Shown here piece by piece: positions 1 through 62,021 of a stretch of DNA of 62,021 nucleotides. This DNA comes from a virus (Duplodnaviria; Caudoviricetes). The notes under the pieces are model-generated. The model saw only the letters and a list, made by a program, of their open reading frames with translations. It searched no databases and was not told the origin of the DNA. Numbering within the stretch: the stretch's first letter is position 1; every line of letters starts with the position of its first letter. The stretch is taken from the IMG/VR virus record IMGVR_UViG_3300012665_000376, positions 1 to 62,021 of that record; one strand, given 5' to 3'. A program made the position numbers and the translations under genes.

Positions 1-87
1 ATGGATTGGGTAGTGAAGTACGCTACCAAGAATCAAATCACAATGGCAACAACAGATTCCACTATCAGCAATTTAACACAACAATAA
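1..87 (+). CDS. 3' part of a small early protein that starts at 61971 and crosses the circular junction (45 aa total)
   Basis: 61971-62021 gives 17 codons (MELSTLHYAQRNLDIIA) that continue in frame into MDWVVKY...TQQ* at 1-87. Confidence 0.7.
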   Translation: MDWVVKYATKNQITMATTDSTISNLTQQ

Positions 88-88
88 T

Positions 89-283
89 ATGAAGACTATA
101 ACAATCAAATGGAGCACTAATGACGTGCACTCGCGCGCAGAAGATATGGGCGTAGAAATTACTGCAGAGCAAGCAGATGAAATCTTGCAGAATGTATTCG
201 ATAACCACGATGCTAATATCGGGGTAAATTGGGAGGTAATAGAATTCCACATAGAAGACTTTTTAGAAAACTTAAATCAATAG
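89..283 (+). CDS. hypothetical early protein
   Basis: 64-aa acidic ORF tightly packed in the early gene run. Confidence 0.75.
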   Translation: MKTITIKWSTNDVHSRAEDMGVEITAEQADEILQNVFDNHDANIGVNWEVIEFHIEDFLENLNQ

Positions 284-285
284 CA

Positions 286-501
286 ATGAGACAATCAGAT
301 AAACTTAAGCAATACCTAGCAGATTATATGGCAGAAATAGATGCCATTAACTTTTCCGAAAAAACTTACGAGGAACATTTCATTAAAAATATGAAACTAA
401 GGGATTTTGACTTACTAGCATATTGGCTACACTATAATGGTGTATTTGATGGCGGTGAAGAGATGCTAACAAAACTAAAAATATTAATAAATGAACAATA
501 A
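286..501 (+). CDS. hypothetical early protein
   Basis: ORF 229..501; ATG at 286 preferred because it follows the upstream stop. Confidence 0.65.
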   Translation: MRQSDKLKQYLADYMAEIDAINFSEKTYEEHFIKNMKLRDFDLLAYWLHYNGVFDGGEEMLTKLKILINEQ

Positions 502-673
502 CCTTATGACAAAGCACCAAGCAACCAAAGACCTAGCAGATAGATTGCTAGAAGAATTACGCACGAAATTAGCGGACAGAATGTACACGTCCGATGGCGG
601 AACTAATGGAGAGTTCTACGAAGAGTTTACTTTAATAGATGACATTCAAGCGCTTATCAGCGCACTAGACTAA
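491..673 (+). CDS. hypothetical early protein
   Basis: 60-aa ORF overlapping the upstream stop. Confidence 0.65.
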   Translation: MNNNLMTKHQATKDLADRLLEELRTKLADRMYTSDGGTNGEFYEEFTLIDDIQALISALD

Positions 674-708
674 ACACATATGAATCAAGAAGACTTAGCC
701 CACCTAAT

Positions 709-972
709 GTGGCTACTAAACAACAACAAATAATGACCAACCAACGCGAAAAAATTATCAATGCGATATTAGATTGTCGCATTACACCCGTAGAATATCG
801 GGAGATGGAGCACCTAGCAAAGTTATACACAGACGACCTGGTCGACGTGTTAATTAACGAATTGTACGAATTGCATAAAGCCTTGGAGGATAACACCTCT
901 AAGGCTAATGTAGAAAATCTTAAACTACTAGAAATTATAGCAAATGGCAACACATTTCAACGTGATAATTAA
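709..972 (+). CDS. hypothetical early protein
   Basis: 87-aa ORF in the co-oriented run; alternative start at 733. Confidence 0.65.
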   Translation: MATKQQQIMTNQREKIINAILDCRITPVEYREMEHLAKLYTDDLVDVLINELYELHKALEDNTSKANVENLKLLEIIANGNTFQRDN

Positions 973-1216
973 TCCTTTCAAGCAAAGGATGTGTGTGTAT
1001 GCCCGTGTCAACAAGGTTGACTGCGAGACAATTATCCCCTATGGGGAATTAGACGAATGGAATGCCTTTGAGTTCAATGGCAAGGTATTTGATATCCATT
1101 TACTTTACGAAGATGACATCGAGGTTAGTATTTATGAAGTTGTAGATGGGTCTACCGCTGAGTATCAAAACCCATCGCCAGTTAAATTAACTATCAGAAC
1201 TAAAGATGAATTCTAA
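944..1216 (+). CDS. hypothetical early protein
   Basis: 90-aa ORF in the co-oriented run. Confidence 0.7.
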   Translation: MATHFNVIINPFKQRMCVYARVNKVDCETIIPYGELDEWNAFEFNGKVFDIHLLYEDDIEVSIYEVVDGSTAEYQNPSPVKLTIRTKDEF

Positions 1217-1306
1217 AAACACCTATGTCGACCTTATAGAGGTTGCATTAATCATTTCAACAATATGCTTAGCTTATTATTTAATTGTATTATAAAACCA
1301 AACAAA

Positions 1307-1621
1307 ATGAAAAATCAAGAAAAAATTGAGTTCGATTACGCGTTGTATCAGATTGGATTATATGACGCTTACATTAATTACCATTCAGACCAATCATTTG
1401 AGATTATCTCTATCAGAAATGGGTATGCCATTGGATGGAGAGGTAACATCGCTACTAACGTCAGCGTTAGCGAAATCTACCTAGTCAAAAGACCGCGCAA
1501 GGTGTGGGTTCATATCATTGAATCGCCCGATGGATTACTAACGTCGCGCGTTACGGATTACCAAGATGCATCCACCTACAAGGGAAACACAATCGTTAAA
1601 CAAATCGAGGTAGAGATATGA
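1307..1621 (+). CDS. hypothetical protein
   Basis: ORF 1265..1621; start at 1307 preferred because it follows an AACCAAAC leader. Confidence 0.7.
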   Translation: MKNQEKIEFDYALYQIGLYDAYINYHSDQSFEIISIRNGYAIGWRGNIATNVSVSEIYLVKRPRKVWVHIIESPDGLLTSRVTDYQDASTYKGNTIVKQIEVEI

Positions 1622-1851
1622 GAAAGTTATCAAATGAATTAGTAATCATTTTAGTGGGCGTCGTATGTATAATCGGCGTCGCACTAACAATGTATCTAGC
1701 CCGTGATACGGCTAAGTACACAATTAAAACCGAGTTTAGTACCTATTGCGCGAACACCTTTAGAGTATACGGACACGGCATAACCTTTACATCAATTGAT
1801 GGCAAGGTAGTAGTAACCCAAGGAAATTTTGAAATCATTTTAAACAAATAA
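1618..1851 (+). CDS. small membrane-anchored protein
   Basis: N-terminal hydrophobic helix LVIILVGVVCIIGVALTMYL; ATGA overlap with the upstream gene. Confidence 0.7.
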   Translation: MRKLSNELVIILVGVVCIIGVALTMYLARDTAKYTIKTEFSTYCANTFRVYGHGITFTSIDGKVVVTQGNFEIILNK

Positions 1852-1854
1852 ATT

Positions 1855-2097
1855 ATGACACCTTACGAAAAAGCTAAAGACTTAGTACGCAGATACTATC
1901 AGATAATTCCAAACTTTGACACTGCAAAGGATTGCGCGGGCTTAGCGGTATATGAATTAATTGAGGATAGAATTAACAAGGGTCTAGGTGCTGAAGACTT
2001 ACAGCAACTGCGCATAGAGATTTATGCGCTAGGTAGCCCTCATATTAATACAGAGGCGAGAGCAGACAGATTTAATGAAGAACTTAACAATAACTAA
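1855..2097 (+). CDS. hypothetical phage protein
   Basis: 80-aa ORF beginning MTPYEKAKDLV. Confidence 0.7.
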   Translation: MTPYEKAKDLVRRYYQIIPNFDTAKDCAGLAVYELIEDRINKGLGAEDLQQLRIEIYALGSPHINTEARADRFNEELNNN

Positions 2098-2109
2098 ACA
2101 ACAGAAATA

Positions 2110-2382
2110 ATGAGAAAAGTATTAGGAACATATTTGACAGAATCAGGTGCAAGAAAAGAAATCTATGAAGTGTTTAACCCTAACATAGATACAAGTAAGT
2201 TAATCCAAGGTCAAAGATACCTTGTAGAGTATCGATTAATGAACAAGTTGGTATCCGACTTTGGCGTATTCCTTGAGGGTACGGCAGACTTTCGTACACT
2301 AATCTTTACGCATCCCCGTGAGATGTTTAGGACTATTGGTATTCCGACAATGAATATAAATAATCTCACATTGGTTGACTAA
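2110..2382 (+). CDS. hypothetical protein
   Basis: 90-aa ORF. Confidence 0.7.
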   Translation: MRKVLGTYLTESGARKEIYEVFNPNIDTSKLIQGQRYLVEYRLMNKLVSDFGVFLEGTADFRTLIFTHPREMFRTIGIPTMNINNLTLVD

Positions 2383-2405
2383 TTAAAACTAATGTTGTAC
2401 ATTTG
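2375..2405 (+). promoter_or_regulatory. Bacteroidota sigma-type promoter for the replication operon
   Basis: TTG (2375-2377), 20-nt spacer, TACATTTG (2398-2405), matching the -33/-7 TTG/TAnnTTTG consensus. Confidence 0.75.
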
Positions 2406-2414
2406 AATCGTTAC

Positions 2415-2509
2415 ACCGAATGAGTTGAAGTTGCGGTCATCTCATTCGGTATTCAAGGCAACTTGAACCGCCCCCTTTCCTGCGCAACAAGGTTTGGGGG
2501 CTTATTTTT
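2415..2509 (+). ncRNA. structured leader (three hairpins ending in a terminator-like stem), candidate attenuator
   Basis: ACCGAATGAG/CTCATTCGGT 10-bp stem; TTCAAG-GCAA-CTTGAA; GCCCCC...GGGGGC followed by TTATTTTT. Confidence 0.6.
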
Positions 2510-2512
2510 GCT

Positions 2513-2731
2513 ATGAACACACAACCAACTTGCGAAGAACTAGAGATAATGTGCCATCGTGCGGTACTTAATGTAAGAAAAGTGCACCTAGAGCAGGAAA
2601 TTAAGTCTTATTCCCAGTTGTTTAAGTATGCTACACCTGAAATGGAGGCATTTGAGAAATTGGTATATATAGTCGATGGTCTAGTTAAAGACTTGAGCGA
2701 AGTAAACGAGAAGCTAACACAAGCAATATGA
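2513..2731 (+). CDS. hypothetical helical protein
   Basis: 72-aa ORF overlapping the initiator start (ATGA). Confidence 0.7.
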   Translation: MNTQPTCEELEIMCHRAVLNVRKVHLEQEIKSYSQLFKYATPEMEAFEKLVYIVDGLVKDLSEVNEKLTQAI

Positions 2732-3375
2732 ATTTTATTACAATCCCATATGATTTATTGGCGCGTACAGACTTGACCGCATCAGAAAAGAATCTGATGG
2801 GATTGCTTAATAGTTTGTCCGCTAGGGAGGGTTATTGTTTTGCAAGTAACCAATACCTAACAGATGCCTTGGGGATGAAACTTGAAGCGACAAGAAAGTG
2901 TCTATCAAGCCTTGAGGCTAAGAAATTAATTACGCGTACCATTAAGAGAAAAGAGAATAACGAGATAGAATCTAGGGAGATAAGATTGGCTACCCCTATG
3001 GTAATACATTCCCATACCCCTATGGTAACTGATTACCATACCTCTGGTAATACATTACCACATAATAAAGAATATAATAAAAAAGAAAATAATAACTCTA
3101 TTGAACGCTTCGAAGAGTTTTGGAATATCTACAATAAACGCATAGGTAAAGAAAAAACAAAAGCTAAGTGGGCTAAGCTAAAACAAAAAGAAGTAGATGC
3201 AATATTTTTAGCATTACCTAGTTACATAGCTAGTAGAGAAGTAAAATATAGAAAAGACCCCGAAAGATATCTTACTCATAGAGTATGGGAGGATGAAGTT
3301 CTTAGCGACGCTACTGCTTCAGTTCCACTATCAGCAAATAAACTAACTGAAATCATAATACCAGACAACTTTTAA
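2728..3375 (+). CDS. replication initiator (N-terminal winged HTH, replisome-organizer type)
   Basis: N-terminal LTASEK...GYCFASNQYL...L HTH signature; C-terminal FEEFWNIY...K...YRKDPERYL...WED domain; internal iterons; directly upstream of DnaB. Confidence 0.85.
   Translation: MNFITIPYDLLARTDLTASEKNLMGLLNSLSAREGYCFASNQYLTDALGMKLEATRKCLSSLEAKKLITRTIKRKENNEIESREIRLATPMVIHSHTPMVTDYHTSGNTLPHNKEYNKKENNNSIERFEEFWNIYNKRIGKEKTKAKWAKLKQKEVDAIFLALPSYIASREVKYRKDPERYLTHRVWEDEVLSDATASVPLSANKLTEIIIPDNF
2999..3095. repeat. replication origin: three palindromic iterons plus AT-rich unwinding element
   Basis: TGGTAA-N4-TT(A/C)CCA at 2999-3014, 3023-3038 and 3045-3060, followed by an A-rich tract, all inside the initiator gene (lambda O-like layout). 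Confidence 0.8.
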
Positions 3376-3377
3376 TA

Positions 3378-4799
3378 ATGAATCATATCCACGACAAACT
3401 GCTAGAGGCAGATGTTATTGCCTACTTACTTGATAAGCCACACCTAGTCAAGGATGCGGTAAAGATTATAGGAGAGAAAGCGTTTACAGAACCTTTGTTT
3501 ATCCACTCATTTAACGCGATGGTTGCGTTTTATTTAGATAACAAGGCGTACACTCGTTTTGATATTTTTAAGCGCTTAGGAGCAAACGAATACCTTAGCT
3601 CTAAAGAGTCGCAATCTATTCTAACGCTAATGCCTTTGGGTACTATTGAGTTGTTATCAGCGTGTCAGGAGTTGCGCTCTAATGAAAAGAAACGTTCCTA
3701 TCAGCAGTTAACTAATGAGATAACTTTCGCCCTTAACTCTGGCGAGGATGTAACAACGATACAGACTATCATAGAGCAAGGGATTACGGGTATAGAAGAA
3801 GATAATGTTAGTAGCGAGGTGTATTCACTTGGCGACGTTTATGACAACGTAATGGACAAGTTAGAGTTGAATGCAGGTAACGTAAAGTTTTCAGGTATCG
3901 ACACGGGTTCTAGGAAGTTAAACTATGCGCTAGGCGGATGGCAGGAGGGTATGATTGTCGTAGCGGCGCGTCCCTCTATGGGTAAGACTATCGTTGGGTT
4001 AGATTTTGCCAAAGCCTCCGCTAAGTCAGGTAAGCGCGTGCTATTCCTATCGTTAGAGATGCCAAAGGAGTCGCTGATGTATCGTTACATTTCATCCGAA
4101 GCACCTGAGTACAAGTATTCAGATATCAAAGCTAATCGTATCACACAAGAAGACGTAGCTAAGATTAGATTATCTAATGCTAGAGAACTTAAGCGATTGC
4201 CTATATTCTTTTACGATTCAGATAATCGAGACATCAACTACCTATCGATGGTATTGACAACAGAATGTCGCAAGAACAAAATTGACATTGTAGTCATCGA
4301 CTATATGCAATTGATTCGTGACAATCAGATGCGTGGTCAGGACGACTTTAGTCAGGTATCGTCTGTGTCTAATAAGATTCAGAAACTTACTAGGAAGCTA
4401 AACATTCCAATCATTTGCCTTAGTCAGCTATCGCGTGGAGTAGAGGGTAGGGGAGACAAGCGTCCGCAGTTATCTGACATTAGAAGTTCAGGTAACATTG
4501 AGCAAGATGCGTCTGTTGTTATCGGTCTGTATAGACCATACTACTATGCTCAGGCTGAAGCGCGCGCAAATAATCAACCTACGCCTCCCAATGATTATAC
4601 CCTAGAGTTTGTATTGCTTAAGAATAGGGATGGTATGACAGGTGGTGTGGTTAGGTATTGTGATGTAACTACGAATAGAATTGCTGACGAAGAAGATGAG
4701 TTGTTTAGGTTTACGGCAATAGAGCCAGCCTATAGGAATTCAGTCCTTTCTAAGATGGAAGTTGACTTTGATAACGATGTAAAAATAGAACCATTTTAA
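3378..4799 (+). CDS. dnaB: replicative DNA helicase (DnaB family)
   Basis: Walker A AARPSMGKT, FLSLEM, VIDYMQL, LSQLSR, RPQLSDIRSSGNIEQDA, KNRDG motifs. Confidence 0.95.
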   Translation: MNHIHDKLLEADVIAYLLDKPHLVKDAVKIIGEKAFTEPLFIHSFNAMVAFYLDNKAYTRFDIFKRLGANEYLSSKESQSILTLMPLGTIELLSACQELRSNEKKRSYQQLTNEITFALNSGEDVTTIQTIIEQGITGIEEDNVSSEVYSLGDVYDNVMDKLELNAGNVKFSGIDTGSRKLNYALGGWQEGMIVVAARPSMGKTIVGLDFAKASAKSGKRVLFLSLEMPKESLMYRYISSEAPEYKYSDIKANRITQEDVAKIRLSNARELKRLPIFFYDSDNRDINYLSMVLTTECRKNKIDIVVIDYMQLIRDNQMRGQDDFSQVSSVSNKIQKLTRKLNIPIICLSQLSRGVEGRGDKRPQLSDIRSSGNIEQDASVVIGLYRPYYYAQAEARANNQPTPPNDYTLEFVLLKNRDGMTGGVVRYCDVTTNRIADEEDELFRFTAIEPAYRNSVLSKMEVDFDNDVKIEPF

Positions 4800-4800
4800 T

Positions 4801-5028
4801 ATGCCAATTAGAAGTTTAGAAGAAAAGGCAGAGATTGAAGCAATTGAAGCCAAAGAAAAGGAAGCTAAAGAAAAAGCGACTCCTAAAAAAAGAAAACCCA
4901 AAGTTGACTCTTGGTACAAAGATATGTTATCAACGGGGGCGATTCCAAACTGGGATGGTGGTATATACATTTCAGAAGGAATGTATTTATATCCCGATGG
5001 AGAACTAAGAGACGAAGATGATGAATAA
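4801..5028 (+). CDS. hypothetical protein
   Basis: 75-aa ORF between the helicase and the nuclease. Confidence 0.7.
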   Translation: MPIRSLEEKAEIEAIEAKEKEAKEKATPKKRKPKVDSWYKDMLSTGAIPNWDGGIYISEGMYLYPDGELRDEDDE

Positions 5029-5809
5029 TAATATGAATGTATACCAAGAACTCAAGAAGTTTTCACATATTAAATACTATGACGAACCTCATATCTATTT
5101 AATTGGAGACCAACAACTTACATCAGGAACTGCTTTTGTTGGCAAGTTTAAGCCTGAGTTTAACTCAAAGTTTATGGCTAAGAAAGTAGCCGAAAAGCAA
5201 GGCATTCCAGTTGAAGATGTCCTTGCCGAATGGGATTACAAACGAGAGTTTGCAGGTATGAAAGGCACACTAGTACACAACTTTGCTGAGAACTATTGGT
5301 TTAATAAGATATTCCCATACAACTCCCAGGTCGTTATAGACAAATTCGGCGAAGACCATATCAAAGAAAGATATGACAGATGCGTGGAAATGTTTCTTGA
5401 TTTCTATCGGGATTCATCTAGCGCTTTAACGCCAGTTGCAATGGAGTTGGTTATTGGGGATGCTGAGCTAGGAGTAGGCGGTATGGTGGATTGTTTGTTC
5501 TATAATGAGAAACTTAAAGAGTATCAGATTTGGGACTACAAGACCAACAAGCAGATACGAATGAAGTCGGACTATCGCAAGCGTTTCAAAGCGCCTATCT
5601 CTTTTATAGAGGAGTGCGAGTTCGAAGCGTATTCGCTTCAGCTAAATTTATATAAATACATCATAGAAAAGAATACCAACATTAAGATTGGTCGCTTGTA
5701 CTTGGTGTGGTTGTTTGAGGAGAATGAAAGTTATCAAGTAATTGAATGTAAGGATTATCAAAGTACAATAGAATTAATGTTCAAGAATTTTAAACCAACC
5801 AAACAATGA
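5018..5809 (+). CDS. PD-(D/E)xK exonuclease (RecB/Cas4-like recombination nuclease)
   Basis: GTLVHNFAE, GGMVD...IWDYKT and YSLQLNLY motifs. Confidence 0.85.
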   Translation: MMNNNMNVYQELKKFSHIKYYDEPHIYLIGDQQLTSGTAFVGKFKPEFNSKFMAKKVAEKQGIPVEDVLAEWDYKREFAGMKGTLVHNFAENYWFNKIFPYNSQVVIDKFGEDHIKERYDRCVEMFLDFYRDSSSALTPVAMELVIGDAELGVGGMVDCLFYNEKLKEYQIWDYKTNKQIRMKSDYRKRFKAPISFIEECEFEAYSLQLNLYKYIIEKNTNIKIGRLYLVWLFEENESYQVIECKDYQSTIELMFKNFKPTKQ

Positions 5810-6093
5810 AAGACGTACTAGAAGACAAACTAGAAGACATCTTAGAGGAGGTTAAGATTTCCCTGAGAGGTGCGTATCATCGTGGCTATGTCCACGGCGA
5901 GCAAGGGCAAGCCCTTATTAATCAGAAGTTATCTAATCCCAAGTTAATTCTTGGCGATTTCATCAAGTTTATCAAGACTTATAAGATGACAATGCTTGAT
6001 GGAGAAATTAAGTTCTCTAACAACGACTACGTTTATATGGATGAGAATATCATAAACCTATTCTTACTCAAGTACGACTATGACGCGGAGTAA
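5806..6093 (+). CDS. hypothetical protein
   Basis: 95-aa ORF with AACCAAAC leader. Confidence 0.7.
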   Translation: MKDVLEDKLEDILEEVKISLRGAYHRGYVHGEQGQALINQKLSNPKLILGDFIKFIKTYKMTMLDGEIKFSNNDYVYMDENIINLFLLKYDYDAE

Positions 6094-6349
6094 ATTATTG
6101 CTTTTTAATAAGACCAAGAGGTATATCACTGAGCTTGGGTATCTTTACTATATGGTTCCTGATGCAGGCAGTATAATGTTATTGAAAAATGGTGGAGACA
6201 ACAACCACTACCTGATGATTGTAATCACGGGACGCAATAGACTATGGGAATACGAGCGACGTCATTTCAGTATGGCTACGTTATATCCTGAGAAGTTTGA
6301 AGATGTAGAAAAAGGAATCGCTAAATACCTGGGCAATGGATATATGTAA
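6080..6349 (+). CDS. hypothetical protein
   Basis: 89-aa ORF overlapping both neighbours. Confidence 0.65.
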   Translation: MTRSKLLLFNKTKRYITELGYLYYMVPDAGSIMLLKNGGDNNHYLMIVITGRNRLWEYERRHFSMATLYPEKFEDVEKGIAKYLGNGYM

Positions 6350-6530
6350 ATGTAGTGGCAAAGATTGCCCACACAAAGAAAAGTGCTATCGGTTTACCGC
6401 TAAAGCAGATGAATATCAGGCTTATTTTTTGACGCCACCTGTCGATAAAGATGGTAAATGTGACCATTACTGGGGAGAAAAGTCAGAGTCTATTTGGAAA
6501 CAATTAAAAGATATTGTAAATGGCAAATAA
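6336..6530 (+). CDS. small Cys-rich (putative Zn-binding) protein
   Basis: DICKCSGKDCPHKEKCYRF...CDHYW. Confidence 0.7.
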   Translation: MDICKCSGKDCPHKEKCYRFTAKADEYQAYFLTPPVDKDGKCDHYWGEKSESIWKQLKDIVNGK

Positions 6531-6759
6531 AACAGCAATGCAAGAACTATTGGAATGGACAAGGAAAACATTCCCAATGGACTTGGACACTCCAAGGATG
6601 ATTGAAGATAAGATTGAGTCATTATTGGTTGTAGAACGTGAGCAGATTGAGGATGCTTATAATTATGGATATTTAGACTATCAGATATTAGCTCACGATG
6701 ATGCTACCCAGTATTACGAAGTAAATTACGGAAAACCAAAGCCCGCACCTTTCGCTTAA
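6520..6759 (+). CDS. hypothetical phage protein
   Basis: KTAMQEL...EREQIEDAY...YY pattern typical of small Bacteroidota phage proteins. Confidence 0.7.
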   Translation: MANKTAMQELLEWTRKTFPMDLDTPRMIEDKIESLLVVEREQIEDAYNYGYLDYQILAHDDATQYYEVNYGKPKPAPFA

Positions 6760-6768
6760 ATAAAATGT

Positions 6769-6957
6769 ATGGAAAATAAATCAATATTTCTCTACCCATA
6801 TGTGTTCTGGAGGAACGTATATGAAGACCTATGGTACGCTATCCCTCGCGAACATTACTCCGAGTTTTGGAATGGCAACAAAGATGTCGCTATGAAAGCG
6901 CAGTATATGGAAGACTTAGTTAAACAATTAACATACGACGAAGATGAAGAAGATTAA
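6769..6957 (+). CDS. hypothetical protein
   Basis: 62-aa aromatic-rich ORF. Confidence 0.65.
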   Translation: MENKSIFLYPYVFWRNVYEDLWYAIPREHYSEFWNGNKDVAMKAQYMEDLVKQLTYDEDEED

Positions 6958-7186
6958 ATTAATGCATTACAAGTCAGCAGACGCAAGCGAGGTTTGTGTG
7001 GTTGACTACAACGAACTTAGAGTAAACTACTATGACAAAGCAGGAAACTACCGCTACCGATTACTTGGAGCGGTCAACGACAGAATTGAAGCTAACCTGT
7101 CCTATCACGGATGGACTAAAACAAACGCCTCCACTATCAGCAAATTTAGAGATGCAGTTCAAGAGATACAACTTCAGGAGAGTTAG
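6944..7186 (+). CDS. hypothetical protein
   Basis: 80-aa ORF. Confidence 0.65.
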   Translation: MKKIKLMHYKSADASEVCVVDYNELRVNYYDKAGNYRYRLLGAVNDRIEANLSYHGWTKTNASTISKFRDAVQEIQLQES

Positions 7187-7409
7187 AGGTTACTACCTTA
7201 AACTCTGGGGAATCATATACCGCGCAGAGAAATATCAGGATGTTCCTAGAGAACTGCGCTATGGTATTGTCCCCCATATTAGATTATTTGAATGGTATTT
7301 TTATAAGGTAGATGTACGATGGCAGACGATGCAAAGAATGAAAACTATGAGAAAGCCATACAGTGGGCTACAAAATATCTTGAAGAGAATATTCAGCCGA
7401 AAGAAGTAA
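7152..7409 (+). CDS. hypothetical basic protein
   Basis: ORF 7032..7409; start at 7152 minimises overlap and fills the gap between neighbours. Confidence 0.45.
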   Translation: MQFKRYNFRRVRGYYLKLWGIIYRAEKYQDVPRELRYGIVPHIRLFEWYFYKVDVRWQTMQRMKTMRKPYSGLQNILKRIFSRKK

Positions 7410-7558
7410 GGTACAAGCAGGGCGTTATTTGTCATAGCGACATTGATATGGTTAAGACTAATCTTAATAGATTAATTCACGCCAAAGGACGTGCGCAACA
7501 GGCATCTTACAGGCAGATAAGAGAATTTAAGATTTATTTGTCTCAAAATTTGACTTAA
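7319..7558 (+). CDS. hypothetical protein
   Basis: 79-aa ORF. Confidence 0.65.
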   Translation: MADDAKNENYEKAIQWATKYLEENIQPKEVRYKQGVICHSDIDMVKTNLNRLIHAKGRAQQASYRQIREFKIYLSQNLT

Positions 7559-7580
7559 GAAAAACGTTTACCTATCTTTG
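7549..7580 (+). promoter_or_regulatory. Bacteroidota-type promoter
   Basis: TTTG (7549-7552), 20-nt spacer, TATCTTTG (7573-7580). Confidence 0.8.
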
Positions 7581-7722
7581 AGTTAGGTTGAAAGAAGTTA
7601 GACACCATTTTACCCAAAACGCAAAGTCTCATCGTTAGTAGGGAGCCGAGCAAGTATAGTTAAATGAGTTGGTGTGAGGTTAGCTATTGACAGCTGGAAA
7701 GACAGCAATTTTTTAAAGATAT

Positions 7723-7974
7723 ATGATAAAGAAAATAATACTAGACCGTATGAATAATATGCGGGCTAAACTCAAAGAAGCGAATCACGAGAAATTGACT
7801 AAGTATGTCAGCGAAGAACGTTGTGACGAGTATAAGACTAGAATAGACGAACTGCAGTGGCTACTTAAGAAAGTAAGTATGGCTGAAAAAAATAAGTCTA
7901 TTGTATCAGATAAAGAGCAGTTGACTGAAGATATTGTTAATGAAGTTATTGGACGATTATCCTCAAAGATGTGA
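7723..7974 (+). CDS. hypothetical protein
   Basis: 83-aa helical ORF. Confidence 0.65.
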   Translation: MIKKIILDRMNNMRAKLKEANHEKLTKYVSEERCDEYKTRIDELQWLLKKVSMAEKNKSIVSDKEQLTEDIVNEVIGRLSSKM

Positions 7975-8222
7975 TTATGATAGATAAAATACTTGAATAC
8001 TTTAACGAAGAAACTCAGTTAATTAAAGCAGATGGATTCGATGATGCTATCATTGGTTTAGAACAACAACAAATGAAGTTGGTTTATTCTGTGCCTATGT
8101 GCATTGAAGTTTTAGTAAAAGATGGTATGTCTGTAGATGATGCTATTGACTACTTTGAATTTAATGTAAGAGGTGGGCTAGGCGCTGAATCGCCTTTGTT
8201 TGTTGACACTGACTGGGACTAA
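7971..8222 (+). CDS. conserved-type phage hypothetical protein
   Basis: ADGFDDAIIG...VYS...DAIDYFEFNV motif, a common small phage protein pattern. Confidence 0.75.
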   Translation: MIMIDKILEYFNEETQLIKADGFDDAIIGLEQQQMKLVYSVPMCIEVLVKDGMSVDDAIDYFEFNVRGGLGAESPLFVDTDWD

Positions 8223-8683
8223 TGCCTAAAATAGATTTCCACCGAACAGACTGTAGAGAATGTCACAATCCACACGAGTTAAGAATTGTAAGGAGATGCC
8301 TTGATAGAACATTCCGATGTGAGAAATGTGGGTATCCACACCTAGTTGAAATGACAACTAATGGATTCTTTCATCTTCACAAACGAAATGAACGAAACAA
8401 GATTTACCTGCGCAAAAAAGAAATGTGGGATAACGAAGCTTACTTGAATGATTTGATTAGAAAGAAGATTAAGCGTTTCTCAGGTAAATATAACAAAGAG
8501 CTACTAAATAAATTCTACAAAGAGGGCAAGTGGCTATGGGTATTAAAAGCCCGTAAGATGTTTATTGAAGAGGCTCATATGCTAGGTATATCCGCTTGGA
8601 ATATATTTAAGTTCTTTAGAAACAACGGCGGTATAATTGACCTGCGAACTATACAATCATACATAAACCAAACAACAACGTGA
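8222..8683 (+). CDS. Zn-ribbon protein, possible DNA-binding regulator
   Basis: CRECH...CEKCG pair of CxxC motifs; basic, helical C-terminus. Confidence 0.6.
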   Translation: MPKIDFHRTDCRECHNPHELRIVRRCLDRTFRCEKCGYPHLVEMTTNGFFHLHKRNERNKIYLRKKEMWDNEAYLNDLIRKKIKRFSGKYNKELLNKFYKEGKWLWVLKARKMFIEEAHMLGISAWNIFKFFRNNGGIIDLRTIQSYINQTTT

Positions 8684-9042
8684 AAAAAACAAGAGCACTT
8701 AATGACCAAGAAGTCAGAGATATGGTCGCCTATTATGCTAAGTGTCAGTCGCTTAGAGACTTTATAGACGAGAAAGTTGTTCCATCTAACTTTCATTATC
8801 AGAAAGTAAAGCAGTACACCAACCTGCTTGTAAAAGAATTAGAGGGTCAAGTTGACTTTTTGATAAAGCTAAACAATAGCGAAAACATAGAGGCGCTAGT
8901 CGAGCAGTTTGTAGATTGCTCAGTGCAAGCTGATTATCTATATGATATAGCTTTAAATATGGAGCTACTAGAAGAGAATAAAAAAATAGAATGTGCAACC
9001 AGAGTATCAGCAATTTTTAGAGAATATGGAGTTGAAAAATAG
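8680..9042 (+). CDS. hypothetical protein
   Basis: 120-aa ORF, GTG start after an AACCAAAC leader. Confidence 0.65.
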   Translation: MKKTRALNDQEVRDMVAYYAKCQSLRDFIDEKVVPSNFHYQKVKQYTNLLVKELEGQVDFLIKLNNSENIEALVEQFVDCSVQADYLYDIALNMELLEENKKIECATRVSAIFREYGVEK

Positions 9043-9370
9043 TGAAGTAGAACAGACCACTACGTTTACAGATAGCGTAGTTTTTGAAATCATTAAAGAG
9101 TTTGGAGAAAGGGCTGAGAAAGGCTATAACAAGTATGGCACAGATATGGACAGAACAGACCTATCTGTAGCCGACTGGGCACAACACCTTAGAGAAGAAT
9201 TAATGGATGGATTAGTCTATCTTACAAGATTAAAGAAAGATATTATTAAGTTAGAAGAAGAGTTAGAAGCACACCGCAGTGACACTAAGTCAGAATCTGA
9301 AGTCAAATTTTACGATGGCGCGGAATTTGTTACATACAAATACGTTACCCAACCAAGCAAAAAGCCATAG
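9026..9370 (+). CDS. MazG-like / all-alpha nucleotide pyrophosphohydrolase-type protein
   Basis: RAEKGYNKYGTDMDRTDLS..DWAQHLREELMDGLVY motif. Confidence 0.65.
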   Translation: MELKNSEVEQTTTFTDSVVFEIIKEFGERAEKGYNKYGTDMDRTDLSVADWAQHLREELMDGLVYLTRLKKDIIKLEEELEAHRSDTKSESEVKFYDGAEFVTYKYVTQPSKKP

Positions 9371-9401
9371 TTGTTGATTTGATTTCATAAGTGTGTGTGC
9401 G

Positions 9402-9435
9402 AAAGGTAGTCTGTTTTACGGGCTACCTTTTTTTT
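9402..9435 (+). terminator. intrinsic terminator
   Basis: AAAGGTAGTCTG/CGGGCTACCTTT stem followed by a T run. Confidence 0.85.
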
Positions 9436-9446
9436 ATTGTAAACTA

Positions 9447-9478
9447 TTTGTTTTATAAAAATCAATCCCGTATATTTG
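9447..9478 (+). promoter_or_regulatory. Bacteroidota-type promoter
   Basis: TTTG (9447-9450), 20-nt spacer, TATATTTG (9471-9478), immediately after the terminator. Confidence 0.8.
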
Positions 9479-9498
9479 TCAAAGAAATCAATCAAACA

Positions 9499-9678
9499 AT
9501 GAGAAAAATTCGCTACAGCGACGTAGTCAGCAAGGCTGAGGTACTCGCAACCGACCCCAACAGTTACACCAGAAGAGGTGCACTTAAGTCCAGAATTGAA
9601 AGAAGAATTAATCGCCTAACAAACAAGGCAGTCTTCCTTACTCAATTCGAACAACCTGAAGAAATTATTAACTATTAA
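9499..9678 (+). CDS. small basic hypothetical protein
   Basis: ORF 9391..9678; start moved to ATG 9499 because the upstream part is terminator plus promoter. Confidence 0.65.
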   Translation: MRKIRYSDVVSKAEVLATDPNSYTRRGALKSRIERRINRLTNKAVFLTQFEQPEEIINY

Positions 9679-9694
9679 ACCAAACAAATAAAAT

Positions 9695-10411
9695 ATGGCA
9701 CGTTCAGATGCATACGCTACAACAGCGCAATCCCCAGTTAAGAAGTATTTATCTTGGTCTTCTAATGACAAGTGTTTTACTTATTGGGACAAAGAGGCAA
9801 AAGAAAACAAGAAACTTTCATTGCCTGTAAAGTTTATTCACTACGATGAAATGGCTACCATCAAAGGATGGCACGATGGCTCAGGGTCAGGCATTTACTC
9901 TAATGAAGTGAAGTCTACAAAGACTGAACCATTCACGGTTCGTGCGTTTAAGGGAGGCGAAATTGCTTCAGGCTTATACCAAGACATCAAAGGCAAAGTT
10001 AACTCGTCAGGAGGCGATTATTACGTTAGCTTGTACGCAGAATTAGGTGGAGAGGTAGTTAACTTTTCATTTAAAGGAGCGGCTTTAATGACGTGGTCTA
10101 ACTTTTCTAAGGAGAATCGCAAGCAATTCTTAGGTAACTACATCAATGTTCTTTCAGCATCTGATGAGAAGAAAGGTTCTGTTAAGTATAGTGTGCCTGT
10201 ATTTACTATTGGTAATGATATCGACTCTTCAGTAAGTGAAGCTTCAGACAAGAATTACGACAACTTAGTTGACTACTTTAAAGCGCGCAAGGCTAACTCA
10301 GCTTCGTCTGCTGAAGAAGTTCAGAGTCACACCGCTGAGTCTATCTTTGCGCCTAAAGATGACTTCCCTACAACTGCATTCGAAGATGCTTCAAGCGAAC
10401 TTCCTTTCTAA
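9695..10411 (+). CDS. single-stranded DNA-binding protein
   Basis: aromatic beta-rich core and acidic tail ending ..EDASSELPF; located in the recombination module. Confidence 0.7.
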   Translation: MARSDAYATTAQSPVKKYLSWSSNDKCFTYWDKEAKENKKLSLPVKFIHYDEMATIKGWHDGSGSGIYSNEVKSTKTEPFTVRAFKGGEIASGLYQDIKGKVNSSGGDYYVSLYAELGGEVVNFSFKGAALMTWSNFSKENRKQFLGNYINVLSASDEKKGSVKYSVPVFTIGNDIDSSVSEASDKNYDNLVDYFKARKANSASSAEEVQSHTAESIFAPKDDFPTTAFEDASSELPF

Positions 10412-10412
10412 G

Positions 10413-10883
10413 ATGAACGAACTAGCAACTCTAAAGAAAAGTACGATTGTCTCCGCTGACAAACGAGAAATGACAAACATTGTGAGCCAATATCTTGAGG
10501 ATATGGCTTACAATGGCGGAGAACCTCTAAAGGATTTAGCATTGTGTAGAAAATACATATTTTTGCTAGAAGAATTAGAGAAAGGTCTGAAAGACTTTGC
10601 GATTACGGAACTAGAGTCATACGAAAGAAACGAAACTGACGTACTAGGAACAACTGTTAAGGCTGTTGAAGCTGGCGTTAAATGGGACTTCTCAGCATCA
10701 TCTGCTTGGGCTACCCAAAAGGCTAGAGTAGATGCCGAATCTAAAAGACTAAAAGATATCGAAGCATTTGCTAAGACACTTAAGTCTAAGACTACAGTTG
10801 TAGACGAAGAAACAGGAGAGGCAGTAGAATACTTTCCTCCAGCTAAATCAAGTTCAACATCAATTAGAGTAACCTTATCGTAA
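10413..10883 (+). CDS. hypothetical protein (recombination module)
   Basis: ORF 10269..10883; ATG 10413 follows the SSB stop. Confidence 0.7.
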   Translation: MNELATLKKSTIVSADKREMTNIVSQYLEDMAYNGGEPLKDLALCRKYIFLLEELEKGLKDFAITELESYERNETDVLGTTVKAVEAGVKWDFSASSAWATQKARVDAESKRLKDIEAFAKTLKSKTTVVDEETGEAVEYFPPAKSSSTSIRVTLS

Positions 10884-11020
10884 TGGAAAATAGAAACTTT
10901 AACCAGGTGTGGGATAACATAGGCGCTCAGCTTTATAACCTACACCGACAAAAGATAGACTCAGCTAAGGCTAAGTTCGCCAAAGAGAAAGAAGATGATA
11001 AATATAATAAAAGAGATTAG
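10883..11020 (+). CDS. small hypothetical protein (45 aa; not in the ORF track)
   Basis: MENRNFNQVWDNIGAQ... starting at a TAATG overlap. Confidence 0.45.
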   Translation: MENRNFNQVWDNIGAQLYNLHRQKIDSAKAKFAKEKEDDKYNKRD

Positions 11021-11225
11021 AACTGAACTAGGAATGACTCAGGCGGTATTTGCTAGAGAGGCGGGATTCAATACCGTTCAGCAGATATCAGGACTAGAGA
11101 ACAACCAACGTGGCATAGGATTTAATCTCCTAGGTAAGATGGTTAGAAACTTGTCTGCTAATGGTCATCCAATTAATCTCGACGTCAACTTAACTGTTGG
11201 AGAAAAGACACTAAGAATCCACTAA
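10995..11225 (+). CDS. XRE/Cro-family HTH regulator
   Basis: IKEIRTELGMTQAVFAREAG...ISGLENNQR. Confidence 0.85.
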   Translation: MINIIKEIRTELGMTQAVFAREAGFNTVQQISGLENNQRGIGFNLLGKMVRNLSANGHPINLDVNLTVGEKTLRIH

Positions 11226-11626
11226 TGGTAATAGACGAAGAGATTGCAACAATTCAAATAGAGTGGGAGGGGGTTGACTTATCTCTTAACAAATGGTACG
11301 CGAATAGACACTGGTCTTTCCGTAACAAAGAAAAAGAGTTCTGGGCTAACCTCTTCCTTAAGTTGCTTCCTAAGCGCACAAAAAAGATAGACAAGTATAT
11401 TATAACAATGTACTTCAATAGTCGCTTAGACGCCAGTAATACCGTGCCTATGATTAAGATTCTAGAGGATACTATGAAGAAAGCACACTACATTGTAGAT
11501 GACTCCAAAAAATTCTGCAAAGGTATTCAAATTTACCCAGATGAAAATCTAGGTAAGAAGCATTACAAGTTAACAGTTCACATCCTATCCTATGCAACTA
11601 AAGAAACTAAAGCTTATCGCGCCTGA
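11225..11626 (+). CDS. RusA-like Holliday junction resolvase
   Basis: LSLNKWY...RLDASN...KILEDTMK...IVDDS pattern of the RusA family. Confidence 0.75.
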   Translation: MVIDEEIATIQIEWEGVDLSLNKWYANRHWSFRNKEKEFWANLFLKLLPKRTKKIDKYIITMYFNSRLDASNTVPMIKILEDTMKKAHYIVDDSKKFCKGIQIYPDENLGKKHYKLTVHILSYATKETKAYRA

Positions 11627-12116
11627 TACTTACCAAGAAAAGCTATCGGATATATTTTCAAAGGAAGTCTTCTATACTAATCTTGATAAATATAAACAGC
11701 GAAATCAATCAGATGTTAAAAAAGTAATATCTGATATCTATATAGGCAAGATGGCTGAATTTGCTGTATGGAATTACCTACAACGAGATGGTAAAGACGC
11801 TACATTCCCTGACATTATGATATATTCTGCTAACAAAAAATCATATGACGCCGACATTACAGCAGGGGATGTTAAGATTCACGTCAAGTCTTGTGTTGCA
11901 ATGGGAGTTTACCCTATAAGCTGGGTATTCCAACCCAATGACCCCGTTACAATTAGCCCCTCTAATAAAGACTTCCTAGCGCTTGTTTCTATTGAGGATG
12001 ACAATTCCTTTAATGCGTACTTTGTTAAGGCATTAGATGTTCTGAAAATATACGAGAAGCCTAAGAAAGAAGGATTAGATAAAAAAGTTATTTACGAATC
12101 AACCTTACTACAATGA
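11592..12116 (+). CDS. PD-(D/E)xK restriction-endonuclease-like protein
   Basis: GKMAEFAV...YDADI...IHVKS arrangement. Confidence 0.55.
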   Translation: MQLKKLKLIAPDTYQEKLSDIFSKEVFYTNLDKYKQRNQSDVKKVISDIYIGKMAEFAVWNYLQRDGKDATFPDIMIYSANKKSYDADITAGDVKIHVKSCVAMGVYPISWVFQPNDPVTISPSNKDFLALVSIEDDNSFNAYFVKALDVLKIYEKPKKEGLDKKVIYESTLLQ

Positions 12117-12262
12117 CATCAGCAACAATATTCTTAATTACAATGGCTGTATTATTTATAGTCGTATACAACTGGGTTAAAGGCATAGACTATATGCAAA
12201 AAAACCACCCTGATTACAAAGGAGAAGATTTCTTAGGAGAAGAAGAGGAGGTGGCTAAATGA
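12113..12262 (+). CDS. small membrane protein (49 aa; not in the ORF track)
   Basis: MTSATIFLITMAVLFIVVYNWVKGID...; last + strand gene, abuts the convergent stop. Confidence 0.55.
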   Translation: MTSATIFLITMAVLFIVVYNWVKGIDYMQKNHPDYKGEDFLGEEEEVAK

Positions 12263-12538
12263 TTATTTGCCCCCTCTTGCGCGCTTATCTCCTGCAGTAT
12301 CTGATTTAGAGCCTCTATTAACGGAGGCTTTTTTCATTACTATACCTTTTGAGGTGTGTGACATATCCTTGCCATCTCCGTTTCCGTATGTACCTCGCTC
12401 GCGATTAACCTTTACTAACTCTGCTCTCTTAGCGCGTTGTTCTGGCTTGCGATTAAACTCTTTATTGTAGGCATCTTTCTTAGCCTTAGATTCTGGATTA
12501 GCGGCGTAATATTTAGCGCTCTTTTTCATCACTATCAA
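12263..12538 (-). CDS. small basic protein (possible degenerate HNH-like)
   Basis: K/R-rich; GDGKDMSH...NRG motif. Confidence 0.65.
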   Translation of the reverse strand: MIVMKKSAKYYAANPESKAKKDAYNKEFNRKPEQRAKRAELVKVNRERGTYGNGDGKDMSHTSKGIVMKKASVNRGSKSDTAGDKRARGGK

Positions 12539-12989
12539 CTTTATGTTTTGAAGCCACTAAGTTACACATTTTTATGAAGTAATCCTGAGAGTAGATATAT
12601 TTCATATAGTTAACGTCTTTGTGAACTATCTGTATATTCTCGCGCACATATCCTACTGCATTATCAATCCTGTCCAAAGACGCAGTGTCATTAAATGCAA
12701 TTGGGACACCAGACAAAGCGCAGACTTTATCTTGCGCAATGTAGATGTCCCAAATTTGTTCTATTGTAATCGTGAAATCGTAACCTCTCTGTGTTGCCCG
12801 CCTAACCTTTCCATTGTACCAAGCGGCAGGTATATCTTCGTGGTAATTATTAAGCCCTCTCAAATGGTTAGAACAAGTCCTACAGGGAGTTCCTTTCTTT
12901 AATCCTCTATTCCTTTCAGACACTTCGCTGTATGCCAGTTCTTTTTGGCATATTGGACATTGTCGTATATGGAGTTTGTCAGGATTCAA
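12513..12989 (-). CDS. His-Me/HNH-like homing endonuclease
   Basis: CxxC pairs; CALSG...SLDRIDNAVGYVRENIQIV...NYMK. Confidence 0.75.
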   Translation of the reverse strand: MNPDKLHIRQCPICQKELAYSEVSERNRGLKKGTPCRTCSNHLRGLNNYHEDIPAAWYNGKVRRATQRGYDFTITIEQIWDIYIAQDKVCALSGVPIAFNDTASLDRIDNAVGYVRENIQIVHKDVNYMKYIYSQDYFIKMCNLVASKHKVDSDEKER

Positions 12990-12991
12990 TC

Positions 12992-13813
12992 CTATTTTTT
13001 AACAGGTTTGCTATTCTTAGCTTTCTGTGCTTCAGCTGACCTCCTAGCCCACTCATCTTGTTTAGCTTGTATAGCCGCTCTTTGTTCTGGTGTCATAGAA
13101 AATTCATCTACGCCAGCCATATTCCAGCCTGAACCTTTAGCTACCTGTGTCAAATACTGCACTTCTTCAGGCAAATCTCCACTTCTTATATATTCGTGAG
13201 TTTTATTTGGATTAACAGGATTTCTATATACCCAATTACCTTTTTCATTTTTTAAAGCTCGACTCCTTATTGTTTTGTCAGGAATAGCTCCGCTTGGATT
13301 TAATGATGTTTCATAATCAACCATACCTACGTCAGGATGACTTCTGTCAATTGAACCATCGGGAAGCCTCATTCCCTCTAATATTTTTGCGCCACCTACT
13401 GCTGTTTTATACTCCGTCCAAATAGGTCCTGGATTGTTTATTAAATGCTTACTTTTTGGAGAAACATATTTAATTTCTTCTGTTGGCTGTTCTGCATAAT
13501 ATCCAGTATTATTCTCCATTTGATTTAACCAATCCAATACTGCTTGCGGAGTCTTAGTTGGTTTGCCATCTGTAGCAGAGTTTAAATACAGAGCTTTATT
13601 TTGTTCATTAGATTGCGCAACAGCTGGCTGCTTAACAACCTTATTCCCTTTACCTGACTGAGGTGGCTGTAAGTATTGAGCCTGCTGTGGGACAGACGCC
13701 TGACCTTGCGATTGAGGCGACATAGCCACCATTGAAGTCTGCGATGTAGCCGCTGGCTGAACTGGGTCAGGAGATACGCGATTTAATAATAAATCTGATA
13801 GATTAGATAACAT
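12992..13813 (-). CDS. hypothetical protein with Q/P-rich N-terminus
   Basis: 273-aa ORF in the late operon. Confidence 0.7.
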   Translation of the reverse strand: MLSNLSDLLLNRVSPDPVQPAATSQTSMVAMSPQSQGQASVPQQAQYLQPPQSGKGNKVVKQPAVAQSNEQNKALYLNSATDGKPTKTPQAVLDWLNQMENNTGYYAEQPTEEIKYVSPKSKHLINNPGPIWTEYKTAVGGAKILEGMRLPDGSIDRSHPDVGMVDYETSLNPSGAIPDKTIRSRALKNEKGNWVYRNPVNPNKTHEYIRSGDLPEEVQYLTQVAKGSGWNMAGVDEFSMTPEQRAAIQAKQDEWARRSAEAQKAKNSKPVKK

Positions 13814-13814
13814 A

Positions 13815-14126
13815 TTATGAACCTTTAACCCATTTTTTAGATGGAGATGCTGTTTTACTTGGAGACCATTTTACTTTATTTGCCCAATAGGCGGCACTCA
13901 TTTTACCTTTGGCAATGTTCTTTGCGTGGCGAGACTTAAACGCTTCACGCTGACCTGCAGTCTGGTTAGTCTTAACACCTGCTTGCCCAAAACGAATAAG
14001 TTTAACTTGGTCTCCATCTTTAGCTAAGACAATATGAGACTTGCCGTTATGCGTACTTCTCTTAGGTTTATTGACCCCTGACAGATTGTACTTTTCTAGC
14101 TTATTCTTTATTGAATCGTTAATCAT
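13815..14126 (-). CDS. small basic phage protein
   Basis: VKLIRFGQAG...FKSRH...SAAYWA, a widespread basic phage motif. Confidence 0.75.
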   Translation of the reverse strand: MINDSIKNKLEKYNLSGVNKPKRSTHNGKSHIVLAKDGDQVKLIRFGQAGVKTNQTAGQREAFKSRHAKNIAKGKMSAAYWANKVKWSPSKTASPSKKWVKGS

Positions 14127-14269
14127 TTCTTTTTAGCTGTTTTAGCTGACTGCTTAAACGCTTTAGCCGTTGGAGCACCTTTTGAACCAGGTGTTCTCAT
14201 TTTTTCTCCAGAACCAGCTTTAATTCGTTCTTGCTTAGCGTGAATATTAGCGTATAACCCATTCTTCAT
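14123..14269 (-). CDS. small basic protein (48 aa; not in the ORF track)
   Basis: MKNGLYANIHAKQERIKAGSGEKMRTPGSKGAPTAKAFKQSAKTAKKK; fills the gap exactly. Confidence 0.7.
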   Translation of the reverse strand: MKNGLYANIHAKQERIKAGSGEKMRTPGSKGAPTAKAFKQSAKTAKKK

Positions 14270-14270
14270 A

Positions 14271-14741
14271 TTACTTAAAAGTAAAAGTTAAACGGTAAAT
14301 AGTTTGGTCTACTAATCCATTAATTTCATCTAAGATATTTGTTAAGGCTGAATTGCCAATTACTAACATTCTAGCTTCTCCAGCAATATAAGACTTAAAT
14401 GATTCTAAGAATGTCACAGGAGCATCCATTGTGTATGGCTTTACTTCCATATCGCAACCTAGCATCATTCTGCCATAACATCCTTGATATGACTCAATAA
14501 ATTTATCCATTAGACCATTAAAGCCATCATAGAATTCGCCTAATGCCTCGTGTTCTGCAAAAGAAGAAGTTTGCCAATGGAAAACTTTTGCCTGTGCTGA
14601 TGCTTCTAGCATTTCACATAATAGTTCTTCTTGAGGATTTTCCCCCGATTCTTTTTCTGAAGACGACTGAGAGTAGTCATTCATTAAATTACCAAAGGCT
14701 GTAGCCCTCTTGGCTTTTTGCATTTCTATTAAACTTGCCAT
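14271..14741 (-). CDS. Dps/ferritin-like protein
   Basis: KVFHWQT..FAEHEALGEFYD...DKFIESYQG...NILDEI...TIYRL four-helix-bundle motif. Confidence 0.8.
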   Translation of the reverse strand: MASLIEMQKAKRATAFGNLMNDYSQSSSEKESGENPQEELLCEMLEASAQAKVFHWQTSSFAEHEALGEFYDGFNGLMDKFIESYQGCYGRMMLGCDMEVKPYTMDAPVTFLESFKSYIAGEARMLVIGNSALTNILDEINGLVDQTIYRLTFTFK

Positions 14742-14743
14742 AA

Positions 14744-14890
14744 CTATTTATTCTTTTTCGATGCAAGATACTTAAAATAATTTACTTGTTTCTCACGTTT
14801 TTCTATACCTGCTTTAGTCTTAGCAGTTCCTAGGTTACGTCCAGTTGTTTTGGAGACTAACTTGTAGCCTCCTGCTGTTTTCTTTATCAT
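14744..14890 (-). CDS. small basic protein (48 aa; not in the ORF track)
   Basis: MIKKTAGGYKLVSKTTGRNLGTAKTKAGIEKREKQVNYFK...; fills the gap exactly. Confidence 0.7.
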   Translation of the reverse strand: MIKKTAGGYKLVSKTTGRNLGTAKTKAGIEKREKQVNYFKYLASKKNK

Positions 14891-14891
14891 A

Positions 14892-17800
14892 TTATCTTTC
14901 TCTTAAAACACCTTTGTTTTCGTAAATTTTCTTATAATACATCATTGTCATTGGATTAGCAATGCCCATTATTTTTAAATCACGCATCACTTGTTCGTTT
15001 TCTAATACGTTAAAATTAGGGAATGACGCGTATAGAACTTTAGCTCTTGATTCATCAGATGTTGCACCAAATGCAATAGCTCCATATCTGAATTTATTAC
15101 TTGGGATTGCTAAATAAGTTTCCTCAGTTAATGCCTTATAATAGTTTGCCGCATATTTCTTGTCTCCAATATCAGATATAGAAGTAATGTAACTAACAGC
15201 TTCTTTCATAGGAGTTTTATCCTCAGCCATTTTCTGTAGGTCATACTTAATTTCTTGTCTGAATGAACCTACATTTTTGTTTTCTTGCTCAACAATATCC
15301 TGTACATTAATGTACTTTCCATTATTCTTTTTATCAGTAGTACCCGTTGCTCTACCTAATAAATCCGAAACTGGCTGTACTGCAAAGTCTCCTATTTTCT
15401 GACCAGCATATTTAGACTGTTCTTTTGGAGATAATCCACCTAATGACTGAGGTATTAAGTTCACAAACTTATCCATCATAGTATATGCTAAACCAACTGC
15501 AATGTTAGTGTGCGGATTAGTTATCATATCTTCAACAGCTTTTTGTGTTCTAGCAGGAGATACCTCTAACCCAACGTTGTCAGCAACCTTAGCCATCATC
15601 TTGTAGAACCCAAGAACATTCTCATTAAATCTTCCCTCGTCTTTAGTGTTGACAACTTCGTAATTAACATCTCTTCCTGTCCAAAGATTCTTGTTTGCCG
15701 CATACTCATAAATAGCCTTAGCAGATGGAGGCATCATTGTAGTAAACTTAGGCAACATCATAGCCAAATCTTCTTGGAAAGTTTTAGCTAATACGCCATT
15801 CAATTTTTCAGGAGTTTTAGCTATGTTCTTGTAATACATACCCTCTCCCATATTTTGGAATAAATTCCATATTGATTTAACTCCAGTTGGCACAGGTATT
15901 TCTGCATACGAATGAGTTCCATCCGAGTTCTTAAATGGAGAGAACACCAATAGCTTACCTGCTTTTGCTTGTTGTAAGTCATCGTTATCCCATTCATCTC
16001 CAGCGACCATCATATTATATATTGTAAGCGCCATTACACCAAGCCCTGTCTGTGCAATCTTATTAAAGAATTTAACAGGATTGTTTTTAATGTACTCAAC
16101 AGTTATTCTTGTGCCTTGAAAAGCTACGTTAAGGTATGGGATAAAACCATCTAAGTATTTAGTCAATAGACCACCTCTGTGGAAATCCATTGCACCTCTA
16201 GCTTCATAAGCAGCCCTAGACTTAATCTTCTCCATAGCCGCCGCATCTGGAGTTTGACCATTGTTTTCGCTTTCGAATTTAGCTATCTCTCTTTCTTTGA
16301 CAGACTTATAAGCATTTAACTTAGAAGCTAATTCCGATATGTTACCAAGGTAAGATAGAGCTTCTTCAACCTTATTTAGAATGGGTCTATTTGAAGTTCC
16401 CTCCTGAGACTGGGTCATCATTAAACCACCTGCCTGTGCGTATTCTAGCGCTAATGCTGAAGTAGCCTTGTCCTTTGCAATAAGAGACTTAGCAGTTGAT
16501 AACGTACCAGAAATAGCTTTATTATACTCTCCAGCTACGCCAACGCTTCCACCATTATACACATCATTAAAGTGAATCTGAGAAAGTAAGTCAATTGGAA
16601 TATTGGTAATAAAGAATCCAATGTTCATACCTGTTGCAAGCTGTCTCAAAATTTGCGCTCCTGACGCTTTAGCTAATATTTTGTATGCTGAATGGTTTGT
16701 ATTCCATTTCTCTACATCTGAGAACTCATTAGCTAAATCTGACTGTAATTGAAATCCTTGGTTAACTCCATTAACCTTAAATATCATATTAGTAAATCCG
16801 TATGACGATTCCTTGAACTTTAATGAACCATCTTTATTAGTTGCAATAGAACCGTCCGCGCGTCTTTCGTAGTTTAATTCTTTAAAGAATGGCAAGTTCT
16901 TTCCAGCACCCTCTTGGAAGAAAGTTTGTAAAGCTTTGTTAGTCATTACCTTATGTTCTGTAGCCACCATTGCTGAGTGCAATAGTTTCATAGAATCAGT
17001 CTCTAGGTAATCTAAACTTCCATCTTTAATACCCTTTATTTCATCTTGATTTAAAGTTACACCTCTATTAGCATATAGATTAGCATTGGTATCGCCAAAC
17101 ATATGTTCAAAGAATTTACGCGGGCTATAGTTATAGTCCTTGTACATATCATATTCCTCTTTAGTAATAAGTCCGTTATCGTACTTATACTTTAAAAGGT
17201 CAGAGAATGTACTGAAATACTTATTTGACTTATCGTATATCTTGTTATACGCCTCATCTCCTAAAGATTTCTTGTAGTCAGCCAATGTTTTTTCAGCCGA
17301 CTCTTTGTTAGTAGTTACATCCTTTCCATTTACATCTGTATGGGTAGGGTGGTCTGGTCTATTTTTAGTAGCCGCTTTCTCTTTTAAATCTTTAATTTCT
17401 TTGTCAATAGCCGATATTTCCTCTTTTGTTTCAGCAATCTTTCTAAGGTCTAATAAATCCTTGATTTTCTGAAGAAGTAAGTTTCTTTGATTGTCAAAGT
17501 TTGCATCAATAGCAGCTACACGGCGCAAGAAGACAAAGTCATCTAATCTAGCCACCTCTTCTTTTGTCAAATCAGAATAGATGTCCTTAAATATTCCTTG
17601 GAACTTAAAGTTTGCTAATGGAGCTGCCCCCGCTTTATTAACTAAAGCGTATAAAGAGAACTCCATATCAGCATCTGCTAAAGCGCGTCTAATGTTTATT
17701 TGTCTGTCAAATAGCCATTTCTGTACTTCAGTTGGAAACTTCTTAATATCAAACTTTCTTTTCTGTTCAAAAGCTTTCTTGGACGCCTGAGTTGCGTTAG

Positions 17801-20800
17801 GTACTTTTTGTTGTTTTAATCCACCTCTTGTGGATTCCCCGACAACACCTTGTCCAGCTCCATCAACTCCTCTTCCGACATCTCCTTGTTGAGTATTTTC
17901 TGTACCCCCTTCTTGAACAGGTTTTGCCCAAGTTGGGTCTTTGATTCCTCCTGCAAATTCATCGATTTGTTTTCTTGCTTCATCTATTGATATTTTATTG
18001 TTTGCGTAATTATTCCAAATACTCTCTACTTTAGCTACGTTTTGTTTGCTGTTTTTAAACGTTGCTGTAAATAATCCACGAATAGCTTCCCAAGTAATAC
18101 TTTGCACTTGTCTTGGCAATAAATCAGTTTCTTTTGCGGCTAACTTATAGCCTTCTGCATAAGCGTAATATAATCCTTTTATTCCCAATGGAGAAGAATT
18201 CTTAGTCCCTGTGCCAAAATTTTGCCCTACTTGTTTTGAATTTCCAGACAACGGCATTAATAATGCAGCAGCAATCGCGTGAGTATCCATTGTAACATCT
18301 TGGTCTTTAGACATAGGGTCTATGATGTTATTATAGAAATTCCTAATCTTGTGCATTTCGCCAAGTGACCTAGTAATATTCTCTTGGCTACCATCTAAAT
18401 AGATAGCGTTAGCTTTGTTAATCTCTGTATAAGAACCCCAGGCTACCTTAGCTTTTTCTCCATCATTTTTTACGGCAAGACCCATTACCTGACCATCTGG
18501 ACGTAGTACATCATAATCTTTTGTTACATTAACTTCGTTCCAAAGACGTGTATAATATCCTTTCATTTCATCAGGGACATCATACATTCTTTTTCCCGTT
18601 AACTCTGCTATTGAATCAATTACTCTGTTTGAGTTATCTAGATTTTTATTATATTTATCATTAGCAGAACGCAATTTTTCTTTACTATCTTTTAAAACTT
18701 GTTTAGCAGCAGTAATATCTTGTTTTGTGGATTCTTTATTTTCAGAAACTAGTTCAACATTCTTTTTAGCCGCTTCGTATGCTTTCTTTGATTTATTAAC
18801 TTCTCTTTTTACTGGAGTTAATCCTTCTTTAGCAATTAATTTCTGCTTTTCAACCATCTCCTTACTCATTACTGGATTAGCTTCGTGAGCCATTAATACC
18901 ATTTCAGCCAACCTCACGTTTTGATACCAGTCTTTTTGAGGAGACAATGAAGCCATAACACCTGCAACTTGTTCTTTAGTTATCCCATATTTTTTAGATA
19001 AATCTTGGGCTAAAATATTTGCACCATCATACCACAAAGTAGAAACCTCTTTGTAGTTTTCATTAAAGTTCTCCATTAAATACTCAAGATTGTTAGCAAC
19101 TTCTCTTGAAAAAACATCATATACTTCTTGAGCATCTTCAATTGTTGTAATGTTGCTTTTATTAACAATGCCTGAAACTAAAGGATAGTTTGCTATGATA
19201 TTTGAGTTGGCAATAAATAATTCTGGAGCATTAGCTTTCACATATTCTAATGATAAATCTTCTGCCTCTTGAACTACTTTTTTACCATTCTTGGTAGATA
19301 CAGATAATCCCTTAGAGACTCTATTGCCTGCTCTTGATAATGTTCTAATTTCCTTTACATCAATGTTTTTAACAGATGTAATTTTTTGCTGCCTAAATCC
19401 TGTAACCTCTTGATTTGCTTCAGTATTCCCAATTAATTTCTCTATTCTAGATACATCAATACTTTTACCCGACTGTATTGACCTAGCTAAGTCAGTAAAG
19501 AATTTCATATCTTCTTGAGCAGACGAAGATTCTGGGAATAATTTATCAGCCAATTTCATTAATGGCTGGTTATTCATTTTCTTCGCTACTTTTTGAATGA
19601 ACTCTTTAATAGCCATTCTTATTTTGTGCAATCTACTAGGAGTAAACTTAACGTCTCCTTTCGTTAACATACCCGCTAATTCAGACAAGAATTCTTCTGC
19701 CTGCATATCTACGCCATCTTCTTCGTATTGACCTGCAAATTCTTGCAATCTAGAACGTTGTGGCTCAGGTATAAATGGTAGGATTCTCTCTACCATATTA
19801 GCAAATTCTTTAGGGTTTTGCTTAGCTAAAGGCAATAATACCGCGTGAGTTACTTCGTGTGGAAGTGTTGTCCCAGTTAAGGTATTAATGATATTACCCG
19901 CCGAATCTTTAGATGACTTATTAATGTGTACGTTGCCCGTAGCTGGGTTAAATAATCCTCCAGCACCCAAAGATACCTCGATAGCTCTTTCGCGGCTTAC
20001 ACCCTCGTTAACCAAGCCCTCAATCATAGAGTCTTCGTTATCGTAGATAATCATCTTAGAGTTTGGAGACACTGAGGTTAATGCCTTGTATGCATTAGAT
20101 ATAATAGTCTTGACTTGTGCTCCTAATGTATTAGATATAGGGTTATCTGTGCGTTGTTCAAATTCACTATCAACCTCTACTGCTTGACGCGGCGTTAAAT
20201 TAGTCGTAGGCTCAACTTGTTGAGTTGTAGTTGTTTGCTGTGTTGTAGGACTAACAGTTGGCGCTTTTCTGCCTGCCAATTTAGTCGTCCAATCAAATCC
20301 CATTCCAACGGTTTCTTCTGTAACTGCTTGCTCAAATATTGCATCAGAAACTGTGCCTAATTTGTCTTGCTTAGCTTTTAAAGCTATGTCTAATGCTAAG
20401 TCAGGATTATTAACCTCAAACGTCGTATTGTTTCTGTTGTCTCTTAATACAACACCTGATACATTACCATCCTCATCAAATTTGCTCTCCACAAATTCAG
20501 TAAAGTTTGTATCTATGACAATAGGATTTTTAGCTGCCTTATTTTGTTCGTCTCGTATTTTAGCTTTTTTATTGAAAGAAACTTTAGGCTTCAATATAAC
20601 TTTTCCCGACGGAGTAACTTCTGCAACCGTGTTGGTTACTGTTCCATCTTCTGAAGTGACTGTGACTGCATTTCCTGCCCATCTGCTGTTTGCAACTGAT
20701 TGGGCTGCTCCTTGCCTTTCAACTCTTCCAATTTCTCTAGAACTTTTAGTTGTTTGTCTTTCGGTAACCTCTGTAAAATCAGTTTTTGTTGCAAATTCAT

Positions 20801-22583
20801 ATCCGTCTAATTTTTGTATTTGTTCAAATATAGGGTCATTAATTAACGCCTTTTGTTCAGGAGTTAAGGTCTCATCTTTTTCTACTCTATCAGCAATTGT
20901 ATATAACTCATCAGCTGATTTATCTAATTCATTCTCGTCAATTTCTTTGTTATTATTTAATCTTTCTTGAATAGGCGCTAGTGCATTATTGACACTATTC
21001 ATCATATCAGAAGTTTCATAATATTGACTAGCTACTTCTATATCTTTTTCTGACTGAGTCTTACGAGCTTCAGCAGCAGCTTTTGCTCCTGATGCATCAA
21101 ACTCATCAAATATAGCCTTTCTCTTATTATCTAAGTCTTCTATCTTTAAATCAAAAGTAGTAACCAAGTCTTCGTTATTAGTCATTGACTTAGCGTACTC
21201 ATAATCTTCTATTTTGTTAGTAAGTTTTAATACCTCAACACGTTCTTCAACAGGAAGATTTGCAACTAGTTTATAGTTGTCATTTGCAAGTCCAAAGTTG
21301 TATTTGTAAATATCATCTATTTTCTCTTTAGCAACTTGTTTCGCTTCTGTTGGAATTGATGGGTCATCAACAACTTCTTGTAATTTAGATATTTGTCTCT
21401 CTTGTTCTTTTGTTAAGTTCTGCTTAGATACAGAAGCTCCAATCGAACTAATTGAACCTCCCATAAATCCACCAATAAGCATAGAGTCATAAAAATCATT
21501 TATAGCTCTATCATAATCTTTTTGGTCTAATTTGCCGCTGTCAATAGTATCAACAACAAATCCTGCCGCACTTGCAATACCCTCTTCTAAGGATTCTTGC
21601 GCCATACCTTTAAGACCTTGTTTTACAACACCTCCCCAAGTACGAATAATTGCATCTTTCGCTTCTTTTCTACCTTGACTTTTGATTAGGTTTTTGATTG
21701 CGCTTTTTGCTCCATCATATGTGATATCTGCAATAGCTGCACCTGTACTACGAAGAGTCTTTAAGTCAGCGTCAAAAATCATCTCAGTTAAACCCTCGAC
21801 AACCCCTTTTAGTCCTGACTGAATTACATCTATTCCAGATACATCTTTGTCTTTCTCGTATTCTTCTTGAGCTGCTTGTGTTGAGCCTATTGTAGATGCC
21901 GCCCCAAATCTAGCTAATTTTGTTTCCCCAGCGGCTACAGTTGATATTAATTGAGGTATTTGTTTTACAGACTCAATTCCTAGTTTTAAGAATCCTTGAC
22001 CTGCATCCTCTCGCAATAATTCATTAACAGGCTTTCTTACGTTTTCCTGCTTAAGACCCATTGCTACTGCGCTTTTTTCAAGGTCAGGAGCTATAGAAGC
22101 ATTGTATGTAGACGCAAATTCAGACAACCATTGTGCAGGCGCTTCTACCACGTCTAAAATTGGCTTTATATCCTTTTGGTCTTCAGGATGCAAAGCATTC
22201 TTAATTGGGTTTGTAACTAATTTAGTTAATAATGTAGCTCCACCAGATACAGTGGATATAAGCATTTTCTGCAAAGAAAGTTGGAATGTTTCATTAAGAC
22301 CGCCCCAAAATCCATCCTCTTCCTGTTTCGTAGCCGTAGAAGGCTTCGCCGAAGATGATACCGTATCGACTTTTTTTTTAAATAAATTAATATCGTTGCT
22401 CTCTAATCCTGAGATATCTACTGGCACAACAACGTCTCCAAATTGCATCCCAAATCCGTTACCCTTTTTGCTTTCAATTAACTTGTTAGCATCAAAAGAA
22501 ACAGGGGTTACCATATTGGTTTCTTCGTCTAATATGCCATATCCATTACCACGAGAACTTTTAATTAATCTATTCTTAGCCAT
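14892..22583 (-). CDS. giant internal virion/ejection protein, polyvalent (zincin metallopeptidase, HhH-glycosylase-like domain, LPD38-like C-terminus)
   Basis: HEVTH...AEEFLSE zincin; SLSPQKDW...KIRNFY...VTMDTHA...QVQSITW domain; MDFHRGG...PYLNVAFQG; third gene of the ejectosome block after the tail muzzle. Confidence 0.75.
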   Translation of the reverse strand: MAKNRLIKSSRGNGYGILDEETNMVTPVSFDANKLIESKKGNGFGMQFGDVVVPVDISGLESNDINLFKKKVDTVSSSAKPSTATKQEEDGFWGGLNETFQLSLQKMLISTVSGGATLLTKLVTNPIKNALHPEDQKDIKPILDVVEAPAQWLSEFASTYNASIAPDLEKSAVAMGLKQENVRKPVNELLREDAGQGFLKLGIESVKQIPQLISTVAAGETKLARFGAASTIGSTQAAQEEYEKDKDVSGIDVIQSGLKGVVEGLTEMIFDADLKTLRSTGAAIADITYDGAKSAIKNLIKSQGRKEAKDAIIRTWGGVVKQGLKGMAQESLEEGIASAAGFVVDTIDSGKLDQKDYDRAINDFYDSMLIGGFMGGSISSIGASVSKQNLTKEQERQISKLQEVVDDPSIPTEAKQVAKEKIDDIYKYNFGLANDNYKLVANLPVEERVEVLKLTNKIEDYEYAKSMTNNEDLVTTFDLKIEDLDNKRKAIFDEFDASGAKAAAEARKTQSEKDIEVASQYYETSDMMNSVNNALAPIQERLNNNKEIDENELDKSADELYTIADRVEKDETLTPEQKALINDPIFEQIQKLDGYEFATKTDFTEVTERQTTKSSREIGRVERQGAAQSVANSRWAGNAVTVTSEDGTVTNTVAEVTPSGKVILKPKVSFNKKAKIRDEQNKAAKNPIVIDTNFTEFVESKFDEDGNVSGVVLRDNRNNTTFEVNNPDLALDIALKAKQDKLGTVSDAIFEQAVTEETVGMGFDWTTKLAGRKAPTVSPTTQQTTTTQQVEPTTNLTPRQAVEVDSEFEQRTDNPISNTLGAQVKTIISNAYKALTSVSPNSKMIIYDNEDSMIEGLVNEGVSRERAIEVSLGAGGLFNPATGNVHINKSSKDSAGNIINTLTGTTLPHEVTHAVLLPLAKQNPKEFANMVERILPFIPEPQRSRLQEFAGQYEEDGVDMQAEEFLSELAGMLTKGDVKFTPSRLHKIRMAIKEFIQKVAKKMNNQPLMKLADKLFPESSSAQEDMKFFTDLARSIQSGKSIDVSRIEKLIGNTEANQEVTGFRQQKITSVKNIDVKEIRTLSRAGNRVSKGLSVSTKNGKKVVQEAEDLSLEYVKANAPELFIANSNIIANYPLVSGIVNKSNITTIEDAQEVYDVFSREVANNLEYLMENFNENYKEVSTLWYDGANILAQDLSKKYGITKEQVAGVMASLSPQKDWYQNVRLAEMVLMAHEANPVMSKEMVEKQKLIAKEGLTPVKREVNKSKKAYEAAKKNVELVSENKESTKQDITAAKQVLKDSKEKLRSANDKYNKNLDNSNRVIDSIAELTGKRMYDVPDEMKGYYTRLWNEVNVTKDYDVLRPDGQVMGLAVKNDGEKAKVAWGSYTEINKANAIYLDGSQENITRSLGEMHKIRNFYNNIIDPMSKDQDVTMDTHAIAAALLMPLSGNSKQVGQNFGTGTKNSSPLGIKGLYYAYAEGYKLAAKETDLLPRQVQSITWEAIRGLFTATFKNSKQNVAKVESIWNNYANNKISIDEARKQIDEFAGGIKDPTWAKPVQEGGTENTQQGDVGRGVDGAGQGVVGESTRGGLKQQKVPNATQASKKAFEQKRKFDIKKFPTEVQKWLFDRQINIRRALADADMEFSLYALVNKAGAAPLANFKFQGIFKDIYSDLTKEEVARLDDFVFLRRVAAIDANFDNQRNLLLQKIKDLLDLRKIAETKEEISAIDKEIKDLKEKAATKNRPDHPTHTDVNGKDVTTNKESAEKTLADYKKSLGDEAYNKIYDKSNKYFSTFSDLLKYKYDNGLITKEEYDMYKDYNYSPRKFFEHMFGDTNANLYANRGVTLNQDEIKGIKDGSLDYLETDSMKLLHSAMVATEHKVMTNKALQTFFQEGAGKNLPFFKELNYERRADGSIATNKDGSLKFKESSYGFTNMIFKVNGVNQGFQLQSDLANEFSDVEKWNTNHSAYKILAKASGAQILRQLATGMNIGFFITNIPIDLLSQIHFNDVYNGGSVGVAGEYNKAISGTLSTAKSLIAKDKATSALALEYAQAGGLMMTQSQEGTSNRPILNKVEEALSYLGNISELASKLNAYKSVKEREIAKFESENNGQTPDAAAMEKIKSRAAYEARGAMDFHRGGLLTKYLDGFIPYLNVAFQGTRITVEYIKNNPVKFFNKIAQTGLGVMALTIYNMMVAGDEWDNDDLQQAKAGKLLVFSPFKNSDGTHSYAEIPVPTGVKSIWNLFQNMGEGMYYKNIAKTPEKLNGVLAKTFQEDLAMMLPKFTTMMPPSAKAIYEYAANKNLWTGRDVNYEVVNTKDEGRFNENVLGFYKMMAKVADNVGLEVSPARTQKAVEDMITNPHTNIAVGLAYTMMDKFVNLIPQSLGGLSPKEQSKYAGQKIGDFAVQPVSDLLGRATGTTDKKNNGKYINVQDIVEQENKNVGSFRQEIKYDLQKMAEDKTPMKEAVSYITSISDIGDKKYAANYYKALTEETYLAIPSNKFRYGAIAFGATSDESRAKVLYASFPNFNVLENEQVMRDLKIMGIANPMTMMYYKKIYENKGVLRER

Positions 22584-22627
22584 ATTGTTTTGTCTGTATT
22601 ATTTTAAGCCCTTATATTGGTAATCTA

Positions 22628-24112
22628 TTAAAACTCAGTTGCAGGAACACTTCCTGGCAAACTAACCGCTGAAGCAGCTGGAGCTGCAGGCGCTGTGTAC
22701 ATATCTATTGCATTTGGAAGATACTTTAATGCGTTAGCTATCGCTGCTTTTTTACCAGTTTTATATCCCATTGCAGAGTTTTTCAAGTTACCGAATGTTT
22801 CGCTATTCACAAAGTCAGCTGGTAAAGGGATTTCTTTGGCTACAGAGCCTTGCAATCCAGAGTTAATTTGCTCATTAATATCTTTAGATGGGTTTGGTAT
22901 GTAATACTTCAAGTATTTTTTACCATTTTTTTTAGTAAATATTTCAGATGCTATAACTTTTATTGTAGTGTTATCTCCTTTAACTAAATCTGTAGGGATT
23001 CCTCCTCCAAGATTATATCTTACAGTTCCATCAGGATTGAATTGAATTCCTAAGTTTTTATAATCTGTTAAACTTCTAGGCTCAGTGTATAGTTTTAATT
23101 GGGCTTCAGCATTTGCAGCCTGAGCATTTGCAACTCTAGTGCTTGCTCTAATTTGACCTATTTGAGCATTAAATAATACAGGCTCTTTTTCTGCTTTAAA
23201 TGTAGATGATTTTGCTTGTGCAGCTTCAACATCCAATTGAGCTTTACTTTTAGTTTCTTTTGCCGAAGCAGCTACCTTAATTTTGTTATTTAAGTTGAAT
23301 TCAACAATTTGCTCATCTGTTACATTAGCTGCCGCAAATCCACTTTGCTCTCTTAATAAAGGAATTAAAGTTGGGTCTTTAGCTTTTATTTCTGCTGTCA
23401 ATTGCTCTACATATGGCACTACCCTAGAAGTCCCATCTGGGTTAGTAATGGTAACGGTCTTAGGAATACTAACTTTACCATTTTCATCTATTTCCCAGTT
23501 TTTAGGTATTTCTCCTTTTATATCAGTAATACCTCCCTTAGTGTTTGTTATTTGTTTTTCGACAGGAGTATAAGGCGCAATTGACTTAAATGTATTAATG
23601 AATTTTTTGTTACCATCTAAATTATTAGTATACGTCTTAGAAAACGCAGCTTGTAAATCTCTTGGGTTTTTAATAAGATTTTCATTACTCATTAAAGAGC
23701 CAAGGTCAGCATAATATTTCTGGAAACTTAACAAATCTTCTTTTGAACCAACACCTAATTGCAATGCTTTTTCGTATTCTTTAGCAGCTAAATCATAGCC
23801 TGTCTTAAGGTCTTTAATATCTGAAACAGCTCTTCTAATTTCTCCAATTTTATCATAATCAAGTTTGCCATTTTTCATTATAGCAGCGCCTGCATTACTT
23901 AACAAATTGTTAGCCTTAGATGAGATACTTTGTTGACCATAAATATTTACATCCTTTTTGAGGGCTTCAATATTAGCAAATGTGTTTTCTGCAAACGCAT
24001 AATCACGCTGCTGTTGTTGAATAATTTGCGTAAAAATGTTTCCCAGCGCAGAACCTGTCTGCTGAAAATCTTGTCTTATACTTTCTGCTGGGTTATAAAC
24101 GTATCCTGCCAT
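22628..24112 (-). CDS. internal virion/ejection protein
   Basis: 494 aa, helical, between the Gly-rich ejection protein and the giant protein. Confidence 0.6.
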   Translation of the reverse strand: MAGYVYNPAESIRQDFQQTGSALGNIFTQIIQQQQRDYAFAENTFANIEALKKDVNIYGQQSISSKANNLLSNAGAAIMKNGKLDYDKIGEIRRAVSDIKDLKTGYDLAAKEYEKALQLGVGSKEDLLSFQKYYADLGSLMSNENLIKNPRDLQAAFSKTYTNNLDGNKKFINTFKSIAPYTPVEKQITNTKGGITDIKGEIPKNWEIDENGKVSIPKTVTITNPDGTSRVVPYVEQLTAEIKAKDPTLIPLLREQSGFAAANVTDEQIVEFNLNNKIKVAASAKETKSKAQLDVEAAQAKSSTFKAEKEPVLFNAQIGQIRASTRVANAQAANAEAQLKLYTEPRSLTDYKNLGIQFNPDGTVRYNLGGGIPTDLVKGDNTTIKVIASEIFTKKNGKKYLKYYIPNPSKDINEQINSGLQGSVAKEIPLPADFVNSETFGNLKNSAMGYKTGKKAAIANALKYLPNAIDMYTAPAAPAASAVSLPGSVPATEF

Positions 24113-24114
24113 TA

Positions 24115-25110
24115 TTATTTCTTTAAGAAGCTAAACATATTAAATGCAGGGGCTGCAGGCGATGCATATGGACCTGGCGAAGAAGAAACTCCATAGTTAT
24201 AAGGAGTTGGAGTTGCTGCTCCTGGCGCCATCATATTTGTATTAAAATATGAAGAAGCAACTGGCGCCGCACTTCCTCCAAATCCTGAAGAAAGAGAACT
24301 TGCTGCAGTGTTCCAATTTGTACCCCCTTGGCTGCCTATGGTACTAGTTCCAGGATACATTTTACTTAGCATATCCATATTTGCTTTTTGGTTTTGCATC
24401 CCCATTAATCCTGTACCTAAACCACTTGCAATTCCCCCAATACCTGACAAGATAGAGCTTTGAGCATCAGCTACTGCAGCCGCTTTAGCTTGCTCTCCCT
24501 CAAATAATTGTTGCTCTAAATTCATTTCTGCCTGAAGTTTATTTTGGCTTACGCCCATAATACCTGCTTGCCGAGAAGATAAAGAAGAAAACTCTAAGCC
24601 TCTTTCTCTTGCTGAAGCTGCAGCTGTTTGACCTAAAGCAGCTAATTGATTTTGCTGAGCTTGGTTTTGCATTGCAACTTGTTGTTCAGAAGCGCGCGCG
24701 CTAATAGCATTTTGAGCTTGATTTTCCCCTTGCTGAGATATTAATGCGGCTGTCATAATATCAGTTCCGCTACCTGCTCCTCTTGTAGCTGCAGCTAATG
24801 CATTAGCAGATGTTAAAGAAGCCTGGTCTCTAGCAATTTGTTCTCCAGCTCCACGCGACATTCCAGATGCCATACGTTTTGCAAAATCTGTTTGCTGTTC
24901 TACTTTTTGATAGCGTGAAATATCTCCTTGATATGTTGGCATAGCTTTTGCCTGAGACATTAAGTCTCCGTATCCAGAATTTAGTTTATCTCTTTGTTCG
25001 GCAGCAAAACGACGTTGACTGCGCACTTGAGATAATGCTTCGTTCTTTTTGCCAACGGCTCCAATTACGTTCATAATTCCTCCTGCCGCGCCTAAAATTA
25101 ATGGTAACAT
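24115..25110 (-). CDS. ejection/pilot protein (A/Q/G-rich)
   Basis: hydrophobic Gly-rich N-terminus, coiled coil, GIGGIASGLG segment; directly after the muzzle gene. Confidence 0.7.
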   Translation of the reverse strand: MLPLILGAAGGIMNVIGAVGKKNEALSQVRSQRRFAAEQRDKLNSGYGDLMSQAKAMPTYQGDISRYQKVEQQTDFAKRMASGMSRGAGEQIARDQASLTSANALAAATRGAGSGTDIMTAALISQQGENQAQNAISARASEQQVAMQNQAQQNQLAALGQTAAASARERGLEFSSLSSRQAGIMGVSQNKLQAEMNLEQQLFEGEQAKAAAVADAQSSILSGIGGIASGLGTGLMGMQNQKANMDMLSKMYPGTSTIGSQGGTNWNTAASSLSSGFGGSAAPVASSYFNTNMMAPGAATPTPYNYGVSSSPGPYASPAAPAFNMFSFLKK

Positions 25111-25121
25111 ATCTTATATTA

Positions 25122-28100
25122 TTATGAGTGTCCTGATACTGCTTGTACTTCTATATCTAAGGAGTTTAATCTCATATTCTGAGTTTTATCCTTTAAAGAT
25201 ACAACAAAATTATTTAGATAGCCAACAATGTACTTTCCTGATATAATATCTCCGCTATTACTAGTGTCCCTTAAGACGTGAGCGTATAGTCTATTATCCT
25301 CTGCTATAAAGTTTGATTCAACAATAGCGCTTGCCTGACCATTTTCATTAGATATAGCAATACTAAGCAAATTAGCCTTTACCATATTAGCTTGGTCATA
25401 AATACCAGCTACTGTTTGCGTATAGTCCATAACGTTCATATTGTGCGACACAGACACGTTCAATGGCATAACTGGCAATCTACTATTTAGCGTAAAAGTA
25501 ATGGCAGAATTGGCAGCAGGAGCCCCTAGGAATGCATTATATCCTGACTGCAATGACTTATAAACTACACCGCCTTTAAACAATACCATCTTATCTCCGT
25601 AGCTTTCTGCGTGGTCTATTTTAAACGTGTACTTAGATATCCAACGCTTCAAAGTGTCTGAGTATCCTAAAGAGAACGTTTCGCTTCCAATAGACACAAA
25701 GCACATATTATAGAATGGGTCAAAAGCAAATGTAGCAGCACCTGATTTGGTCAGAAACTCTGAGCGCATATATGTATCGCTTACAAGCTCAATTCCTTGT
25801 TCGTTATATTTGATAACTTTCTTGTTATAATTGTCCCACCACCAAATATTTCCTTTGTAATTAAAGGCAGATTGCTTGTCTTGTAATCCATAGTTATAAC
25901 CAAGATTACGAATAGTACCAATAACATTGGATGAAATAGATAGGATACCCTGGTTATTTCCCTGTGTCAATTCTTGCTCTCCTAATAAAACATAGGCAGA
26001 TTCGTTTTGACATAACGCAAGCAACATCGTTCCATTGCCTTGCAGCCTTGATGCTCTTTGCAATGATATAATTTCTCCATTTTCCACAGGTACATCTGCG
26101 CTATCTAAAGCAAAGAATGAGCTAAGGTTGTTTATCTTAGTTCCTGCCACATAATTACCTCCATATCGGATTGTATTCTTTCTGCCAGTTGGGTTAAGAT
26201 TCTTAGACACAAGAACAGTTGGCTTGCCAGCTGATGTGTTCCAGAATTGTCTTGATGTAGCTGTAGATGAAGCTCTTCTAACTAATTTTGCAGTTGTTCC
26301 TGAAATAATAGCAGATGGATTATATGTCGTCTCTGTAGTAGGGGCTATTCTGTCTCCGTTTAAAGTAAACTGAATAGCAGGATATCCATCTGATGCTGTA
26401 AAACTAATTTGTGCAGCAGCAATGGGTCCATAAGAATCAAATACTAATGTAAGTTCTACATAAAACTTATCATCTGTTACAATGTCAGCGCTAGAATTAA
26501 GCTCAATATCTTGAACTAAGACATCATTCGATGTACCAGCTGTTTCAAGATTGCCCTCGGCTAAAGTTTTTATTGTACCAAATGCTACCCCAGCACCATA
26601 TGTTTCTGTTGCAACATTATATGACATTTTATATACTTGCGCTCTTAAGCTATAAGTTATATATCCGCCAGTATTTCCATAAGTATTGATTACAGACCAA
26701 GTTTTTTTAATACGATATGTGAGGGTTAGTTTATTAGCACCTACTTCTTGGTCTGCAGAATCGTAATATCCTAATATTTTAAGCTGAGGACCTGTACTTC
26801 CCTCTATTCCATCACTTGTAATAATTGTAGCTCCATCTTGATTAGCATCGACTACAAATGAAGTAAAAAAAGGAACTTGAACAACATCAGAGATAGTGGT
26901 TGATGGTCCAGCTGATGAAGACTGCATCGAAAACGTAGCAATATTTGCGGTAGTAGTTGCGTTTTGAATATATTCTTTTGGATTCGACTTATACTTGGTA
27001 TATATAAATGGCGCAGTAGAATAAACAGGTAAGTCAATTTTAGAGAATACCATATCTCCTAATAATTTATTCGTGCCTAATGTGCCATCTCCTGAAATGT
27101 CTTTATTAGTAGATGAAGCCCATCCGCTAATATCCATTAAGTTTCCATACTCATAGAACAACAGTGACTCATCTTCTGGGACTTGCTTAGGGGTATAAAT
27201 CTCAAAGTATAAGCTCTTCGCGACTGGGATAACTGGATTACTCATAACTCCTTTGTCATATTTGCAATAAAGGAAGTTATCGTTCTGGCTTTCTATTTTA
27301 AGGTCAAGTAAGCCGTTAGGTGTATTAATAGAAATTCTATCGTCTTCTGAAAAGTTATAGATATTCCCCGCTCTAAACATACCCATTAAATCAACCACTA
27401 AGAATTTAACATTCTTAACTTGCTTATCGGTTAGCGACTGAGTAATAGTTGTAATCTCCGTAACAGCTTTTGTTGTAGGCAAAGTAGTTAAAGTAGTTAA
27501 CTCAAAAAAGACATTACTAGCATATCCCTCATAAACATATGATTTAGAAATATTCTTGGTATATACTAATTGTGCATACTTTGCCCAAGATGGCTTTGCC
27601 CAAGTAGACCCAAGCGCAACTCTAATTGTCGGCAATATTGGGTAAGCAAACTTACCTGTATTAAACTTAACGTATTTCTCAACGCCACGCGTCTTCATAG
27701 CCTCATCATAGTAGGCTAATCCAATACCATAAATAGAGTTATTTGAAAATGGTTTATAGTAAGCTACTGATGTGGATTCCTTGCTGCTAAGTGCTGCCTC
27801 AGCAAAATTGCTAGAGGATAAATAACTTCCATATGTACCACTTGTTGTAGATGGCTCATATCCGTTGCCAGCTAGTTTGGTAATAGTAAAGTCTAAGTTT
27901 GCAGAAGAAATATCGTAATCATCTACAATGTTGGCTAAAAATACGCGATTCTTTGCAATCTCAATATGTTTAGCGCTAATAGGAACGGCATCAAATGGCT
28001 TAGCAGTGGTTACTATGTCTAAGCTTTCATAGATTTGACCTGTCCAAGAAAAACTTGTATCAGTTCCAATTTTAGCAGTATCTATTCGTCTCCAAATACC

Positions 28101-28817
28101 TGCATTGCCAATTCTTCCATATAGCTCAAAATACTCTGCATTAGCAGGCGCTCCTGAAAAAGAATAAGTAAATGCGTAATCTGTTACGCCTACCTCAGCT
28201 TTATACATTTGAGAGTAAGCGCTCATTGCCGAATACTCGCCTGACTTGTATTGATATCTGCCACAAAATTGAAAGTCATTTGTTTCTAAGAACTCCAATC
28301 CAGCCTCTGGGGTACTCACTGTTTTACTTACAGTAAACACATTATTAGGAGTTCTTTTAACTAATGTTAAATCTCCAATTGCAGGAGTTACAGCAGTTGT
28401 CCAACCATCTAATGAAAACATTAATGGAGTGCCATTCGCGTGATAATTCCAGATAATACAATTGTCTAATACTTTAATATCTGGCGCAAAATCTGTGCTT
28501 ACACTATGTGGATAGCTTAAAATTAATGTTTTAGAATCTAACGTTGTAGGAATTCTATAAATATACGCTGTAGCGCTACTTACTGTTAGAACATAAATCT
28601 GTCCGTCTGCAGATTGGTGTGTATCTTTAATTGTATGAGTAGAAAAATCTATCCCCGCAGCAGTAATAGACTCAAGCATTTTAATCGCTCCAGCACCACC
28701 CGTTTTACCTGAATCAAAGATTATATTAGTTGCATCTGAATAATCGCCCTCTGGCAATAAATTCAAGTCTACATCTTTATTTAATCCGCCTGTAGCTTTT
28801 AAAGATACTTTAGCCAT
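25122..28817 (-). CDS. tail muzzle/stabilization protein (P22 gp10 / crAss muzzle-like)
   Basis: 1231 aa, N-terminal GGLNKDVD...LPEGDYSDATN motif, beta-rich, downstream of the ring proteins. Confidence 0.8.
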   Translation of the reverse strand: MAKVSLKATGGLNKDVDLNLLPEGDYSDATNIIFDSGKTGGAGAIKMLESITAAGIDFSTHTIKDTHQSADGQIYVLTVSSATAYIYRIPTTLDSKTLILSYPHSVSTDFAPDIKVLDNCIIWNYHANGTPLMFSLDGWTTAVTPAIGDLTLVKRTPNNVFTVSKTVSTPEAGLEFLETNDFQFCGRYQYKSGEYSAMSAYSQMYKAEVGVTDYAFTYSFSGAPANAEYFELYGRIGNAGIWRRIDTAKIGTDTSFSWTGQIYESLDIVTTAKPFDAVPISAKHIEIAKNRVFLANIVDDYDISSANLDFTITKLAGNGYEPSTTSGTYGSYLSSSNFAEAALSSKESTSVAYYKPFSNNSIYGIGLAYYDEAMKTRGVEKYVKFNTGKFAYPILPTIRVALGSTWAKPSWAKYAQLVYTKNISKSYVYEGYASNVFFELTTLTTLPTTKAVTEITTITQSLTDKQVKNVKFLVVDLMGMFRAGNIYNFSEDDRISINTPNGLLDLKIESQNDNFLYCKYDKGVMSNPVIPVAKSLYFEIYTPKQVPEDESLLFYEYGNLMDISGWASSTNKDISGDGTLGTNKLLGDMVFSKIDLPVYSTAPFIYTKYKSNPKEYIQNATTTANIATFSMQSSSAGPSTTISDVVQVPFFTSFVVDANQDGATIITSDGIEGSTGPQLKILGYYDSADQEVGANKLTLTYRIKKTWSVINTYGNTGGYITYSLRAQVYKMSYNVATETYGAGVAFGTIKTLAEGNLETAGTSNDVLVQDIELNSSADIVTDDKFYVELTLVFDSYGPIAAAQISFTASDGYPAIQFTLNGDRIAPTTETTYNPSAIISGTTAKLVRRASSTATSRQFWNTSAGKPTVLVSKNLNPTGRKNTIRYGGNYVAGTKINNLSSFFALDSADVPVENGEIISLQRASRLQGNGTMLLALCQNESAYVLLGEQELTQGNNQGILSISSNVIGTIRNLGYNYGLQDKQSAFNYKGNIWWWDNYNKKVIKYNEQGIELVSDTYMRSEFLTKSGAATFAFDPFYNMCFVSIGSETFSLGYSDTLKRWISKYTFKIDHAESYGDKMVLFKGGVVYKSLQSGYNAFLGAPAANSAITFTLNSRLPVMPLNVSVSHNMNVMDYTQTVAGIYDQANMVKANLLSIAISNENGQASAIVESNFIAEDNRLYAHVLRDTSNSGDIISGKYIVGYLNNFVVSLKDKTQNMRLNSLDIEVQAVSGHS

Positions 28818-28825
28818 TATGTTAA

Positions 28826-29584
28826 TTAGTTTTTAAGTGCACCGTGGATACCGCTTCTGATTAAACCAATCATTTCTGCGAAGTCCATTGAATTCATTCT
28901 TGCTCTAAATACGCGTCTTGCGTTTTGATAATCCTGTTGTGCTAATTGATACTTGCCAAGAGTAGAACCCTCTGCCTTAGCTGCCATCATAGTAATATAC
29001 TTGCTAATAACATCTGTCGCATAAGGAGTAACTACATTGGCTGTAGAACGAGATACCGCTGAAGTTATATAAGTTAATGTAACCTCAATTAAATCCATTG
29101 TATTGCTAAATACTAGCTCCGAATTAACAGTGTCAATATCATATGTCATCAAAGGATTTCTTTGACGACCATAGAAGCGACCAATTAACTCTCCTCTGGA
29201 GTTCATAGTCGCACCACCACTAATTAAGTTGTAGTTAAATTCAGCATCATAATTAACTGATTGTTCAGCTGGATAAGGAATTTTATTACCCTCAGTATCT
29301 CTGTTATACAGTTTGTTAAGATTGCGAACTCTTTCTAATGGGAGAAGACGCTCGCCGTGCTTTCCAGATAAATCCACAATGTCAACAAAGTCGCTAGGGA
29401 GAATAGCCCGACGATAATCAGTAACACTAAGAACAACAGTCTTAATATTGCCCATATCAAAGTCAAGAGATAATTCATCTAAGCATCGTAGTCCGTGATG
29501 TAAATATCGAGTATAATAGTGTAACGGCAAACCGTTATCTAACAAAGTATCTCTTACGATAACGTCTAAACTCTTTGTCTTCAT
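28826..29584 (-). CDS. tail ring/adaptor protein
   Basis: size, LPSDFVD motif and synteny. Confidence 0.65.
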   Translation of the reverse strand: MKTKSLDVIVRDTLLDNGLPLHYYTRYLHHGLRCLDELSLDFDMGNIKTVVLSVTDYRRAILPSDFVDIVDLSGKHGERLLPLERVRNLNKLYNRDTEGNKIPYPAEQSVNYDAEFNYNLISGGATMNSRGELIGRFYGRQRNPLMTYDIDTVNSELVFSNTMDLIEVTLTYITSAVSRSTANVVTPYATDVISKYITMMAAKAEGSTLGKYQLAQQDYQNARRVFRARMNSMDFAEMIGLIRSGIHGALKN

Positions 29585-30219
29585 TATTGTTGTTGTTTAC
29601 CAGCAATTTCCGCCTGAGATACACGACCGTTGCTAATTGTTTCTAAAACATCTGAAATGATTGCTGATTCAACTTCTGGCGAAATTGGTAGCACATCATT
29701 ATCTCCAAATTGACTTAAGTCCATTGTTAGCAAATTGACAATAACGGACGTAACTGTACCATTAGGCGTAGTTGTAATATTCTTAGTAAAATAAACCTTT
29801 TTACCTTGCAAATAATACCCAGTCTTTCCCTCTAAGTAGATAAGGTTTGCCCCCTGGAATACTAATACATCTTGTGCGGGAATTGGGATATAAGGAGTCA
29901 TTGCGCCAGTAGCTGCAGCAATAGACCAAATGCCCATATCCATTGGTAAATTTAAAGGGATAACAGGTAATGTAATATAAGCACGAGCATTTCCTGTTTC
30001 AGCTGTAACAGGGCAAGTGTACTCAATTAAGTTACACTTAGGCACGTCAATCATACCTGCTTTAAAAGATTCAGCTACCTGCAGCTTAAGCACCTTGTTG
30101 ATACTCTGACCTACAAGCAAAATAACCTCTCTTAAATCAATTACGTCAGACGGGTTGTCTTTATCTAGGAATCTAGCGTAAAGGCGCTGTATCTGTTCAG
30201 CTAAAATTGTCTTAGTCAT
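29584..30219 (-). CDS. tail ring/adaptor protein
   Basis: size and synteny. Confidence 0.6.
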   Translation of the reverse strand: MTKTILAEQIQRLYARFLDKDNPSDVIDLREVILLVGQSINKVLKLQVAESFKAGMIDVPKCNLIEYTCPVTAETGNARAYITLPVIPLNLPMDMGIWSIAAATGAMTPYIPIPAQDVLVFQGANLIYLEGKTGYYLQGKKVYFTKNITTTPNGTVTSVIVNLLTMDLSQFGDNDVLPISPEVESAIISDVLETISNGRVSQAEIAGKQQQ

Positions 30220-30225
30220 AACTTA

Positions 30226-30918
30226 TTACCTTTCGTCTACTTTCTGATTATTATCTTTCATTGCCTCAGTAGAAGCCACGTCTGCATCTTTTAATGATAT
30301 ACCTAAGTACATTAATGCACGAGTTGTAATATCAGAAAAATATCTTTCATCAATATCAATATCTACGCTTCCTGATATCTTGTAAGTAAAGTTTCCATTA
30401 CTTGAATCAAAAGCATAAACTCCCTTTTTAGGACGTCTCATATACACTAATGTGTACTCATAAGTTCCTGATGTAGGCACAGGTGCAAATTCAATTTTAG
30501 GCACATTAACAGAGCTTTCCTCTTGAACGAATACCGTTGCAGCAGGATAAATAGTGTTTGGCGCCAAAATAGCACTATTCTTAATTTCTAAGAATCTATC
30601 CCAGTCATATATTGTCCCCTCTTTAGGCGAGTTAGTTCCATCTTTAATAAATATAGTTAAAGCCTGAACGTAATCGTCTTGTGCAATGCTTTGGATAGAA
30701 GTAGAGCTACTTACAGTATATATCTTCTTTTTAACCAACAAATGGTCATAATCAAACTTACCTGTTCGTTGGAATTTATATAATGCAGCATTCATCCAGT
30801 CAGATACGCCGCGATTAATAGCGATATCTATATCTCCTGGACTAACAAATCCTCCTTTATTCTTCTTTATAATGGAGCGAATGAAGTCGTGCGCATCCTT
30901 AATTGCTATATTAGCCAT
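30226..30918 (-). CDS. tail ring/adaptor protein
   Basis: KNKGGFVSP..ID...YMRRP...YLGISLKD pattern; synteny. Confidence 0.65.
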   Translation of the reverse strand: MANIAIKDAHDFIRSIIKKNKGGFVSPGDIDIAINRGVSDWMNAALYKFQRTGKFDYDHLLVKKKIYTVSSSTSIQSIAQDDYVQALTIFIKDGTNSPKEGTIYDWDRFLEIKNSAILAPNTIYPAATVFVQEESSVNVPKIEFAPVPTSGTYEYTLVYMRRPKKGVYAFDSSNGNFTYKISGSVDIDIDERYFSDITTRALMYLGISLKDADVASTEAMKDNNQKVDER

Positions 30919-30940
30919 TATACATAATGTTATATTTATC

Positions 30941-30972
30941 CAAAGTTATGAAATTTTATCTATAAAAGACAA
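30941..30972 (-). promoter_or_regulatory. Bacteroidota-type promoter for tail genes
   Basis: - strand TTG, 21-nt spacer, TAACTTTG (30948-30941). Confidence 0.7.
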
Positions 30973-30999
30973 TGCCCCAGCTCAAAGAGCCAAGGCATT
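30964..30999 (-). terminator. intrinsic terminator
   Basis: - strand AATGCCTTGGCTC-TTT-GAGCTGGGGCATT followed by GTCTTTT. Confidence 0.7.
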
Positions 31000-31031
31000 A
31001 GTATTCATTTTCCATTAATAAAACGTATTCG

Positions 31032-31235
31032 CTATTTTCTCATTCTAGACACAATTTCTGATAAAGCATCTATTACATTGGTTTCTAGTTCTAATTTTGA
31101 TTCTACGGGTATTTCTGCAATAGCTTCCAAGATGTCTAAATAGGTTTTTACCTTAGAGTCCTGAATGCCTAAGAATTTAATATGAGCCATCTCATCGTGA
31201 TTGATAGCATCTGAGGGAATCATAAACTGAATCAT
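31032..31235 (-). CDS. hypothetical protein
   Basis: 67-aa ORF with AACCAAAC leader. Confidence 0.65.
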   Translation of the reverse strand: MIQFMIPSDAINHDEMAHIKFLGIQDSKVKTYLDILEAIAEIPVESKLELETNVIDALSEIVSRMRK

Positions 31236-31263
31236 ATCTGTTTGTTTGGTTGAGTAAAGATAC

Positions 31264-32541
31264 CTATAAATTTATCTTAGTCCCAATCATACCTAAATAA
31301 CTTTGCGGAATAATTGGATTGCTATTAAACCCTGTCTTTAATGCAAAATTAAACTTAAATCGTTTAGTTAGCGCAATATCAAAAGAAGCTCCCGTTAACA
31401 CACCAACATCATTAGATGTAATAAACTTCTGTTGTGCCGTTAAATAACCTGTTGCGCTACCTGAGAAGTATATATCTGGAGATACAGTTAGCCTCTTGCT
31501 AACCTTAACTGGTATAGTGTAGAACAACATTATGTTATTACTGATATTCATCCCAGCATCTGCGCCTGCAAAACTAAGCGTATAGTTGGCTCCTGACGTG
31601 CCGTATTTACCTAAAGGTTGGATATGTGCAGCAGTAACAAATCCAAGCGCTGTGCCACCTAAATAGACGCCTGTGATACCAAAGTTAGAGATGGACTGCA
31701 TCTTTCCTCCAGCAAAGTTTAACATAGTGTATCTACCACTAAGAGCAAACTGATTAAGCGTAGACCATATCATAGTAGATATACCCCACGAAGAGTTGCC
31801 CATTAGTGAACTTTGACTCATTCCTACGCTTGCGATAATAGAAATAACATCACTTGATGGAGCGACTGTAAAGTCCGAGCTATAAATAATCGGATTCGCC
31901 ACAGCGTTCGATTTCTTGGACTCGCTTTTCTTTTCTGATTTAGATTCTTTCTTGCTTTCACTTTTCGATTCGGATTTAGACTCAGACTTCTCTTCGCTTT
32001 TTGACTCCGACTTGCTTTCGCTCTTTGTCTCGCTTTGTGATTCTGACTTAGTTTCTGACTTTGTTTCTGCTTTAGGTGTACTGTTAGATGTTGTTGATGG
32101 GGCTGGTGTGCTACTAGCCGCAGACGACGATGCCGCAGAAGAAGCCGCTGAACTAGCTGCCGATGAAGCAGCACTTGTTGCCGCAGATGTAGCCGCTGCC
32201 GTTGCAGCTGACGTAGCTTGTGCTGTTGCCGCAGATGCTGCTGCTGCTACTGCTTGTTGTACCGCATTTGCTACGGTTTGTGTTACAGCGACAGTAGCCT
32301 GCGGGCAAGGGAAGTTAATAGTTAAATCGTTAATCCAAGCCTGTAACGCTCCTGTAGTAATATCGTTTGCCGTTACTACTCTGTATTGTCCTCTATAGAC
32401 GACAGTAGTCTTGCCGTTAGCCAAAGGTACGGTAACTACGGTAACTTTCCCAGAGCAAGGGTCAACAAAGGTTTGGGTTAAAACTTGTGAATATGCACAT
32501 AGTGGGGCTATGATAAATAGGAGTGCATATATCAGTTTCAT
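31264..32541 (-). CDS. secreted/outer-membrane protein: signal peptide, small N-domain, A/S then SESK linker, C-terminal beta-barrel-like domain
   Basis: signal peptide ending AYS-Q; (SESK)n repeats; alternating hydrophobic beta strands ending GTKINL. Confidence 0.7.
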   Translation of the reverse strand: MKLIYALLFIIAPLCAYSQVLTQTFVDPCSGKVTVVTVPLANGKTTVVYRGQYRVVTANDITTGALQAWINDLTINFPCPQATVAVTQTVANAVQQAVAAAASAATAQATSAATAAATSAATSAASSAASSAASSAASSSAASSTPAPSTTSNSTPKAETKSETKSESQSETKSESKSESKSEEKSESKSESKSESKKESKSEKKSESKKSNAVANPIIYSSDFTVAPSSDVISIIASVGMSQSSLMGNSSWGISTMIWSTLNQFALSGRYTMLNFAGGKMQSISNFGITGVYLGGTALGFVTAAHIQPLGKYGTSGANYTLSFAGADAGMNISNNIMLFYTIPVKVSKRLTVSPDIYFSGSATGYLTAQQKFITSNDVGVLTGASFDIALTKRFKFNFALKTGFNSNPIIPQSYLGMIGTKINL

Positions 32542-33251
32542 TACTTGAAGATTTTCTTCTTAATCATTCTAACGATGATTTTTGCACTAGCGTTTTCTAA
32601 TGCTTTTTTAGTTGTTGTACCAATAGTAGATTGGTTGAACTTAATCTCAGCAAAGTTTCCGTCGTTCATTAATGTAGCCTCACGAGTTGTCTTAGCCTCT
32701 CCCATTCCTGAGCCTGTAAAGAACTCTCCTGTCTCTGCATTGACGAATTTTACCTGCAAACCTAATCGCGTGACTACAGTTTGTTTTGTGTCGCCTTTAA
32801 TAGAAATGGATTCATCCTCACTAATCGAGAAATCGTAGCATTCAATGTAAACAAAGTATTGAGCTAACTTAATCTTTCCTCTACCATCTAACTTATTCTC
32901 AGAGATTCCAGCCTGCGAAGCTTGGAACTGCTTAACCATTCTGTTCTTAATCTCAGCTTTGTCTTCGGTAAATGTGAAGCGATTAGTTTCCTCTAGGAAC
33001 TCGATAACAATGTTAGTGACTCCAAGCCCCACACGCTTGTCTTTAAGCTCAGGATAAGCCGCGTAGACTTCTTCATTGATGCCTAAAGATAATAGCTGAA
33101 TAGGAATCTTTGGACCCTCGTAGTCCATTAATGAATCGATATTAATCTTCTTCTCAAACGAGGCTGTGTAAGCTTCTGTCTTAACAGAGGCTACCTGCGC
33201 GCTTGTCGCAAAAGTTGTCAATAATAGAGACAGGAATAATATCTTCTTCAT
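32541..33251 (-). CDS. CsgG/HfaB-like (curli assembly channel fold) protein
   Basis: signal peptide; GLGVTNIVIEFLEETNRF; AQYFVY..YDF; LQVKFVNAETGE...GMGEA; KKALENA. Confidence 0.7.
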   Translation of the reverse strand: MKKILFLSLLLTTFATSAQVASVKTEAYTASFEKKINIDSLMDYEGPKIPIQLLSLGINEEVYAAYPELKDKRVGLGVTNIVIEFLEETNRFTFTEDKAEIKNRMVKQFQASQAGISENKLDGRGKIKLAQYFVYIECYDFSISEDESISIKGDTKQTVVTRLGLQVKFVNAETGEFFTGSGMGEAKTTREATLMNDGNFAEIKFNQSTIGTTTKKALENASAKIIVRMIKKKIFK

Positions 33252-33502
33252 AACGTTAACTGTGTTTTACAAAATTTACATATTTGTAAATTGTAGTTTA
33301 TATTACTAATGCAAACCCTATTGGTTTGGATTTTCATCATTTTCCTCCCCATATTGGTTTGTATTTTTAACAACTTCCGAATTCGGCAACATTTTGTTAC
33401 ATATTTTGGCAAATAGGTAACACTAATTCGGATAAATTATATGCAATAACGTATAATATAGTTTACATTAAGCTAATTATATGCTGTTGCGTATAATATA
33501 GT

Positions 33503-33805
33503 TTACCATTTCGGTTCTTCCGCAAGCGCTTCTTTCTCTGTCTTCTTTTTAGGTGCTGCTGGCTTTTCTACAACCCGCTCAACAACTTTTGTGCCGCCTG
33601 CAGATGCAGCTTGCTTTTGCTGTTGCGTGTTATTAGTTGTAATGTTAATTACAGGAGCTGGAGCCGATACAGCCGCTGGTTGCGCAGCTTCTTCTTCGCC
33701 TGTTAATTGTTTAGTCACAAATCCACCTACTGCAATTGTAACTGTACTTACTAATCCGATAAGGATGTTCTTAAGTGAGCCTCCGCTTTCTTGTTCTTCT
33801 GCCAT
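33503..33805 (-). CDS. single-pass membrane protein
   Basis: hydrophobic LKNILIGLVSTVTIAVGGFV followed by a P/A/Q-rich tail. Confidence 0.7.
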   Translation of the reverse strand: MAEEQESGGSLKNILIGLVSTVTIAVGGFVTKQLTGEEEAAQPAAVSAPAPVINITTNNTQQQKQAASAGGTKVVERVVEKPAAPKKKTEKEALAEEPKW

Positions 33806-33806
33806 T

Positions 33807-34160
33807 TTAATTAATGATTAAAGGTTTTTTAATTGTTACGCCTGATACGTCCGTCAAAGTTAAGTCATATAACCCGCGAGACAATGTATCTAAATGAATA
33901 GTCTTAATAGTAGCCGCCGATGATGCTGTAAAGCCAACTGTTTTTAATGGCTCTGTGCTACCAAATTTATACACCTGAATAGAGTATTTAGCTCCAGCAG
34001 TTGTGTTTGCTACAATAGTAGCTTGCTTACTTTCCACTACTAAGCTAGTAATGTCTGTTGATTCAGGATTCGAACCAAGGCTTGTTTCCTTTTCTAACGT
34101 CTCGATGTCTTGGCAAGCTGCCAGCATCACTATCAACAAAAATGCTACCGTCTTCTTCAT
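33807..34160 (-). CDS. lipoprotein with T9SS C-terminal-domain-like end
   Basis: lipobox LAAC; C-terminus LSRGLYDLTLTDVSGVTIKKPLIIN resembles a Por/T9SS CTD. Confidence 0.6.
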   Translation of the reverse strand: MKKTVAFLLIVMLAACQDIETLEKETSLGSNPESTDITSLVVESKQATIVANTTAGAKYSIQVYKFGSTEPLKTVGFTASSAATIKTIHLDTLSRGLYDLTLTDVSGVTIKKPLIIN

Positions 34161-34165
34161 TTAAC

Positions 34166-35941
34166 CTAAAAGTTATTTATTCCCGTTAATTTTATAGTCT
34201 CTAGGTTTAAATTAATCCCTAGTTGGTATCCTGTCTTAGACGCTGCATCCATATTAGGAGACACGCGAATCACTGAGTTAATATCTGCCCCGTTTCCAAT
34301 AGTCTCAAACTTCAACTTAAATGGAGTAAGCTCGCCCGTTACAGGATTCTTTAATTCTTTATCTAAGGCTCCAAATCTTACTCTACCGTCCTTATTATCC
34401 ACAAACGTGTACCAAGTATTAGGTAGCTCATTTAACAACGCTACAAATTTAACCTTTGTCGGGTCATAAACGAACTCAAATTGTAGTGCCGATAGATTGC
34501 TTGCTCCTGTATTTACTTTAACAGGTATCTCAAAACTATTGGTTGTTACAGTTTTACCTTGAATTGTAACATTAATAGACGGGATATACTGCGGCGTATT
34601 AATCAACAAGTGAGCAGTTTGAGTCTGAGATAGATTCTTCTTTAAGCTAGGCACAGCATTAGTAGCAATAGCATTATTAATAACAACCTGCGAGCTATGG
34701 CTTCTATTGATATCTCCTGGAATAACAAACTTGAGCTTTAATGGTAGATTAGCTCCAATATTTGTCGTCTTAAAACGAACATAATTCTTGCTTACATCTT
34801 TCCAGTTAGCTGCTGTCATTGCGTTAAATTCAGCTTCTGTAAATGTAGGAGCACTCATATACATATCTGTTCCTGCTGCATAGTTGCTTGGAAGTGTAAC
34901 TAAGTTTTCTACGCCAGTTACCTGTGCAAATAATCTAACTAAATCGCCTCCATCTAACTTCTTATTAAAGTTTACGTCTGCTGCATAATATCCAGCCCCT
35001 GTGATGATGTTTTGGTTATTAAACGTTCCGTCTAAGTTCTGTGTCACAAATTCAGCTTGTGCTGTTGTATAGTCGGATACAGTAACTGCCGCCGAAGATA
35101 AATCTTTTATGCTATCCATATTAAATAGCGTCCTAACGTGGTAAACTGTATTAGGCTGGAATCTAGTCTGGTCTACAGGAATAGTGCCGTCAGATAGAGC
35201 ATCAACTAAGTAAGTTTGATTAGTTACAGAATCTGTAAATGCGATTCTATGAAGAGATTGAACGTCTACATTTGCGTTGTAATCAATTGTTGGATTAACA
35301 TACTTAGTAGCAGTTGGGTCTAGCATAATAACACTTGTAAGAGGCGTTGTCATTAATGTTGAGCCAGATGTGCCATTTTGATTAAACGCTGCCGCAAAGT
35401 TCATTGCAATAGGATTCCAAGCATATCCTGGAGCATCTGTCTTTAGTTTAAACTTAAGAACAAGTAATCTATCAGTACCTAGCCCCCCTTGTGCAATAGA
35501 CCAGTTAAGATATACACGCAAGATTGATTTAGGTCCTCCTTGTGTGTATCTGTAATCACAGTAATTATAGTTAGTATTGCCGTTATCAGTAGTATTCTGC
35601 GTTGTCTTGTTATATGTATATCCTGGGTAATCTTGATAGCTCATTGTAATTTGTGAGCCATAAGGAATGATGCCCCCATTTCCGCCTGTGCCAGTGTGGT
35701 TAACAGACATTAATTGGAATGCCGTATTCTGATATTCAAAGTCAAAATATAATGCACGGGTAGATGTGTTGCCATTACCATCCGCCATCACAGTTACAAG
35801 AAACTCGTCGCCCTTGTTAATAACAGCGCCATTAACATTGGTATTAGTGTTTGCATTTTGCAAACTCAACTTAACTATTTGAGCAGATGTGCTGTAGGTA
35901 AGCAGCAGAATTGCTGCAAGGGCAAACCATAGTTTTTTCAT
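34166..35941 (-). CDS. secreted cohesin-domain protein with dockerin-like Ca-binding loop
   Basis: signal peptide; two cohesin-like Ig domains (KGDEFLVTV...YFDFEY; FEIPVKV...SALQFEFVYDPTKVKF); ADVNFNKKLDGGDL and GDINRSH. Confidence 0.7.
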   Translation of the reverse strand: MKKLWFALAAILLLTYSTSAQIVKLSLQNANTNTNVNGAVINKGDEFLVTVMADGNGNTSTRALYFDFEYQNTAFQLMSVNHTGTGGNGGIIPYGSQITMSYQDYPGYTYNKTTQNTTDNGNTNYNYCDYRYTQGGPKSILRVYLNWSIAQGGLGTDRLLVLKFKLKTDAPGYAWNPIAMNFAAAFNQNGTSGSTLMTTPLTSVIMLDPTATKYVNPTIDYNANVDVQSLHRIAFTDSVTNQTYLVDALSDGTIPVDQTRFQPNTVYHVRTLFNMDSIKDLSSAAVTVSDYTTAQAEFVTQNLDGTFNNQNIITGAGYYAADVNFNKKLDGGDLVRLFAQVTGVENLVTLPSNYAAGTDMYMSAPTFTEAEFNAMTAANWKDVSKNYVRFKTTNIGANLPLKLKFVIPGDINRSHSSQVVINNAIATNAVPSLKKNLSQTQTAHLLINTPQYIPSINVTIQGKTVTTNSFEIPVKVNTGASNLSALQFEFVYDPTKVKFVALLNELPNTWYTFVDNKDGRVRFGALDKELKNPVTGELTPFKLKFETIGNGADINSVIRVSPNMDAASKTGYQLGINLNLETIKLTGINNF

Positions 35942-36399
35942 TATAATAGTTTAGTGATTAAGGTGTTACAAGATTTCTTTATTGCTGAGCTCAAGTTGGT
36001 TTGGTTAAATTTACCGCCCTCGTCAATTAAAAGCATAGCCATTGAAACCTCTTCTGCTTGCTCTTCTACGATGACAGTCTTCTTAACCTTACCATCTTGT
36101 ATTAACTTTCCTCTAAGTCGAATTACTACCGCTTCCTTATTGCTATGGAATACGGATAGATTCGACTGAGTTTTAAGTACATCTAAATAAAGAATCTCTA
36201 CCTTAATCTGCGTTGGCGCATCCTCTGACACCTCGTGTCCTGCTTCTTGCAAGAATTCCTCTAGGATGTTTTTAACGCCAAACTCTAAGTTTCTGTTGCC
36301 AGCAAGCGCTCCAATCTGTACATTATTCTGTACAGATGCTACGGTTATTTCTTGTGGTTTCATAAACCAAAAGAGCGCTATGCTTAACAGTAATCTCAT
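35941..36399 (-). CDS. envelope protein, possibly a short CsgG-like paralog
   Basis: N-terminal hydrophobic segment; LEFGVKNILEEFL...FNQTNLSSAIKK parallels the CsgG-like ORF (GLGVTNIVIEFL...FNQSTIGTTTKK). Confidence 0.55.
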   Translation of the reverse strand: MRLLLSIALFWFMKPQEITVASVQNNVQIGALAGNRNLEFGVKNILEEFLQEAGHEVSEDAPTQIKVEILYLDVLKTQSNLSVFHSNKEAVVIRLRGKLIQDGKVKKTVIVEEQAEEVSMAMLLIDEGGKFNQTNLSSAIKKSCNTLITKLL

Positions 36400-36401
36400 A
36401 A

Positions 36402-36527
36402 TTATCCTTGTCCGCGCGATTTCTTTGACGGACTTTCTTTTGGACCATTTGTTTTCTTGTGCTTGCCGTTACGACGCACACCAAATACAACCTTTTTGTT
36501 CTCCGATGATGGTTTTTGCTTTGCCAT
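36402..36527 (-). CDS. small basic peptide (41 aa; not in the ORF track)
   Basis: MAKQKPSSENKKVVFGVRRNGKHKK...KKSRGQG; overlaps the endolysin stop. Confidence 0.6.
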   Translation of the reverse strand: MAKQKPSSENKKVVFGVRRNGKHKKTNGPKESPSKKSRGQG

Positions 36528-37369
36528 TATGCTAATAAATGATAGAACTCGTTAAAATGTTTCTGACGGTCTGCTAAACCAATAGTTCCACCGTTTACAC
36601 GTTTAGTTACAGCTGTAACAGTGTCCATTCCAGCACCCTTGTCGCAGATAGCCCATAAGCCATTCTTCTTAAAGAAGAAAGCTGCTGAGGCTAGTGCATA
36701 CTTTGTAGCTACTAAATCTGGATTAGCTACGATATCTTCAGGCACTGTAGCATCAAATGATTTATAGTTTTCAAAACCCGTCAATTGGATATATCCGCGT
36801 CCACGGTACTTCCAACCCATTCCGCTTGCTTCGTTGCCATTACCCATACGGTTAGCATAAACCTTGTTAGCAATCTTCTCAGGCTTGCGTTCGTATTGCA
36901 TTGCAACAGTTACACTAGGAAAATACTTACGGAAGATTCCGCATAATCCTTTAGCTGAGTAGTTAAGGTTTTCTTGCGTAGCTCTAAATCCACCAGATTC
37001 GTGTCCACATTGTGCCAAGAAGTGAGCAAGCCGTAGTGGAGTTGTAATTCCAAAACGAGCTGCCGTATCAGGAATAGCATCAATAACAGCTTGAGGAACG
37101 TGTCCTTTAAGTGCATCTAGTTTAAATCCTTGTGCTACAACTGGCGCAGGAGCGACGATTGGTTGTGGTGCGGGTACTTCTGCCACTGGAGCAAACATCT
37201 TCGCCCACGTCGCATCTCCTACAATTCCATCAGGTGTTAAACCGTGAGCGGACTGCCAACCTTTAACTGCCGCCTCTGTCTTAGGACCAAACTTACCAAT
37301 AGGGTCTACGCCAAGCTTAACTTGAAGCTTAGTAACGTCATCCCCGAATGAGCCTACTCTTAATAGCAT
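36527..37369 (-). CDS. endolysin: peptidoglycan-binding domain plus GH19 (chitinase/lysozyme-like) domain
   Basis: FGPKTEAAVKGWQ..GLTPDGIVG PGBD; LAHFLAQCGHESGGF, YRGRGYIQLTG, TKRVNGGTIGL. Confidence 0.9.
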   Translation of the reverse strand: MLLRVGSFGDDVTKLQVKLGVDPIGKFGPKTEAAVKGWQSAHGLTPDGIVGDATWAKMFAPVAEVPAPQPIVAPAPVVAQGFKLDALKGHVPQAVIDAIPDTAARFGITTPLRLAHFLAQCGHESGGFRATQENLNYSAKGLCGIFRKYFPSVTVAMQYERKPEKIANKVYANRMGNGNEASGMGWKYRGRGYIQLTGFENYKSFDATVPEDIVANPDLVATKYALASAAFFFKKNGLWAICDKGAGMDTVTAVTKRVNGGTIGLADRQKHFNEFYHLLA

Positions 37370-37370
37370 A

Positions 37371-37559
37371 TTATTTCTTTTTCTTAGCGTAGTATTTTTT
37401 CTTTGGCTTAGTCGCTACAATTCTTTCAGCAATCTCAATAGCTGCTTTTTCAAACTCTTCGTTATCAACAGCTGCTTCCTTAATTTCTTCTACGATTTTC
37501 TCGATAACTTTCTTCTTCACAGGGAAAAAGAATAATTTAATTTTTTGTAATAAGTTCAT
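37371..37559 (-). CDS. small hypothetical protein
   Basis: 62-aa ORF with basic C-terminus in the lysis cluster. Confidence 0.6.
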   Translation of the reverse strand: MNLLQKIKLFFFPVKKKVIEKIVEEIKEAAVDNEEFEKAAIEIAERIVATKPKKKYYAKKKK

Positions 37560-37560
37560 A

Positions 37561-38166
37561 TTATTTTATTTTATAGTAATAACCAGCGCCGTACATAACA
37601 TTTCCATCAATATCGACAGAAGCTTTAATGTTATACAGTTGGTCTTTTTTTGTTTTCAATATCATTCCAGCTTCAGCACCTCTTATTCCAAGAGCATTGT
37701 TAACGAGGACACCTGCTCCAACAAATACATTCCTTGTTGGTGGTGCGTATTTAGTAATAGTCTTAGTCTCTTTAACAATCGGTATTTCGTAATTCTCACG
37801 CGTGCGTCTGTAAGCTAGTTTATTTTCTTTAATAGTATCTAATACCGCAATGTATCCGTATGTGCCGACTCTGATTGTGTCTGAATAGATAAGCTTATTC
37901 ATATACAACTGAAGCAACGCCATATACTGCTCTTTTAACTTAGCATAGTTTGTATCAGGCAGCATCTCAGGCTTAGACATAACGTCTACACGAACCTCCT
38001 TATAGACTACCTTTGTCTTCTCTACGATAGAGTCGTGTACTTGCCAAGACGTATCGTGTACAACTAAGGTATCATTAGGACGTGTCTCGCCTGCTTGCAT
38101 ATGCTTAGTGTAAGCATAGAAGATAGCAATCATACAACACACAAAAAGAGCTATATTAACCCTCAT
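37561..38166 (-). CDS. membrane-anchored lysis-cluster protein (spanin-like candidate)
   Basis: N-terminal TM helix, DT-rich segment, C-terminal beta strands; located between holin and endolysin. Confidence 0.55.
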   Translation of the reverse strand: MRVNIALFVCCMIAIFYAYTKHMQAGETRPNDTLVVHDTSWQVHDSIVEKTKVVYKEVRVDVMSKPEMLPDTNYAKLKEQYMALLQLYMNKLIYSDTIRVGTYGYIAVLDTIKENKLAYRRTRENYEIPIVKETKTITKYAPPTRNVFVGAGVLVNNALGIRGAEAGMILKTKKDQLYNIKASVDIDGNVMYGAGYYYKIK

Positions 38167-38446
38167 CTTCTGGAAGCGGGTCTAATCCGCCAGGTAGGTT
38201 TTTTTCGCGCTCAGCATCAGTCTTGCGGTTCTGAACTTTCTCATAAGATGAGATACCAAAACAACCAGCTGTTAATGCAGCGAATACTTCTAGGATTACA
38301 GGCTCGATAACAAATGTCTTGCCCTCAAATCCAGTGATAATATCTACTAGTCCGTAGATAAAAAGAACTAGGAACGATAAGAATCCTAGTACTGACTTTT
38401 CGTTGATGTCGTTGTCGTCAGAGAACAACTGCTTGATAAATGACAT
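38156..38446 (-). CDS. holin candidate
   Basis: two TM segments, charged C-terminus, upstream of the endolysin. Confidence 0.65.
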   Translation of the reverse strand: MSFIKQLFSDDNDINEKSVLGFLSFLVLFIYGLVDIITGFEGKTFVIEPVILEVFAALTAGCFGISSYEKVQNRKTDAEREKNLPGGLDPLPEDEG

Positions 38447-38479
38447 AATTTTTAGTGGTTAGTATATAAATGCTTGATG

Positions 38480-38770
38480 TTACAAATTATAAAGGCGGTA
38501 TTTTTCGTCGTCTTCTTCTGGTTTGATTGCCACAACTTGACGCATATCTACCTGAAGTGGTAGCTTAGATGGTGGGGTTGGTACTCGTAATCCTGTTTTG
38601 TAGACTTGTCTCTCTAGGTTATCTATCCTAGTCTTGTCTACGTTTGATTGCACAATTAGCTGCTTAATGTCCATCTTCATTTCATTGACATCGTGCCAAA
38701 TGATTACCGACAGGATTGTTATTGCTGTCGGGAATAAATAAGCCTTTATTTGTTCAATAGGATTGTCCAT
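38480..38770 (-). CDS. single-TM coiled-coil protein (holin/antiholin candidate)
   Basis: one TM helix plus coiled coil; first gene of the lysis unit. Confidence 0.55.
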   Translation of the reverse strand: MDNPIEQIKAYLFPTAITILSVIIWHDVNEMKMDIKQLIVQSNVDKTRIDNLERQVYKTGLRVPTPPSKLPLQVDMRQVVAIKPEEDDEKYRLYNL

Positions 38771-38789
38771 TCATCTAAAATATCTATAA

Positions 38790-38820
38790 CAAAGATAGCA
38801 GTCTTTTGTACTACCGCAAA
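38790..38820 (-). promoter_or_regulatory. Bacteroidota-type promoter for lysis and envelope genes
   Basis: - strand TTTG (38820-38817), 19-nt spacer, TATCTTTG (38797-38790). Confidence 0.75.
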
Positions 38821-38930
38821 ACCTTTTTATAGGTAAACACCTCTTTATCAGGATTCTTAATAATCCGATAAGTAAATAATACTATTGCTGTAACGCAGAT
38901 AGCTCCGTATGTTATTGTTAGCGCAATCAT
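38811..38930 (-). CDS. small membrane peptide (39 aa; not in the ORF track)
   Basis: MIALTITYGAICVTAIVLFTYRIIKNPDKEVFTYKKVLR. Confidence 0.45.
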   Translation of the reverse strand: MIALTITYGAICVTAIVLFTYRIIKNPDKEVFTYKKVLR

Positions 38931-38939
38931 ATTAGTAAT

Positions 38940-39389
38940 TTATGGAGTTGGACAACCTGTTAGTTGTGTTTTTTGTATGCTTCCATTGTACCCTCCTGGA
39001 ATATTTGTTTGAAGTGGCGTATATAGACCAGTATATGTATAAAATTTAGGGGGATAAGATGGCAATACATATTGTTGCCCAGCCCCTAAGTTAGGTATTT
39101 GTCTTGTCCAAGCGTACCCGTCTGTATTGCTACATCCCATTACCTGATAATAAACATACTGCTTTCCTACAATCTTTTCTTTTGTAACAATTTGATTAGA
39201 TGGAGTATCAGCTAATGGGGCTGGCTCTATTTCAACATAAGATTGTATTAATTCAGCGCGAATGCATTTCTTTGGAGAAACTCCCGATGGAGGCATAGGC
39301 AATAGCTGTAAAAGATATCCGTAATAACAGGCATCGTATAGGTTCTCAAATGTTACCGCTTGTTTGCTTGTAATGTCTGCCCAACCCAT
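38940..39389 (-). CDS. tail-fibre-associated protein
   Basis: 149 aa, follows an S74 fibre gene. Confidence 0.5.
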   Translation of the reverse strand: MGWADITSKQAVTFENLYDACYYGYLLQLLPMPPSGVSPKKCIRAELIQSYVEIEPAPLADTPSNQIVTKEKIVGKQYVYYQVMGCSNTDGYAWTRQIPNLGAGQQYVLPSYPPKFYTYTGLYTPLQTNIPGGYNGSIQKTQLTGCPTP

Positions 39390-39390
39390 A

Positions 39391-40089
39391 TTATAATCTG
39401 GCTAATTGTGATTTTAACTCGTTAACTTCTTTTTCTAATGAACGAACCTTTTCTACTAATATCTCAACGTAATTAACAGCTAAGTATCCATTTGCAGTAA
39501 TTACTTGGTCTGGATTATTAACTTCAACTTCTTCGGCAACATATCCAATATGAAGCTGCTCGTCTTTATTATCTTTCCACTTAAAGTAAATAACGTCTCC
39601 ATCTCTTCTTATTATATCCTTTAATAGGATAGAGCTAGACTCAAAGAAACCTGTTGCTGTAACAGATGAACTAAATGTAGCGCTAGTTCCCCCAAATGCT
39701 CCAGTAGAAGTCATTCCATTTGCTGAAACAGTTGAACTGAATGAGGCACTAGTTCCGCCTAAAGCACCTGTCATTGTGCCTCCTGCTTTTGCTAAATAAG
39801 GAGTGAAATCAATAGCCTCCCATTTATTATCCCCCCTTAAAAATGTTGTTGAAGATGGCGTTCCTGTTGCTGTTAAATTATTTATTCCAACAGAAGTCAA
39901 ACCTGTTCCGCTCCCTCCTGTACTTAGAGTACCTGCTGGAGCGGCAATTATCTTGCCATCGGCATCCGCATATAACACAGATGACTTTACAGCCCCTTGT
40001 TGTAGATTGCCATATATATATAAGCTACCCGCAGCCGTATCTATTGTTAAGCAGTTCGATAATGCGTCTAATAATTGGTCTGTCTTCAT
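39391..40089 (-). CDS. short tail fibre with C-terminal intramolecular chaperone (peptidase S74)
   Basis: TFLRGD, GGTMTG repeats; SSILLKDI...IGYVAEEV...LAVNY plus coiled coil. Confidence 0.75.
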   Translation of the reverse strand: MKTDQLLDALSNCLTIDTAAGSLYIYGNLQQGAVKSSVLYADADGKIIAAPAGTLSTGGSGTGLTSVGINNLTATGTPSSTTFLRGDNKWEAIDFTPYLAKAGGTMTGALGGTSASFSSTVSANGMTSTGAFGGTSATFSSSVTATGFFESSSILLKDIIRRDGDVIYFKWKDNKDEQLHIGYVAEEVEVNNPDQVITANGYLAVNYVEILVEKVRSLEKEVNELKSQLARL

Positions 40090-40158
40090 TTGTTGTTAAG
40101 GTAAAAAGGCGAAAGCTGTTAAGCAATCGCCCTAATAATTATCCTAGGATTACATCCA

Positions 40159-40593
40159 TTAGTCTTCTTTAATTAAGCGAAATACTAGGTCATAACGTTG
40201 GTCAGACTTAATATCCTTAATGTCTTCAACAGACAATGGATTATATTCAAATTCTTTCTCTTCAACTAGCAATGCATCATATTGCTTTTTAAACTCAGTG
40301 AAATCAGGATGCTCAGCTTTTTGCTCTTCATCTGCCCACATAGGTATGGAAAATCTACCCCCTTCTTCCTCTTTGCCAAATTTCTTAACTAATTCTTGTC
40401 TTAGGTCATCAACAATTTTTTTCTCAGCTGTTAATGCGTCAGATAATTTCTTTAAGCGATACTTGGTAACAAGGTCCAATTTTTCGCCAAATAATCCCTT
40501 AGAGATTACTTCGCCATTCTCTTGGTTGACTAAGCCATTTAACTCTGCTTCTAAGCCAACGATTTCGGTAATAGATAATTTAATTTTTTCCAT
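40159..40593 (-). CDS. hypothetical acidic protein (tail-fibre region)
   Basis: 144 aa; has its own promoter and AACCAAAC leader. Confidence 0.7.
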   Translation of the reverse strand: MEKIKLSITEIVGLEAELNGLVNQENGEVISKGLFGEKLDLVTKYRLKKLSDALTAEKKIVDDLRQELVKKFGKEEEGGRFSIPMWADEEQKAEHPDFTEFKKQYDALLVEEKEFEYNPLSVEDIKDIKSDQRYDLVFRLIKED

Positions 40594-40615
40594 TTCTATG
40601 TTTGGTTATTTTTGA

Positions 40616-40623
40616 CAAATATA
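40616..40623 (-). promoter_or_regulatory. -7 promoter box
   Basis: - strand TATATTTG 22 nt upstream of the 40593 start. Confidence 0.55.
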
Positions 40624-40631
40624 ATAAATAA

Positions 40632-41063
40632 TTAGCAGTCTACGATATTCTCTTCTCCGAACAATCCTACTAGCTTAGCTTTTAAATGAGAGTATCCAAA
40701 TGCAAAAATATCAACACCTTCAGCAGATGATAAATCTGGTACAGTTTTAGTGATTACTTGGTCAACGTTTGGAAGTGGATTACCTTCTGTGTCAAGTCCT
40801 GGCTGAGGAACACTAATGGTTTCTTCTACCTGCTTAGTAAGCATAACATAGATAGTATCTCCAATTTGTTGATTACGAGCTTGTCCTGCCATAGTTCCTG
40901 GCATACCCCCACCTGCTGGTGTAGTGTCCTCTTCTGATTGAAAGATTTCTAAATTAAAGTTTGCTGAGCCAAATTTGCTCAACTGATAATTTGAGATACG
41001 CACATAAGCTTCTGATGTGATACCTTTGTCTGTCCCGATTTGGGTTGTAATTTTTAATGCCAT
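40632..41063 (-). CDS. tail-fibre-associated protein
   Basis: EAYVRI...FAFGYSHLK pattern; synteny. Confidence 0.6.
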   Translation of the reverse strand: MALKITTQIGTDKGITSEAYVRISNYQLSKFGSANFNLEIFQSEEDTTPAGGGMPGTMAGQARNQQIGDTIYVMLTKQVEETISVPQPGLDTEGNPLPNVDQVITKTVPDLSSAEGVDIFAFGYSHLKAKLVGLFGEENIVDC

Positions 41064-41090
41064 TTTTTTTATTATTTAAAGTTTAAGATT

Positions 41091-41447
41091 TTAACAAACT
41101 GAGCCTTGAGATTTTGTCCCATTCCCGCTAGTAACATTTACTGTATTTAATTGAGCACAAACACTTCCTACTACTCCTCCAGATGGAGATGAATTATAGA
41201 AAGAGAATGAAGTATTAGTTCCACCAGTTTTAGTGGTATATGTCCCAGATACAGTAGTATATCCGTTGTAAGCTATAATACTGTATAGGTAAGATACAGG
41301 AGTTGCGCTATAATTATAAAACTCACTCATTGCATCTGGGGTAGATTTTCCAGCTGCAGCACTAAGGTCTCGTAAAGAATTAGCCGCCGAACTTAATTCA
41401 GTTTTTATCTGCGAAATGCTAATCGGTCCACTACTTTGCAAGGTCAT
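41091..41447 (-). CDS. small tail-fibre tip/accessory protein
   Basis: MTLQSSGPISISQIKTEL...MSEFY N-terminus typical of genes following S74 fibres. Confidence 0.65.
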   Translation of the reverse strand: MTLQSSGPISISQIKTELSSAANSLRDLSAAAGKSTPDAMSEFYNYSATPVSYLYSIIAYNGYTTVSGTYTTKTGGTNTSFSFYNSSPSGGVVGSVCAQLNTVNVTSGNGTKSQGSVC

Positions 41448-44400
41448 TAATAATAGATTTAAGTTCTTTTATTTGTAATTGTTGTTCTTTAAAAGCTTCA
41501 ATAAATAGACCTGCCATATTACCATAAGCCACAGAATACATATCTTTTTCAGTTCCAGAAACTACTTCAGGATGAACCGCTAATACTTCTTGTGCAATAA
41601 CTCCAGCGTGACGCTTGCTTCTGTCTTCTTCTTTAGCATCTATTCTTGTAAATGTAACTCCACGAAGTGCTTGTATTTTAGATATTGCATTAGGAATAAC
41701 TTCAATGTTATCTTTTACTCTTATATCAGAATAGGCAACTATATCATTCTGTGCCCAAATAGTAACTGCGCCACCACCTATTGTTGCATTTATTGTTCCT
41801 CCTTCACAAGCATATAAGCCCCAACTACTAGTTTTTCCTGACCCCCAAAGATTAGGGTGTGCATAACCTATGCCATACATCCCGCCTAAAGAACTATCTG
41901 ATGGATTATAGCTACTTCCAATTGTATAAATAGGATTTGTATAGCTAGAATTTCCTCCAATATTATTATATGAGCCTACAAGAAAACCTGTCGAATGCGA
42001 TGGTCTACCAATATAATTAGGCGTAATAGTTCCAGTATGCCTAGAATCTCCGCCTGACGTAAAATGGTGTCCATTTCCATTTGATGGAGCATTTCCAATA
42101 TATGTCATTGAACCATAAATCCAATTTGTTGTCCCTGCCGTTGTAATTCCATTAGGGAAAAATGCTGAATCTGATGTACCCCACGGATTTGGACTTGATA
42201 CATATCCGCTTGGAGCGTTTACGGTTGCTGCTACAGTTAAATTACCGCTCATATCTAACTGTAAGCGATTTGGCGAAGCACTCCATCCTCCAATTCTGAA
42301 AACATTATCAGAATCCAATCCCATATTTATAGCATAATATCCCCCTCTGTGGAATGACATAATTGCACCACTGCCATTATCTGAAAAAGCTTGTAAGGGA
42401 GCTGAGTCTGTACTTGTATTTCTATTTGATTTAAAATAGTTTAATCCAGTCCAATTATAATTACCACCAGTAGCGCCGCTAATACTACTTACATTATCAG
42501 CTACAGATGAGCTGTCAGAACGAGCAACTCTTACATTAGCTGGGGTAGCAGGACTTACCTGGAATAACCAATATGGCGATACATATGTTAAATATCCATA
42601 ATATGGAGCTGCTGAAGTATAGTTATAAGCAGCATCAGTAGAGTATAATTTTGATGAGTTTGTTGCAAATGTTGCAGTAGCAACTGACTGTGACCCAATG
42701 TTGCCAGATGTAATAATTCTATACCAAGCATTCCAAGTACTATTAATGCCACTTCTTAATGATAATCCTGGAACACCTGATGCATTAACACCCGTTTCAT
42801 TTAAAAATGCAAGCTGATATGAAGAATCTCCTGTTGATGCAGACGTACCGTCCCAAGGAGCATAAGTCATTACGCCTCCATAATTACCTGTGCCGCCAAT
42901 AGATGCCGATGTTGCAAAATCAAATCTAACATTTCTAGCATTAGTAGTAGGTAATTTTGTACTTGGGTTTCTATCTCCATCAGGGGAAGCTACATTAGTT
43001 GCAGTAGTAGCTGAAGTAGCGGAACTTACAGTTTGAGAACCAATATTACCTGCGTGAATAACTGTATTTCCTTTATAAGAAAAGTCATTCATTCCTACTT
43101 TAAGGGTAACCATAGTCCAAGCATAGTCTACTACTTCAAAGAATGAGGCATTTGTACTGCCACCTAACTGAACAGTTATACTACCTGAACTTCTGTCAGC
43201 CGCTCTACCTAGCCAAGCCTCTCCTGCATTAGTTGTCGAGTTAGGAAATGAACCCATAATGATTCTGCCTGAATTAATAGTTAATCCAGAAGCATTCATT
43301 GTCATTATTTGAGTCCAAGAACCTCCGCCTACGCCACCACTATTTCTCCAGAATGTAAATTCCCCAGATGTAGCGTCAAGAGCTGTAAATGGAATAATAT
43401 TTCCAAGACCATCAGTTCCGCCCCACCAAGCTGATACAGATGAAGCCCCTCTAAAAAATGTACTTCTAGTACTTGTACCTTGACCAAGAACATTGCCAAA
43501 ATCAGCAGAACTTGCTCCGCCTGCCCAAAGAATTGTATTGCTTGTAGCGCCAGCGGTTCTTAAGTATCCAGTTGCTTGAACTGCTCCATCTCCATAAACT
43601 CGGAGCAAGTCATCGTTACCCCAATGCCCTAAAGTAATAAAATTGTTATTAGAAGCATCTGAAGACCAGTAATATCCAATACCTCCAGCATTTTTAGTAG
43701 AGCCTACTTTTCCAAAAAAAATCATAGCCCTTTGTCCTGCAGTAATATTAGCGGCAAAGTTTTCTTGTGTATGAACAAAAGAAGCCGAAGAAGAGGTGTT
43801 GATTCTTAAGTTAGGCGAATTTGCTATTCCTGTCCCATTAAATACTGCTAATCCTGCGCTTGAAAAAGTAAATTTGCCTGCAGAAATATTGACAGCACCT
43901 CCTACATTACCTTGATACTGAAGGTACAATGTAGTTACAACTCCAGCATTTGTTGTATTTATCTGGTCTCCTCCTGTTACTTGAAGTTTATAGCCTGTAT
44001 AAGTACTTACCCACCACTCGTCTGTTGCAAGTCGCATTTTCTGAGTAAATGTACCCGTTCCTTGAGCAGAAGCATTTGTTGAATAAGCCCAGTCAAATCC
44101 ATTGTCTGCACCATTACGACGCATAATCCAGATATTAGACCCATTCTTAAAAAATATGCCTGGATATCCGCCTGTATCTGTAAGAGTAAGAGTGCTGTAA
44201 CCCCAGTCTCCTAAATAAGTACCCGTTCCTGCAATAGACAATGGACCAGTTAAAGCTCCGCCTGTAAGTGGCAACTTAGTGTTATCCGTCGCCGCAACCC
44301 CCGCTACCGTAATAACATTTCCAGAAGAATCAAACGCAAGGTATCCTGCGGCTGTGCCTGTGTAAGATGTTGCGGAAGTATATCCTGAAATTTGTAACTG

Positions 44401-45852
44401 TCGGTTGTCTTTAATAAAGAATGCATATAAGCTACTTGTTCTATTATAAACACCCATACCATCATTCTGCGCTCCAATAGACCAAAGATTACCTGCAGCA
44501 GATTGGATGTTCATCCATACACCTCCTGTTGAGCCTTGTAAGAATATTCCCTCGTTCCCAGTTGTGTAGACGTGAAGAGTTTTACTTGGGCTAATTGTGC
44601 CAATACCGACGTTTGTGCCTCCCTCATTTAAAATTAAAGTAGAGCCAGTTATTCTTAATTGTTTAAATACACTATTTGTCCTATCGTAAGTCTGAATAAA
44701 AGCGTAATCATTAGCCCCATCTGTACGATAAACCATTTCAATTGATTTTCCTGAAGATGGCGCAACTAATGTAGATGCAGAAGATACAGTTAAGAAGTTT
44801 TGAACATTAACGCTGCTAATAAACCTACCCGTACCATTAACATCAAGCATATAGCTTGTTGAAGCATATGTGCTATATCCAACACTTAAGCTATTCCCAA
44901 AATATGACGTTCCATCTGTATGCAACAATACTTTTAGCGCACCTGCTGCGTTGTAATAGTACGCTAAAGCAGTTCCATCTGCTCCAATATAAAATGGATA
45001 AGCAGATAATGAACCATCTGATTTTTCAATACGGAACTGTCCACCTGTAGGGTTAGAGCGCATTGAAACAATGTTGTTTCCAGCAAGAACACCTCCGTTA
45101 AGAGATAATGTTGGCGCGTTAACAACCGAAGTGAATGTCTTAACTCCAGCAACCGTTTGATTGCCTGTTAGCTTAACTACAGCAGAATCATCTGCAGGAG
45201 TATATCCCAACGCTGATGCAATAGTCTTATTCTTCCAAAGGCTTGTAGCTGACTCCCAAACAAGAGTTTGATTGTTTGCTAAAGAAGAGATAGATACATC
45301 GTGGATTTCATCTAATTCATATCCATTCTGAATCTTAACCTCAATCTGCCCTTGATTCGGATGTGAGCGAGTCACAACACCAATGTAAACTAAGTGTGCA
45401 GGAGCTAATTGCTTAGTCGTTGTGTATGTCCCTGCGGTTGTAGACGAAAGGTATAATTGTGCTCCCTCAGTAAACGCACTTGTATCTAACCCAGTAATAT
45501 CCCCTATAACAACTACATTTCCATTTGAGTTGTTAGCTATATCAGTTTGACACAAGCCGAACGTTTGAGCCGATGTAGAATCTCCTGTTGCAAGTGCTTT
45601 TGATACGGTAGGCTTATTGCCAGTAGCTCCCGAAATATAAACAATTGTGCCTTTTGTTAAAGTTGCTCCAGTTGTATTTCTTATCTCGCGAACTAATGTG
45701 CCAGCACTAGCGGTTACACCAGGGGCATTGTAATCAGTTCCCGCAACTGCAGCGACTAATTTACCGCTAGAATCAGTTTTAAGCAAAGATGAGGTTACAG
45801 CCGTTTGAGCGACGTAACCTTTTACATCCGCGTTATTTAAAAACTTAGTCAT
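41431..45852 (-). CDS. long tail fibre with C-terminal S74 chaperone
   Basis: 1473 aa, G/S/T-rich modules, VGIGT..P repeat; YSDIRVKDNI...GVIAQEV...HPE..SVAYGN. Confidence 0.85.
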   Translation of the reverse strand: MTKFLNNADVKGYVAQTAVTSSLLKTDSSGKLVAAVAGTDYNAPGVTASAGTLVREIRNTTGATLTKGTIVYISGATGNKPTVSKALATGDSTSAQTFGLCQTDIANNSNGNVVVIGDITGLDTSAFTEGAQLYLSSTTAGTYTTTKQLAPAHLVYIGVVTRSHPNQGQIEVKIQNGYELDEIHDVSISSLANNQTLVWESATSLWKNKTIASALGYTPADDSAVVKLTGNQTVAGVKTFTSVVNAPTLSLNGGVLAGNNIVSMRSNPTGGQFRIEKSDGSLSAYPFYIGADGTALAYYYNAAGALKVLLHTDGTSYFGNSLSVGYSTYASTSYMLDVNGTGRFISSVNVQNFLTVSSASTLVAPSSGKSIEMVYRTDGANDYAFIQTYDRTNSVFKQLRITGSTLILNEGGTNVGIGTISPSKTLHVYTTGNEGIFLQGSTGGVWMNIQSAAGNLWSIGAQNDGMGVYNRTSSLYAFFIKDNRQLQISGYTSATSYTGTAAGYLAFDSSGNVITVAGVAATDNTKLPLTGGALTGPLSIAGTGTYLGDWGYSTLTLTDTGGYPGIFFKNGSNIWIMRRNGADNGFDWAYSTNASAQGTGTFTQKMRLATDEWWVSTYTGYKLQVTGGDQINTTNAGVVTTLYLQYQGNVGGAVNISAGKFTFSSAGLAVFNGTGIANSPNLRINTSSSASFVHTQENFAANITAGQRAMIFFGKVGSTKNAGGIGYYWSSDASNNNFITLGHWGNDDLLRVYGDGAVQATGYLRTAGATSNTILWAGGASSADFGNVLGQGTSTRSTFFRGASSVSAWWGGTDGLGNIIPFTALDATSGEFTFWRNSGGVGGGSWTQIMTMNASGLTINSGRIIMGSFPNSTTNAGEAWLGRAADRSSGSITVQLGGSTNASFFEVVDYAWTMVTLKVGMNDFSYKGNTVIHAGNIGSQTVSSATSATTATNVASPDGDRNPSTKLPTTNARNVRFDFATSASIGGTGNYGGVMTYAPWDGTSASTGDSSYQLAFLNETGVNASGVPGLSLRSGINSTWNAWYRIITSGNIGSQSVATATFATNSSKLYSTDAAYNYTSAAPYYGYLTYVSPYWLFQVSPATPANVRVARSDSSSVADNVSSISGATGGNYNWTGLNYFKSNRNTSTDSAPLQAFSDNGSGAIMSFHRGGYYAINMGLDSDNVFRIGGWSASPNRLQLDMSGNLTVAATVNAPSGYVSSPNPWGTSDSAFFPNGITTAGTTNWIYGSMTYIGNAPSNGNGHHFTSGGDSRHTGTITPNYIGRPSHSTGFLVGSYNNIGGNSSYTNPIYTIGSSYNPSDSSLGGMYGIGYAHPNLWGSGKTSSWGLYACEGGTINATIGGGAVTIWAQNDIVAYSDIRVKDNIEVIPNAISKIQALRGVTFTRIDAKEEDRSKRHAGVIAQEVLAVHPEVVSGTEKDMYSVAYGNMAGLFIEAFKEQQLQIKELKSIINDLAK

Positions 45853-45855
45853 TTA

Positions 45856-46959
45856 TTATTTTTTTATAACTACTCTGTAAGCGTTAGAAGCTGGAGCTAC
45901 TGCAAATGATACAGTAACTACAGAAGTTGATGTTAATACCACGTCAGTGATTACCTCCTCGTAAGTTGTGTTATCATAAATTGAAACAACAACATCTCTT
46001 GTGCCTAAACTGTGAGTTAATGCAAATGAAGTAGCAGAACCGTCTCCTACGTTAGCAGCATACCCTCCAGTACGGTTATCTAATAAAGTCTTTAACTTCA
46101 AAGGCGTAACGATTGTTGTATCGTCAGTACCTGTATTAGTTTGAGTCTGTGTTGCAATCTTTGCAAGACCAAGTGTAGTTTCAGTAGCTTGGTCACGGTT
46201 AACCTCTAAAGAGAACCAGTTTGCAGCATAAGTTGTAGTTGAAGCGTTATCAACCTTAGCACCAAGTACATCTCCAACATTAAATGCAACACCGTCTACT
46301 GTACCAGCAACACTAACATACCAGTAGTCGCCTTTTTTAGTTCCTGCAGATGGAGTTGAACCAACTGGGAAAGAACCAGCAGAAGCATCCCAAGCTCCCT
46401 CTAAATTACCTAAAGAACCTGTGTTTGCGTCAACATAAGCTTTGACGGCAGCAGCGCTAGGAATATTTGAGTTAGTTGCCCCCGTTAAGGTAGTAGATGT
46501 TAATATTTCAACTTCAGCAACAGCGCCTGTTGAACCAGAAACGTTACCTAATAACTTACCGCTTGCAATAGTTTGAATCTTAGCAAATGTTACTTGGTTG
46601 TCGCCAATCTTAATTGTTGTAACAGCACCAGCAGCTAACTTACCAGTTGTAACCCCAAGGTCTTTAATTTGGACGGCATCTGTACTGATTTCAATTGTAG
46701 CGTTATCTACGTTAACATCAAGAGTGACAACATCGCTAGCTGTAGAAGCCGTTAATCCAGCGCCACCTAATACATCTTGAATATCTCCTGACATATCTAC
46801 CCAAGCAGTTCCGTTGTAGAAATACATACGAAGGTCTGTTGTGTCAAAATAAACCTGACCGTTTACAGGAGAGGATGGAGCTGATGATAGATTTTGAATC
46901 GCGACATTTAATATCTGATTCTTCGTTAAATCTAAATTGGTTAAAAACTTCTTTGCCAT
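45856..46959 (-). CDS. tail fibre / structural protein
   Basis: GQVYFDT, AVTT.KI repeats, C-terminal THSLGT..V..YD domain. Confidence 0.7.
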   Translation of the reverse strand: MAKKFLTNLDLTKNQILNVAIQNLSSAPSSPVNGQVYFDTTDLRMYFYNGTAWVDMSGDIQDVLGGAGLTASTASDVVTLDVNVDNATIEISTDAVQIKDLGVTTGKLAAGAVTTIKIGDNQVTFAKIQTIASGKLLGNVSGSTGAVAEVEILTSTTLTGATNSNIPSAAAVKAYVDANTGSLGNLEGAWDASAGSFPVGSTPSAGTKKGDYWYVSVAGTVDGVAFNVGDVLGAKVDNASTTTYAANWFSLEVNRDQATETTLGLAKIATQTQTNTGTDDTTIVTPLKLKTLLDNRTGGYAANVGDGSATSFALTHSLGTRDVVVSIYDNTTYEEVITDVVLTSTSVVTVSFAVAPASNAYRVVIKK

Positions 46960-46967
46960 TGCTTATG

Positions 46968-48203
46968 TTAATTTAAAAATGCCTTGCCGCTAAATGCTGC
47001 TGAAAATGTTACTACTACCTGGTTTGTATTTGTATAACGTACCTCTCCGATAACTTCATCATTTGCAGAATCAACTATACTAACGGATGGATACTTGCCT
47101 AAATTATGTGTAATTGTCCATACGGCGGCTGCAACAGTCTGAGTATGAACGTAAGCGGTTTTCGCTGTAAAGGTAACTTTATTGTCAGTTACTGCAATGC
47201 CTAATCCAGCATTTGCAGATTCAAATGTAAGCGTTTCTCCCTTATTAATTGGGTCTAATGTTGTTCCATCAGATATCTTAAAGGAAAGAAGATTAGCTGG
47301 AGACAAATTAAAAGGCAACATCTGAGTAGCCTTATATGTATAAGGGTTAGTCGGAGGAAGTAATCCTAATAATTGGTCTAATATTGGCTTGCATCCATCT
47401 AATGTGAGGGTTTCATAGCGAGCCAACAAGTGAGAGTATAAGCCAACTACTAAGTCATACTCTTCGTTAAGAATTTCGTACTGAGATGGATTGGTAGTTT
47501 TATATTCCTCAATCTGGTCTTTATAAGTATTCATTAAAGCAACCAACTCTTCTTGAGTAGGCGCCTCTCTAATGTCGTATGTTTCCTGAAGTAAGTCAAC
47601 GTAACTTACCGTTAGCCAAGACTTAGAAGTGTGCGTATAAAGCACGGAAATATCTGATTTGACCAGATATATGCCCTCGTAGTATTTCGAGCTGTGAGAG
47701 GGCATTAAAACGTCTCCTACGCTAGTCTTTGTAATTACTCCCACCTCACTAGTAGATGGAGTTGTAGTGTAAAAGTTTCTAGTTAGAACGCCTGTGAAAT
47801 TACCCGATGTCTCGTAAGCTGTGTCGTCTAAGAATTTAATATCTGGCAATACTACATCTGAAGCATTGCTAATAGCTTTTGCTGGTTTCTCCCAGTTAAA
47901 ATCAAATGACTCCTGCTTAGTGTATTGCGTTGAAGCAGCATCTAATGCGACAAAATTTATTACATACGTCCCCGTAAGAACGGTATTATCAGTATCTGTA
48001 ATCAATAATATACTCACAGAGCCACCTGGCGCACTAATGTCGGGCGATTGGAAGTCTGTGTGCAATACCTGCGACCCATCAGGGAACGTAACCGAGAAGT
48101 TACCTTTGGCTAAAGTGAAGCCCGTAGACGTATCCGTCAAACGTAAGACCCTGTTTGAGGTCTTTTCGTTTACAATAAATTGGGCTGAAAAATTTATAGC
48201 CAT
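46968..48203 (-). CDS. structural protein (fibre-base candidate)
   Basis: C-terminal WTITHNLGKYPSV...FSGKAFLN domain shared with the downstream gene. Confidence 0.65.
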   Translation of the reverse strand: MAINFSAQFIVNEKTSNRVLRLTDTSTGFTLAKGNFSVTFPDGSQVLHTDFQSPDISAPGGSVSILLITDTDNTVLTGTYVINFVALDAASTQYTKQESFDFNWEKPAKAISNASDVVLPDIKFLDDTAYETSGNFTGVLTRNFYTTTPSTSEVGVITKTSVGDVLMPSHSSKYYEGIYLVKSDISVLYTHTSKSWLTVSYVDLLQETYDIREAPTQEELVALMNTYKDQIEEYKTTNPSQYEILNEEYDLVVGLYSHLLARYETLTLDGCKPILDQLLGLLPPTNPYTYKATQMLPFNLSPANLLSFKISDGTTLDPINKGETLTFESANAGLGIAVTDNKVTFTAKTAYVHTQTVAAAVWTITHNLGKYPSVSIVDSANDEVIGEVRYTNTNQVVVTFSAAFSGKAFLN

Positions 48204-48225
48204 ATTGAGCCTAGGATAATTTGTT

Positions 48226-48233
48226 CAAATATA
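48226..48233 (-). promoter_or_regulatory. -7 promoter box
   Basis: - strand TATATTTG 22 nt upstream of the 48203 start, just after a terminator. Confidence 0.6.
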
Positions 48234-48252
48234 CGATATTTTATATTGCTTT

Positions 48253-48288
48253 AAAAAAAGAAAAGCGCTACAATATGCAGCGCTCTCT
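48253..48288 (-). terminator. intrinsic terminator
   Basis: - strand AGAGCGCTGCA-TAT-TGTAGCGCTTT followed by TCTTTTTTT. Confidence 0.8.
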
Positions 48289-48326
48289 TATTAACCCAAC
48301 CAAACAAATCAATCCTGTAGTCGGAT

Positions 48327-49145
48327 TTAGCCTAAGCGGCTCTTGATGGCTTCTAGCTCATCTGGATTTGTTTCTAATAAATGGTCGGCTAATTCCTTAA
48401 AGTAGTTCTTGTCTTTACCTTTAGTGTAAGTAAATAGAACCTTTCCTGTTTCAACCCATTTAAAGCAAGACGCGTTAATGTCGTTCTTAATAATGTTTTT
48501 CTTAACAGCGTCTTTTAATGCAGTCTCATTAGCTAAAGAAGCTCTTTCAACTACTTCCAAGAATTCTTCTGGATAATCTCCAGCATAGTCTTCAAGTTCG
48601 TTGCGAAGTTCGTCAGTGCTATCGGCATCAATACCTAATGCTAACGCAACTTCGCGCGCTTTCTTGTCGTCTAACTCTAACGCTAAGTTAACAGCTTTTA
48701 CGATTAATTTACGCAAGTTTCTTTCTGTCTTAGCTTCTTTCTGCGCATCCACGCGATGAAATATGTCTTCGTGAGTATTTGGATTTCTATCTGGATTAGA
48801 CGAGTTGTATCCGCATAATTCAAGATATTGATATATTTTTTGATGTACAGGATTACCTCCATCAAGAAATAAATATCCCATACTACTTGCGTTAAATGCA
48901 ATAGTTATAAAACTAGGATTACCATCAATATCAACTCTTTCAATTGCTGCAATGTCAATAAAGTTACCTGTTTCTTTGTCAAGAACACTGTCTACTGGTC
49001 TAACTGTTATTACAGATGGCATTAAAAACTTTCCTGGATTATCAGGGTCAGGGCGTACATTATTTACGCGATAAGTAGCCCTTTCGTTGGGCTTTAATTT
49101 TTTAATCATCTTTTCTGGCAGATGATTGAAGTCTGATGCTTTCAT
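48327..49145 (-). CDS. capsid-downstream protein (structural or assembly factor)
   Basis: 272 aa directly after the major capsid gene. Confidence 0.65.
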   Translation of the reverse strand: MKASDFNHLPEKMIKKLKPNERATYRVNNVRPDPDNPGKFLMPSVITVRPVDSVLDKETGNFIDIAAIERVDIDGNPSFITIAFNASSMGYLFLDGGNPVHQKIYQYLELCGYNSSNPDRNPNTHEDIFHRVDAQKEAKTERNLRKLIVKAVNLALELDDKKAREVALALGIDADSTDELRNELEDYAGDYPEEFLEVVERASLANETALKDAVKKNIIKNDINASCFKWVETGKVLFTYTKGKDKNYFKELADHLLETNPDELEAIKSRLG

Positions 49146-49165
49146 TTTTATTTTGTTTGGTTACG

Positions 49166-49173
49166 CAAATGTA
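49166..49173 (-). promoter_or_regulatory. -7 promoter box
   Basis: - strand TACATTTG upstream of an AACCAAAC leader and the 49145 start. Confidence 0.6.
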
Positions 49174-49187
49174 TGTAATAATATTAA

Positions 49188-49224
49188 AACAAAAAAGAGG
49201 AGGATTGCTCCCCCTCTCTTTGTT
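49188..49224 (-). terminator. intrinsic terminator after the major capsid gene
   Basis: - strand GAGAGGGGA-GCAA-TCCTCCTCT followed by a T run. Confidence 0.8.
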
Positions 49225-49237
49225 ATCCAATCTAAGA

Positions 49238-50569
49238 CTAGACTGAGTATTTAACGAAGTGCTCGTTACCTACTGTCTCTAATCCCTCGATAGAGCTGTA
49301 CACGATATCTAAAGTGTCAGTATCTGAAGTTGGAGTTGGAGCTAAACCACCTAACATCTTCTCACGGAAACGAGAGTTAACGCCATCTGGCATCTCTAAG
49401 TAACGCATCATCATACGGTCTACTTGACCACCACCTTGCTCAACCTTAATCTTACCAGCAGGAACTAAATAAGCTTCTTTAGTGAAAGCTGTAGCACCAC
49501 CTACTGCAGTGATTTGTGGATGAGATAAAGCGTTAAGACGCTTCTTGTGGAAAGTACGTCCGTAAGCAGCGATAGAATTAACACCTAAAGCAATACTAAC
49601 ATCTTTCTTACCACCAAATGAAGCATAGTTGATTGCTCCGTTAACGAATTGAGTAGCAGCTGTAATAGTTGTATCAAAAGCGTTATCGAAATCAGCACCA
49701 GCCCATAATAAATACTCAGATGGGCAACGGTTAGCATCCATCAAACGAGATAATGCAGATAAGTCAGCTAAAGTAACTGTGCTACCTGTAGCTGTAGAAG
49801 AAGAAATACCACCTGCGTTAACAATAGTATCGCGTAAACCACGAGTTGTATTGATAGCGTTACCAGCAGCATCAGTTAAACCTGCAGACTCACGACCAAA
49901 CAAGATAGCATAAAGGATATCCATACGGTGCTTCAAATACGCATCGTGCTGTTGCTTTAAGAAGTAGTAAGGCTTTCCTTTGAACTCAACCTCAATCTTA
50001 GAACCGTAAGCGATATCTGTGATAGAAGTTTTAGTTTTGAAAATCTGTAACTTGTTAGAACGCTTGATTAAGTCAGACTTACGCATCTGGTTAGAACCAG
50101 TTCCCTCCGCATACGCGTTAGACATAAATGATAACTTAGAACCAGTTGTAGCAGCAGGAATTGCATCCGCAGAATTAACTGGCTTAACAGTAAGAACGAA
50201 GTCTGTAGCTGCAGAAATTGCAGAAACGTAACCAACGATACCGTTAGAGAACAAAATCAATTCTCCTACTAATGGCTTAACAGAAGTTGCGCCAACGCAA
50301 GTGATATCTACTGAAGCACCAGCTGAACCCGCAGAAGTACCTGGAGTTTTAACTGTAGCCGTAGCATATAAGAAGTTGTTTTGTACAGTGAAGTATTCAG
50401 TTTGTGCAGTAGCTTTTGACTTGCCTGTCCAATCTAATACGTCCAACATAGACGCCTCTTCATCATAGATGTCAAGTACGTCCTTTAAAATTTCACGTTG
50501 CTCTAACGTGTTTGTGAATGATACAGTCGACAAGAATGTTCTGTCGATGTTACCTGCTCCAATAGCCAT
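49238..50569 (-). CDS. major capsid protein
   Basis: 443 aa after the scaffold; NAYAEGT...SNKLQIFKT, TTRGL motifs; strongly biased codons; followed by a terminator. Confidence 0.85.
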   Translation of the reverse strand: MAIGAGNIDRTFLSTVSFTNTLEQREILKDVLDIYDEEASMLDVLDWTGKSKATAQTEYFTVQNNFLYATATVKTPGTSAGSAGASVDITCVGATSVKPLVGELILFSNGIVGYVSAISAATDFVLTVKPVNSADAIPAATTGSKLSFMSNAYAEGTGSNQMRKSDLIKRSNKLQIFKTKTSITDIAYGSKIEVEFKGKPYYFLKQQHDAYLKHRMDILYAILFGRESAGLTDAAGNAINTTRGLRDTIVNAGGISSSTATGSTVTLADLSALSRLMDANRCPSEYLLWAGADFDNAFDTTITAATQFVNGAINYASFGGKKDVSIALGVNSIAAYGRTFHKKRLNALSHPQITAVGGATAFTKEAYLVPAGKIKVEQGGGQVDRMMMRYLEMPDGVNSRFREKMLGGLAPTPTSDTDTLDIVYSSIEGLETVGNEHFVKYSV

Positions 50570-50595
50570 TTTTTAAATAATTTAATTGTTAAACA

Positions 50596-51675
50596 CTATT
50601 TTTTTGTAATAGTCATACCTTGTAAGAAAGCAATTGGGTCATCTGATGGTCTTTCAATATTGTTAGACTCAATAACCGTCTTATTAATCGTCGGAGGCAC
50701 AACATTCTTTAGTTCAGACTCCATCGCCTTGCGTCCTAAAGACTTTCCGTGTTTAATTAACTCGCTTATAAATTGAGTTGGATTCTGTGCGAATGCAACT
50801 GTTTTTGTCCACTTATCCCAATCAACACTTCCGTCTTTTGCAAAGATGGAAAGGAACTTGTTTGAGTCCATAGCGTAATCAACGACAGCATTTGGGTCTT
50901 GAATCTGGTAATTAATACCCTCTCCGTTTGCCCCTATTTTAATAATGTTGTCTTTGATAACACCGCTAACTCCCTCACTAATAATCTTTCTGCTCTGTTC
51001 TTGTTGAGCAGCTAATTCTTCTTGCGAAGCACCATTTGAAACTTGTGGCGATGAATTGACATTGTTTAGGAATTGCTGTTGCTCTTCCATAAAAGTTTGT
51101 CTTAGCTTTTGTGCATCTCGCCTTAATAAAGCCTCCCCAACTTCTTTGTCTTCCTCGTCATAAGTATCCAACCCATATTTCTCAAGCTCCTTATCAAATA
51201 GCTTTTGTCTTGCTTTAGGACTCAAGTCATAGTTCTCTGTATCAAACTTAACTTTAAGTACCTCTAAATCCGACATTTCGCTATAATCGACTTCGGTTGC
51301 TCTTAAGAAAGGCTGTAGTGTACCATACGTCTCGTAGTATTGTACAGCTTTCTCAATGAACGGGTCTTTAAATTTATACTGAGCAACAGGAGTTTCTTCT
51401 GGAATGCTATCCGCGTCATTTGACTGAGTCGTATCAGTCTGCTGAACTACAGTTTCTTGCGCATACCCATCTTCAACTTCCGCTGTTTCGGTATCTTCTA
51501 TAGGAGTCTCAACGTTTTGAGGCTCATTATCTTCATTAGAAACATCAACTCCTTGGTCTTCAGTGCTATCATTTGCGCTAGAAGTTTCCTCGGAAGTATC
51601 TGATGTTTCTTCTGTTGTTGTTTCAATTGGTTCGTCTTTAGACAATAATTCGTCTAGATTAATCGGCTCTGCCAT
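50596..51675 (-). CDS. capsid scaffolding protein
   Basis: very acidic disordered N-terminus plus coiled coil, between portal and capsid. Confidence 0.75.
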   Translation of the reverse strand: MAEPINLDELLSKDEPIETTTEETSDTSEETSSANDSTEDQGVDVSNEDNEPQNVETPIEDTETAEVEDGYAQETVVQQTDTTQSNDADSIPEETPVAQYKFKDPFIEKAVQYYETYGTLQPFLRATEVDYSEMSDLEVLKVKFDTENYDLSPKARQKLFDKELEKYGLDTYDEEDKEVGEALLRRDAQKLRQTFMEEQQQFLNNVNSSPQVSNGASQEELAAQQEQSRKIISEGVSGVIKDNIIKIGANGEGINYQIQDPNAVVDYAMDSNKFLSIFAKDGSVDWDKWTKTVAFAQNPTQFISELIKHGKSLGRKAMESELKNVVPPTINKTVIESNNIERPSDDPIAFLQGMTITKK

Positions 51676-51697
51676 ATTATATTATTGTTTGGTTATG

Positions 51698-51729
51698 CAA
51701 ATGTATAAACTATTTCCCTTTACTTGCAA
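51698..51729 (-). promoter_or_regulatory. Bacteroidota-type promoter for scaffold/capsid
   Basis: - strand TTG (51729-51727), 21-nt spacer, TACATTTG (51705-51698). Confidence 0.7.
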
Positions 51730-54010
51730 GCTGCTTTTCCTCCTTTTTAATCTGGGCAATGTATTCTCGGCTATCCGCTTCAATTTTAGCCGTATTAATT
51801 TTGCCCTCAAGTTTGCCTTGCTCAATCATTGCCTCATTTTGTAGCTTCATAGCTAATAACTGAGCCTCTAATTGTTTTTCTAGCTGCAAGTATTGAGACT
51901 TAAGCTGGATTTCCATCTGAAGAGTCTGTTGTTTAGCAGCTTCCGCAGCTTGAGCAGATTGCTGTTGAATCTGACCATTCATTTGCTGTTGCTCTAAAGC
52001 ACGCTTCTGTTTCTCTTCCTCGTTCTGTTTAATCTTGTACGCAAGCATTACCTCAGAATACTTTAAGTTCTCAAGGTTTTCAAGCATAATAGCATCCGCT
52101 AAGGTAATCTGTCCAGACTGGATAGCTAGATTGATTCTTTGAGCTAATTTGTCTTTTTCAAACTCAGTTGGCTTTTGTGAAACTACCAATCCGCACTCGT
52201 GCGCGCTAGTATTAGGGTCTAACTTAAAGAACTGTACCGAAGAACTGCCTAAAGCGCGAATATACCCCTCAATTGTTCCGTTTTCAGCAGAATCTTGAAT
52301 GCGAAGAGTTAAGTTGTAGCATAACTTCTCTAATAATTCACGTTCTGCACGCTTAATAAAGTCTAATGAGTTATTAGTTGATTCAGATGCATACTTCGCC
52401 ACACCATTTAATGTCCGTGGGTCAGGTGTTGAACCATCTGTAATCTCATTAAATCCTAAAATGTCGCGAAGTAATTGGATGTTATTAGTAATGATATTGA
52501 AATACTGAGTTGCCTCGCTACCAATACCGTTATCAAGTTCCTCAATAGGCTTGTAATTACTAGCTGACCCCTCATCAGATAAACGGCGATAAACCAAGTT
52601 ACCTGTCTGGTTGTATAAGTCAATAATCTGCATAGGCGTCATTGCCTTGCCACCCTTACCAATAGGCACATTCTCTAAAGCACCAAGTTCAATCATAATA
52701 CCACGAGGACGTGCGCGTAGCATCACGTTCTGTAGTTTGTACCAAGCTAACTGAATCTGGTCAGCAATGGCTTTCATTTGGCTACCTAATGAATAAGTAA
52801 TCATCTGATAGATGTTAGGTGCTACAACGTGATATGAAAGCGTAGTGTTTGATAAATCAGACTTAGCGCGTTTCATATTAGTTGCCAACTTGCAATCAAA
52901 GAAGATATCGCTATCTACAATCCATTTGCCTTGGTAAACAACCTTGTAATCTGTCTTAGAATATTTCTTATCTTTGCGACCTGGTTTTACTTTAGAAGCT
53001 CTACCTACAACAACGTTACCTTTGGAGTTAATTCTTTCTTCTAAGATAAGACTGTTAACAGAATAGAACTCAATATCTAATACTGAAATACGGAATCCAT
53101 CATAGTTTTTAGTTTGATTAAATCCAGTATTCTTAACAAGCGTAGGATTACCCATCTTGTTAGTATATTTTTCTGCAATAGTCTCATACTGCTCGGCAGT
53201 AATCTGGTCGCCAGCTAATTCTTTTAAGTCAGAGATTGTCATCTCTACTACCTCGCCCATATACTGAACATCCTTAAATGATGGATTAGTCGTATAAGAC
53301 ATAACCATATTAGATGGATTTATACGGCGAATCTTTATATTGCCAGCAGCATCAAAGTATTCTTTGTAACCTGCAATACCAAAATCGTGTAGGTCTTCAA
53401 TAGCTAGTGCGCGTTCTTGCTCAAAGCTATTCATATTCAAAATAAGGTCAATAGCTTGCTCCATCTCAATAGCCATTCTATGCTTATATGAATAATTCAT
53501 ATACATATCAAGCTCTTGCAGGTTAGCTGCATCAATATCTGCTTCTGGAATTAACGATGGGTCAACGCCTTGTTTTTCAAACTCTTCTTTAAGTATTAAC
53601 TTAGCCGCATTATCTGCGTAGAATTTATTCTTATCGTCTTGAGCAATGGGGTCAATAGCGTCTACAGAAATATTGAAGTCAGACTTCATTAATGTAGCAA
53701 GCGCAATACGACGGAATTTAGGGATAATAGGTAAGATGTCCCAGCTTATGTTAGCCGTGGATTGGTCTTCATTAGCAGTGGACGATGGGTTAACCAGCTT
53801 CTTATATCTGCTAACAGACTGTTTGCCAAGCATATAAAGCTTGATTTCGTGATAGTTTTCGCGACCATTGTATAGTTGATTAGGGTAATAGGTTCCAAAG
53901 TCTCGCCAAGCAGCTTTAATGTATTGTGAAATCCAATTCTTGTCTTTTTTCTCGGTATCGATTAAATGACTTGGAAAGTCCATATTCTTTGGTACATCTT
54001 TTTCCATCAT
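51710..54010 (-). CDS. portal protein
   Basis: 766 aa after the terminase; ISWDILPIIPKF, IRRINPSN, GFNEITDGSTP; Q-rich C-terminal barrel. Confidence 0.85.
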   Translation of the reverse strand: MMEKDVPKNMDFPSHLIDTEKKDKNWISQYIKAAWRDFGTYYPNQLYNGRENYHEIKLYMLGKQSVSRYKKLVNPSSTANEDQSTANISWDILPIIPKFRRIALATLMKSDFNISVDAIDPIAQDDKNKFYADNAAKLILKEEFEKQGVDPSLIPEADIDAANLQELDMYMNYSYKHRMAIEMEQAIDLILNMNSFEQERALAIEDLHDFGIAGYKEYFDAAGNIKIRRINPSNMVMSYTTNPSFKDVQYMGEVVEMTISDLKELAGDQITAEQYETIAEKYTNKMGNPTLVKNTGFNQTKNYDGFRISVLDIEFYSVNSLILEERINSKGNVVVGRASKVKPGRKDKKYSKTDYKVVYQGKWIVDSDIFFDCKLATNMKRAKSDLSNTTLSYHVVAPNIYQMITYSLGSQMKAIADQIQLAWYKLQNVMLRARPRGIMIELGALENVPIGKGGKAMTPMQIIDLYNQTGNLVYRRLSDEGSASNYKPIEELDNGIGSEATQYFNIITNNIQLLRDILGFNEITDGSTPDPRTLNGVAKYASESTNNSLDFIKRAERELLEKLCYNLTLRIQDSAENGTIEGYIRALGSSSVQFFKLDPNTSAHECGLVVSQKPTEFEKDKLAQRINLAIQSGQITLADAIMLENLENLKYSEVMLAYKIKQNEEEKQKRALEQQQMNGQIQQQSAQAAEAAKQQTLQMEIQLKSQYLQLEKQLEAQLLAMKLQNEAMIEQGKLEGKINTAKIEADSREYIAQIKKEEKQLASKGK

Positions 54011-54013
54011 AGC

Positions 54014-56023
54014 TTAAAATGGGAATATCTCCCTTATATCGTATATTTTCTGTTTTTGCTCTACTCTTTCACTAAACTTAGACTTGTTAGCTTGTATTAA
54101 CGTGTAACCAGATGCCATCGCGGCGTCAAATTTGGTAGTCTTGTTAATATCGAAAGTTAACCAGTCTTTTAATAATCGCATAAAGATAACCTTTTCTACG
54201 TTCTCTGTAATATAACTTTCTGTTACTTCTGCAATCTGCTGGTGCGTCTTAACCGTAGCCGAGATTCCATACTTACTAGCACCAGGTAGTTTAACTAAAA
54301 ATTTGTCATATCCCCTGTACTCAAAGTATTTAATCAAGCCAACCTTGTTATCCTCGGATAATATCTCGCATCCAAAGAAATGACAAAGCTTAATCATATC
54401 TTCGTAAAATATCTCAGCCTTTTCAGGTCTATTAAGATATTCAACTAAGAACGTCTCACTAAACTCGTCTACCGCATCATATCTTCTATACACATAAGCT
54501 GCACCATCTGACCGCTCTTTACTTGTGGTAATGCTATGGTCAAAGGGGTCAACTGCTATTGCATACTTTTTACTTTCCTTTGGGACTTTACGAGTACCGT
54601 ATTCTTCTACTTGGTTGAAATTAGCGTAGTCATATATGTTAAGTTTCTTGTGAACCAAGAACTTTCCATTGGAAGTCTCGTTAAAGACAACTCTACTATC
54701 ACGCTCTGCTTTTTCCCAAACAAATTCTCCACGCAAATATAAATCTTTTTCAGCAATCCACGATATAGATTCCATCTGTCTGTTCAATGCCATCGCATCA
54801 TACAAACAAGTGTCTGCTTCGCTAAAGAATGCCTCGCCTATTGTAAAAGGGTTTTTGCGTATAAAAGAAGCCAGTGCACGCGGGTCCATCTCTAAAGCAG
54901 CACGTTCTGCTAGATAAAATTCTTTTGCCTTTTCTTCGTCGGCTTGACCAAACTTGTCATAGAACAAAGTCTTATAAGCAGGCATAAAGTATTGGTACAA
55001 TCCTGAACGGGTTCTACCGTTGGCATTCTTCTCGTTCTGATTGGATGCATCCCATAGCATTTTAAATGATTCCCCTCCATCTTCCATCTCCTCGACAGTA
55101 GTGGTATACAAAGCCTTGCCAATAATATTTTCCTCCTGCTGCAGACAGAACTGTAAGACTTGATGTCTGTCGTAGACGTCCACGTTCTTAGTCTTACCTG
55201 CCTCATCGCCTAGGTAGCGATGTAGCTTCATACCGTCATAAGCAAACTTATCAGCCGATTTAAAAGTAATAGATGATTCAAGCTCAATCTTTTCAGCAAA
55301 AATGTCGTCATTTGCACCTCGTTTATTTGTTTTAAAGAATCTTAGTTCTCCCTTAGGGGTCATACCCTTTTCTGTATCGTATATAGGAACAAAGAAATCG
55401 GGCAAGTATTTGAATGGCATAATAACTCCCTTAGCAAATACGTTCTCCTTAGCGTCCTCAAATGTCTTTGATTGGATACCCGCATTCTTATTCTTGCTTC
55501 TAGATGTTAATTCAAAAAGGAATGCACCTGCGCGCATAGTCTTTCCCTGACGACGCTTAGTTACCTCTACCATCCCTAAACAGTTAGGGTCTTGGACACA
55601 GTATTCTAGGAACATAAAAAAGTCCCTATCAGTCATCCTAAAAGAGGGGTAGCCTACGTCAAGTTTCCAATGCACCAAGTAAAAGTAATGTAAGCCAGTA
55701 ATATATGTTGCGTGACCATTGTTGTAAAACCAGAATCCATTAAGACGCCTGTCCCATTCTTGGTTGCGATATTCCTGAAGTTCAGGATTATAATATCCAG
55801 GACTAGCTTTTTGAGCAGCAATCTCTTTCTTACGCTTTATCTCGTAATCTTTAGGTGGTTCTGGTCTTTCCCAATACTGGTAGTCTTTCTTAACAGACCG
55901 CGACATTATTTCACGCTTCTCCCACTCATTAGTTATAATGTTATATACATACCCATTTGGCGGGATGCTAACCGTTATACCATTAATCTCATAAGGTTTC
56001 CCTTTGGCGTGTTTCCTATACAT
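54014..56023 (-). CDS. terL: terminase large subunit
   Basis: KRRQGKT Walker A, YLGDEAGK Walker B, AVDPFD and FDAAMASG nuclease motifs. Confidence 0.9.
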   Translation of the reverse strand: MYRKHAKGKPYEINGITVSIPPNGYVYNIITNEWEKREIMSRSVKKDYQYWERPEPPKDYEIKRKKEIAAQKASPGYYNPELQEYRNQEWDRRLNGFWFYNNGHATYITGLHYFYLVHWKLDVGYPSFRMTDRDFFMFLEYCVQDPNCLGMVEVTKRRQGKTMRAGAFLFELTSRSKNKNAGIQSKTFEDAKENVFAKGVIMPFKYLPDFFVPIYDTEKGMTPKGELRFFKTNKRGANDDIFAEKIELESSITFKSADKFAYDGMKLHRYLGDEAGKTKNVDVYDRHQVLQFCLQQEENIIGKALYTTTVEEMEDGGESFKMLWDASNQNEKNANGRTRSGLYQYFMPAYKTLFYDKFGQADEEKAKEFYLAERAALEMDPRALASFIRKNPFTIGEAFFSEADTCLYDAMALNRQMESISWIAEKDLYLRGEFVWEKAERDSRVVFNETSNGKFLVHKKLNIYDYANFNQVEEYGTRKVPKESKKYAIAVDPFDHSITTSKERSDGAAYVYRRYDAVDEFSETFLVEYLNRPEKAEIFYEDMIKLCHFFGCEILSEDNKVGLIKYFEYRGYDKFLVKLPGASKYGISATVKTHQQIAEVTESYITENVEKVIFMRLLKDWLTFDINKTTKFDAAMASGYTLIQANKSKFSERVEQKQKIYDIREIFPF

Positions 56024-56576
56024 TTGCTATTGCCTCAGGCGTTAAGTTAAGAATCTCACTTTTCTTTTCTTTAGTGTCGCCAAAGAGTTTATCTTCGTAA
56101 GCTTCAATACGTTTAATAATGGCATCGCATTCAGCCATTAGCTTTGACTTAATTTCAAGTGCCTGTAATTTATCCTTGTCAGTTTTGTATTGAGTGATAG
56201 GACTTAATAACTCTCCCTGATACTGCCATAATACTTCCTCGTTAGCTGCCAGAATAGACCATATCTTAGATGACTGATGCCTTAAGTAGGAGTTTATATA
56301 GGCAAGCATTTTATTGTCGCTTAGAGCAAAGATATCAGAGGTGTCTCCTTTAATGCCAGACATCTCAGCAGCCTCCTCCTTACGCTCCTGTATGTTAGAT
56401 ATTTTTAATCTTAGCGGACTCTTCTGGTCGTATATGAGTGCTATGTAAATAAGAATTGGAATATCTGAACTGGGTACGTTCCCAAATATCTGTTTGATAA
56501 TTGGATTTTTTGCAAGGTTGCTATCTTCGATAGGTATTGCTAAGTCTGCGAAATCTTCTTTATTGAATAATGCCAT
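56016..56576 (-). CDS. terminase small subunit candidate
   Basis: helical ORF immediately upstream of and overlapping terL; ATG at 56576 preferred to the TTG start at 56690. Confidence 0.6.
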   Translation of the reverse strand: MALFNKEDFADLAIPIEDSNLAKNPIIKQIFGNVPSSDIPILIYIALIYDQKSPLRLKISNIQERKEEAAEMSGIKGDTSDIFALSDNKMLAYINSYLRHQSSKIWSILAANEEVLWQYQGELLSPITQYKTDKDKLQALEIKSKLMAECDAIIKRIEAYEDKLFGDTKEKKSEILNLTPEAIANV

Positions 56577-56723
56577 ATCTGTTATGCTCCTACTATATGT
56601 TACGCGGTATTGAAACTCGGCGGCGCGGCGTCCCAATCTCTTTTCTTTTTTTTTGTCTTCTAAAGGAAACAAGTTTCCTTTTTGTTTCAATGGTTTGATA
56701 GTCTTTAGGCTCCGCGCAATATT

Positions 56724-56850
56724 GTTTATTAATACTTATTTATTATATTATATATTATATGGTAATCAGTTACCAGAGGTATGGTAATACATTACCAGAG
56801 GGTATGGTAATCAGTTACCAGAGGGGTATGGTAATCAGTTACCAGAGGGG
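56724..56850. repeat. second iteron array (four boxes) plus AT-rich tract, inverted relative to the origin in the initiator gene
   Basis: TGGTAA-N4-TTACCA at 56760-56775, 56782-56797, 56805-56820 and 56829-56844. Confidence 0.9.
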
Positions 56851-56851
56851 T

Positions 56852-57496
56852 CTAGTCTTTAGAGCATAAAATATCGCCCTGGCGCACTGTATAATACTCT
56901 TTTCCCTCTATGGTATTTTTAAAGTTTGAGTTTTTGTTTAAAATTACTAGTGCCCCGCTGTTAACTTTTAACTCATCTGTATTGACTAATGGTTTACCAA
57001 TATGTGCAAGCCTAGCAAACTTAGTAGATGGCTTCTTGTTGATACCAATTACTAGACCTGAAGCCGATGTTATAGCCTCAATCTTTTGACCGTTAACTTC
57101 AACGTGATTAAACTCTTCTTCAACCACTGTTTCACATAAAGTCCAGCCACCAACAGGTAATATATTACCACTCCTAACGATACAAAATACCCAATAATAA
57201 GGTACTTTATAATAGTTCCCGTAGATACAGTTCGTTTCATCAGATGTAGTTAAGTAATGAAAGTAAATAATGTCCCCTACCTGTACTTCCTTTTCAATCT
57301 CAAAGCCCTCTTCGTTGTAAGCTTTTCCATCAGGCACAGCTATTACACGACCATAGATTCTGGCGTACTGCGTAGGATTAAATTCAGGGTCTATATGGAG
57401 CTTTAAATTACCGTATTGGACAGTATCATCCAAAGCAGCACCCACTTCAACCACGACCGTATTTGGTGGCGATTTCTTGATATCGTAAGTAAGCAT
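56852..57496 (-). CDS. co-chaperonin GroES-like protein with two tandem GroES domains
   Basis: GRVIAVP..EVQVGDIIYF, then LPVGGW..SASGLVI..IEGKEYYTVRQGDIL. Confidence 0.75.
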   Translation of the reverse strand: MLTYDIKKSPPNTVVVEVGAALDDTVQYGNLKLHIDPEFNPTQYARIYGRVIAVPDGKAYNEEGFEIEKEVQVGDIIYFHYLTTSDETNCIYGNYYKVPYYWVFCIVRSGNILPVGGWTLCETVVEEEFNHVEVNGQKIEAITSASGLVIGINKKPSTKFARLAHIGKPLVNTDELKVNSGALVILNKNSNFKNTIEGKEYYTVRQGDILCSKD

Positions 57497-57522
57497 TAAA
57501 ATGTTTGTTTGGTTTGTAAAGG

Positions 57523-57553
57523 TAAAGATAGATAGATAAGGTCATATATACAA
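57523..57553 (-). promoter_or_regulatory. promoter candidate for the late operon
   Basis: - strand TTG (57553-57551), 20-nt spacer, TATCTTTA (one mismatch to TAnnTTTG). Confidence 0.5.
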
Positions 57554-58091
57554 TAATTACTATCATATGCTTCGTCGGTCAATTTGCTCTAAACGCAGTT
57601 TTTGCACCGTGTGGTTGTAGATTCAGGGTTATATGTGATTGGGCGTGGGTCGCGCGCGAGAACGACAAACGACTTTTGGCGATGGGGTGGGGTCGCATTT
57701 CAGAATCCGAAATCCAAAAATTAGGTCAATGTATTACTGTGATACAATAAACAATTTCCTAATGTATCCTCCTGATACAATGGATCTATATCGGCATTAT
57801 ATTACCGATGTCATCTTCAGCAAGAGAGAAACAATACTCTACTAGTCAAGTAGGGAAATATTTGTACAGAATAATGCCCTCTAGGATAATGTGAGGGGGT
57901 AAATGACCTAGGCGGACTACCCGCCACGCATCCACACCCATAGAAAACACCCCATTTTACTAGCATTCGTTTTAAGGGGTCATATCTTCGATTTAAGACA
58001 CTTTACCCCCTAGAATGTCCATTCTATCCACCTAGAGCGAGATAATGCCTTAGACGCAAAATAGGGGTAATTTTGATGTTAAAAATTCTGC

Positions 58092-58220
58092 TATACGCGT
58101 GTGCGTGTGTGATGTGCGCCTACGCGTGTGTGCTCGCGTGTATGTGCGTGTGTGTGCATACCTGCGCGACGTGTGTACGCTTGCGCGTGTCGTGATGTGC
58201 GCGCAATACGCGTGTGTGCG
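58092..58220. repeat. alternating purine-pyrimidine (GT/GC) tract
   Basis: ~130 nt of mostly (GT)n/(GC)n; TACGCGTGTG three times and GTGATGTGCGC twice. Confidence 0.85.
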
Positions 58221-58299
58221 GTTTCAGTATCTTTTAAAGGGGTTTCTCTTAGAATAGTACAAAAACAGTATATTTTCGTTGTATTATTCTAAGAAAATG

Positions 58300-58332
58300 G
58301 GGATTTCGTCTACACATTTCGGGATTTCGTCT
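58300..58332. repeat. direct repeat upstream of the early promoter
   Basis: GGGATTTCGTCT at 58300-58311 and 58321-58332 (21-bp period). Confidence 0.7.
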
Positions 58333-58361
58333 CATATCAGGGTTATTTTAAGGGGGTGCTA

Positions 58362-58391
58362 TTGTAAATCAAAAAGTTTAGGCAATCTTTG
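58362..58391 (+). promoter_or_regulatory. early promoter candidate
   Basis: TTG (58362-58364), 19-nt spacer, AATCTTTG (one mismatch); the structured RNA begins about 7 nt downstream. Confidence 0.6.
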
Positions 58392-58398
58392 TAATGTC

Positions 58399-58863
58399 AT
58401 CAGCGGGGAAACGTCCTCAAAGGCAAAATATCCACTTTATGTGGGGGTAAAGAGAACACCCTAAATTCTCCCTGTCCCGAAAGAGGGGCATTGCAAGGCA
58501 AGTATACTGAACGCACGGATTGGCTCAGTAAGTAGAACGCCCCACATAGCACCATTACGCTAGGCACTTGGATGAGCAGTTTATCGCTCCAGTGTATAAA
58601 CCTCCCGACCTGATACATACGATGGTCGACTGCGGTAGTCAGCTAGGTTAAACCCGATGCCCCCGCGATATGTGAGCCTCTACTTGCATCCCTAATTGAC
58701 GGAAGGTTAAAAGTTCTGCGCGGTAGAGGGAAGATTTTATGCAAGGTTCTGTGGACTGAACCTGCCCGTCAGCAAAGGCGGTTACAAAAACGCCACTCAT
58801 TCAAGGCTTATGAATACGGCTAGGCAATGGATTGCCAGTGCGGTTCGATTCCGCACCTAGTCG
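58399..58863 (+). ncRNA. large structured non-coding RNA or 5' leader (unidentified)
   Basis: GC-enriched, no + strand ORF, more than 10 nested stems, a pseudoknot and a 3' tRNA-like element. Confidence 0.7.
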
Positions 58864-58882
58864 CTAACTTAAACACACACAA

Positions 58883-59122
58883 ATGAAAGCAACAAAAATT
58901 ACAAGATATTCGCAAGGCGAATACATTGCTGATGTAGAGAATTTAGGGCAAATGTGGGGATTTGATAGATACGAAATTACATTCTATCTAGACAATTGGT
59001 GCGACTTAAAGCTAACTACTAGTATGATTGTAGAGACTACAGAATATTCGTCTGTTACGAATCACATCAAGCAATACTTTAACGAACAAAAAGAAATTAA
59101 ATCAACTATCCTTTCGGTGTAG
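58883..59122 (+). CDS. hypothetical early protein
   Basis: 79 aa; ACACACACAA leader. Confidence 0.7.
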   Translation: MKATKITRYSQGEYIADVENLGQMWGFDRYEITFYLDNWCDLKLTTSMIVETTEYSSVTNHIKQYFNEQKEIKSTILSV

Positions 59123-59131
59123 GTAACCGAA
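59108..59131 (+). promoter_or_regulatory. early-gene hairpin/pseudoknot motif, copy 1
   Basis: ATCCTTTCGGTGTAGGTAACCGAA; TCGGT/ACCGA stem; ATG 10 nt downstream. Confidence 0.8.
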
Positions 59132-59140
59132 TCAAATCTT

Positions 59141-59422
59141 ATGAAATTCAATGTATTAGCAGAAGCAATGTTACAAATCAAGGAGTTAGGCTTAGAGGGT
59201 CAATCATTCACGATGAGTCAGAAAGTATATGAGGACAAGAAAGACGAAAAGTATGAGGTTATAATCATCGAGGTAAGATTTGACCCCGAGTTAATGAAGA
59301 AGTTATCCGCTATTAGCAATCACACTAGCTTCTTCCCATCTACCAATGGCAAAGAGCGCTACTTAGGATTCAATACGATGCGCTCTAGCGAGGGCGACAG
59401 ACTTGACTTCCATCTAGTGTAA
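59141..59422 (+). CDS. hypothetical early protein
   Basis: 93 aa; stop codon lies in hammerhead stem I. Confidence 0.7.
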   Translation: MKFNVLAEAMLQIKELGLEGQSFTMSQKVYEDKKDEKYEVIIIEVRFDPELMKKLSAISNHTSFFPSTNGKERYLGFNTMRSSEGDRLDFHLV

Positions 59423-59465
59423 CTGATGAGTCCTAATGGACGAAACCCCTACGGGGGTCTTACAC
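59417..59465 (+). ncRNA. type I hammerhead ribozyme
   Basis: stem I GTGTAA/TTACAC; core CTGATGA; stem II GTCC-TAAT-GGAC; GAAA; stem III CCCC-TACG-GGGG; GTC cleavage triplet (cut after 59459). Confidence 0.95.
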
Positions 59466-59468
59466 ATT

Positions 59469-59491
59469 ATCCTTGCGGTGTAGGTAACCGC
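59469..59491 (+). promoter_or_regulatory. early-gene hairpin/pseudoknot motif, copy 2
   Basis: ATCCTTGCGGTGTAGGTAACCGC; ATG 10 nt downstream. Confidence 0.8.
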
Positions 59492-59501
59492 GACACACAT
59501 T

Positions 59502-59912
59502 ATGAGAAAATTATTTAATCAAGCAATCGAATTGACTCAAGAAGAAGCAATTAACCACCCACGTCGCGAGTATAACGCCCGCATTTGGAAGCAAGAAATC
59601 GAGCGCTATGCCAAATACAACGGCAAGTTCTACGATTTAGGCAAGGGCAAAAGCGAGTATTCTCAAGGCGAAGTAGGAGTTGTATACGAAATCGAGGGCG
59701 TTCGCCAGTTTAGAGTGGTAGAATATTCGGCAAGCCTTAGCGCTTACGATGGTGTAGGTCGGGTATTCGTATCAGAAGATGGCGTTCATTTTGAGAAATT
59801 TAGAAACGCCGATGGCGATGAAGGTTATATATCCTACCGCAAGAATCTACCATTTTTGCGTAGAATGTGCAATAATTTCCCATCTTTTAACGTAGGCTCT
59901 CCTAGCCTTTAA
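59502..59912 (+). CDS. hypothetical early protein
   Basis: 136-aa ORF. Confidence 0.75.
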   Translation: MRKLFNQAIELTQEEAINHPRREYNARIWKQEIERYAKYNGKFYDLGKGKSEYSQGEVGVVYEIEGVRQFRVVEYSASLSAYDGVGRVFVSEDGVHFEKFRNADGDEGYISYRKNLPFLRRMCNNFPSFNVGSPSL

Positions 59913-59916
59913 GACT

Positions 59917-60003
59917 ATGAAATACTTAATCCCATTCTTCTTCGCGCTTGCTATCTATATGGTAGCGAGCGCCTTAATTCAAATCGCTCAAATACTATCC
60001 TAA
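59917..60003 (+). CDS. small hydrophobic peptide (28 aa; not in the ORF track)
   Basis: MKYLIPFFFALAIYMVASALIQIAQILS. Confidence 0.5.
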   Translation: MKYLIPFFFALAIYMVASALIQIAQILS

Positions 60004-60006
60004 TAT

Positions 60007-60129
60007 ATGAATACCTTAAACAAAGTAATCGTCTTCTTCCTAGGGGAGGAGGCGTCACAAGACAAGGGCGAACTAATCACGGCTCTAGCAATCGCAACCT
60101 TATGCGCATTCCTTTTACCATTACTATAA
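60007..60129 (+). CDS. small membrane peptide (40 aa; not in the ORF track)
   Basis: MNTLNKVIVFFLGEEASQDKGELITALAIATLCAFLLPLL. Confidence 0.5.
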   Translation: MNTLNKVIVFFLGEEASQDKGELITALAIATLCAFLLPLL

Positions 60130-60163
60130 TATCCCACTATCAACTTTAACACACACAAATCTT

Positions 60164-61081
60164 ATGGCAACTCAAGCAGAATTAATCGACAATATTAATG
60201 ATACAATTATCGCGGGCTTACAAGCTAAGGGCTTGCAATGGTTCAAGCCTTTCAAGGATAGCACCACCTTACAATGGAACGCTATCAGTTCGTCGGGCAA
60301 ACCATACCGCGGTATTAATCAGTTCATCCTATCAGCTAAGGCTATCGACAAAGGATGGGTTAATAAGTGGTACACCTTTAACCAAGTAAGCAAGCTAGAC
60401 GCTCGCGTTAACAAAGGCGAAAAGTCTACAGACGTTTATCTTTGGAAGGTCAACTTTGCGGTAGAAATTGCGGGCAAAGTTCAATATTTCCCACGCATCG
60501 AAGATATCCCATCGCACCTACAAAAGGGGGCTAAGAAAGCGTTTTACCTACAGACATTCAAGGTGTTTTCAATTTCGCAAACGACTTTGCCCCTAGACAC
60601 TCCCGCGCAACCTATCGAGGTTACAGAATTGGAAGCGGACGCACACGCTGAAGCTATCCTAAAGTCTTGGGCTAAAGAGGTAACATTAAAGCATAGTGGT
60701 CTAGGACGCGCTTACTATTCGCCTAGCGGGGACTACATCCATATGCCCGCTAAGACTACAGACCAATGGAAATCTAACGGGGATTATTACAAGGTATTCT
60801 TTCACGAAGCTATCCATAGCACTGGTCATTCGTCACGCCTTAATCGCCTAGATAAAACGGCAAACTTTGGCTCTAGCGAATACTCTAAGGAAGAATTGGT
60901 AGCAGAACTAGGCGCGCTATATTTAGAGGCTATCACGGGCATTCAGACAATCGTCGACGATGTCAAGAATTCGCAAGCATACATCAACGGATGGATTAGC
61001 AAACTAAAGTCTGACCCTAAGTTGATTATGAGTGCATCTACCAAGGCACACGAAGCAGTAGACTTAATTCTTTCAAAGTAA
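60164..61081 (+). CDS. ardC: ArdC-family antirestriction protein (ssDNA-binding domain plus zincin-like domain)
   Basis: WFKPF...PYRGIN...WYTFNQ...VNKGEK; AYYSP..DYIHMP; HEAIHSTGH..RLNR..YSKEELVAE. Confidence 0.9.
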   Translation: MATQAELIDNINDTIIAGLQAKGLQWFKPFKDSTTLQWNAISSSGKPYRGINQFILSAKAIDKGWVNKWYTFNQVSKLDARVNKGEKSTDVYLWKVNFAVEIAGKVQYFPRIEDIPSHLQKGAKKAFYLQTFKVFSISQTTLPLDTPAQPIEVTELEADAHAEAILKSWAKEVTLKHSGLGRAYYSPSGDYIHMPAKTTDQWKSNGDYYKVFFHEAIHSTGHSSRLNRLDKTANFGSSEYSKEELVAELGALYLEAITGIQTIVDDVKNSQAYINGWISKLKSDPKLIMSASTKAHEAVDLILSK

Positions 61082-61094
61082 TTTCCACTATCAA

Positions 61095-61118
61095 ACCTTG
61101 CGGTGTATAGGTAACCGC
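61095..61118 (+). promoter_or_regulatory. early-gene hairpin/pseudoknot motif, copy 3
   Basis: ACCTTGCGGTGTATAGGTAACCGC; ATG 8 nt downstream. Confidence 0.85.
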
Positions 61119-61126
61119 TCACTATT

Positions 61127-61351
61127 ATGAATAATATCAAAAAATGGTATACTACCGCTTTTGAGTCCGATGAATTGGGCTTAGAAATTAATCCAAATGC
61201 TACCTTTTTAGGTTTGATTGGGAATATTGGAGATGTTTATGAATACGTTGGGGTATCGGACTCTTTAGTAAGAGAAAGGTTATTTGAGCGCGTAGCTGAA
61301 ATAATGGAGTGTACATACGATGAAGTTTATAATCTTTGGATAGAGGCTTAA
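61127..61351 (+). CDS. hypothetical early protein
   Basis: 74 aa; DVYEYVGVSDSLVRERLF. Confidence 0.75.
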   Translation: MNNIKKWYTTAFESDELGLEINPNATFLGLIGNIGDVYEYVGVSDSLVRERLFERVAEIMECTYDEVYNLWIEA

Positions 61352-61363
61352 TTAATAACAATA

Positions 61364-61387
61364 ACCTTGCGGTGTATAGGTAACCGC
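61364..61387 (+). promoter_or_regulatory. early-gene hairpin/pseudoknot motif, copy 4
   Basis: identical 24-mer; ATG 8 nt downstream. Confidence 0.85.
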
Positions 61388-61395
61388 ATAATCTT

Positions 61396-61716
61396 ATGGA
61401 AAATCAATTATTTATATTAAGAACAAAGTATGCAGAAATCATAGAGAAATTTGCGTACGCTGAAGAATTGACTTACTATCATAGCGAATATGACAATGAG
61501 ATAACTATTTATTTCGACAATCTATATCAGATGAGTTTTAAGACTCAAGCATTAATTGATGCAAATGAGCAAGGATATGTTATTCCTTGGAATAAATTCG
61601 ATGACGAGCAAGAGAACATAGAACTTTCGAAGGATTTACCTATGGAAGAATTTAAGAATTGGGTAAGCGAAGAAAGAGAGCGTCAGTATATGATTTACTT
61701 AAACGAAAGAAAATAG
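61396..61716 (+). CDS. hypothetical acidic early protein
   Basis: 106 aa, rich in E/D and aromatic residues. Confidence 0.75.
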   Translation: MENQLFILRTKYAEIIEKFAYAEELTYYHSEYDNEITIYFDNLYQMSFKTQALIDANEQGYVIPWNKFDDEQENIELSKDLPMEEFKNWVSEERERQYMIYLNERK

Positions 61717-61722
61717 CTAATA

Positions 61723-61746
61723 ACCTTGCGGTGTATAGGTAACCGC
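61723..61746 (+). promoter_or_regulatory. early-gene hairpin/pseudoknot motif, copy 5
   Basis: identical 24-mer; ATG at 61756, 9 nt downstream. Confidence 0.85.
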
Positions 61747-61755
61747 ATTAACACT

Positions 61756-61929
61756 ATGAATAATAGATATGTAATCACATTTGGATTTGAAGGAGAAAAC
61801 GGCTTTCAAGTACAAAAATCCAAACCAATCCAAGCTAGTGATGAGCAAGAGGCTTGCCAAATGTTATCTAATCAATTCGAAAATTACGAAGGAATTCCTA
61901 TTGACATCCTTTTAGTAACTAAACAATAA
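61756..61929 (+). CDS. hypothetical early protein
   Basis: ORF 61726..61929; start moved to ATG 61756, downstream of the motif. Confidence 0.7.
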   Translation: MNNRYVITFGFEGENGFQVQKSKPIQASDEQEACQMLSNQFENYEGIPIDILLVTKQ

Positions 61930-61936
61930 TCATTTA

Positions 61937-61960
61937 ACCTTGCGGTGTATAGGTAACCGC
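61937..61960 (+). promoter_or_regulatory. early-gene hairpin/pseudoknot motif, copy 6
   Basis: identical 24-mer; ATG at 61971, 10 nt downstream. Confidence 0.85.
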
Positions 61961-61970
61961 TTACAAACTT

Positions 61971-62021
61971 ATGGAACTTTCAACATTGCATTACGCACAA
62001 AGAAACCTTGACATCATTGCT
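61971..62021 (+). CDS. 5' part of the ORF that continues at position 1
   Basis: ATG follows motif copy 6; open to the end of the window and in frame with 1-87. Confidence 0.7.
   Translation, partial: MELSTLHYAQRNLDIIA

What the first reader, a model, noticed from the sequence alone, without database searches (positions are those of the whole stretch)
58399..58815. Large (~465 nt with its 3' element) multi-domain structured RNA as the first early transcript
Seen: it begins about 7 nt after a promoter box and lacks a + strand ORF. Domain 1 is closed by GCGGGG (58403)/CCCCGC (58661). It contains TATGTGGGG (58438)/CCCCACATA (58540) enclosing four hairpins (GAGAA/TTCTC, TGTCCC-GAAAGA-GGGGCA, TTGC/GCAA, TACTGA/TCAGTA), a CACTTGGA/TCCAGTG arm, and an AACCT/AGGTT junction with two hairpins. 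Domain 2 has CCTCTAC (58677)/GTAGAGG (58723), whose loop TGACGG (58697) pairs with CCGTCA (58766) as a pseudoknot, plus AGGTTC/GAACCT, GGCG/CGCC and ATTCA/TGAAT. Established: phages encode large ornate RNAs of unknown function (GOLLD, ROOL). I do not recognise this as RNase P, tmRNA or a group I/II intron. Inference: possibly a new large phage ncRNA class acting in anti-defence decoy, antitermination or scaffolding roles.
Basis: partly seen in the sequence, partly recalled or inferred. Interest (0 to 1): 0.88.

Follow-up and report, generated by a model that had tools for sequence, protein, structure and literature searches.

The report
Phage early RNA ending in mini-tRNA
The gene-free stretch behind this water phage's first early promoter encodes a real, uncatalogued folded RNA that ends in a stripped-down tRNA look-alike, which probably tells host tRNA-trimming enzymes where to cut it free; what the RNA does is still unknown.

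Summary
Window 58399-58863 (+) is non-coding and follows a conserved promoter. It matches no Rfam family, and ARAGORN finds no tRNA or tmRNA.

The fold is no more stable than shuffles (z -0.58), so support is comparative only.

I found 20 related units in one clade of uncultured aquatic phages. The nearest cultured kin are Flavobacterium and Cellulophaga phages. The bodies fall into three families, and the window's has five members.

- **tRNA-like element, 58818-58862:** 9 of 13 pairs show compensatory change.
- **3' module of three hairpins, 58744-58815:** 8 of 13 pairs, plus a newly proposed 3-bp pseudoknot.
several, including CCTCTAC/GTAGAGG.
the closing helix, GGCG/CGCC and the pseudoknot. 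A covarying local helix at 58631-58667 competes with the closing helix.

In relatives, similar mini-tRNAs or hammerheads follow early stop codons. I read the element as a processing signal. No expression or cleavage data exist.

This scan's unchecked AI notes record the same RNA in another genome and mini-tRNA punctuation in other phages.

The parts
58300..58335 (+). Two direct copies of GGGATTTCGTC(T)(A/C)-type boxes upstream of the promoter (operator-like)
   Evidence: Read. The same boxes are kept, in 2-3 copies, upstream of the promoter in relatives (alignment, sequences). Their function was not tested.
58362..58391 (+). Promoter-like pair: TTG (58362-58364), 19-nt spacer, AATCTTTG (58384-58391)
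   Evidence: The position and the ...TTTG box are conserved in all aligned units. That it fits the Bacteroidota -33/-7 promoter type is recalled knowledge, not a tool result. The sigma-70 scan does not cover this promoter type.
58405..58418 (+). 5'-terminal hairpin GGGGA-AACG-TCCTC
Evidence: Predicted in every single-sequence fold. L029 has a different hairpin (GGAGGT/ATCTCC) at the same place.
58438..58548 (+). 5' domain: helix TATGTGGGG/CCCCACATA enclosing hairpins GAGAA/TTCTC, TGTCCC/GGGGCA and TACTGA/TCAGTA
   Evidence: TGTCCC/GGGGCA becomes TGCACC/GGTGCA in L158 (one compensatory pair, plus one U-G changed to C-G). The long helix has one uncompensated mismatch in L008, L138 and L158. The interior is replaced by unrelated sequence in L029.
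58565..58594 (+). Variable-length arm CACT(T)GG.../...CCAGTG
   Evidence: The base CACT/AGTG is kept in 5 of 5 sequences. The distal part is a different helix in L138 and is reduced to a 4-nt loop in L029.
58606..58628 (+). Hairpin CGACC - 13-nt loop - GGTCG
   Evidence: Invariant in 5 of 5 sequences of the window's family, so uninformative for covariation. Predicted in all single-sequence folds.
58631..58667 (+).
   Evidence: 100% of cells paired, with 2 compensatory pairs: G-C to A-U in L158 and, at another pair, in L029. Found independently in the folds of WIN, L158 and L029.
58677..58729 (+). Helix CCTCTAC/GTAGAGG enclosing a conserved loop
   Evidence: L029 has CCATAAA/TTTATGG at the same place, seen in the sequences and its fold. 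MAFFT misaligns it, so one search counts it as partly broken.
58744..58815 (+). Conserved 3' module: H1 58744-58749/58758-58763; H2 CCGTC 58766-58770 / GGCGG 58777-58781; A-rich single strand; H3 ATTCA 58799-58803 / TGAAT 58811-58815; proposed pseudoknot 58792-58794 with 58805-58807
   Evidence: In 10 sequences of two body families, 100% of cells pair and 8 of 13 pairs show compensatory change; slid controls reach at most 47%. Pseudoknot: 3 pairs, all paired, one C-G to G-C swap in 3 related sequences. The covariance model R1 also finds the module in L007 (37.5 bits) and L018 (27.9 bits) of the third family.
58818..58863 (+). tRNA-like minihelix: acceptor GGCTAGG/CCTAGTC, 14-nt link containing GG, T arm TGCGG-TTCGATT-CCGCA, discriminator G, then CTA
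   Evidence: In 18 type-A copies, 93.6% of cells pair and 9 of 13 pairs show compensatory change; slid controls reach at most 49%. MFE z is -2.53. ARAGORN calls no tRNA. The base after the stem plus C-C/T-A is present in 15 of 18 copies.
58883..59122 (+). First early ORF (79 aa), 20 nt after the tRNA-like element
   Evidence: There is no terminator-like site on the + strand between the RNA and this ORF, so co-transcription is inferred.
59417..59465 (+). Type I hammerhead overlapping the stop codon of ORF 59141-59422 (context, not part of the RNA)
   Evidence: Rfam RF00163 scores 31.5 bits (gathering score 34), E 1.3e-5. Homologous copies pass the gathering score in L109, L009, L138 and L158.

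Best explanation
58399-58817 is the body of a phage non-coding RNA, made as the first ~420 nt of the early polycistronic transcript from a Bacteroidota-type promoter. It is modular. The 5' part is variable and exchangeable. The middle part is conserved within the window's family. The ~70-nt 3' module (three hairpins plus a small pseudoknot) is shared across families. Directly behind it, at 58818-58862, sits a mimic of the acceptor/T-arm half of a tRNA, with a GG-containing link in place of the D, anticodon and variable arms. I infer that host RNase P cuts at 58817/58818 and that RNase Z or 3' trimming acts after 58863. This would release the folded RNA, whose 3' end is capped by the hairpin and pseudoknot, from the downstream mRNA. 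Elsewhere in these operons, similar mini-tRNAs or hammerhead ribozymes appear to separate the small early ORFs in the same way. Shown: non-coding status, conservation, covariation, the position of the elements, and absence from Rfam. Inferred: transcription start, cleavage, and release. The role of the freed RNA is a guess. Because it is the earliest product, is dispensable (some relatives lack it), is swapped as a cassette between near-identical backbones, and shares an operon with an ArdC-like anti-restriction gene, I favour a trans-acting host-takeover or anti-defence RNA.
For: - **Non-coding:**. One-base deletions at 58403 and 58495 in near-identical relatives would also frameshift the 72-aa minus-strand ORF at 58400-58618.
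- **No catalogued family:**
- **Strand:** G-U pairs in supported helices would be A-C on the other strand, so the + strand is the RNA.
- **tRNA-like element:** covariation. Position 1-72 is G-C in 18 of 18 copies.
- **3' module:**; pseudoknot; module found in a third family by model R1.
- **Window's family:** 15 of 80 pairs of the revised model show compensatory change, against 3.2 +/- 1.6 in shuffles and 0-5 in slid controls.
- **Other families:** RNAalifold gives 14 of 39 and 16 of 37 pairs with compensatory change.
- **Same slot for different processing elements:** in 4 of 4 hammerhead and 4 of 4 type-B mini-tRNA cases examined, the element starts within about 10 nt of a stop codon. In the seven examples printed, it is followed by a hairpin before the next ATG. 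L029 carries six type-B copies between consecutive ORFs.
- **Accessory nature:** 4 of the 8 relatives inspected go straight from promoter to ORF.
- **Operon content:** ArdC-like gene at 60164-61081.
Against: - **Thermodynamics:** stability is unremarkable for the whole RNA and for all body domains.
- **Thin sampling:** the window's family has five sequences, three of them nearly identical, so the 5' third (58399-58540) rests on L158 alone.
- **No functional data:** no RNA-seq run holds the region, and no cleavage has been shown.
- **Helix length:** the coaxial helix is often 13 bp rather than the 12 bp of a tRNA, and its effect on RNase P is unknown.
- **Module position:** in L007 and L018 the conserved 3' module lies about 75 nt upstream of the tRNA-like element, so it is not simply a 3' cap.
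- **Trans-acting role:** nothing here tests it.
- **Narrow spread:** the family was found only in one clade.
Confidence: 0.55

Rival explanations
1. The region is a cis-acting 5' leader of the early operon, not a released RNA. It would modify the transcribing polymerase (processive antitermination, as with put or boxA-type leaders) or control the stability and translation of the downstream mRNA. The tRNA-like element would then act as a stabiliser or insulator.
For: The RNA lies between the promoter and the first ORF, with no terminator-like site between them. The third body family has an invariant 9-nt motif that I recall as resembling the rRNA-operon boxA element. Unchecked notes from this scan report boxA-like leaders in other phage early RNAs.
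Against: The window's own RNA has no such motif. In its family the corresponding spot varies. In the third family the motif is predicted to be base-paired. A cleavage signal right behind the leader fits poorly with put-type action, which as I recall needs the RNA to stay attached to the polymerase. Relatives without the leader keep the same promoter and operon.
Confidence: 0.2
2. The functional product is the mini-tRNA itself. It would be a decoy or competitor for host factors that recognise the acceptor/T-arm elbow, such as tRNA-targeting defence nucleases, the CCA-adding enzyme or modification enzymes. The upstream body would be its precursor or expression leader.
For: The element keeps tRNA hallmarks beyond what a cut site needs: G1-C72 in 18 of 18 copies, a canonical T loop in 14 of 18 (TTCGATT or TTCGAAT), GG in the link, and a base plus C-C/T-A tail in 15 of 18. 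L007 and L018 add a further covarying arm.
Against: There is no anticodon arm, so it cannot decoy anticodon nucleases. Hammerheads occupy the same kind of slot as the type-B copies, which points to cleavage as the shared role. The upstream body has its own conserved, covarying structure, which a mere leader would not need.
Confidence: 0.12
3. It is not an RNA gene. The region would be a DNA-level control region (origin, regulator binding sites, or a tRNA-fragment attachment site), or chance inverted repeats in an intergenic spacer.
For: The MFE is no better than shuffles. The region lies between divergent operons, next to repeats (58080-58220 and 58300-58335). Fragments of tRNA 3' halves are common phage attachment sites (recalled).
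Against: Compensatory changes keep pairing in many helices. G-U pairs are strand-specific. Hairpins vary in length at fixed positions. The 5' acceptor strand covaries with the 3' strand, which an attachment-site fragment would not require.
Confidence: 0.05

Closest known systems
MALAT1 / MEN-beta with mascRNA (RNase P-made 3' end of a long non-coding RNA)
   Same: A long structured non-coding RNA is followed directly by a tRNA mimic. The 3' end of the RNA is expected to be made by RNase P cutting 5' of the mimic, and a compact structure (here hairpin H3 plus a small pseudoknot) sits at the new 3' end.
   Different: That case is eukaryotic and nuclear. mascRNA is a cloverleaf with an anticodon-like arm, and protection there comes from a triple helix. 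Here cleavage is only inferred, and the RNA heads a phage mRNA. This comparison is recalled; I read no paper on it.
t-elements of plant mitochondria and the mitochondrial tRNA-punctuation model (PMC1920247; seen only as a search listing with the start of the abstract)
   Same: tRNA-like structures without decoding function lie at transcript ends and act as signals for tRNA-processing endonucleases.
   Different: That is an organelle system. Here the elements lie in a phage early operon, come in two sequence types (8+5 and 7+6 bp), and share their slot with hammerheads.
Hammerhead ribozymes flanking genes in prophage polycistrons (Perreault et al. 2011, PMC3088659; passages read)
   Same: Self-cleaving elements sit between genes of phage-derived operons, including around an anti-restriction gene. 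That paper shows cleavage of the native polycistronic RNAs.
   Different: Those operons use ribozymes only. They have no tRNA mimic and no large leading non-coding RNA.
GOLLD and ROOL large ornate RNAs (Rfam)
   Same: They are large, phage-associated structured RNAs of unknown function. As I recall, they often lie beside tRNA genes.
   Different: There is no match to either covariance model. This RNA is shorter (250-480 nt), shares no motifs with them, and is confined to one clade. Their published structures are recalled and were not read here.
tmRNA tRNA-like domain
   Same: An acceptor stem plus T arm, with a D-loop-like single strand containing GG and no anticodon arm.
   Different: In tmRNA the two acceptor strands are the 5' and 3' ends of the molecule, with the body between them. 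Here both strands lie 3' of the body. There is no tag reading frame, no G3-U70, and no ARAGORN call, permuted forms included.
Bacterial Y RNAs (YrlA) (PMC4201824; seen as a listing with the start of the abstract)
   Same: A non-coding RNA carrying a tRNA-mimicking module, sometimes phage-encoded.
   Different: The YrlA module is internal and paired with a Ro-binding stem. No Ro60-like gene appeared among the early genes I checked, and there was no Rfam hit.

Membership tests
Any Rfam 15 family (including GOLLD, ROOL, RNase P RNA, tmRNA, 6S, group I/II introns, riboswitches) | Covariance-model score at or above the family's gathering threshold | tested here: not met
   There were 0 hits in the whole window. 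In E-value mode over 58000-59100 and 58380-59520, nothing overlaps 58412-58870; the only hits are chance miRNA- and snoRNA-like matches upstream (one reaches to 58411 on the minus strand) and the hammerhead at 59417. In 17 related loci the only hits were 4 hammerheads.
tRNA | Cloverleaf with D arm, anticodon arm, T arm and acceptor stem | tested here: not met
   ARAGORN finds 0 genes in the window and in 24 related upstream regions. Only 14 nt lie between the acceptor stem and the T arm.
tRNA-like minihelix (acceptor/T-arm mimic; t-element or mascRNA-type signal) | Coaxial acceptor stem plus T stem with a T-loop, kept by compensatory change | tested here: met
   Type A: 18 copies, 93.6% of cells paired, 9 of 13 pairs compensatory. 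Type B: 12 copies, 100% paired, 5 of 13 compensatory.
tRNA-like minihelix (acceptor/T-arm mimic; t-element or mascRNA-type signal) | Cleavage by RNase P at the 5' side and by RNase Z or trimming at the 3' side | not testable with these tools
   No RNA run was listed, so no RNA ends could be mapped.
tmRNA (standard or permuted) | Acceptor strands formed by the two RNA ends or pieces, a tag reading frame, and alanine identity | tested here: not met
   ARAGORN, which also seeks permuted tmRNA, finds none. Both acceptor strands lie 3' of the body. Pair 3-70 is C-G in the window.
New family proposed here (early RNA with 3' module H1-H2-pseudoknot-H3 plus type-A mini-tRNA) | Match to model R1 immediately upstream of a type-A mini-tRNA and downstream of the early promoter | tested here: met
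   Window 58744-58815 scores 81.1 bits, E 1.4e-16. This is by construction, because the window is in the seed. Independent hits come from L007 and L018.
Hammerhead type I (neighbouring element at 59417-59465) | Rfam RF00163 gathering score of 34 bits | tested here: inconclusive
   The window copy scores 31.5 bits, E 1.3e-5, and aligns over the whole model. Homologues in L109, L009, L138 and L158 score 34.4-39.2 bits.

The most novel reading that the evidence does not exclude
These are a new class of RNA-only phage early effectors. In this reading, each is a modular folded RNA matured by the host's own tRNA-processing enzymes, which makes it the fastest product a phage can deploy. Its exchangeable 5' domains would be specificity modules in an arms race with host defence or transcription machinery, and the conserved 3' pseudoknot module would be the common stabilising or effector core. 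The same phages would have adopted tRNA punctuation, as mitochondria do, to cut their early operons into pieces.
Probability: 0.2. Interest if true: 0.85.

Novelty: new variant of a known kind. Interest (0 to 1): 0.62.

Why it matters
If the reading holds, three things follow.

- **A new RNA family.** Aquatic Flavobacteriia-type phages would carry an uncatalogued family of 250-480-nt structured RNAs as their very first gene product.
- **A new processing route for phage RNA.** A bacterial virus would mature a long non-coding RNA by the route known from MALAT1 and mascRNA, and from mitochondrial tRNA punctuation, interchangeably with hammerhead ribozymes.
- **A testable question.** It makes a concrete question testable: how phages of hosts that initiate translation without Shine-Dalgarno pairing turn one early transcript into many defined RNAs.

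It also gives annotation pipelines a signature to look for: promoter, ORF-free body, then an acceptor/T-arm minihelix that tRNA finders reject.

Tried and rejected
**Searches for a known family or close relatives**
- Rfam, both thresholds, on the window and on 17 related loci: no family for the body.
- ARAGORN for tRNA or tmRNA: none.
- blastn (distant mode) of 58300-58900 against 50,697 phage records: no match.
- Single-sequence thermodynamics: not informative.

**Attempts to enlarge the family**
- IMG/VR scans with a motif of the window's family (2 contigs besides the window), a motif of the third family (7 contigs) and the type-B mini-tRNA (7 contigs) returned only contigs already in hand.
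- The metagenome scan gave 73 stretches. Six are this RNA; the other 67 are unrelated, among them real tRNA genes.
- Among 185,579 species genomes there was no relative of the GroES-like neighbour and no type-B element.

**Expression**
- No RNA holder was listed.
- Contigs of three DNA runs, laid on the region, were the L008/L138-type variants and added no new diversity. The fourth run laid nothing.

**Other checks**
- Nearest cultured phages (Elemovirus, TerL 31% identical): one genome inspected, with no mini-tRNA.
- Coding potential on either strand and under two alternative codes: rejected.
- Pairing of the conserved single strand with upstream segments, pairing of the body's GCTAGG copies with the acceptor stem, and a CRISPR-repeat-like reading were checked by eye and dropped, because relatives showed no consistent complementarity.
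- The boxA lead from earlier notes: the window's RNA has no such motif. For the third family it rests on recall only.
- Literature searches found no description of this RNA or of tRNA-like punctuation in phage operons. Supplements were not consulted.

Full report
**Setting**

The window is a whole, 97%-complete virus record of 62 kb. Structural and packaging genes run on the minus strand up to a GroES-like gene (56852-57496) and the large terminase (54014-56023). Small early ORFs, an ArdC-like anti-restriction gene, a DnaB-type helicase and a nuclease run on the plus strand from 58883 and on around the record ends.

The finding lies in the divergent gap between the two blocks. The nearest cultured phages are Flavobacterium Elemovirus and Cellulophaga phages, with terminase only 31% identical. 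DNA runs that hold parts of the region are labelled lake, freshwater, estuary and marine metagenomes.

**The observation**

No plus-strand ORF with a start codon of 30 aa or more lies in 58465-58882. Stop-to-stop frames stay at 58 aa or less, and two alternative codes open nothing that spans the region.

A TTG (58362-58364), a 19-nt spacer and AATCTTTG (58384-58391) end 7-8 nt before 58399. This arrangement is kept in the relatives. That it is the Bacteroidota promoter type is my recalled knowledge.

MFE z is -0.58 for the whole RNA. By domain it is -1.41, +0.24 and -1.28 for the three body parts; only the 3' element stands out, at -2.53. Rfam gives nothing, and ARAGORN gives no tRNA or tmRNA.

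**Relatives**

- The GroES-like neighbour fetched 23 loci and the terminase 78.
- blastn of 58299-58900 found the whole RNA in only 1 of the 23 loci (L008, 95.7% identical). Others shared just the promoter-proximal 100 nt or the last ~100 nt.
- A pattern built on the 3' hairpin plus T loop found one more IMG/VR contig (L029). It also found 6 true copies among 73 metagenome stretches.

Altogether I have 20 distinct units (coordinates):
- five of the window's family: WIN, L008, L138, L158, L029
- seven of a shorter second family
- seven of a third family
- one short odd form (L012)

Four of the eight relatives inspected have no RNA at all and go from promoter to ORF. Further motif scans returned only the same contigs, and bacterial and archaeal genomes held nothing. 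The family is therefore real, but rare and clade-bound.

**The 3' element**

58818-58862 is an acceptor stem (GGCTAGG/CCTAGTC) stacked on a T arm (TGCGG-TTCGATT-CCGCA). A 14-nt link containing GG joins them, and there is no anticodon arm.

- **Type A, 18 copies:** 93.6% of cells pair and 9 of 13 pairs show compensatory change; slid controls stay at 49% or below.
- **tRNA hallmarks:** position 1-72 is always G-C. The tail after the stem is a base plus CCA (4 copies) or CTA (11 copies), so 15 of 18 in all.
- **Type B, 12 copies:** this second, more uniform type has a 7-bp acceptor and a 6-bp T stem. It pairs in 100% of cells, with 5 of 13 pairs compensatory.

**Context of the mini-tRNAs**

Type-B copies sit between early ORFs, six of them in a row in L029. 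The window has a type I hammerhead at 59417-59465 (31.5 bits, E 1.3e-5), and homologues in four relatives pass the Rfam threshold.

In 4 of 4 hammerhead cases and 4 of 4 type-B cases examined, the element starts within about 10 nt of a stop codon. The preceding ORFs are unrelated to each other. In the seven examples printed, a short hairpin before the next ATG follows the element.

Two different RNA devices in one architectural slot point to cleavage as the shared job. Hammerheads flanking genes of prophage operons, including an anti-restriction gene, do cut their polycistronic RNAs (PMC3088659, passages read). By analogy, I infer that the type-A element separates the non-coding body from the first mRNA.

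**The body: the 3' module**

The best-supported part is 58744-58815: hairpin H1, hairpin H2 (CCGTC/GGCGG), an A-rich single strand, and hairpin H3 (ATTCA/TGAAT, with a conserved loop).

- In 10 sequences of two families, every cell pairs and 8 of 13 pairs show compensatory change.
- The loop bases 58805-58807 can pair with 58792-58794, giving a compact H-type pseudoknot. The third pair is C-G in seven sequences and G-C in the three of the window's lineage. That is one evolutionary event, so it is suggestive only.
- A covariance model of the module finds it, with new compensatory changes, inside two members of the third family (37.5 and 27.9 bits). The three families are therefore related.

Both of those break in L029.

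**The body: upstream of the module**

Evidence here comes from only about three independent sequences.

Supported:
- TGTCCC/GGGGCA, which becomes TGCACC/GGTGCA in L158
- the CACT...AGTG arm, whose distal part is a different helix in L138 and a tetraloop in L029
- CCTCTAC/GTAGAGG, which is CCATAAA/TTTATGG in L029
- an extra hairpin inserted in L029

Revised:
- It also competes with a local helix at 58631-58635 / 58663-58667, which pairs in all five sequences and has two compensatory pairs.

Untestable or doubtful:
- the CGACC hairpin, which is invariant
- TTGC/GCAA
- AACCT/AGGTT
- the interior of the 5' domain, which L029 replaces wholesale

On my revised model, 15 of 80 pairs show compensatory change, against 3.2 +/- 1.6 in shuffles.

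**Mechanism**

- **Shown:** a conserved, covarying, non-coding, plus-strand structure placed between an early promoter and the first ORF, and ending in a tRNA-half mimic.
- **Inferred:** transcription from about 58399; co-transcription with the ORFs, since no terminator-like site intervenes; RNase P cleavage at 58817/58818; and 3' processing after 58863. This would free a ~420-nt RNA whose 3' end is the H3 and pseudoknot structure.
- **Guess:** a trans-acting host-takeover or anti-defence role. The grounds are first position in the operon, dispensability, cassette-like exchange between backbones that are about 90% or more identical, and an ArdC-like gene in the operon.

The main rival is a cis-acting leader, for example one acting in antitermination. 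A boxA-like motif that I recall is invariant in the third family, but it is absent from the window's RNA.

**Comparison and novelty**

The RNA is not a member of any Rfam family. In logic it is closest to MALAT1-mascRNA and to mitochondrial t-elements (PMC1920247, listing only), combined with hammerhead-punctuated prophage operons.

Four literature searches found no description of it. Unchecked AI notes from this scan record:
- the same ~420-nt RNA in another genome
- mini-tRNA and hammerhead punctuation in other phage genomes (15 findings matched that query, in at least 13 genomes)
- another large early RNA that ends in an anticodon-less tRNA look-alike

I tested the punctuation claim on this clade myself, but I did not test those other genomes.

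**Verdict**

This is a real, uncatalogued, modular structured RNA with a well-supported tRNA-like 3' element and 3' module. Function and processing are unproven.

Noticed in passing
window 59417-59465: A type I hammerhead overlaps the stop codon of ORF 59141-59422. It scores 31.5 bits against a gathering score of 34. Homologues in four relatives pass the threshold.
   Followed up: partly
window 59105-59130 and 59466-59491: A recurrent hairpin motif (CC-TT-CGGT-GTAGGTA-ACCG type) lies 8-12 nt before early start codons. In relatives it directly follows a mini-tRNA or a hammerhead, so it may serve as a 5' cap for the processed mRNAs.
   Followed up: partly
window 58080-58220: An alternating GT/GC-rich repeat tract lies between the divergent operons. 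It is the only part of the region that draws (chance, sub-threshold) Rfam miRNA hits, and similar tracts occur in several relatives.
   Followed up: no
window 58300-58335: Two GGGATTTCGTC-type boxes lie just upstream of the early promoter. They are conserved in 2-3 copies in relatives, including those that lack the RNA, which suggests an operator for a regulator.
   Followed up: no
L029 421-2668 (minus strand): Six nearly identical type-B mini-tRNAs follow six consecutive early ORFs. Each is followed by a small hairpin and an A-rich leader.
   Followed up: partly
L007 2826-2898 and L018 2766-2838 (minus strand): These type-A mini-tRNAs carry an extra covarying 5-bp stem with a 14-nt loop in the link, which makes them closer to a full tRNA. 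ARAGORN still called none in the L007 upstream region.
   Followed up: no
L012 3006-3062 (minus strand): A short (~210-nt) form of the early RNA ends in a minihelix whose T loop is non-canonical (CTCGCAA).
   Followed up: no
L007, L018, L022, L054, L055, L006 (third body family): An invariant GTTCTTTGA motif is predicted to pair with an upstream CAAAGGAT. I recall it as resembling the boxA antitermination element of rRNA operons; this was not tested.
   Followed up: no
window 60164-61081: An ArdC-like anti-restriction protein (ArdC N-terminal domain plus zincin metallopeptidase domain) is encoded in the same early operon.
   Followed up: partly
L191 (NC_055853.1) about 18335-18956: The cultured Flavobacterium Elemovirus has a largely ORF-free stretch at its own divergent junction. 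It holds no mini-tRNA and was not analysed further.
   Followed up: no

Follow-up and report, generated by a model that had tools for sequence, protein, structure and literature searches.

The 62,021-nt record IMGVR_UViG_3300012665_000376 of a tailed phage (Duplodnaviria, Caudoviricetes), analysed over its whole length and called the window below, contains a series of short inverted repeats, each followed closely by a start codon. The locus raises the question of what these repeats do. Bacteroidota lack Shine-Dalgarno (SD) pairing, and the way in which their ribosomes choose and rank start sites is partly understood. Roles in ribosome recruitment, mRNA stabilisation and recombination had been proposed for the repeats in an earlier note on this DNA.

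Six copies of a hairpin motif in the phage record

A search of the window with the pattern CCTTKCGGTGT-N0-2-AGGTAACCG returned the six copies reported in the earlier note (6/6), all on the plus strand, with the CCT beginning at 59110, 59471, 61096, 61365, 61724, and 61938; the starts given previously (59108 to 61937) take in one or two flanking bases. The copies are genuine. The pattern had no match in 100 dinucleotide shuffles of the window, and none on the reverse strand of the window, also when read backwards. A looser search, with up to six errors, gave no seventh copy across the 62,021 bp; its sole extra match, at 35538, was weak and unrelated.

Copy 1 (59110..59130, +; 41.0 bits) consists of the CCU at 59110-12, a stem at 59114-18/59126-30 (UCGGU/ACCGA) and a 7-nt loop, GUAGGUA, at 59119-25, in which the TAG stop of the ORF at 58883-59122 is contained; the hairpin is the minimum free energy (MFE) fold, and an ATG follows at 59141 after a 10-nt spacer. 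Copy 2 (59471..59491, +; 40.9 bits) has its CCU at 59471-73, the same loop, a stem at 59475-79/59487-91 (GCGGU/ACCGC), and an ATG at 59502, also after 10 nt. Copy 3 (61096..61118, +; 45.2 bits; CCU at 61096-98, stem 61100-04/61114-18) lies downstream of a TTCCACTATCA box and of the stop of an ArdC-like gene (60164-61081). It carries a 9-nt loop, GUAUAGGUA, which is also found in the remaining three copies, and is separated by 8 nt from the ATG at 61127. Copy 4 (61365..61387, +; stem 61369-73/61383-87; 49.3 bits) is followed by an ATG at 61396 after 8 nt, copy 5 (61724..61746, +; stem 61728-32/61742-46; 49.3 bits) by one at 61756 after 9 nt, and copy 6 (61938..61960, +; stem 61942-46/61956-60; 48.4 bits) by one at 61971 after 10 nt. 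The ORF behind copy 6 continues past the end of the record, in frame with window positions 1-87.

Comparison of the six copies bore out the earlier description of the motif. The stem is TCGGT/ACCGA in copy 1 and GCGGT/ACCGC in copies 2-6, which amounts to one compensatory change within the window; copies 1-2 have the loop GTAGGTA and copies 3-6 the loop GTATAGGTA, which differ by a 2-nt indel; and the loop AGG is complementary to the upstream CCT in all six. The near-constant distance from the stem end to the ATG (10, 10, 8, 8, 9, and 10 nt for copies 1-6) was recovered with identical values from the sequence and the ORF starts.

Stem covariation and invariant loop and flank

A wider set of 117 distinct sequences, gathered with a covariance model (see below), defined the consensus as (A)ACCU(U/C), a 5-bp stem and a loop of 7-10 nt, mostly 9 nt, of the form GUA(N)AGG(Y)A. 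The stem was 98.1% paired across this set. Pair 11-32 is AU in 62 sequences and GC in 55, with zero mismatches, and pair 8-36 is GC in 47, AU in 39, GU in 9, UA in 9, CG in 2, and other in 11. The stem covariation score was 0.253, compared with 0.110 in shuffles, none of which reached the observed value (0/500), and slid-register controls scored at most 0.063. Stem covariation in a smaller sequence set agreed with this result, and compensated stem variants had already been recovered by a sequence-only search in which pairing was not required. As judged from these alignments, the stem is conserved through compensatory changes.

The CCU flank and the loop AGG are both invariant and complementary in 115/115 distinct sequences. 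None of the three CCU:AGG pairs ever varies (3/3), so that covariation on this pairing is impossible. In 2.5 Mb of loci, 154 hairpins of the motif type carry CCU together with AGG, and the sole deviant that keeps CCU and has a start codon behind it shows UGG for AGG, on one contig that is present under two loci. CCU and AGG may pair to form a small pseudoknot. The hairpin itself is of ordinary stability (MFE -7 to -10 kcal/mol; z-scores -0.4 to -1.2 relative to shuffles). It is the MFE fold in five of the six window contexts, and copy 6, in a 63-nt context, prefers another fold.

Distribution across Bacteroidota mobile elements

The covariance model retrieved 133 copies (117 distinct). They come from freshwater contigs of related phages, from other viruses in IMG/VR, and from chromosomal islands in Bacteroidales and Chryseobacterium; BLAST added phages of Flavobacterium columnare (59 records) and three records of gut microviruses of about 6 kb. 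The motif is not specific to phages and spans the Bacteroidota mobilome, which had not been foreseen. Loop and flank are identical across the freshwater tailed phages, the F. columnare phages, the gut microviruses, and the Bacteroidales and Chryseobacterium islands.

Five whole records of relatives carry 4-8 copies each, on a single strand and within 1.8-3.5 kb. At loci anchored on the terminase gene, motif and terminase are on opposite strands for 75/75 matches, with the motif 2.5-9.3 kb upstream of the terminase. Copy number ranges from 4 to 14 per phage and varies among close relatives. The genes headed by the motif are small, strain-variable and unrelated; they encode ParB-like, DUF932, DUF2779, PDDEXK_4, LRR_5, UDG-like, ligase and ArdC-like proteins as well as orphans. 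The six window ORFs behind the motif, and their neighbours, gave no family matches, and no protein common to the window and the partial loci of other motif-bearing elements was found at E<=1e-4. In host chromosomes, the motif is rare and clustered on a single contig per genome, and 150 other genomes of one host's phylum gave no match at E<=0.001 under strict filters, with 50 candidates scored per genome. There is, therefore, no sign of its use by host genes.

Placement relative to start codons and transcripts

The motif always points toward the downstream gene. The stem ends 7-13 nt before an ATG in 72/74 phage copies and 7-14 nt before an ATG in 48/58 bacterial copies; among further IMG/VR matches, 26/37 have an ATG 6-14 nt behind the motif. 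Of the ten bacterial copies outside this range, eight have spacers of 1 or 20-38 nt, and six of these represent one orthologous Chryseobacterium/Epilithonimonas locus; the other two lack any ORF of 30 aa or more that starts with ATG within 70 nt. The copies are located inside transcripts: 53 of the 74 phage copies begin no more than 20 nt past the end of a same-strand ORF upstream, or overlap that end. An exact TAnnTTTG box (the Bacteroidota-type -7 element) was present upstream of 13/67 bacterial copies, at a variable distance of 26-82 nt. Because the motif faces the gene, keeps a near-fixed spacing to the ATG, and stands at a variable distance from the upstream -7 box, it was assigned to the mRNA leader and not to a promoter. 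No SD sequences were found ahead of the window genes, and related phages without the motif have A-rich leaders in the corresponding position. Covariation, strand and spacing support that part of the earlier interpretation in which the motif is a paired RNA element, specific to one strand and linked to the start codons of an SD-less host, and not a promoter or terminator.

A candidate type I hammerhead ribozyme lies at 59417..59465 (+), between copy 2 and the stop of the ORF at 59141-59422, which falls in its stem I; copy 2 begins 6 nt past the match. Candidates were judged by the core CUGAUGA...GAAA...GUC, stems I-III, and a score above the Rfam gathering score. The full-length Hammerhead_1 match in the window (E 5.3e-5) has 31.5 bits, below the gathering score of 34, and the homologous site in relative L022 (6435-6483) has 34.4 bits, above it. 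Predicted self-cleavage would leave copy 2 close to a new 5′ end. Among the 74 phage copies, 4 are preceded by a hammerhead core and 6 by a tRNA-like T-arm, which gives 10/74 with either element directly upstream; the other 64 phage copies and all 58 bacterial copies (58/58) have no recognisable ribozyme or tRNA-like element there.

Tests against known classes

The earlier note had named Rfam as the place where the motif might already be catalogued. Rfam 15 gave no match over any motif copy, either for the whole window at the gathering score or for 57400-62021 at E<=10, and a search of 61060-61420 (361 nt) and of the bacterial island L221 at E<=10 was equally negative for the motif. Membership in DUF805b/DUF805 (clan CL00115) was rejected, as no covariance-model match was obtained even at E<=10; the gathering score of RF02914 is 35.6 bits, and a true DUF805b RNA, scored in the same way, reached 44.7 bits in genome G007. 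In the mobile elements of Bacteroidota, the motif forms an mRNA leader hairpin that is absent from the Rfam 15 catalogue.

The absence of a host promoter consensus and of a U-tail, remarked on earlier, was also found here. A Bacteroidota sigma-A promoter (TTG, N17-21, and TAnnTTTG before the transcript start) was rejected, there being no TAnnTTTG box in or right behind the motif; boxes of this type are present elsewhere in the window. An intrinsic terminator was rejected on the 5-bp stem followed by an A/C-rich spacer and ATG, with no T-run. An N4-type hairpin promoter was rejected on the 7-10-nt loops and on the failure to recognise an RNA polymerase, by Pfam and PHROGs matches in 41 window ORFs or by comparison of the 2563-aa protein with PDB sequences. 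A small pseudoknot riboswitch was rejected as a class match, given no Rfam match and unrelated downstream genes.

A putative translation-start leader and its rivals

The best explanation, to which we give slightly better than an even chance, is that the six repeats are an uncatalogued cis-acting mRNA leader, a translation-start element that acts through the host machinery. The early genes would be read by the host RNA polymerase as one long transcript from a promoter-like site, recognised by its sequence, near 58362-58391. On this transcript, each motif-bearing small cistron would present the motif at a distance of 8-10 nt before its AUG, the place taken by the SD sequence in other bacteria, and the motif would act on translation initiation of the adjoining downstream gene. 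A host-side partner is favoured, since loop and flank are common to very different elements, the partial loci of which gave no protein in common with the window at E<=1e-4; this partner would belong to the conserved machinery of the host and would most likely be the 30S subunit. The ribosome may be anchored or positioned by the motif, or, alternatively, the motif may keep the A-rich start region open whatever the upstream sequence. An SD-independent anchor would have a use in these hosts, and we infer that the motif enhances rather than represses translation. A hairpin so near the AUG could equally block the ribosome.

A more specific form of the translation-start reading, which we regard as doubtful, is that of a structural ribosome-binding site. 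The CCU:AGG mini-helix, identical in sequence to the core of the SD/anti-SD duplex, would be stacked on the 5-bp stem as a ready-made helix supplied wholly by the mRNA. It would dock in the mRNA exit-channel cleft of Bacteroidota ribosomes, which stands empty because these ribosomes fold their anti-SD tail back onto bS21, bS18 and bS6. The gain for mobile elements would be strong initiation on SD-blind ribosomes whatever the context, and DUF805b, with a GUAGGcA stretch paired with CC, might be a second solution to the same problem.

An invariant loop and flank are also expected of the site of a specific RNA-binding protein. The hairpin might, thus, be a translational operator, bound within the ribosome footprint by a sequence-specific protein of the host or the element, through which a set of early or accessory genes would be shut off, or switched on, together, as in the RegA, gene 32 and gene 43 operators of T4. 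The GUA(N)AGG(Y)A loop, CCU flank and covarying stem form a typical signature of a protein-recognised hairpin, 4-14 copies per phage head unrelated genes, and placement 7-13 nt before the AUG would occlude 30S binding. However, the lack of family matches for the six downstream ORFs and their neighbours leaves no candidate partner, no protein is common to the window and the other elements (partial loci only), and the motif also occurs in microviruses of about 6 kb, for which a record annotates 6 features; a host protein could still serve. This reading is considered rather unlikely. It is likewise improbable that the motif is an insulator or stabiliser of mRNA 5′ ends, a natural equivalent of the synthetic RiboJ part. 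In this reading, the hairpin would come to lie close to a 5′ end newly made by upstream processing, through the hammerhead, RNase P/Z at a mini-tRNA, or RNases of the host, and would protect the message and shield the start region so that shuffled cassettes work anywhere. The hammerhead directly upstream of copy 2, the cores and T-arms at other phage copies, the strain-variable small genes, and the precedent of RiboJ (PMC6206723) are consistent with such a role. Most phage copies and all bacterial copies without a recognisable processing element argue against it, the stem has just 5 bp of ordinary stability, and any stable hairpin would serve, which leaves the phylum-wide invariance of loop and flank unexplained.

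It appears very unlikely that the motif acts as DNA, be it as a recombination site for single-gene cassettes (attC- or PeSL-like) or as a hairpin promoter used by an RNA polymerase of the phage or element (N4-type). Small variable genes are bounded by copies whose number differs among close relatives, and the inverted repeat could fold in single-stranded DNA, the form of the genome in microviruses. On the other hand, no RNA polymerase was recognised in the proteins scanned, host-type promoters lie upstream at variable distance, a start after the stem would give a leader of less than 10 nt, and G-U pairs are present (9 at one pair). Recombination needs neither a fixed ATG distance nor strict co-orientation, and the copies keep to the 5′ side of genes; attC sites are located at the 3′ end of cassettes and have an associated integrase. 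We give the least credence to a riboswitch, in the form of a very small pseudoknot through which a metabolite or signal would control translation. The nucleotides of the motif are highly conserved, and preQ1-I and guanidine-III-type pseudoknots at ribosome-binding sites are similar in size and position, but the downstream genes are unrelated and non-metabolic, several copies occur per operon, and no Rfam riboswitch was matched.

Whatever its action, a 23-25-nt element with phylum-wide invariant nucleotides at the SD position offers a compact handle on start-site choice in Bacteroidota. Its carriers are very diverse, from tailed phages and 6-kb microviruses to chromosomal islands on which ParB-like, DUF932 and ArdC-like genes are found. 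In the genetics of Bacteroides and Flavobacterium, it would be a candidate for a portable expression part, and in metagenomes a possible marker of early or accessory gene arrays in Bacteroidota mobile elements.

Comparison with known systems

The hairpin promoters of phage N4 are short 5-7-bp hairpins before early genes, as is the motif, but they have 3-nt loops, compared with 7-10 nt here, and require a giant virion RNA polymerase, of which no counterpart was recognised. The PeSL cassettes of T4-type phages, in which an early promoter and a stem-loop flank shuffled early genes, resemble the motif in that a short element is repeated at the borders of small, hypervariable early genes. A sigma-70 early promoter is part of each PeSL, whereas the motif is found downstream of promoters and is itself free of any host promoter box. 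The T4 gene 32 pseudoknot, E. coli rpsO/S15 and thrS, and preQ1-I are compact structures in the ribosome footprint that set the initiation rate. These are gene-specific and bound by their own product or ligand, whereas the motif heads many unrelated genes in many elements.

RiboJ, as described in PMC6206723, consists of the sTRSV ribozyme followed by a 23-nt hairpin that is thought to increase mRNA stability and expose the ribosome-binding site. It shares with copy 2 the order of self-cleaving ribozyme (a candidate in copy 2), hairpin of about 23 nt and start region. It differs in that a ribozyme is found at only one of the six window copies and 4/74 phage copies, and in that its hairpin has no conserved loop and is followed by a normal SD.

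The closest known RNA is DUF805b (Rfam RF02914; in clan CL00115 with DUF805, RF03081), which is distinct from the phage leader. Both are small cis-acting mRNA elements before the start codons of many unrelated Bacteroidota genes, and both have a conserved GUAGG(C/U)A-like stretch beside a complementary CC(U). The DUF805b consensus, AAGGcGGAAgCCGAAAAgCCUuAAaAGAGUAGGcA, has one 7-mer in common with the motif, with one mismatch. In DUF805b, the AGG lies in the 3′ tail after a 4-bp hairpin, whereas in the motif it lies in the loop with its CCU partner 5′ of the stem. A DUF805b example ends 27 nt from the ATG, compared with 7-13 nt for the motif stem, and, unlike DUF805b, the motif was found only in clusters on one contig per genome.

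The motif in the early region

Six copies of a short hairpin, with a 5′ CCU, a 5-bp stem and AGG in the loop, lie on the plus strand of the window as exact pattern matches, with the CCT at 59110 (copy 1), 59471, 61096, 61365, 61724 and 61938 (copy 6). The pattern was absent from 100 shuffles of the window and from its reverse strand, the reversed pattern was likewise absent, and a seventh copy was not found in the window with up to six errors allowed. The stem is UCGGU/ACCGA in copy 1 and GCGGU/ACCGC in copies 2–6, and the loop is the 7-nt GUAGGUA in copies 1 and 2 and GUAUAGGUA in copies 3–6. The spacers between the stem end and the ATG are 10, 10, 8, 8, 9 and 10 nt for copies 1–6. Re-reading of the sequence thus bore out the earlier note, which had described six hairpins, a compensatory stem change, a variable loop and this ATG spacing. 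The minimum free energy fold is the hairpin in five of the six window contexts (−7 to −10 kcal/mol; z −0.4 to −1.2), and its stability is ordinary. The genes behind the six copies are orphans of 45–136 aa; no PHROG match was obtained for the five that were scanned, and the 45-aa wrap-around ORF lay outside the scan.

The window is an entire IMG/VR virus record of 62,021 bp, with a CheckV completeness of 97, and is classed as linear. Its last ORF (61971–62021) exits the record end in frame with window 1–87 (17 + 28 codons, then TAA), so that the sequence probably represents a closed, permuted circle. Small early genes occupy the plus strand from 58883 onward to the end of the record and are followed at 1–12262 by replication genes (initiator, DnaB-like helicase, exonuclease, RusA), and the minus strand carries the terminase, portal, virion, tail and lysis genes. 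No Shine-Dalgarno sequence was found before the window genes. RNA polymerase was not recognised in 41 scanned window ORFs, nor in a 2563-aa protein, and the early genes are therefore most simply read as a single polycistronic transcript of the host RNA polymerase, with the motif in short intercistronic spacers. This 2563-aa protein (14892–22583, minus strand) has DUF7178 and LPD38 (polyvalent-protein-associated) domains, and there was no PDB sequence match to it at E ≤ 1. A near-consensus promoter site, TTG-N19-AATCTTTG, was read by eye at 58362–58391, ahead of the early block. Matches to the Bacteroidota promoter form TTG-N17-21-TAnnTTTG, counted without a shuffle control, number 12 in total and include 2375, 7550 and 9448 (plus strand) and 51729, 38819 and 30972 (minus strand). 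When 58800–62021 was compared by blastn with 50,697 phage records, nothing matched. Twenty of the 22 sequencing runs listed contain this DNA, in small shares; all are guessed to be DNA runs, with no RNA run among them.

Conservation among relatives

An exact-pattern scan of IMG/VR returned 15 stretches, in which a substitution-tolerant search that did not demand pairing found 38 matches. Among these, the two stem halves had changed together to UCCGU/ACGGA, UUGGU/ACCAA and ACGAU/AUCGU. A first covariance model, built from 31 copies and describing the stem only, detected 4–8 copies at E ≤ 0.05 in each of five whole relative records, on one strand and within 1.8–3.5 kb. In 78 loci fetched via the terminase there were 75 matches, all on the strand opposite the terminase and confined to 15 loci with terminases at least 75% identical. 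The motif was absent from the 45 loci with terminases 34–39% identical and from 18 others, including most of the 77–79% group. Plain A-rich leaders occupy the same positions in motif-less relatives (four loci inspected). Four loci with terminases 78–79% identical (L033, L038, L040 and L049) lack the motif, and their early genes are preceded by A-rich leaders such as AAACAATCAAAACAA, which makes these phages natural partners for a with/without comparison.

The final set comprised 133 matches, 117 of them distinct, and the stem is 98.1% paired in the distinct sequences. One stem pair is AU in 62 and GC in 55, with zero mismatches, while the closing pair occurs as five pair types plus 11 mismatches. 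The stem covariation score exceeded all 500 shuffles and all slid controls, in an alignment that was fitted to the model and for which many loci had been fetched with patterns fixing CCT and AGG. The 5′ CCU and the loop AGG, which the earlier note had proposed to pair as a pseudoknot, are complementary in 115 of 115 distinct sequences. They are also invariant, so there is no covariation between them, and the comparison neither supports nor opposes the pseudoknot.

Distribution in bacteria and other viruses

A scan with a degenerate pattern, covering one genome per species (596 Gb; about 400 chance matches expected), returned at least 120 stretches, many of them chance matches; among the matches listed, 61 of the 120 are from Bacteroidota, judged from record titles. 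From the matches listed, 53 loci with an A-rich flank and an ATG behind were picked by eye; the remaining 67 probably match by chance, in G+C-rich genomes, and were set aside. Judged from their titles, the 53 comprise 50 Bacteroidota, two MAGs labelled “bacterium” and one labelled Acutalibacteraceae, which has a copy nearly identical to one in Segatella copri. The bacterial form reads AAACCUC-(A/G)CGAU-GUA(N)AGG(Y)A-AUCG(U/C).

Five host genomes gave 1–4 matches each, all on one contig per genome. Bacterial copies stand in same-strand arrays of small genes, and the genes behind or near them encode ParB-like, DUF932, DUF2779, PDDEXK_4, BspA-type LRR, UDG-like, ATP-dependent ligase and AAA proteins, a set that we take to mark accessory or leading-type regions of mobile elements. 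One bacterial island (L221; G008:C21 1–20000) holds about 35 small same-strand genes, with the motif heading ParB-like and DUF932 genes, and looks like part of an integrated mobile element, namely a leading or accessory region. At five loci of rumen Bacteroidales (L124, L140, L148, L183 and L212) CUUCGG stands before the motif and CCGAA(A)G after it, and the two could add an outer helix to the structure; the gene downstream in this group encodes a conserved protein of about 360 aa with no Pfam match. None of 150 other genomes gave the motif under strict filters with 50 candidates scored per genome, settings too restrictive for this count to argue that the motif is absent.

A BLAST search with the 34-nt motif matched 59 Flavobacterium phage records and three gut microviruses (ssDNA, about 6 kb). 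F. columnare phage V175 has the motif in an intergenic position, 7 nt ahead of a 16-codon ORF that is not annotated. The three microviruses, Capybara microvirus Cap1_SP_66 (L230, 1200–1228) and two further matches (H2 and H3), carry it behind the major capsid gene and ahead of a 98-aa ORF; in Cap1_SP_66 it follows the major capsid stop, 8 nt before the ATG of this ORF, and the minor capsid gene comes next. PLSDB plasmids gave no match. A second IMG/VR scan returned 40 stretches, on contigs of 4.4–182 kb, with fewer than one expected by chance, and an ATG lies 6–14 nt behind 26 of its 37 new matches.

Position within the transcript

Every motif copy points in the same direction as the gene that follows it. 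From the stem end to the ATG the distance is 7–13 nt in 72 of 74 phage copies and 7–14 nt in 48 of 58 bacterial copies. The main exception is one orthologous chromosomal locus of Chryseobacterium and Epilithonimonas (L132, L136, L145, L158, L163/L210 and L213), where the motif comes after the conserved end of an ORF and an A/U-rich spacer separates it from the next ATG, 20–38 nt away by the stricter count and about 24–44 nt away by direct reading; the spacing rule is thus strong, not absolute. In 53 of 74 phage copies, an upstream same-strand ORF either overlaps the motif or ends at most 20 nt ahead of the CCU. Thirteen of 67 bacterial copies have an exact −7 box upstream, at a distance that varies from 26 to 82 nt; in these cases the motif is part of the 5′-UTR, and the promoter is a separate element. 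A promoter role was rejected on the strength of these boxes and of the promoter boxes elsewhere in the window, and the motif is an mRNA leader.

Promoter-proximal copies in this phage lineage often follow RNA-processing signals. Copy 2 is preceded by a type I hammerhead with a complete core (59417–59465, plus strand; 31.5 bits in Rfam, gathering score 34), whose stem I holds the TAA stop of the ORF at 59141–59422. The homologous site in relative L022 (6435–6483) scores 34.4 bits, above the gathering score. Of the 74 phage copies, four lie behind a hammerhead core and six behind a tRNA-like T-arm.

Two further sequence elements were seen in these regions. The box (T)TCCACTATCA stands at or near gene ends at window 60, 3326, 7132, 60135 and 61086 (plus strand), and its occurrence in at least two reading frames makes it a nucleotide-level signal; in relatives, the form TTCCACTA(T/G)CA lies 3–10 nt upstream of some motif copies. 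A second, unstructured and C/A-rich leader, TT(T)AACACA(C)ACAA, occupies 58866–58882, 60145–60163 and 72–88 (plus strand), before the ATGs at 58883, 60164 (an ArdC-like gene) and 89. This ArdC-like anti-restriction gene stands among the motif-headed early genes of the window; in relative L019/L024 the ArdC-like gene is headed by the hairpin instead, so the two leaders are interchangeable in evolution.

Possible function

Position, orientation and structure make it most likely that the motif acts on the translation start of the downstream cistron. Elements without a detectable common protein (partial loci) have this loop and flank in the same invariant form, and so does a microvirus whose record annotates only six features. 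These observations favour a conserved host component, most simply the 30S subunit, as the putative partner over an element-encoded protein. A repressor operator is an alternative that we regard as unlikely; a blastp search for a partner protein, a weak search covering partial loci, found none. A 5′-end stabiliser or insulator is suggested by copy 2, where a hammerhead followed by the hairpin resembles the synthetic RiboJ part (PMC6206723). A hammerhead core is found at few of the phage copies, and we hold this explanation to be quite improbable. A DNA-level role or a riboswitch is less likely.

An effect on translation start would suit these hosts. In F. johnsoniae, bS21, bS18 and bS6 hold the anti-Shine-Dalgarno tail of 16S rRNA folded away from the exit channel (PMC7797042). 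With the tail folded away, a mobile element that must be expressed as soon as it enters would benefit from a Shine-Dalgarno-independent anchor or spacer at −10. The motif is of interest because it is invariant across the phylum, restricted to mobile elements and placed where a ribosome-binding signal would be expected.

Comparison with known RNAs

The earlier note had proposed a search of Rfam, and in Rfam 15 no family matches the motif at any threshold tried in the window, the early region or the bacterial island L221. A RAGATH-7 hit at 61780–61935 was discarded as noise (15.2 bits; gathering score 111.8), and a likeness to an anticodon arm or a D-arm (tRNA mimicry), or to 16S helix 45, was dropped as unsupported. 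A description of the motif was not found in the literature; it may be listed unnamed in the supplements of large structured-RNA catalogues (PMC10690425, PMC8040213). The motif is real, structured, widespread and uncatalogued in Rfam.

The nearest comparison is DUF805b (RF02914), of which a true copy (44.7 bits) is present in one host genome. A functional study of DUF805b was not found in the literature, and DUF805 does not occur in the main text of PMC5737381. Like the motif, DUF805b is a small leader upstream of Bacteroidota start codons, and in both a GUAGG(C/U)A-like stretch adjoins a complementary CC. However, the DUF805b consensus differs from the motif in sequence, in the order of its parts and in the distance to the ATG. 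Because of these differences, and since no Rfam family matched, we file the motif outside DUF805b, among the short structured leaders of Bacteroidota genes without Shine-Dalgarno sequences.

What the first reader, a model, noticed from the sequence alone, without database searches (positions are those of the whole stretch)
59417..59491. Hammerhead ribozyme wedged between a stop codon and the repeated translation-start motif
Seen: a complete type I hammerhead with all core nucleotides and a cUACGg-capped stem III. Its stem I includes the TAA stop of 59141..59422, and cleavage after C59459 would leave a 3' product starting about 10 nt before motif copy 2. Established: hammerheads occur in phage intergenic regions, but their role is mostly unknown. 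Inference: together with the tRNA-like element and the repeated motif, this forms an RNA-based system that cuts the early polycistron into separately controlled mRNAs; ribosomes terminating in stem I could modulate cleavage.
Basis: partly seen in the sequence, partly recalled or inferred. Interest (0 to 1): 0.75.

Follow-up and report, generated by a model that had tools for sequence, protein, structure and literature searches.

The report
Phage intergenic type I hammerhead ribozyme
A genuine self-cutting hammerhead RNA sits between two small early genes of a water phage, most likely cutting a long early message in two; this kind of element has been known in phages since 2011, though here related phages put a tRNA look-alike in the same place.

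Summary
Window 59417-59465 (+) is a complete type I hammerhead. It has every core nucleotide, a 6-bp stem I containing the TAA stop of ORF 59141-59422, a 4-bp stem II, and a 5-bp stem III capped by UACG. Cleavage would follow C59459.

It is not a chance match. None of 300 shuffles gave an equal motif, and it is the best Rfam hit in the window, although its 31.5 bits fall below the gathering score of 34. Six distinct copies in related contigs keep 100% pairing, with compensatory changes in all three stems.

It belongs to a large phage hammerhead family. Among 128 distinct IMG/VR copies, the upstream stop usually lies in or at the ribozyme and the next ATG lies 14-32 nt after the cut.

Upstream of two gene families, relatives carry either this hammerhead or a tRNA-like minihelix. 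That supports a role in RNA processing.

Cleavage, ribosome control and "separate control" of the products remain untested, because no RNA data were available.

This scan has noted intergenic phage hammerheads many times on other DNA. Verdict: a real element and a new member of a known kind, of modest interest.

The parts
59141..59422 (+). Upstream early ORF (93 aa, no family match). Its TAA stop (59420-59422) is the last three bases of the stem I 5' strand.
   Evidence: ORF listings. No Pfam or PHROG hit. The 74%-identical orthologue in L020 is also followed by a hammerhead.
59417..59422 (+). Hammerhead stem I, 5' strand (GUGUAA).
   Evidence: One pair covaries (A-U to G-C) in L095 and L139.
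59423..59429 (+). Catalytic core strand CUGAUGA (C3-A9).
   Evidence: Invariant in relatives except N7 (U or C).
59430..59441 (+). Stem-loop II (GUCC-UAAU-GGAC).
   Evidence: Two of its four pairs show compensatory double changes in relatives.
59442..59444 (+). Core G12 A13 A14.
   Evidence: invariant.
59445..59458 (+). Stem-loop III (A15.1-CCCC-UACG-GGGG-U16.1).
   Evidence: One pair changes C-G to G-C in L020b and L013. Other aquatic contigs carry UUCG- and GCAA-capped versions.
59459..59460 (+). Predicted cleavage site, after C17 (59459). The 3' product would start at U59460 with a 5'-OH.
   Evidence: Position follows from the hammerhead consensus alignment. The cleavage chemistry is established knowledge (recalled) and was not tested here.
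59460..59465 (+). Hammerhead stem I, 3' strand (UUACAC).
59471..59491 (+). Copy 2 of the repeated hairpin motif (CCTTGCGGTG..AGGTAACCGC), 10 nt before the ATG at 59502.
   Evidence: There are six copies in the window. The stem covaries in relatives.
59502..59912 (+). Downstream early ORF (136 aa, no family match).
   Evidence: What lies upstream of its orthologues varies: hammerhead, tRNA-like element or own promoter-like region.
58817..58863 (+). tRNA-like element (acceptor stem plus T arm) at the end of the long non-coding leader. It is the same class of element that replaces the hammerhead in relatives.
   Evidence: ARAGORN and Rfam do not call it.

Best explanation
A functional type I hammerhead ribozyme sits inside the early polycistronic transcript of a roughly 62-kb phage of a Bacteroidota-type host.

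Proposed mechanism:
1. Once RNA polymerase has passed 59465, the 49-nt element folds and cleaves itself after C59459.
2. Because stem I is the open stem, the whole ribozyme body stays on the upstream RNA. That RNA (genes 58883-59122 and 59141-59422) then ends 37 nt after its stop codon in a compact structure closed by a UACG-capped stem III and a 2',3'-cyclic phosphate.
3. The downstream RNA starts with a 5'-OH and only 6 nt of ribozyme. These are followed by 5 nt, the hairpin motif and the AUG of the 136-aa gene.
4. The two halves then have independent ends and, by inference, independent lifetimes and translation.
5. A ribosome terminating at UAA 59420-59422 must unwind stem I. Translation of the upstream gene therefore probably blocks folding while a ribosome is present and drives product release after cutting.

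Shown here: the motif, its conservation and covariation, its placement, and its exchange with tRNA-like elements.
Inferred: cleavage in vivo, the polycistronic precursor, and every consequence for stability or translation.
For: The motif is complete and better than chance.

Close relatives: six distinct copies show 90 of 90 pair cells paired, with double-sided changes in 4 pairs spread over all three stems. Pairing drops to 28-53% when the partners are slid. A seventh copy was read in L296. Model R1 finds one or two copies in 4 of 5 related virus records, always in the early block; the model was built from those same copies.

Stem I is exactly 6 bp in 139 of 148 matches. In 106 of 119 copies that have an upstream ORF, that ORF ends within -13..+4 nt of the core; the window's arrangement is the commonest, 35 of 119. 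The next ATG-ORF starts 14-32 nt after the cut in 73 of 111 copies. This leaves no room for a promoter and fits cutting of a polycistron.

Model R1 gave 156 matches over 85 sources, of which 150 were aligned (140 distinct rows). 99.9% of pair cells are paired and 13 of 15 pairs show double-sided change. That alignment is fitted to the model.

Transcription unit: no intrinsic-terminator-like site on the + strand in 58883-62021. No TAnnTTTG box in any early intergenic spacer (the motif itself is recalled from the literature).

Slot exchange: the 136-aa gene family is preceded by hammerhead plus motif (window, L296), by a tRNA-like minihelix (L037, L120, L109) or by its own promoter-like region after a terminator-like hairpin (L297). 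The DUF932 gene family is preceded by hammerhead plus motif (L013), by a tRNA-like minihelix (L120, L109) or by neither (L037).

Literature: Perreault et al. 2011 (PMC3088659, passages read) showed clustered prophage hammerheads cleaving about 2-kb polycistronic transcripts in vitro and proposed this role.
Against: - No RNA evidence of any kind is available for this phage.
- The Rfam score is below the curated cut-off (31.5 against 34).
- In its 126-nt context the minimum-energy fold does not form stems I and II; only the centroid keeps stems II and III (z -1.19).
- I found no Watson-Crick loop II-flank pseudoknot signal in the family: observed mean 2.40 against 2.49 in permutations. The tertiary contact needed for fast cutting at low Mg2+ is therefore unidentified, and the element could be a slow 'minimal' hammerhead.
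- Only 1 of 6 motif copies in the window has a ribozyme, and one relative (G003) has none.
- The hammerhead stays with its upstream gene when the downstream gene changes (window against L020). This fits a 3'-end role at least as well as a 5'-end role.
- The family geometry was measured on copies selected by a pattern that itself closes two reading frames, and with ATG-only ORFs of at least 40 aa.
Confidence: 0.62

Rival explanations
1. The hammerhead is mainly a 3'-end module of the upstream gene cassette (motif - ORF - ribozyme). It replaces a terminator by trimming read-through RNA. It leaves a nuclease-resistant 3' end: the structured ribozyme body plus a 2',3'-cyclic phosphate. The effect on the downstream gene would be incidental.
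For: - The 93-aa gene and its hammerhead travel together in the window and in L020, while the downstream gene differs.
- In type I topology the whole ribozyme stays on the upstream fragment (topology reasoning).
- Across the family the stop codon is embedded in the ribozyme (57 of 119 at 0 or +4).
- Stem III is usually capped by very stable tetraloops.
- There are no intrinsic terminators in the early block.
Against: - The distance to the next ATG is equally tight in the family.
- The element upstream of the 136-aa and DUF932 gene families is a processing element in most contexts whatever the upstream gene is.
- This rival does not exclude the main reading, because one cut makes both ends.
Confidence: 0.2
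2. The hammerhead is an insulator for the downstream hairpin motif and start region. By removing upstream RNA it lets the motif fold the same way regardless of the preceding gene, as synthetic ribozyme insulators do.
For: - In all 7 close-family copies the ribozyme is followed within 10-16 nt of the cut by the motif.
- tRNA-like elements occupy the same position before the motif in L020, L037, L120 and L136.
Against: - 5 of the 6 motif copies in the window have no processing element upstream.
- In the wider family only 1 of 148 hammerheads is followed by a motif-like hairpin.
- tRNA-like elements also precede genes that have no motif (L109, L120).
Confidence: 0.1
3. The hammerhead is a selfish or recombination-joint sequence. 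On this reading it is a conserved boundary used for shuffling early-gene cassettes, with no role in expression.
For: - The early regions are mosaics of small cassettes bounded by conserved sequences.
- The hammerhead copies themselves look mosaic: the window shares stem II with L020b and stem III with L020a.
Against: Compensatory changes keep every helix paired, and the catalytic core is invariant across 140 distinct family members. That is selection on the RNA fold, not merely on DNA identity.
Confidence: 0.05
4. It is a chance or decayed hammerhead-like sequence that does not cut.
For: - It scores below the Rfam gathering score.
- No tertiary contact was identified.
- Perreault et al. report some inactive hammerhead-like sequences (PMC3088659, passages read).
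Against: - 0 of 300 shuffles gave an equal motif.
- All core positions match the consensus.
- Covariation is present.
- The element is kept at the same place in relatives of 51-90% protein identity.
Confidence: 0.03

Closest known systems
Clustered and intergenic hammerhead ribozymes of prophages and phages (Perreault et al. 2011, PLoS Comput Biol, PMC3088659; passages read)
   Same: - Canonical core, placed between co-directional small phage genes near anti-restriction-type genes. An ArdC-like gene lies at 60164-61081; the paper reports ardA next to hammerheads.
- The proposed role is the same: cutting long phage transcripts into gene-length mRNAs.
- A close relative (G002) has two copies flanking one gene.
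   Different: - The window holds a single copy.
- The host type is Bacteroidota-like, with no Shine-Dalgarno use.
- The ribozyme is followed by a conserved hairpin motif.
- The same slot is filled by tRNA-like minihelices in relatives. I did not see this in the passages read or in the listings.
Rfam RF00163, Hammerhead ribozyme type I
   Same: Full-length alignment to the 45-position model, stem I open, all conserved positions present.
   Different: The score is 31.5 bits, below the gathering score of 34. Stem-loop III is longer than in the model consensus.
Halovirus HF2 hammerhead upstream of an early helicase gene (as described in PMC3088659, passage read)
   Same: The ribozyme lies just upstream of the start codon of a gene in an early polycistronic transcript. 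There, the mapped 5' end lies within 3 nt of the cut site.
   Different: That is an archaeal virus with a variant core. No end mapping exists for the phage studied here.
tRNA punctuation and RNase P/RNase Z processing of tRNA-like elements in long transcripts, such as the mitochondrial punctuation model and mascRNA of MALAT1 (recalled, not read here)
   Same: It works alike. A compact RNA element between functional units defines where the precursor is cut, and here relatives use such an element in the very slot the hammerhead occupies.
   Different: The hammerhead needs no host enzyme. It leaves 5'-OH and cyclic-phosphate ends rather than 5'-phosphate and 3'-OH ends.
Self-cleaving ribozymes in 5' UTRs of RNA viruses that enable translation initiation (Lopez-Galiano et al. 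2026, PMC13725137; abstract and outline read)
   Same: A type I hammerhead lies upstream of a viral ORF, with self-cleavage linked to translation of the downstream gene.
   Different: Those are eukaryotic RNA viruses using cap-independent translation. Nothing comparable has been tested for bacteria or for this phage.

Membership tests
Hammerhead ribozyme, type I (class defined by core and three-way junction) | Conserved core: C3 U4 G5 A6 N7 G8 A9, G12 A13 A14, A15.1-U16.1 pair, H17 at the cleavage site | tested here: met
   All are present at 59423-59429, 59442-59445 and 59458-59459. The numbering scheme is recalled.
Hammerhead ribozyme, type I (class defined by core and three-way junction) | Three helices around the core, with stems II and III closed by loops and stem I open (type I) | tested here: met
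   6, 4 and 5 bp. This is the minimum-energy fold of the isolated 49 nt. Pairs adjacent to the core are standard.
Hammerhead ribozyme, type I (class defined by core and three-way junction) | Helices maintained by compensatory change in homologues | tested here: met
   Six close copies: 4 pairs with double-sided change, 100% paired. 140 distinct family members: 13 of 15 pairs with double-sided change, 99.9% paired (that alignment is fitted to the model).
Hammerhead ribozyme, type I (class defined by core and three-way junction) | Tertiary contact between stem I and loop II, which supports fast cleavage at physiological Mg2+ | tested here: inconclusive
   No Watson-Crick loop II-flank signal above permutation. 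However, the family has a fixed 6-bp stem I and a dominant 5-nt loop II (108 of 163), which is compatible with a non-canonical contact.
Hammerhead ribozyme, type I (class defined by core and three-way junction) | Site-specific self-cleavage | not testable with these tools
   No RNA data were available. This needs an in vitro or in vivo assay.
Rfam RF00163 (curated model, a database threshold rather than a biological feature) | Bit score at or above the gathering score of 34 | tested here: not met
   31.5 bits. I therefore file the element under the ribozyme class by its defining features, not as an Rfam-threshold member.
Intercistronic phage and prophage hammerheads (Perreault et al. 2011) | Located in a short spacer between co-directional phage genes | tested here: met
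   The stop at 59420-59422 lies inside stem I. The next ATG is at 59502. The record is a virus contig with terminase, portal and tail genes.
Intercistronic phage and prophage hammerheads (Perreault et al. 2011) | Several copies flanking single genes or short gene blocks | tested here: not met
   The window has one copy. Relative G002 has two copies 335 nt apart flanking an 82-aa gene. Clustering is frequent in that paper but is not required for a copy to belong.

The most novel reading that the evidence does not exclude
Early operons of this phage group may be 'punctuated' by interchangeable RNA cutting modules: a self-cleaving hammerhead or a tRNA-like minihelix cut by host RNase P/Z. Evolution would swap these freely at the same gene junctions. 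Their purpose would be to give particular early genes (the 136-aa family, the DUF932 family) their own RNA 5' end in a host that does not use Shine-Dalgarno pairing. The ribosome stopping inside stem I would act as the release or timing device. That would make ribozyme and tRNA-mimic functional equivalents in a natural bacterial-virus system.
Probability: 0.22. Interest if true: 0.6.

Novelty: new member of a known kind. Interest (0 to 1): 0.36.

Why it matters
The biological role of bacterial and phage hammerheads is still largely inferred.

This case adds a clean comparative argument. At two different gene junctions, relatives carry a hammerhead, a tRNA-like RNase P/Z substrate or, for one gene, an own promoter. 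This points to 'making an RNA end here' as the selected function.

It also gives family-wide numbers for the stop-codon-in-ribozyme and short-leader geometry. These make ribosome-ribozyme interplay testable with simple reporters.

As a single element it is ordinary. The class, the phage setting and the proposed role have been in print since 2011, and this scan has met many such copies.

Tried and rejected
- RNA evidence: the look-up of sequencing runs listed no RNA holder. The four DNA runs laid are contigs and can show no RNA ends. They only showed more hammerhead variants.
- The phages collection gave no DNA match for 57500-62021.
- ARAGORN found no tRNA or tmRNA.
- Rfam found nothing for the long leader 58250-58900 at E up to 1.
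- Apart from the hammerhead, Rfam gave only two weak matches in the whole window, read as chance.
- The PDB sequence search of the 2563-aa protein found nothing.
- Loop II-flank pseudoknot: the window has a 4-nt complement (UAAU with AUUA at 59466-59469). It is not kept in relatives and shows no family-wide signal, so I rejected it as a conserved tertiary contact.
- Motif as a promoter of a phage RNA polymerase: I found no RNA polymerase. The giant virion protein looks like a polyvalent protein with LPD-type domains. The idea was left open rather than excluded.
- Sigma-70-type promoter scan of the early block: 12 sites against 12.5 expected. This is uninformative for a Bacteroidota-type host.
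- The T-loop match at 34066-34075 (- strand) lies inside a lipoprotein-like ORF and was dismissed.
- Exact searches with the 15-nt motif core and with the combined hammerhead-motif pattern in IMG/VR mostly returned chance hits. Only L020 and L037 carried more than one motif copy. L013 and L095, each a single-match locus, proved to be relatives only through the hammerhead finder.
- A search for more orthologues of the 136-aa protein gave three proteins.
- Supplementary files of papers were not opened. The supplementary figures of PMC3088659 may show similar phage type I copies.

Full report
**The element.** The window is a 62,021-base IMG/VR virus record, linear and about 97% complete. It carries terminase, portal, tail-fibre and DnaB-like genes. 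At 59417-59465 on the + strand the sequence reads as follows:
- GUGUAA (stem I 5' strand)
- CUGAUGA (core)
- GUCC-UAAU-GGAC (stem-loop II)
- GAA (core)
- A-CCCC-UACG-GGGG-U (stem-loop III)
- C (position 17)
- UUACAC (stem I 3' strand)

This is a complete type I hammerhead with stem I open. The TAA stop of ORF 59141-59422 forms the last three bases of the stem I 5' strand. Cleavage would follow C59459. The 3' product would begin 11 nt before the CCTT of motif copy 2 (59471-59491) and 42 nt before the ATG at 59502.

**Chance.**
- Rfam's type I model aligns end to end at 31.5 bits. The E-value is 3.4e-6 on 301 nt, 7.1e-4 on the whole window, where it is the best of 4227 families, and 1.6e-7 per genome, with 0 of 14 control genomes matching.
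- This score is under the gathering score of 34, so the default scan is blank.
- A script that demands the core plus three helices found 1 site in the window. In 300 dinucleotide shuffles, 0 contained a site with stems of 6/4/5 bp and 2 contained a site with stems of 4/3/3 bp.
- Alone, the 49 nt fold into the hammerhead secondary structure as the minimum-energy structure (-17.6 kcal/mol, z -2.87).
- Within 126 nt of context the minimum-energy fold is a different one, and only stems II and III survive in the centroid. Nearest-neighbour energies do not model the hammerhead core, so I treat this as a caution, not a refutation.

**Close relatives.**
- Protein and pattern searches brought in four related virus records and several metagenome contigs.
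- Six distinct hammerhead copies come from the window, two in L020, and one each in L013, L095 and L139. They align without trouble.
- All 90 pair cells are standard pairs. Four pairs change on both sides: one in stem I, two in stem II and one in stem III. Sliding the partners drops pairing to 28-53%.
- With only six related sequences, the count of covarying pairs alone is not beyond shuffles (56 of 500). The covariation score and the paired fraction are (0 of 500).
- A seventh copy in L296 has the same layout, with C at N7.
- A model built from the six copies finds 1, 1, 2, 0 and 1 copies in the five records, all in the early block.
- It finds one copy in the 43 metagenome loci that were fetched through the hairpin motif.

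**The wider family.**
These hold 148 matches and 128 distinct sequences.
- Stem I is exactly 6 bp in 139 of 148 matches.
- Among the 128 distinct copies, 119 have a same-strand ATG-ORF of at least 40 aa ending within 400 nt upstream. The stop positions are as follows:

| Position of the upstream stop | Copies (of 119) |
|---|---|
| Last three bases of stem I, as in the window | 35 |
| The UGA inside CUGAUGA | 22 |
| Overlaps the first stem I base | 19 |
| 0-7 nt before stem I | 30 |

- In total, 106 of 119 lie within -13..+4 nt of the core.
- Of the 111 copies with a downstream ORF within 400 nt, 73 have the ATG 14-32 nt after the cut. Seventy-three of the 128 are tight on both sides.
- The pattern itself closes two reading frames, so part of the stop result is forced. 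The lack of any spacer between coding sequence and ribozyme is not forced.
- The model gave 156 matches over 85 sources, often several per locus. The 150 aligned matches (140 distinct rows) are 99.9% paired, with double-sided change at 13 of 15 pairs (the alignment is fitted to the model).
- Contigs from four aquatic DNA runs carry further variants with the same stem I and core but other stem III sequences, capped by UUCG or GCAA loops.
- The window's copy is therefore an ordinary member of a large phage hammerhead family.

**Host and transcription unit.**
- The genome has 38% G+C. None of about 40 gene starts has a Shine-Dalgarno sequence. Several late genes have a TAnnTTTG box some 20-30 nt upstream. 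That box is the Bacteroidota promoter element as I recall it.
- In the early block there is no such box in any intergenic spacer between 58883 and 62021. There is also no terminator-like site on the + strand there.
- The giant 2563-aa virion protein looks like a polyvalent protein with LPD-type domains, not an RNA polymerase.
- One long host-made early transcript, running from upstream of the structured leader (58.3-58.8 kb), is therefore the simplest reading. It is an inference.

**Exchange with tRNA-like elements.** The early regions are mosaics of small cassettes.
- The 136-aa gene downstream of the hammerhead has orthologues in L037 and L109 (90% identity), L120 (53%), L296 (51%) and, partially, L297 (34%).
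- What lies immediately upstream of that gene:

| Contig | Element upstream of the 136-aa gene |
|---|---|
| Window, L296 | Hammerhead plus motif |
| L037 | 44-nt tRNA-like minihelix plus motif (probably also L136, where the gene is cut off by the contig end) |
| L120 | Terminal tRNA-like element of the long leader, with the motif |
| L109 | Terminal tRNA-like element of the long leader, without the motif |
| L297 | Terminator-like hairpin and a TAnnTTTG box |

- A second family, a 309/310-aa DUF932 protein (84-99% identity among contigs), is preceded by hammerhead plus motif in L013, by a tRNA-like minihelix in L120 and L109, and by neither in L037.
- The acceptor stems of the minihelices covary (AATCTAG/CTAGATT against AACCTAG/CTAGGTT).
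- Two unrelated devices that both create RNA ends alternate at the same junctions. This is the strongest argument here that end formation is the selected function.
- The sample is small: seven contexts for one gene family and four for the other, from related phages.

**Mechanism and rivals.**
- In type I topology the ribozyme body stays on the upstream fragment. That fragment would end 37 nt past its stop codon in a compact fold with a 2',3'-cyclic phosphate.
- The downstream fragment keeps six ribozyme nucleotides and a 5'-OH.
- A ribosome at the UAA covers stem I and the core. Folding therefore needs a ribosome-free moment, and after cutting the next terminating ribosome would pull the 6-bp stem I apart. 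These steps are inference from established ribosome footprints and hammerhead chemistry.
- The hammerhead stays with its upstream gene when the downstream gene differs (window against L020). A 3'-end role is therefore as likely as a 5'-end role, and the two are not exclusive.
- An insulator role for the motif is weakened because 5 of 6 motif copies lack any processing element. In addition, only 1 of 148 family copies is followed by such a hairpin.
- A purely selfish or recombinational role is weakened by the covariation.

**Comparison with what is known.**
- Perreault et al. 2011 (PMC3088659; passages read) described hundreds of bacterial hammerheads near prophage genes.
- They reported clusters flanking single genes and cleavage of about 2-kb polycistronic transcripts in vitro and in E. 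coli.
- They noted a link with ardA and a halovirus copy whose cut site matches a mapped 5' end.
- They proposed processing of long phage transcripts.
- The present element fits that description. An ArdC-like gene lies 700 nt downstream.
- My four literature searches (listings and abstract starts only, apart from the passages named above) showed no paper on hammerhead/tRNA-like exchange in phages. I did not read widely enough to claim it is unpublished.
- This scan has 343 notes with these words in at least 319 genomes. They include what looks like the two-copy relative.

**Verdict.** This is a real ribozyme motif under selection and a new member of a known kind. The modest added value is the slot exchange with tRNA-like elements and the family-wide placement statistics. 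Cleavage, ribosome coupling and any regulatory consequence remain to be tested.

Noticed in passing
window 59110-59130, 59471-59491, 61096-61118, 61365-61387, 61724-61746, 61938-61960; also L013, L296, L270: The repeated hairpin motif contains both strands of the lower part of 16S rRNA helix 45, in swapped order. AGGTAACCG matches 9 of 9 bases, and CCT(T)GCGGT matches with one extra base. The comparison is with the E. coli rrsH 3' end read. My rough post-hoc chance estimate is about 1 in 1000. Against a strict sequence mimic, the stem covaries in relatives: TTGGT/ACCAA in L013 and TCCGT/ACGGA in L296.
   Followed up: partly
L271, L273, L274, L277 (genome contigs); about 18 of 43 metagenome loci L104-L146: The motif in its usual setting (A-rich upstream, ATG 8-12 nt downstream) occurs in many unrelated environmental contigs ahead of small unknown ORFs. 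Among the 24 stretches from species-representative genomes, only 4 show that setting. By their record titles all 4 are Bacteroidales-type; the other 20 look like chance hits. This suggests a signal specific to mobile elements of Bacteroidota.
   Followed up: partly
L133 (1695-nt metagenome contig), four motif copies: In L133 three of the four motif copies are followed by a conserved CCCAATTT stretch, and for two copies the ATG comes only roughly 30 nt later, behind a Shine-Dalgarno-like sequence. Two copies lie 87 nt apart with no ORF between them. This does not fit a pure 'translation-start' role for the motif and remains unexplained.
   Followed up: no
window 59120-59122 within 59110-59130: The TAG stop of the first early ORF (58883-59122) lies in the loop of motif copy 1. 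A terminating ribosome would therefore sit on the motif of the next gene.
   Followed up: no
window 60164-61081; L013 7427-8359; L109 4606-5535: The same position in the early block holds either an ArdC-like gene (ArdcN plus zincin-like peptidase domains: window, L020) or a DUF932 gene (L013, L037, L109, L120). These look like alternative early cassettes, possibly for anti-defence.
   Followed up: partly
L073 3492-3551 and L100 5907-5966 (IMG/VR contigs 2939679117_000002 and _000006): An unrelated phage pair has a longer type I hammerhead-like element (4-bp stem I, long stems II and III) directly before GTAACCGC and an ATG with a Shine-Dalgarno-like sequence. It was picked up by chance with the combined pattern.
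   Followed up: no
window 14892-22583 (-): The 2563-aa virion-block protein matches DUF7178 and LPD38 and resembles 'large polyvalent protein' clusters of phages. No polymerase signal was found.
   Followed up: partly
window 59415-59447, run X2: One lake-water contig of 4835 nt at depth 169 carries a hammerhead with the same stem I, core and stem II but a longer stem III with an internal loop. Related ribozymes are therefore abundant in that sample.
   Followed up: no
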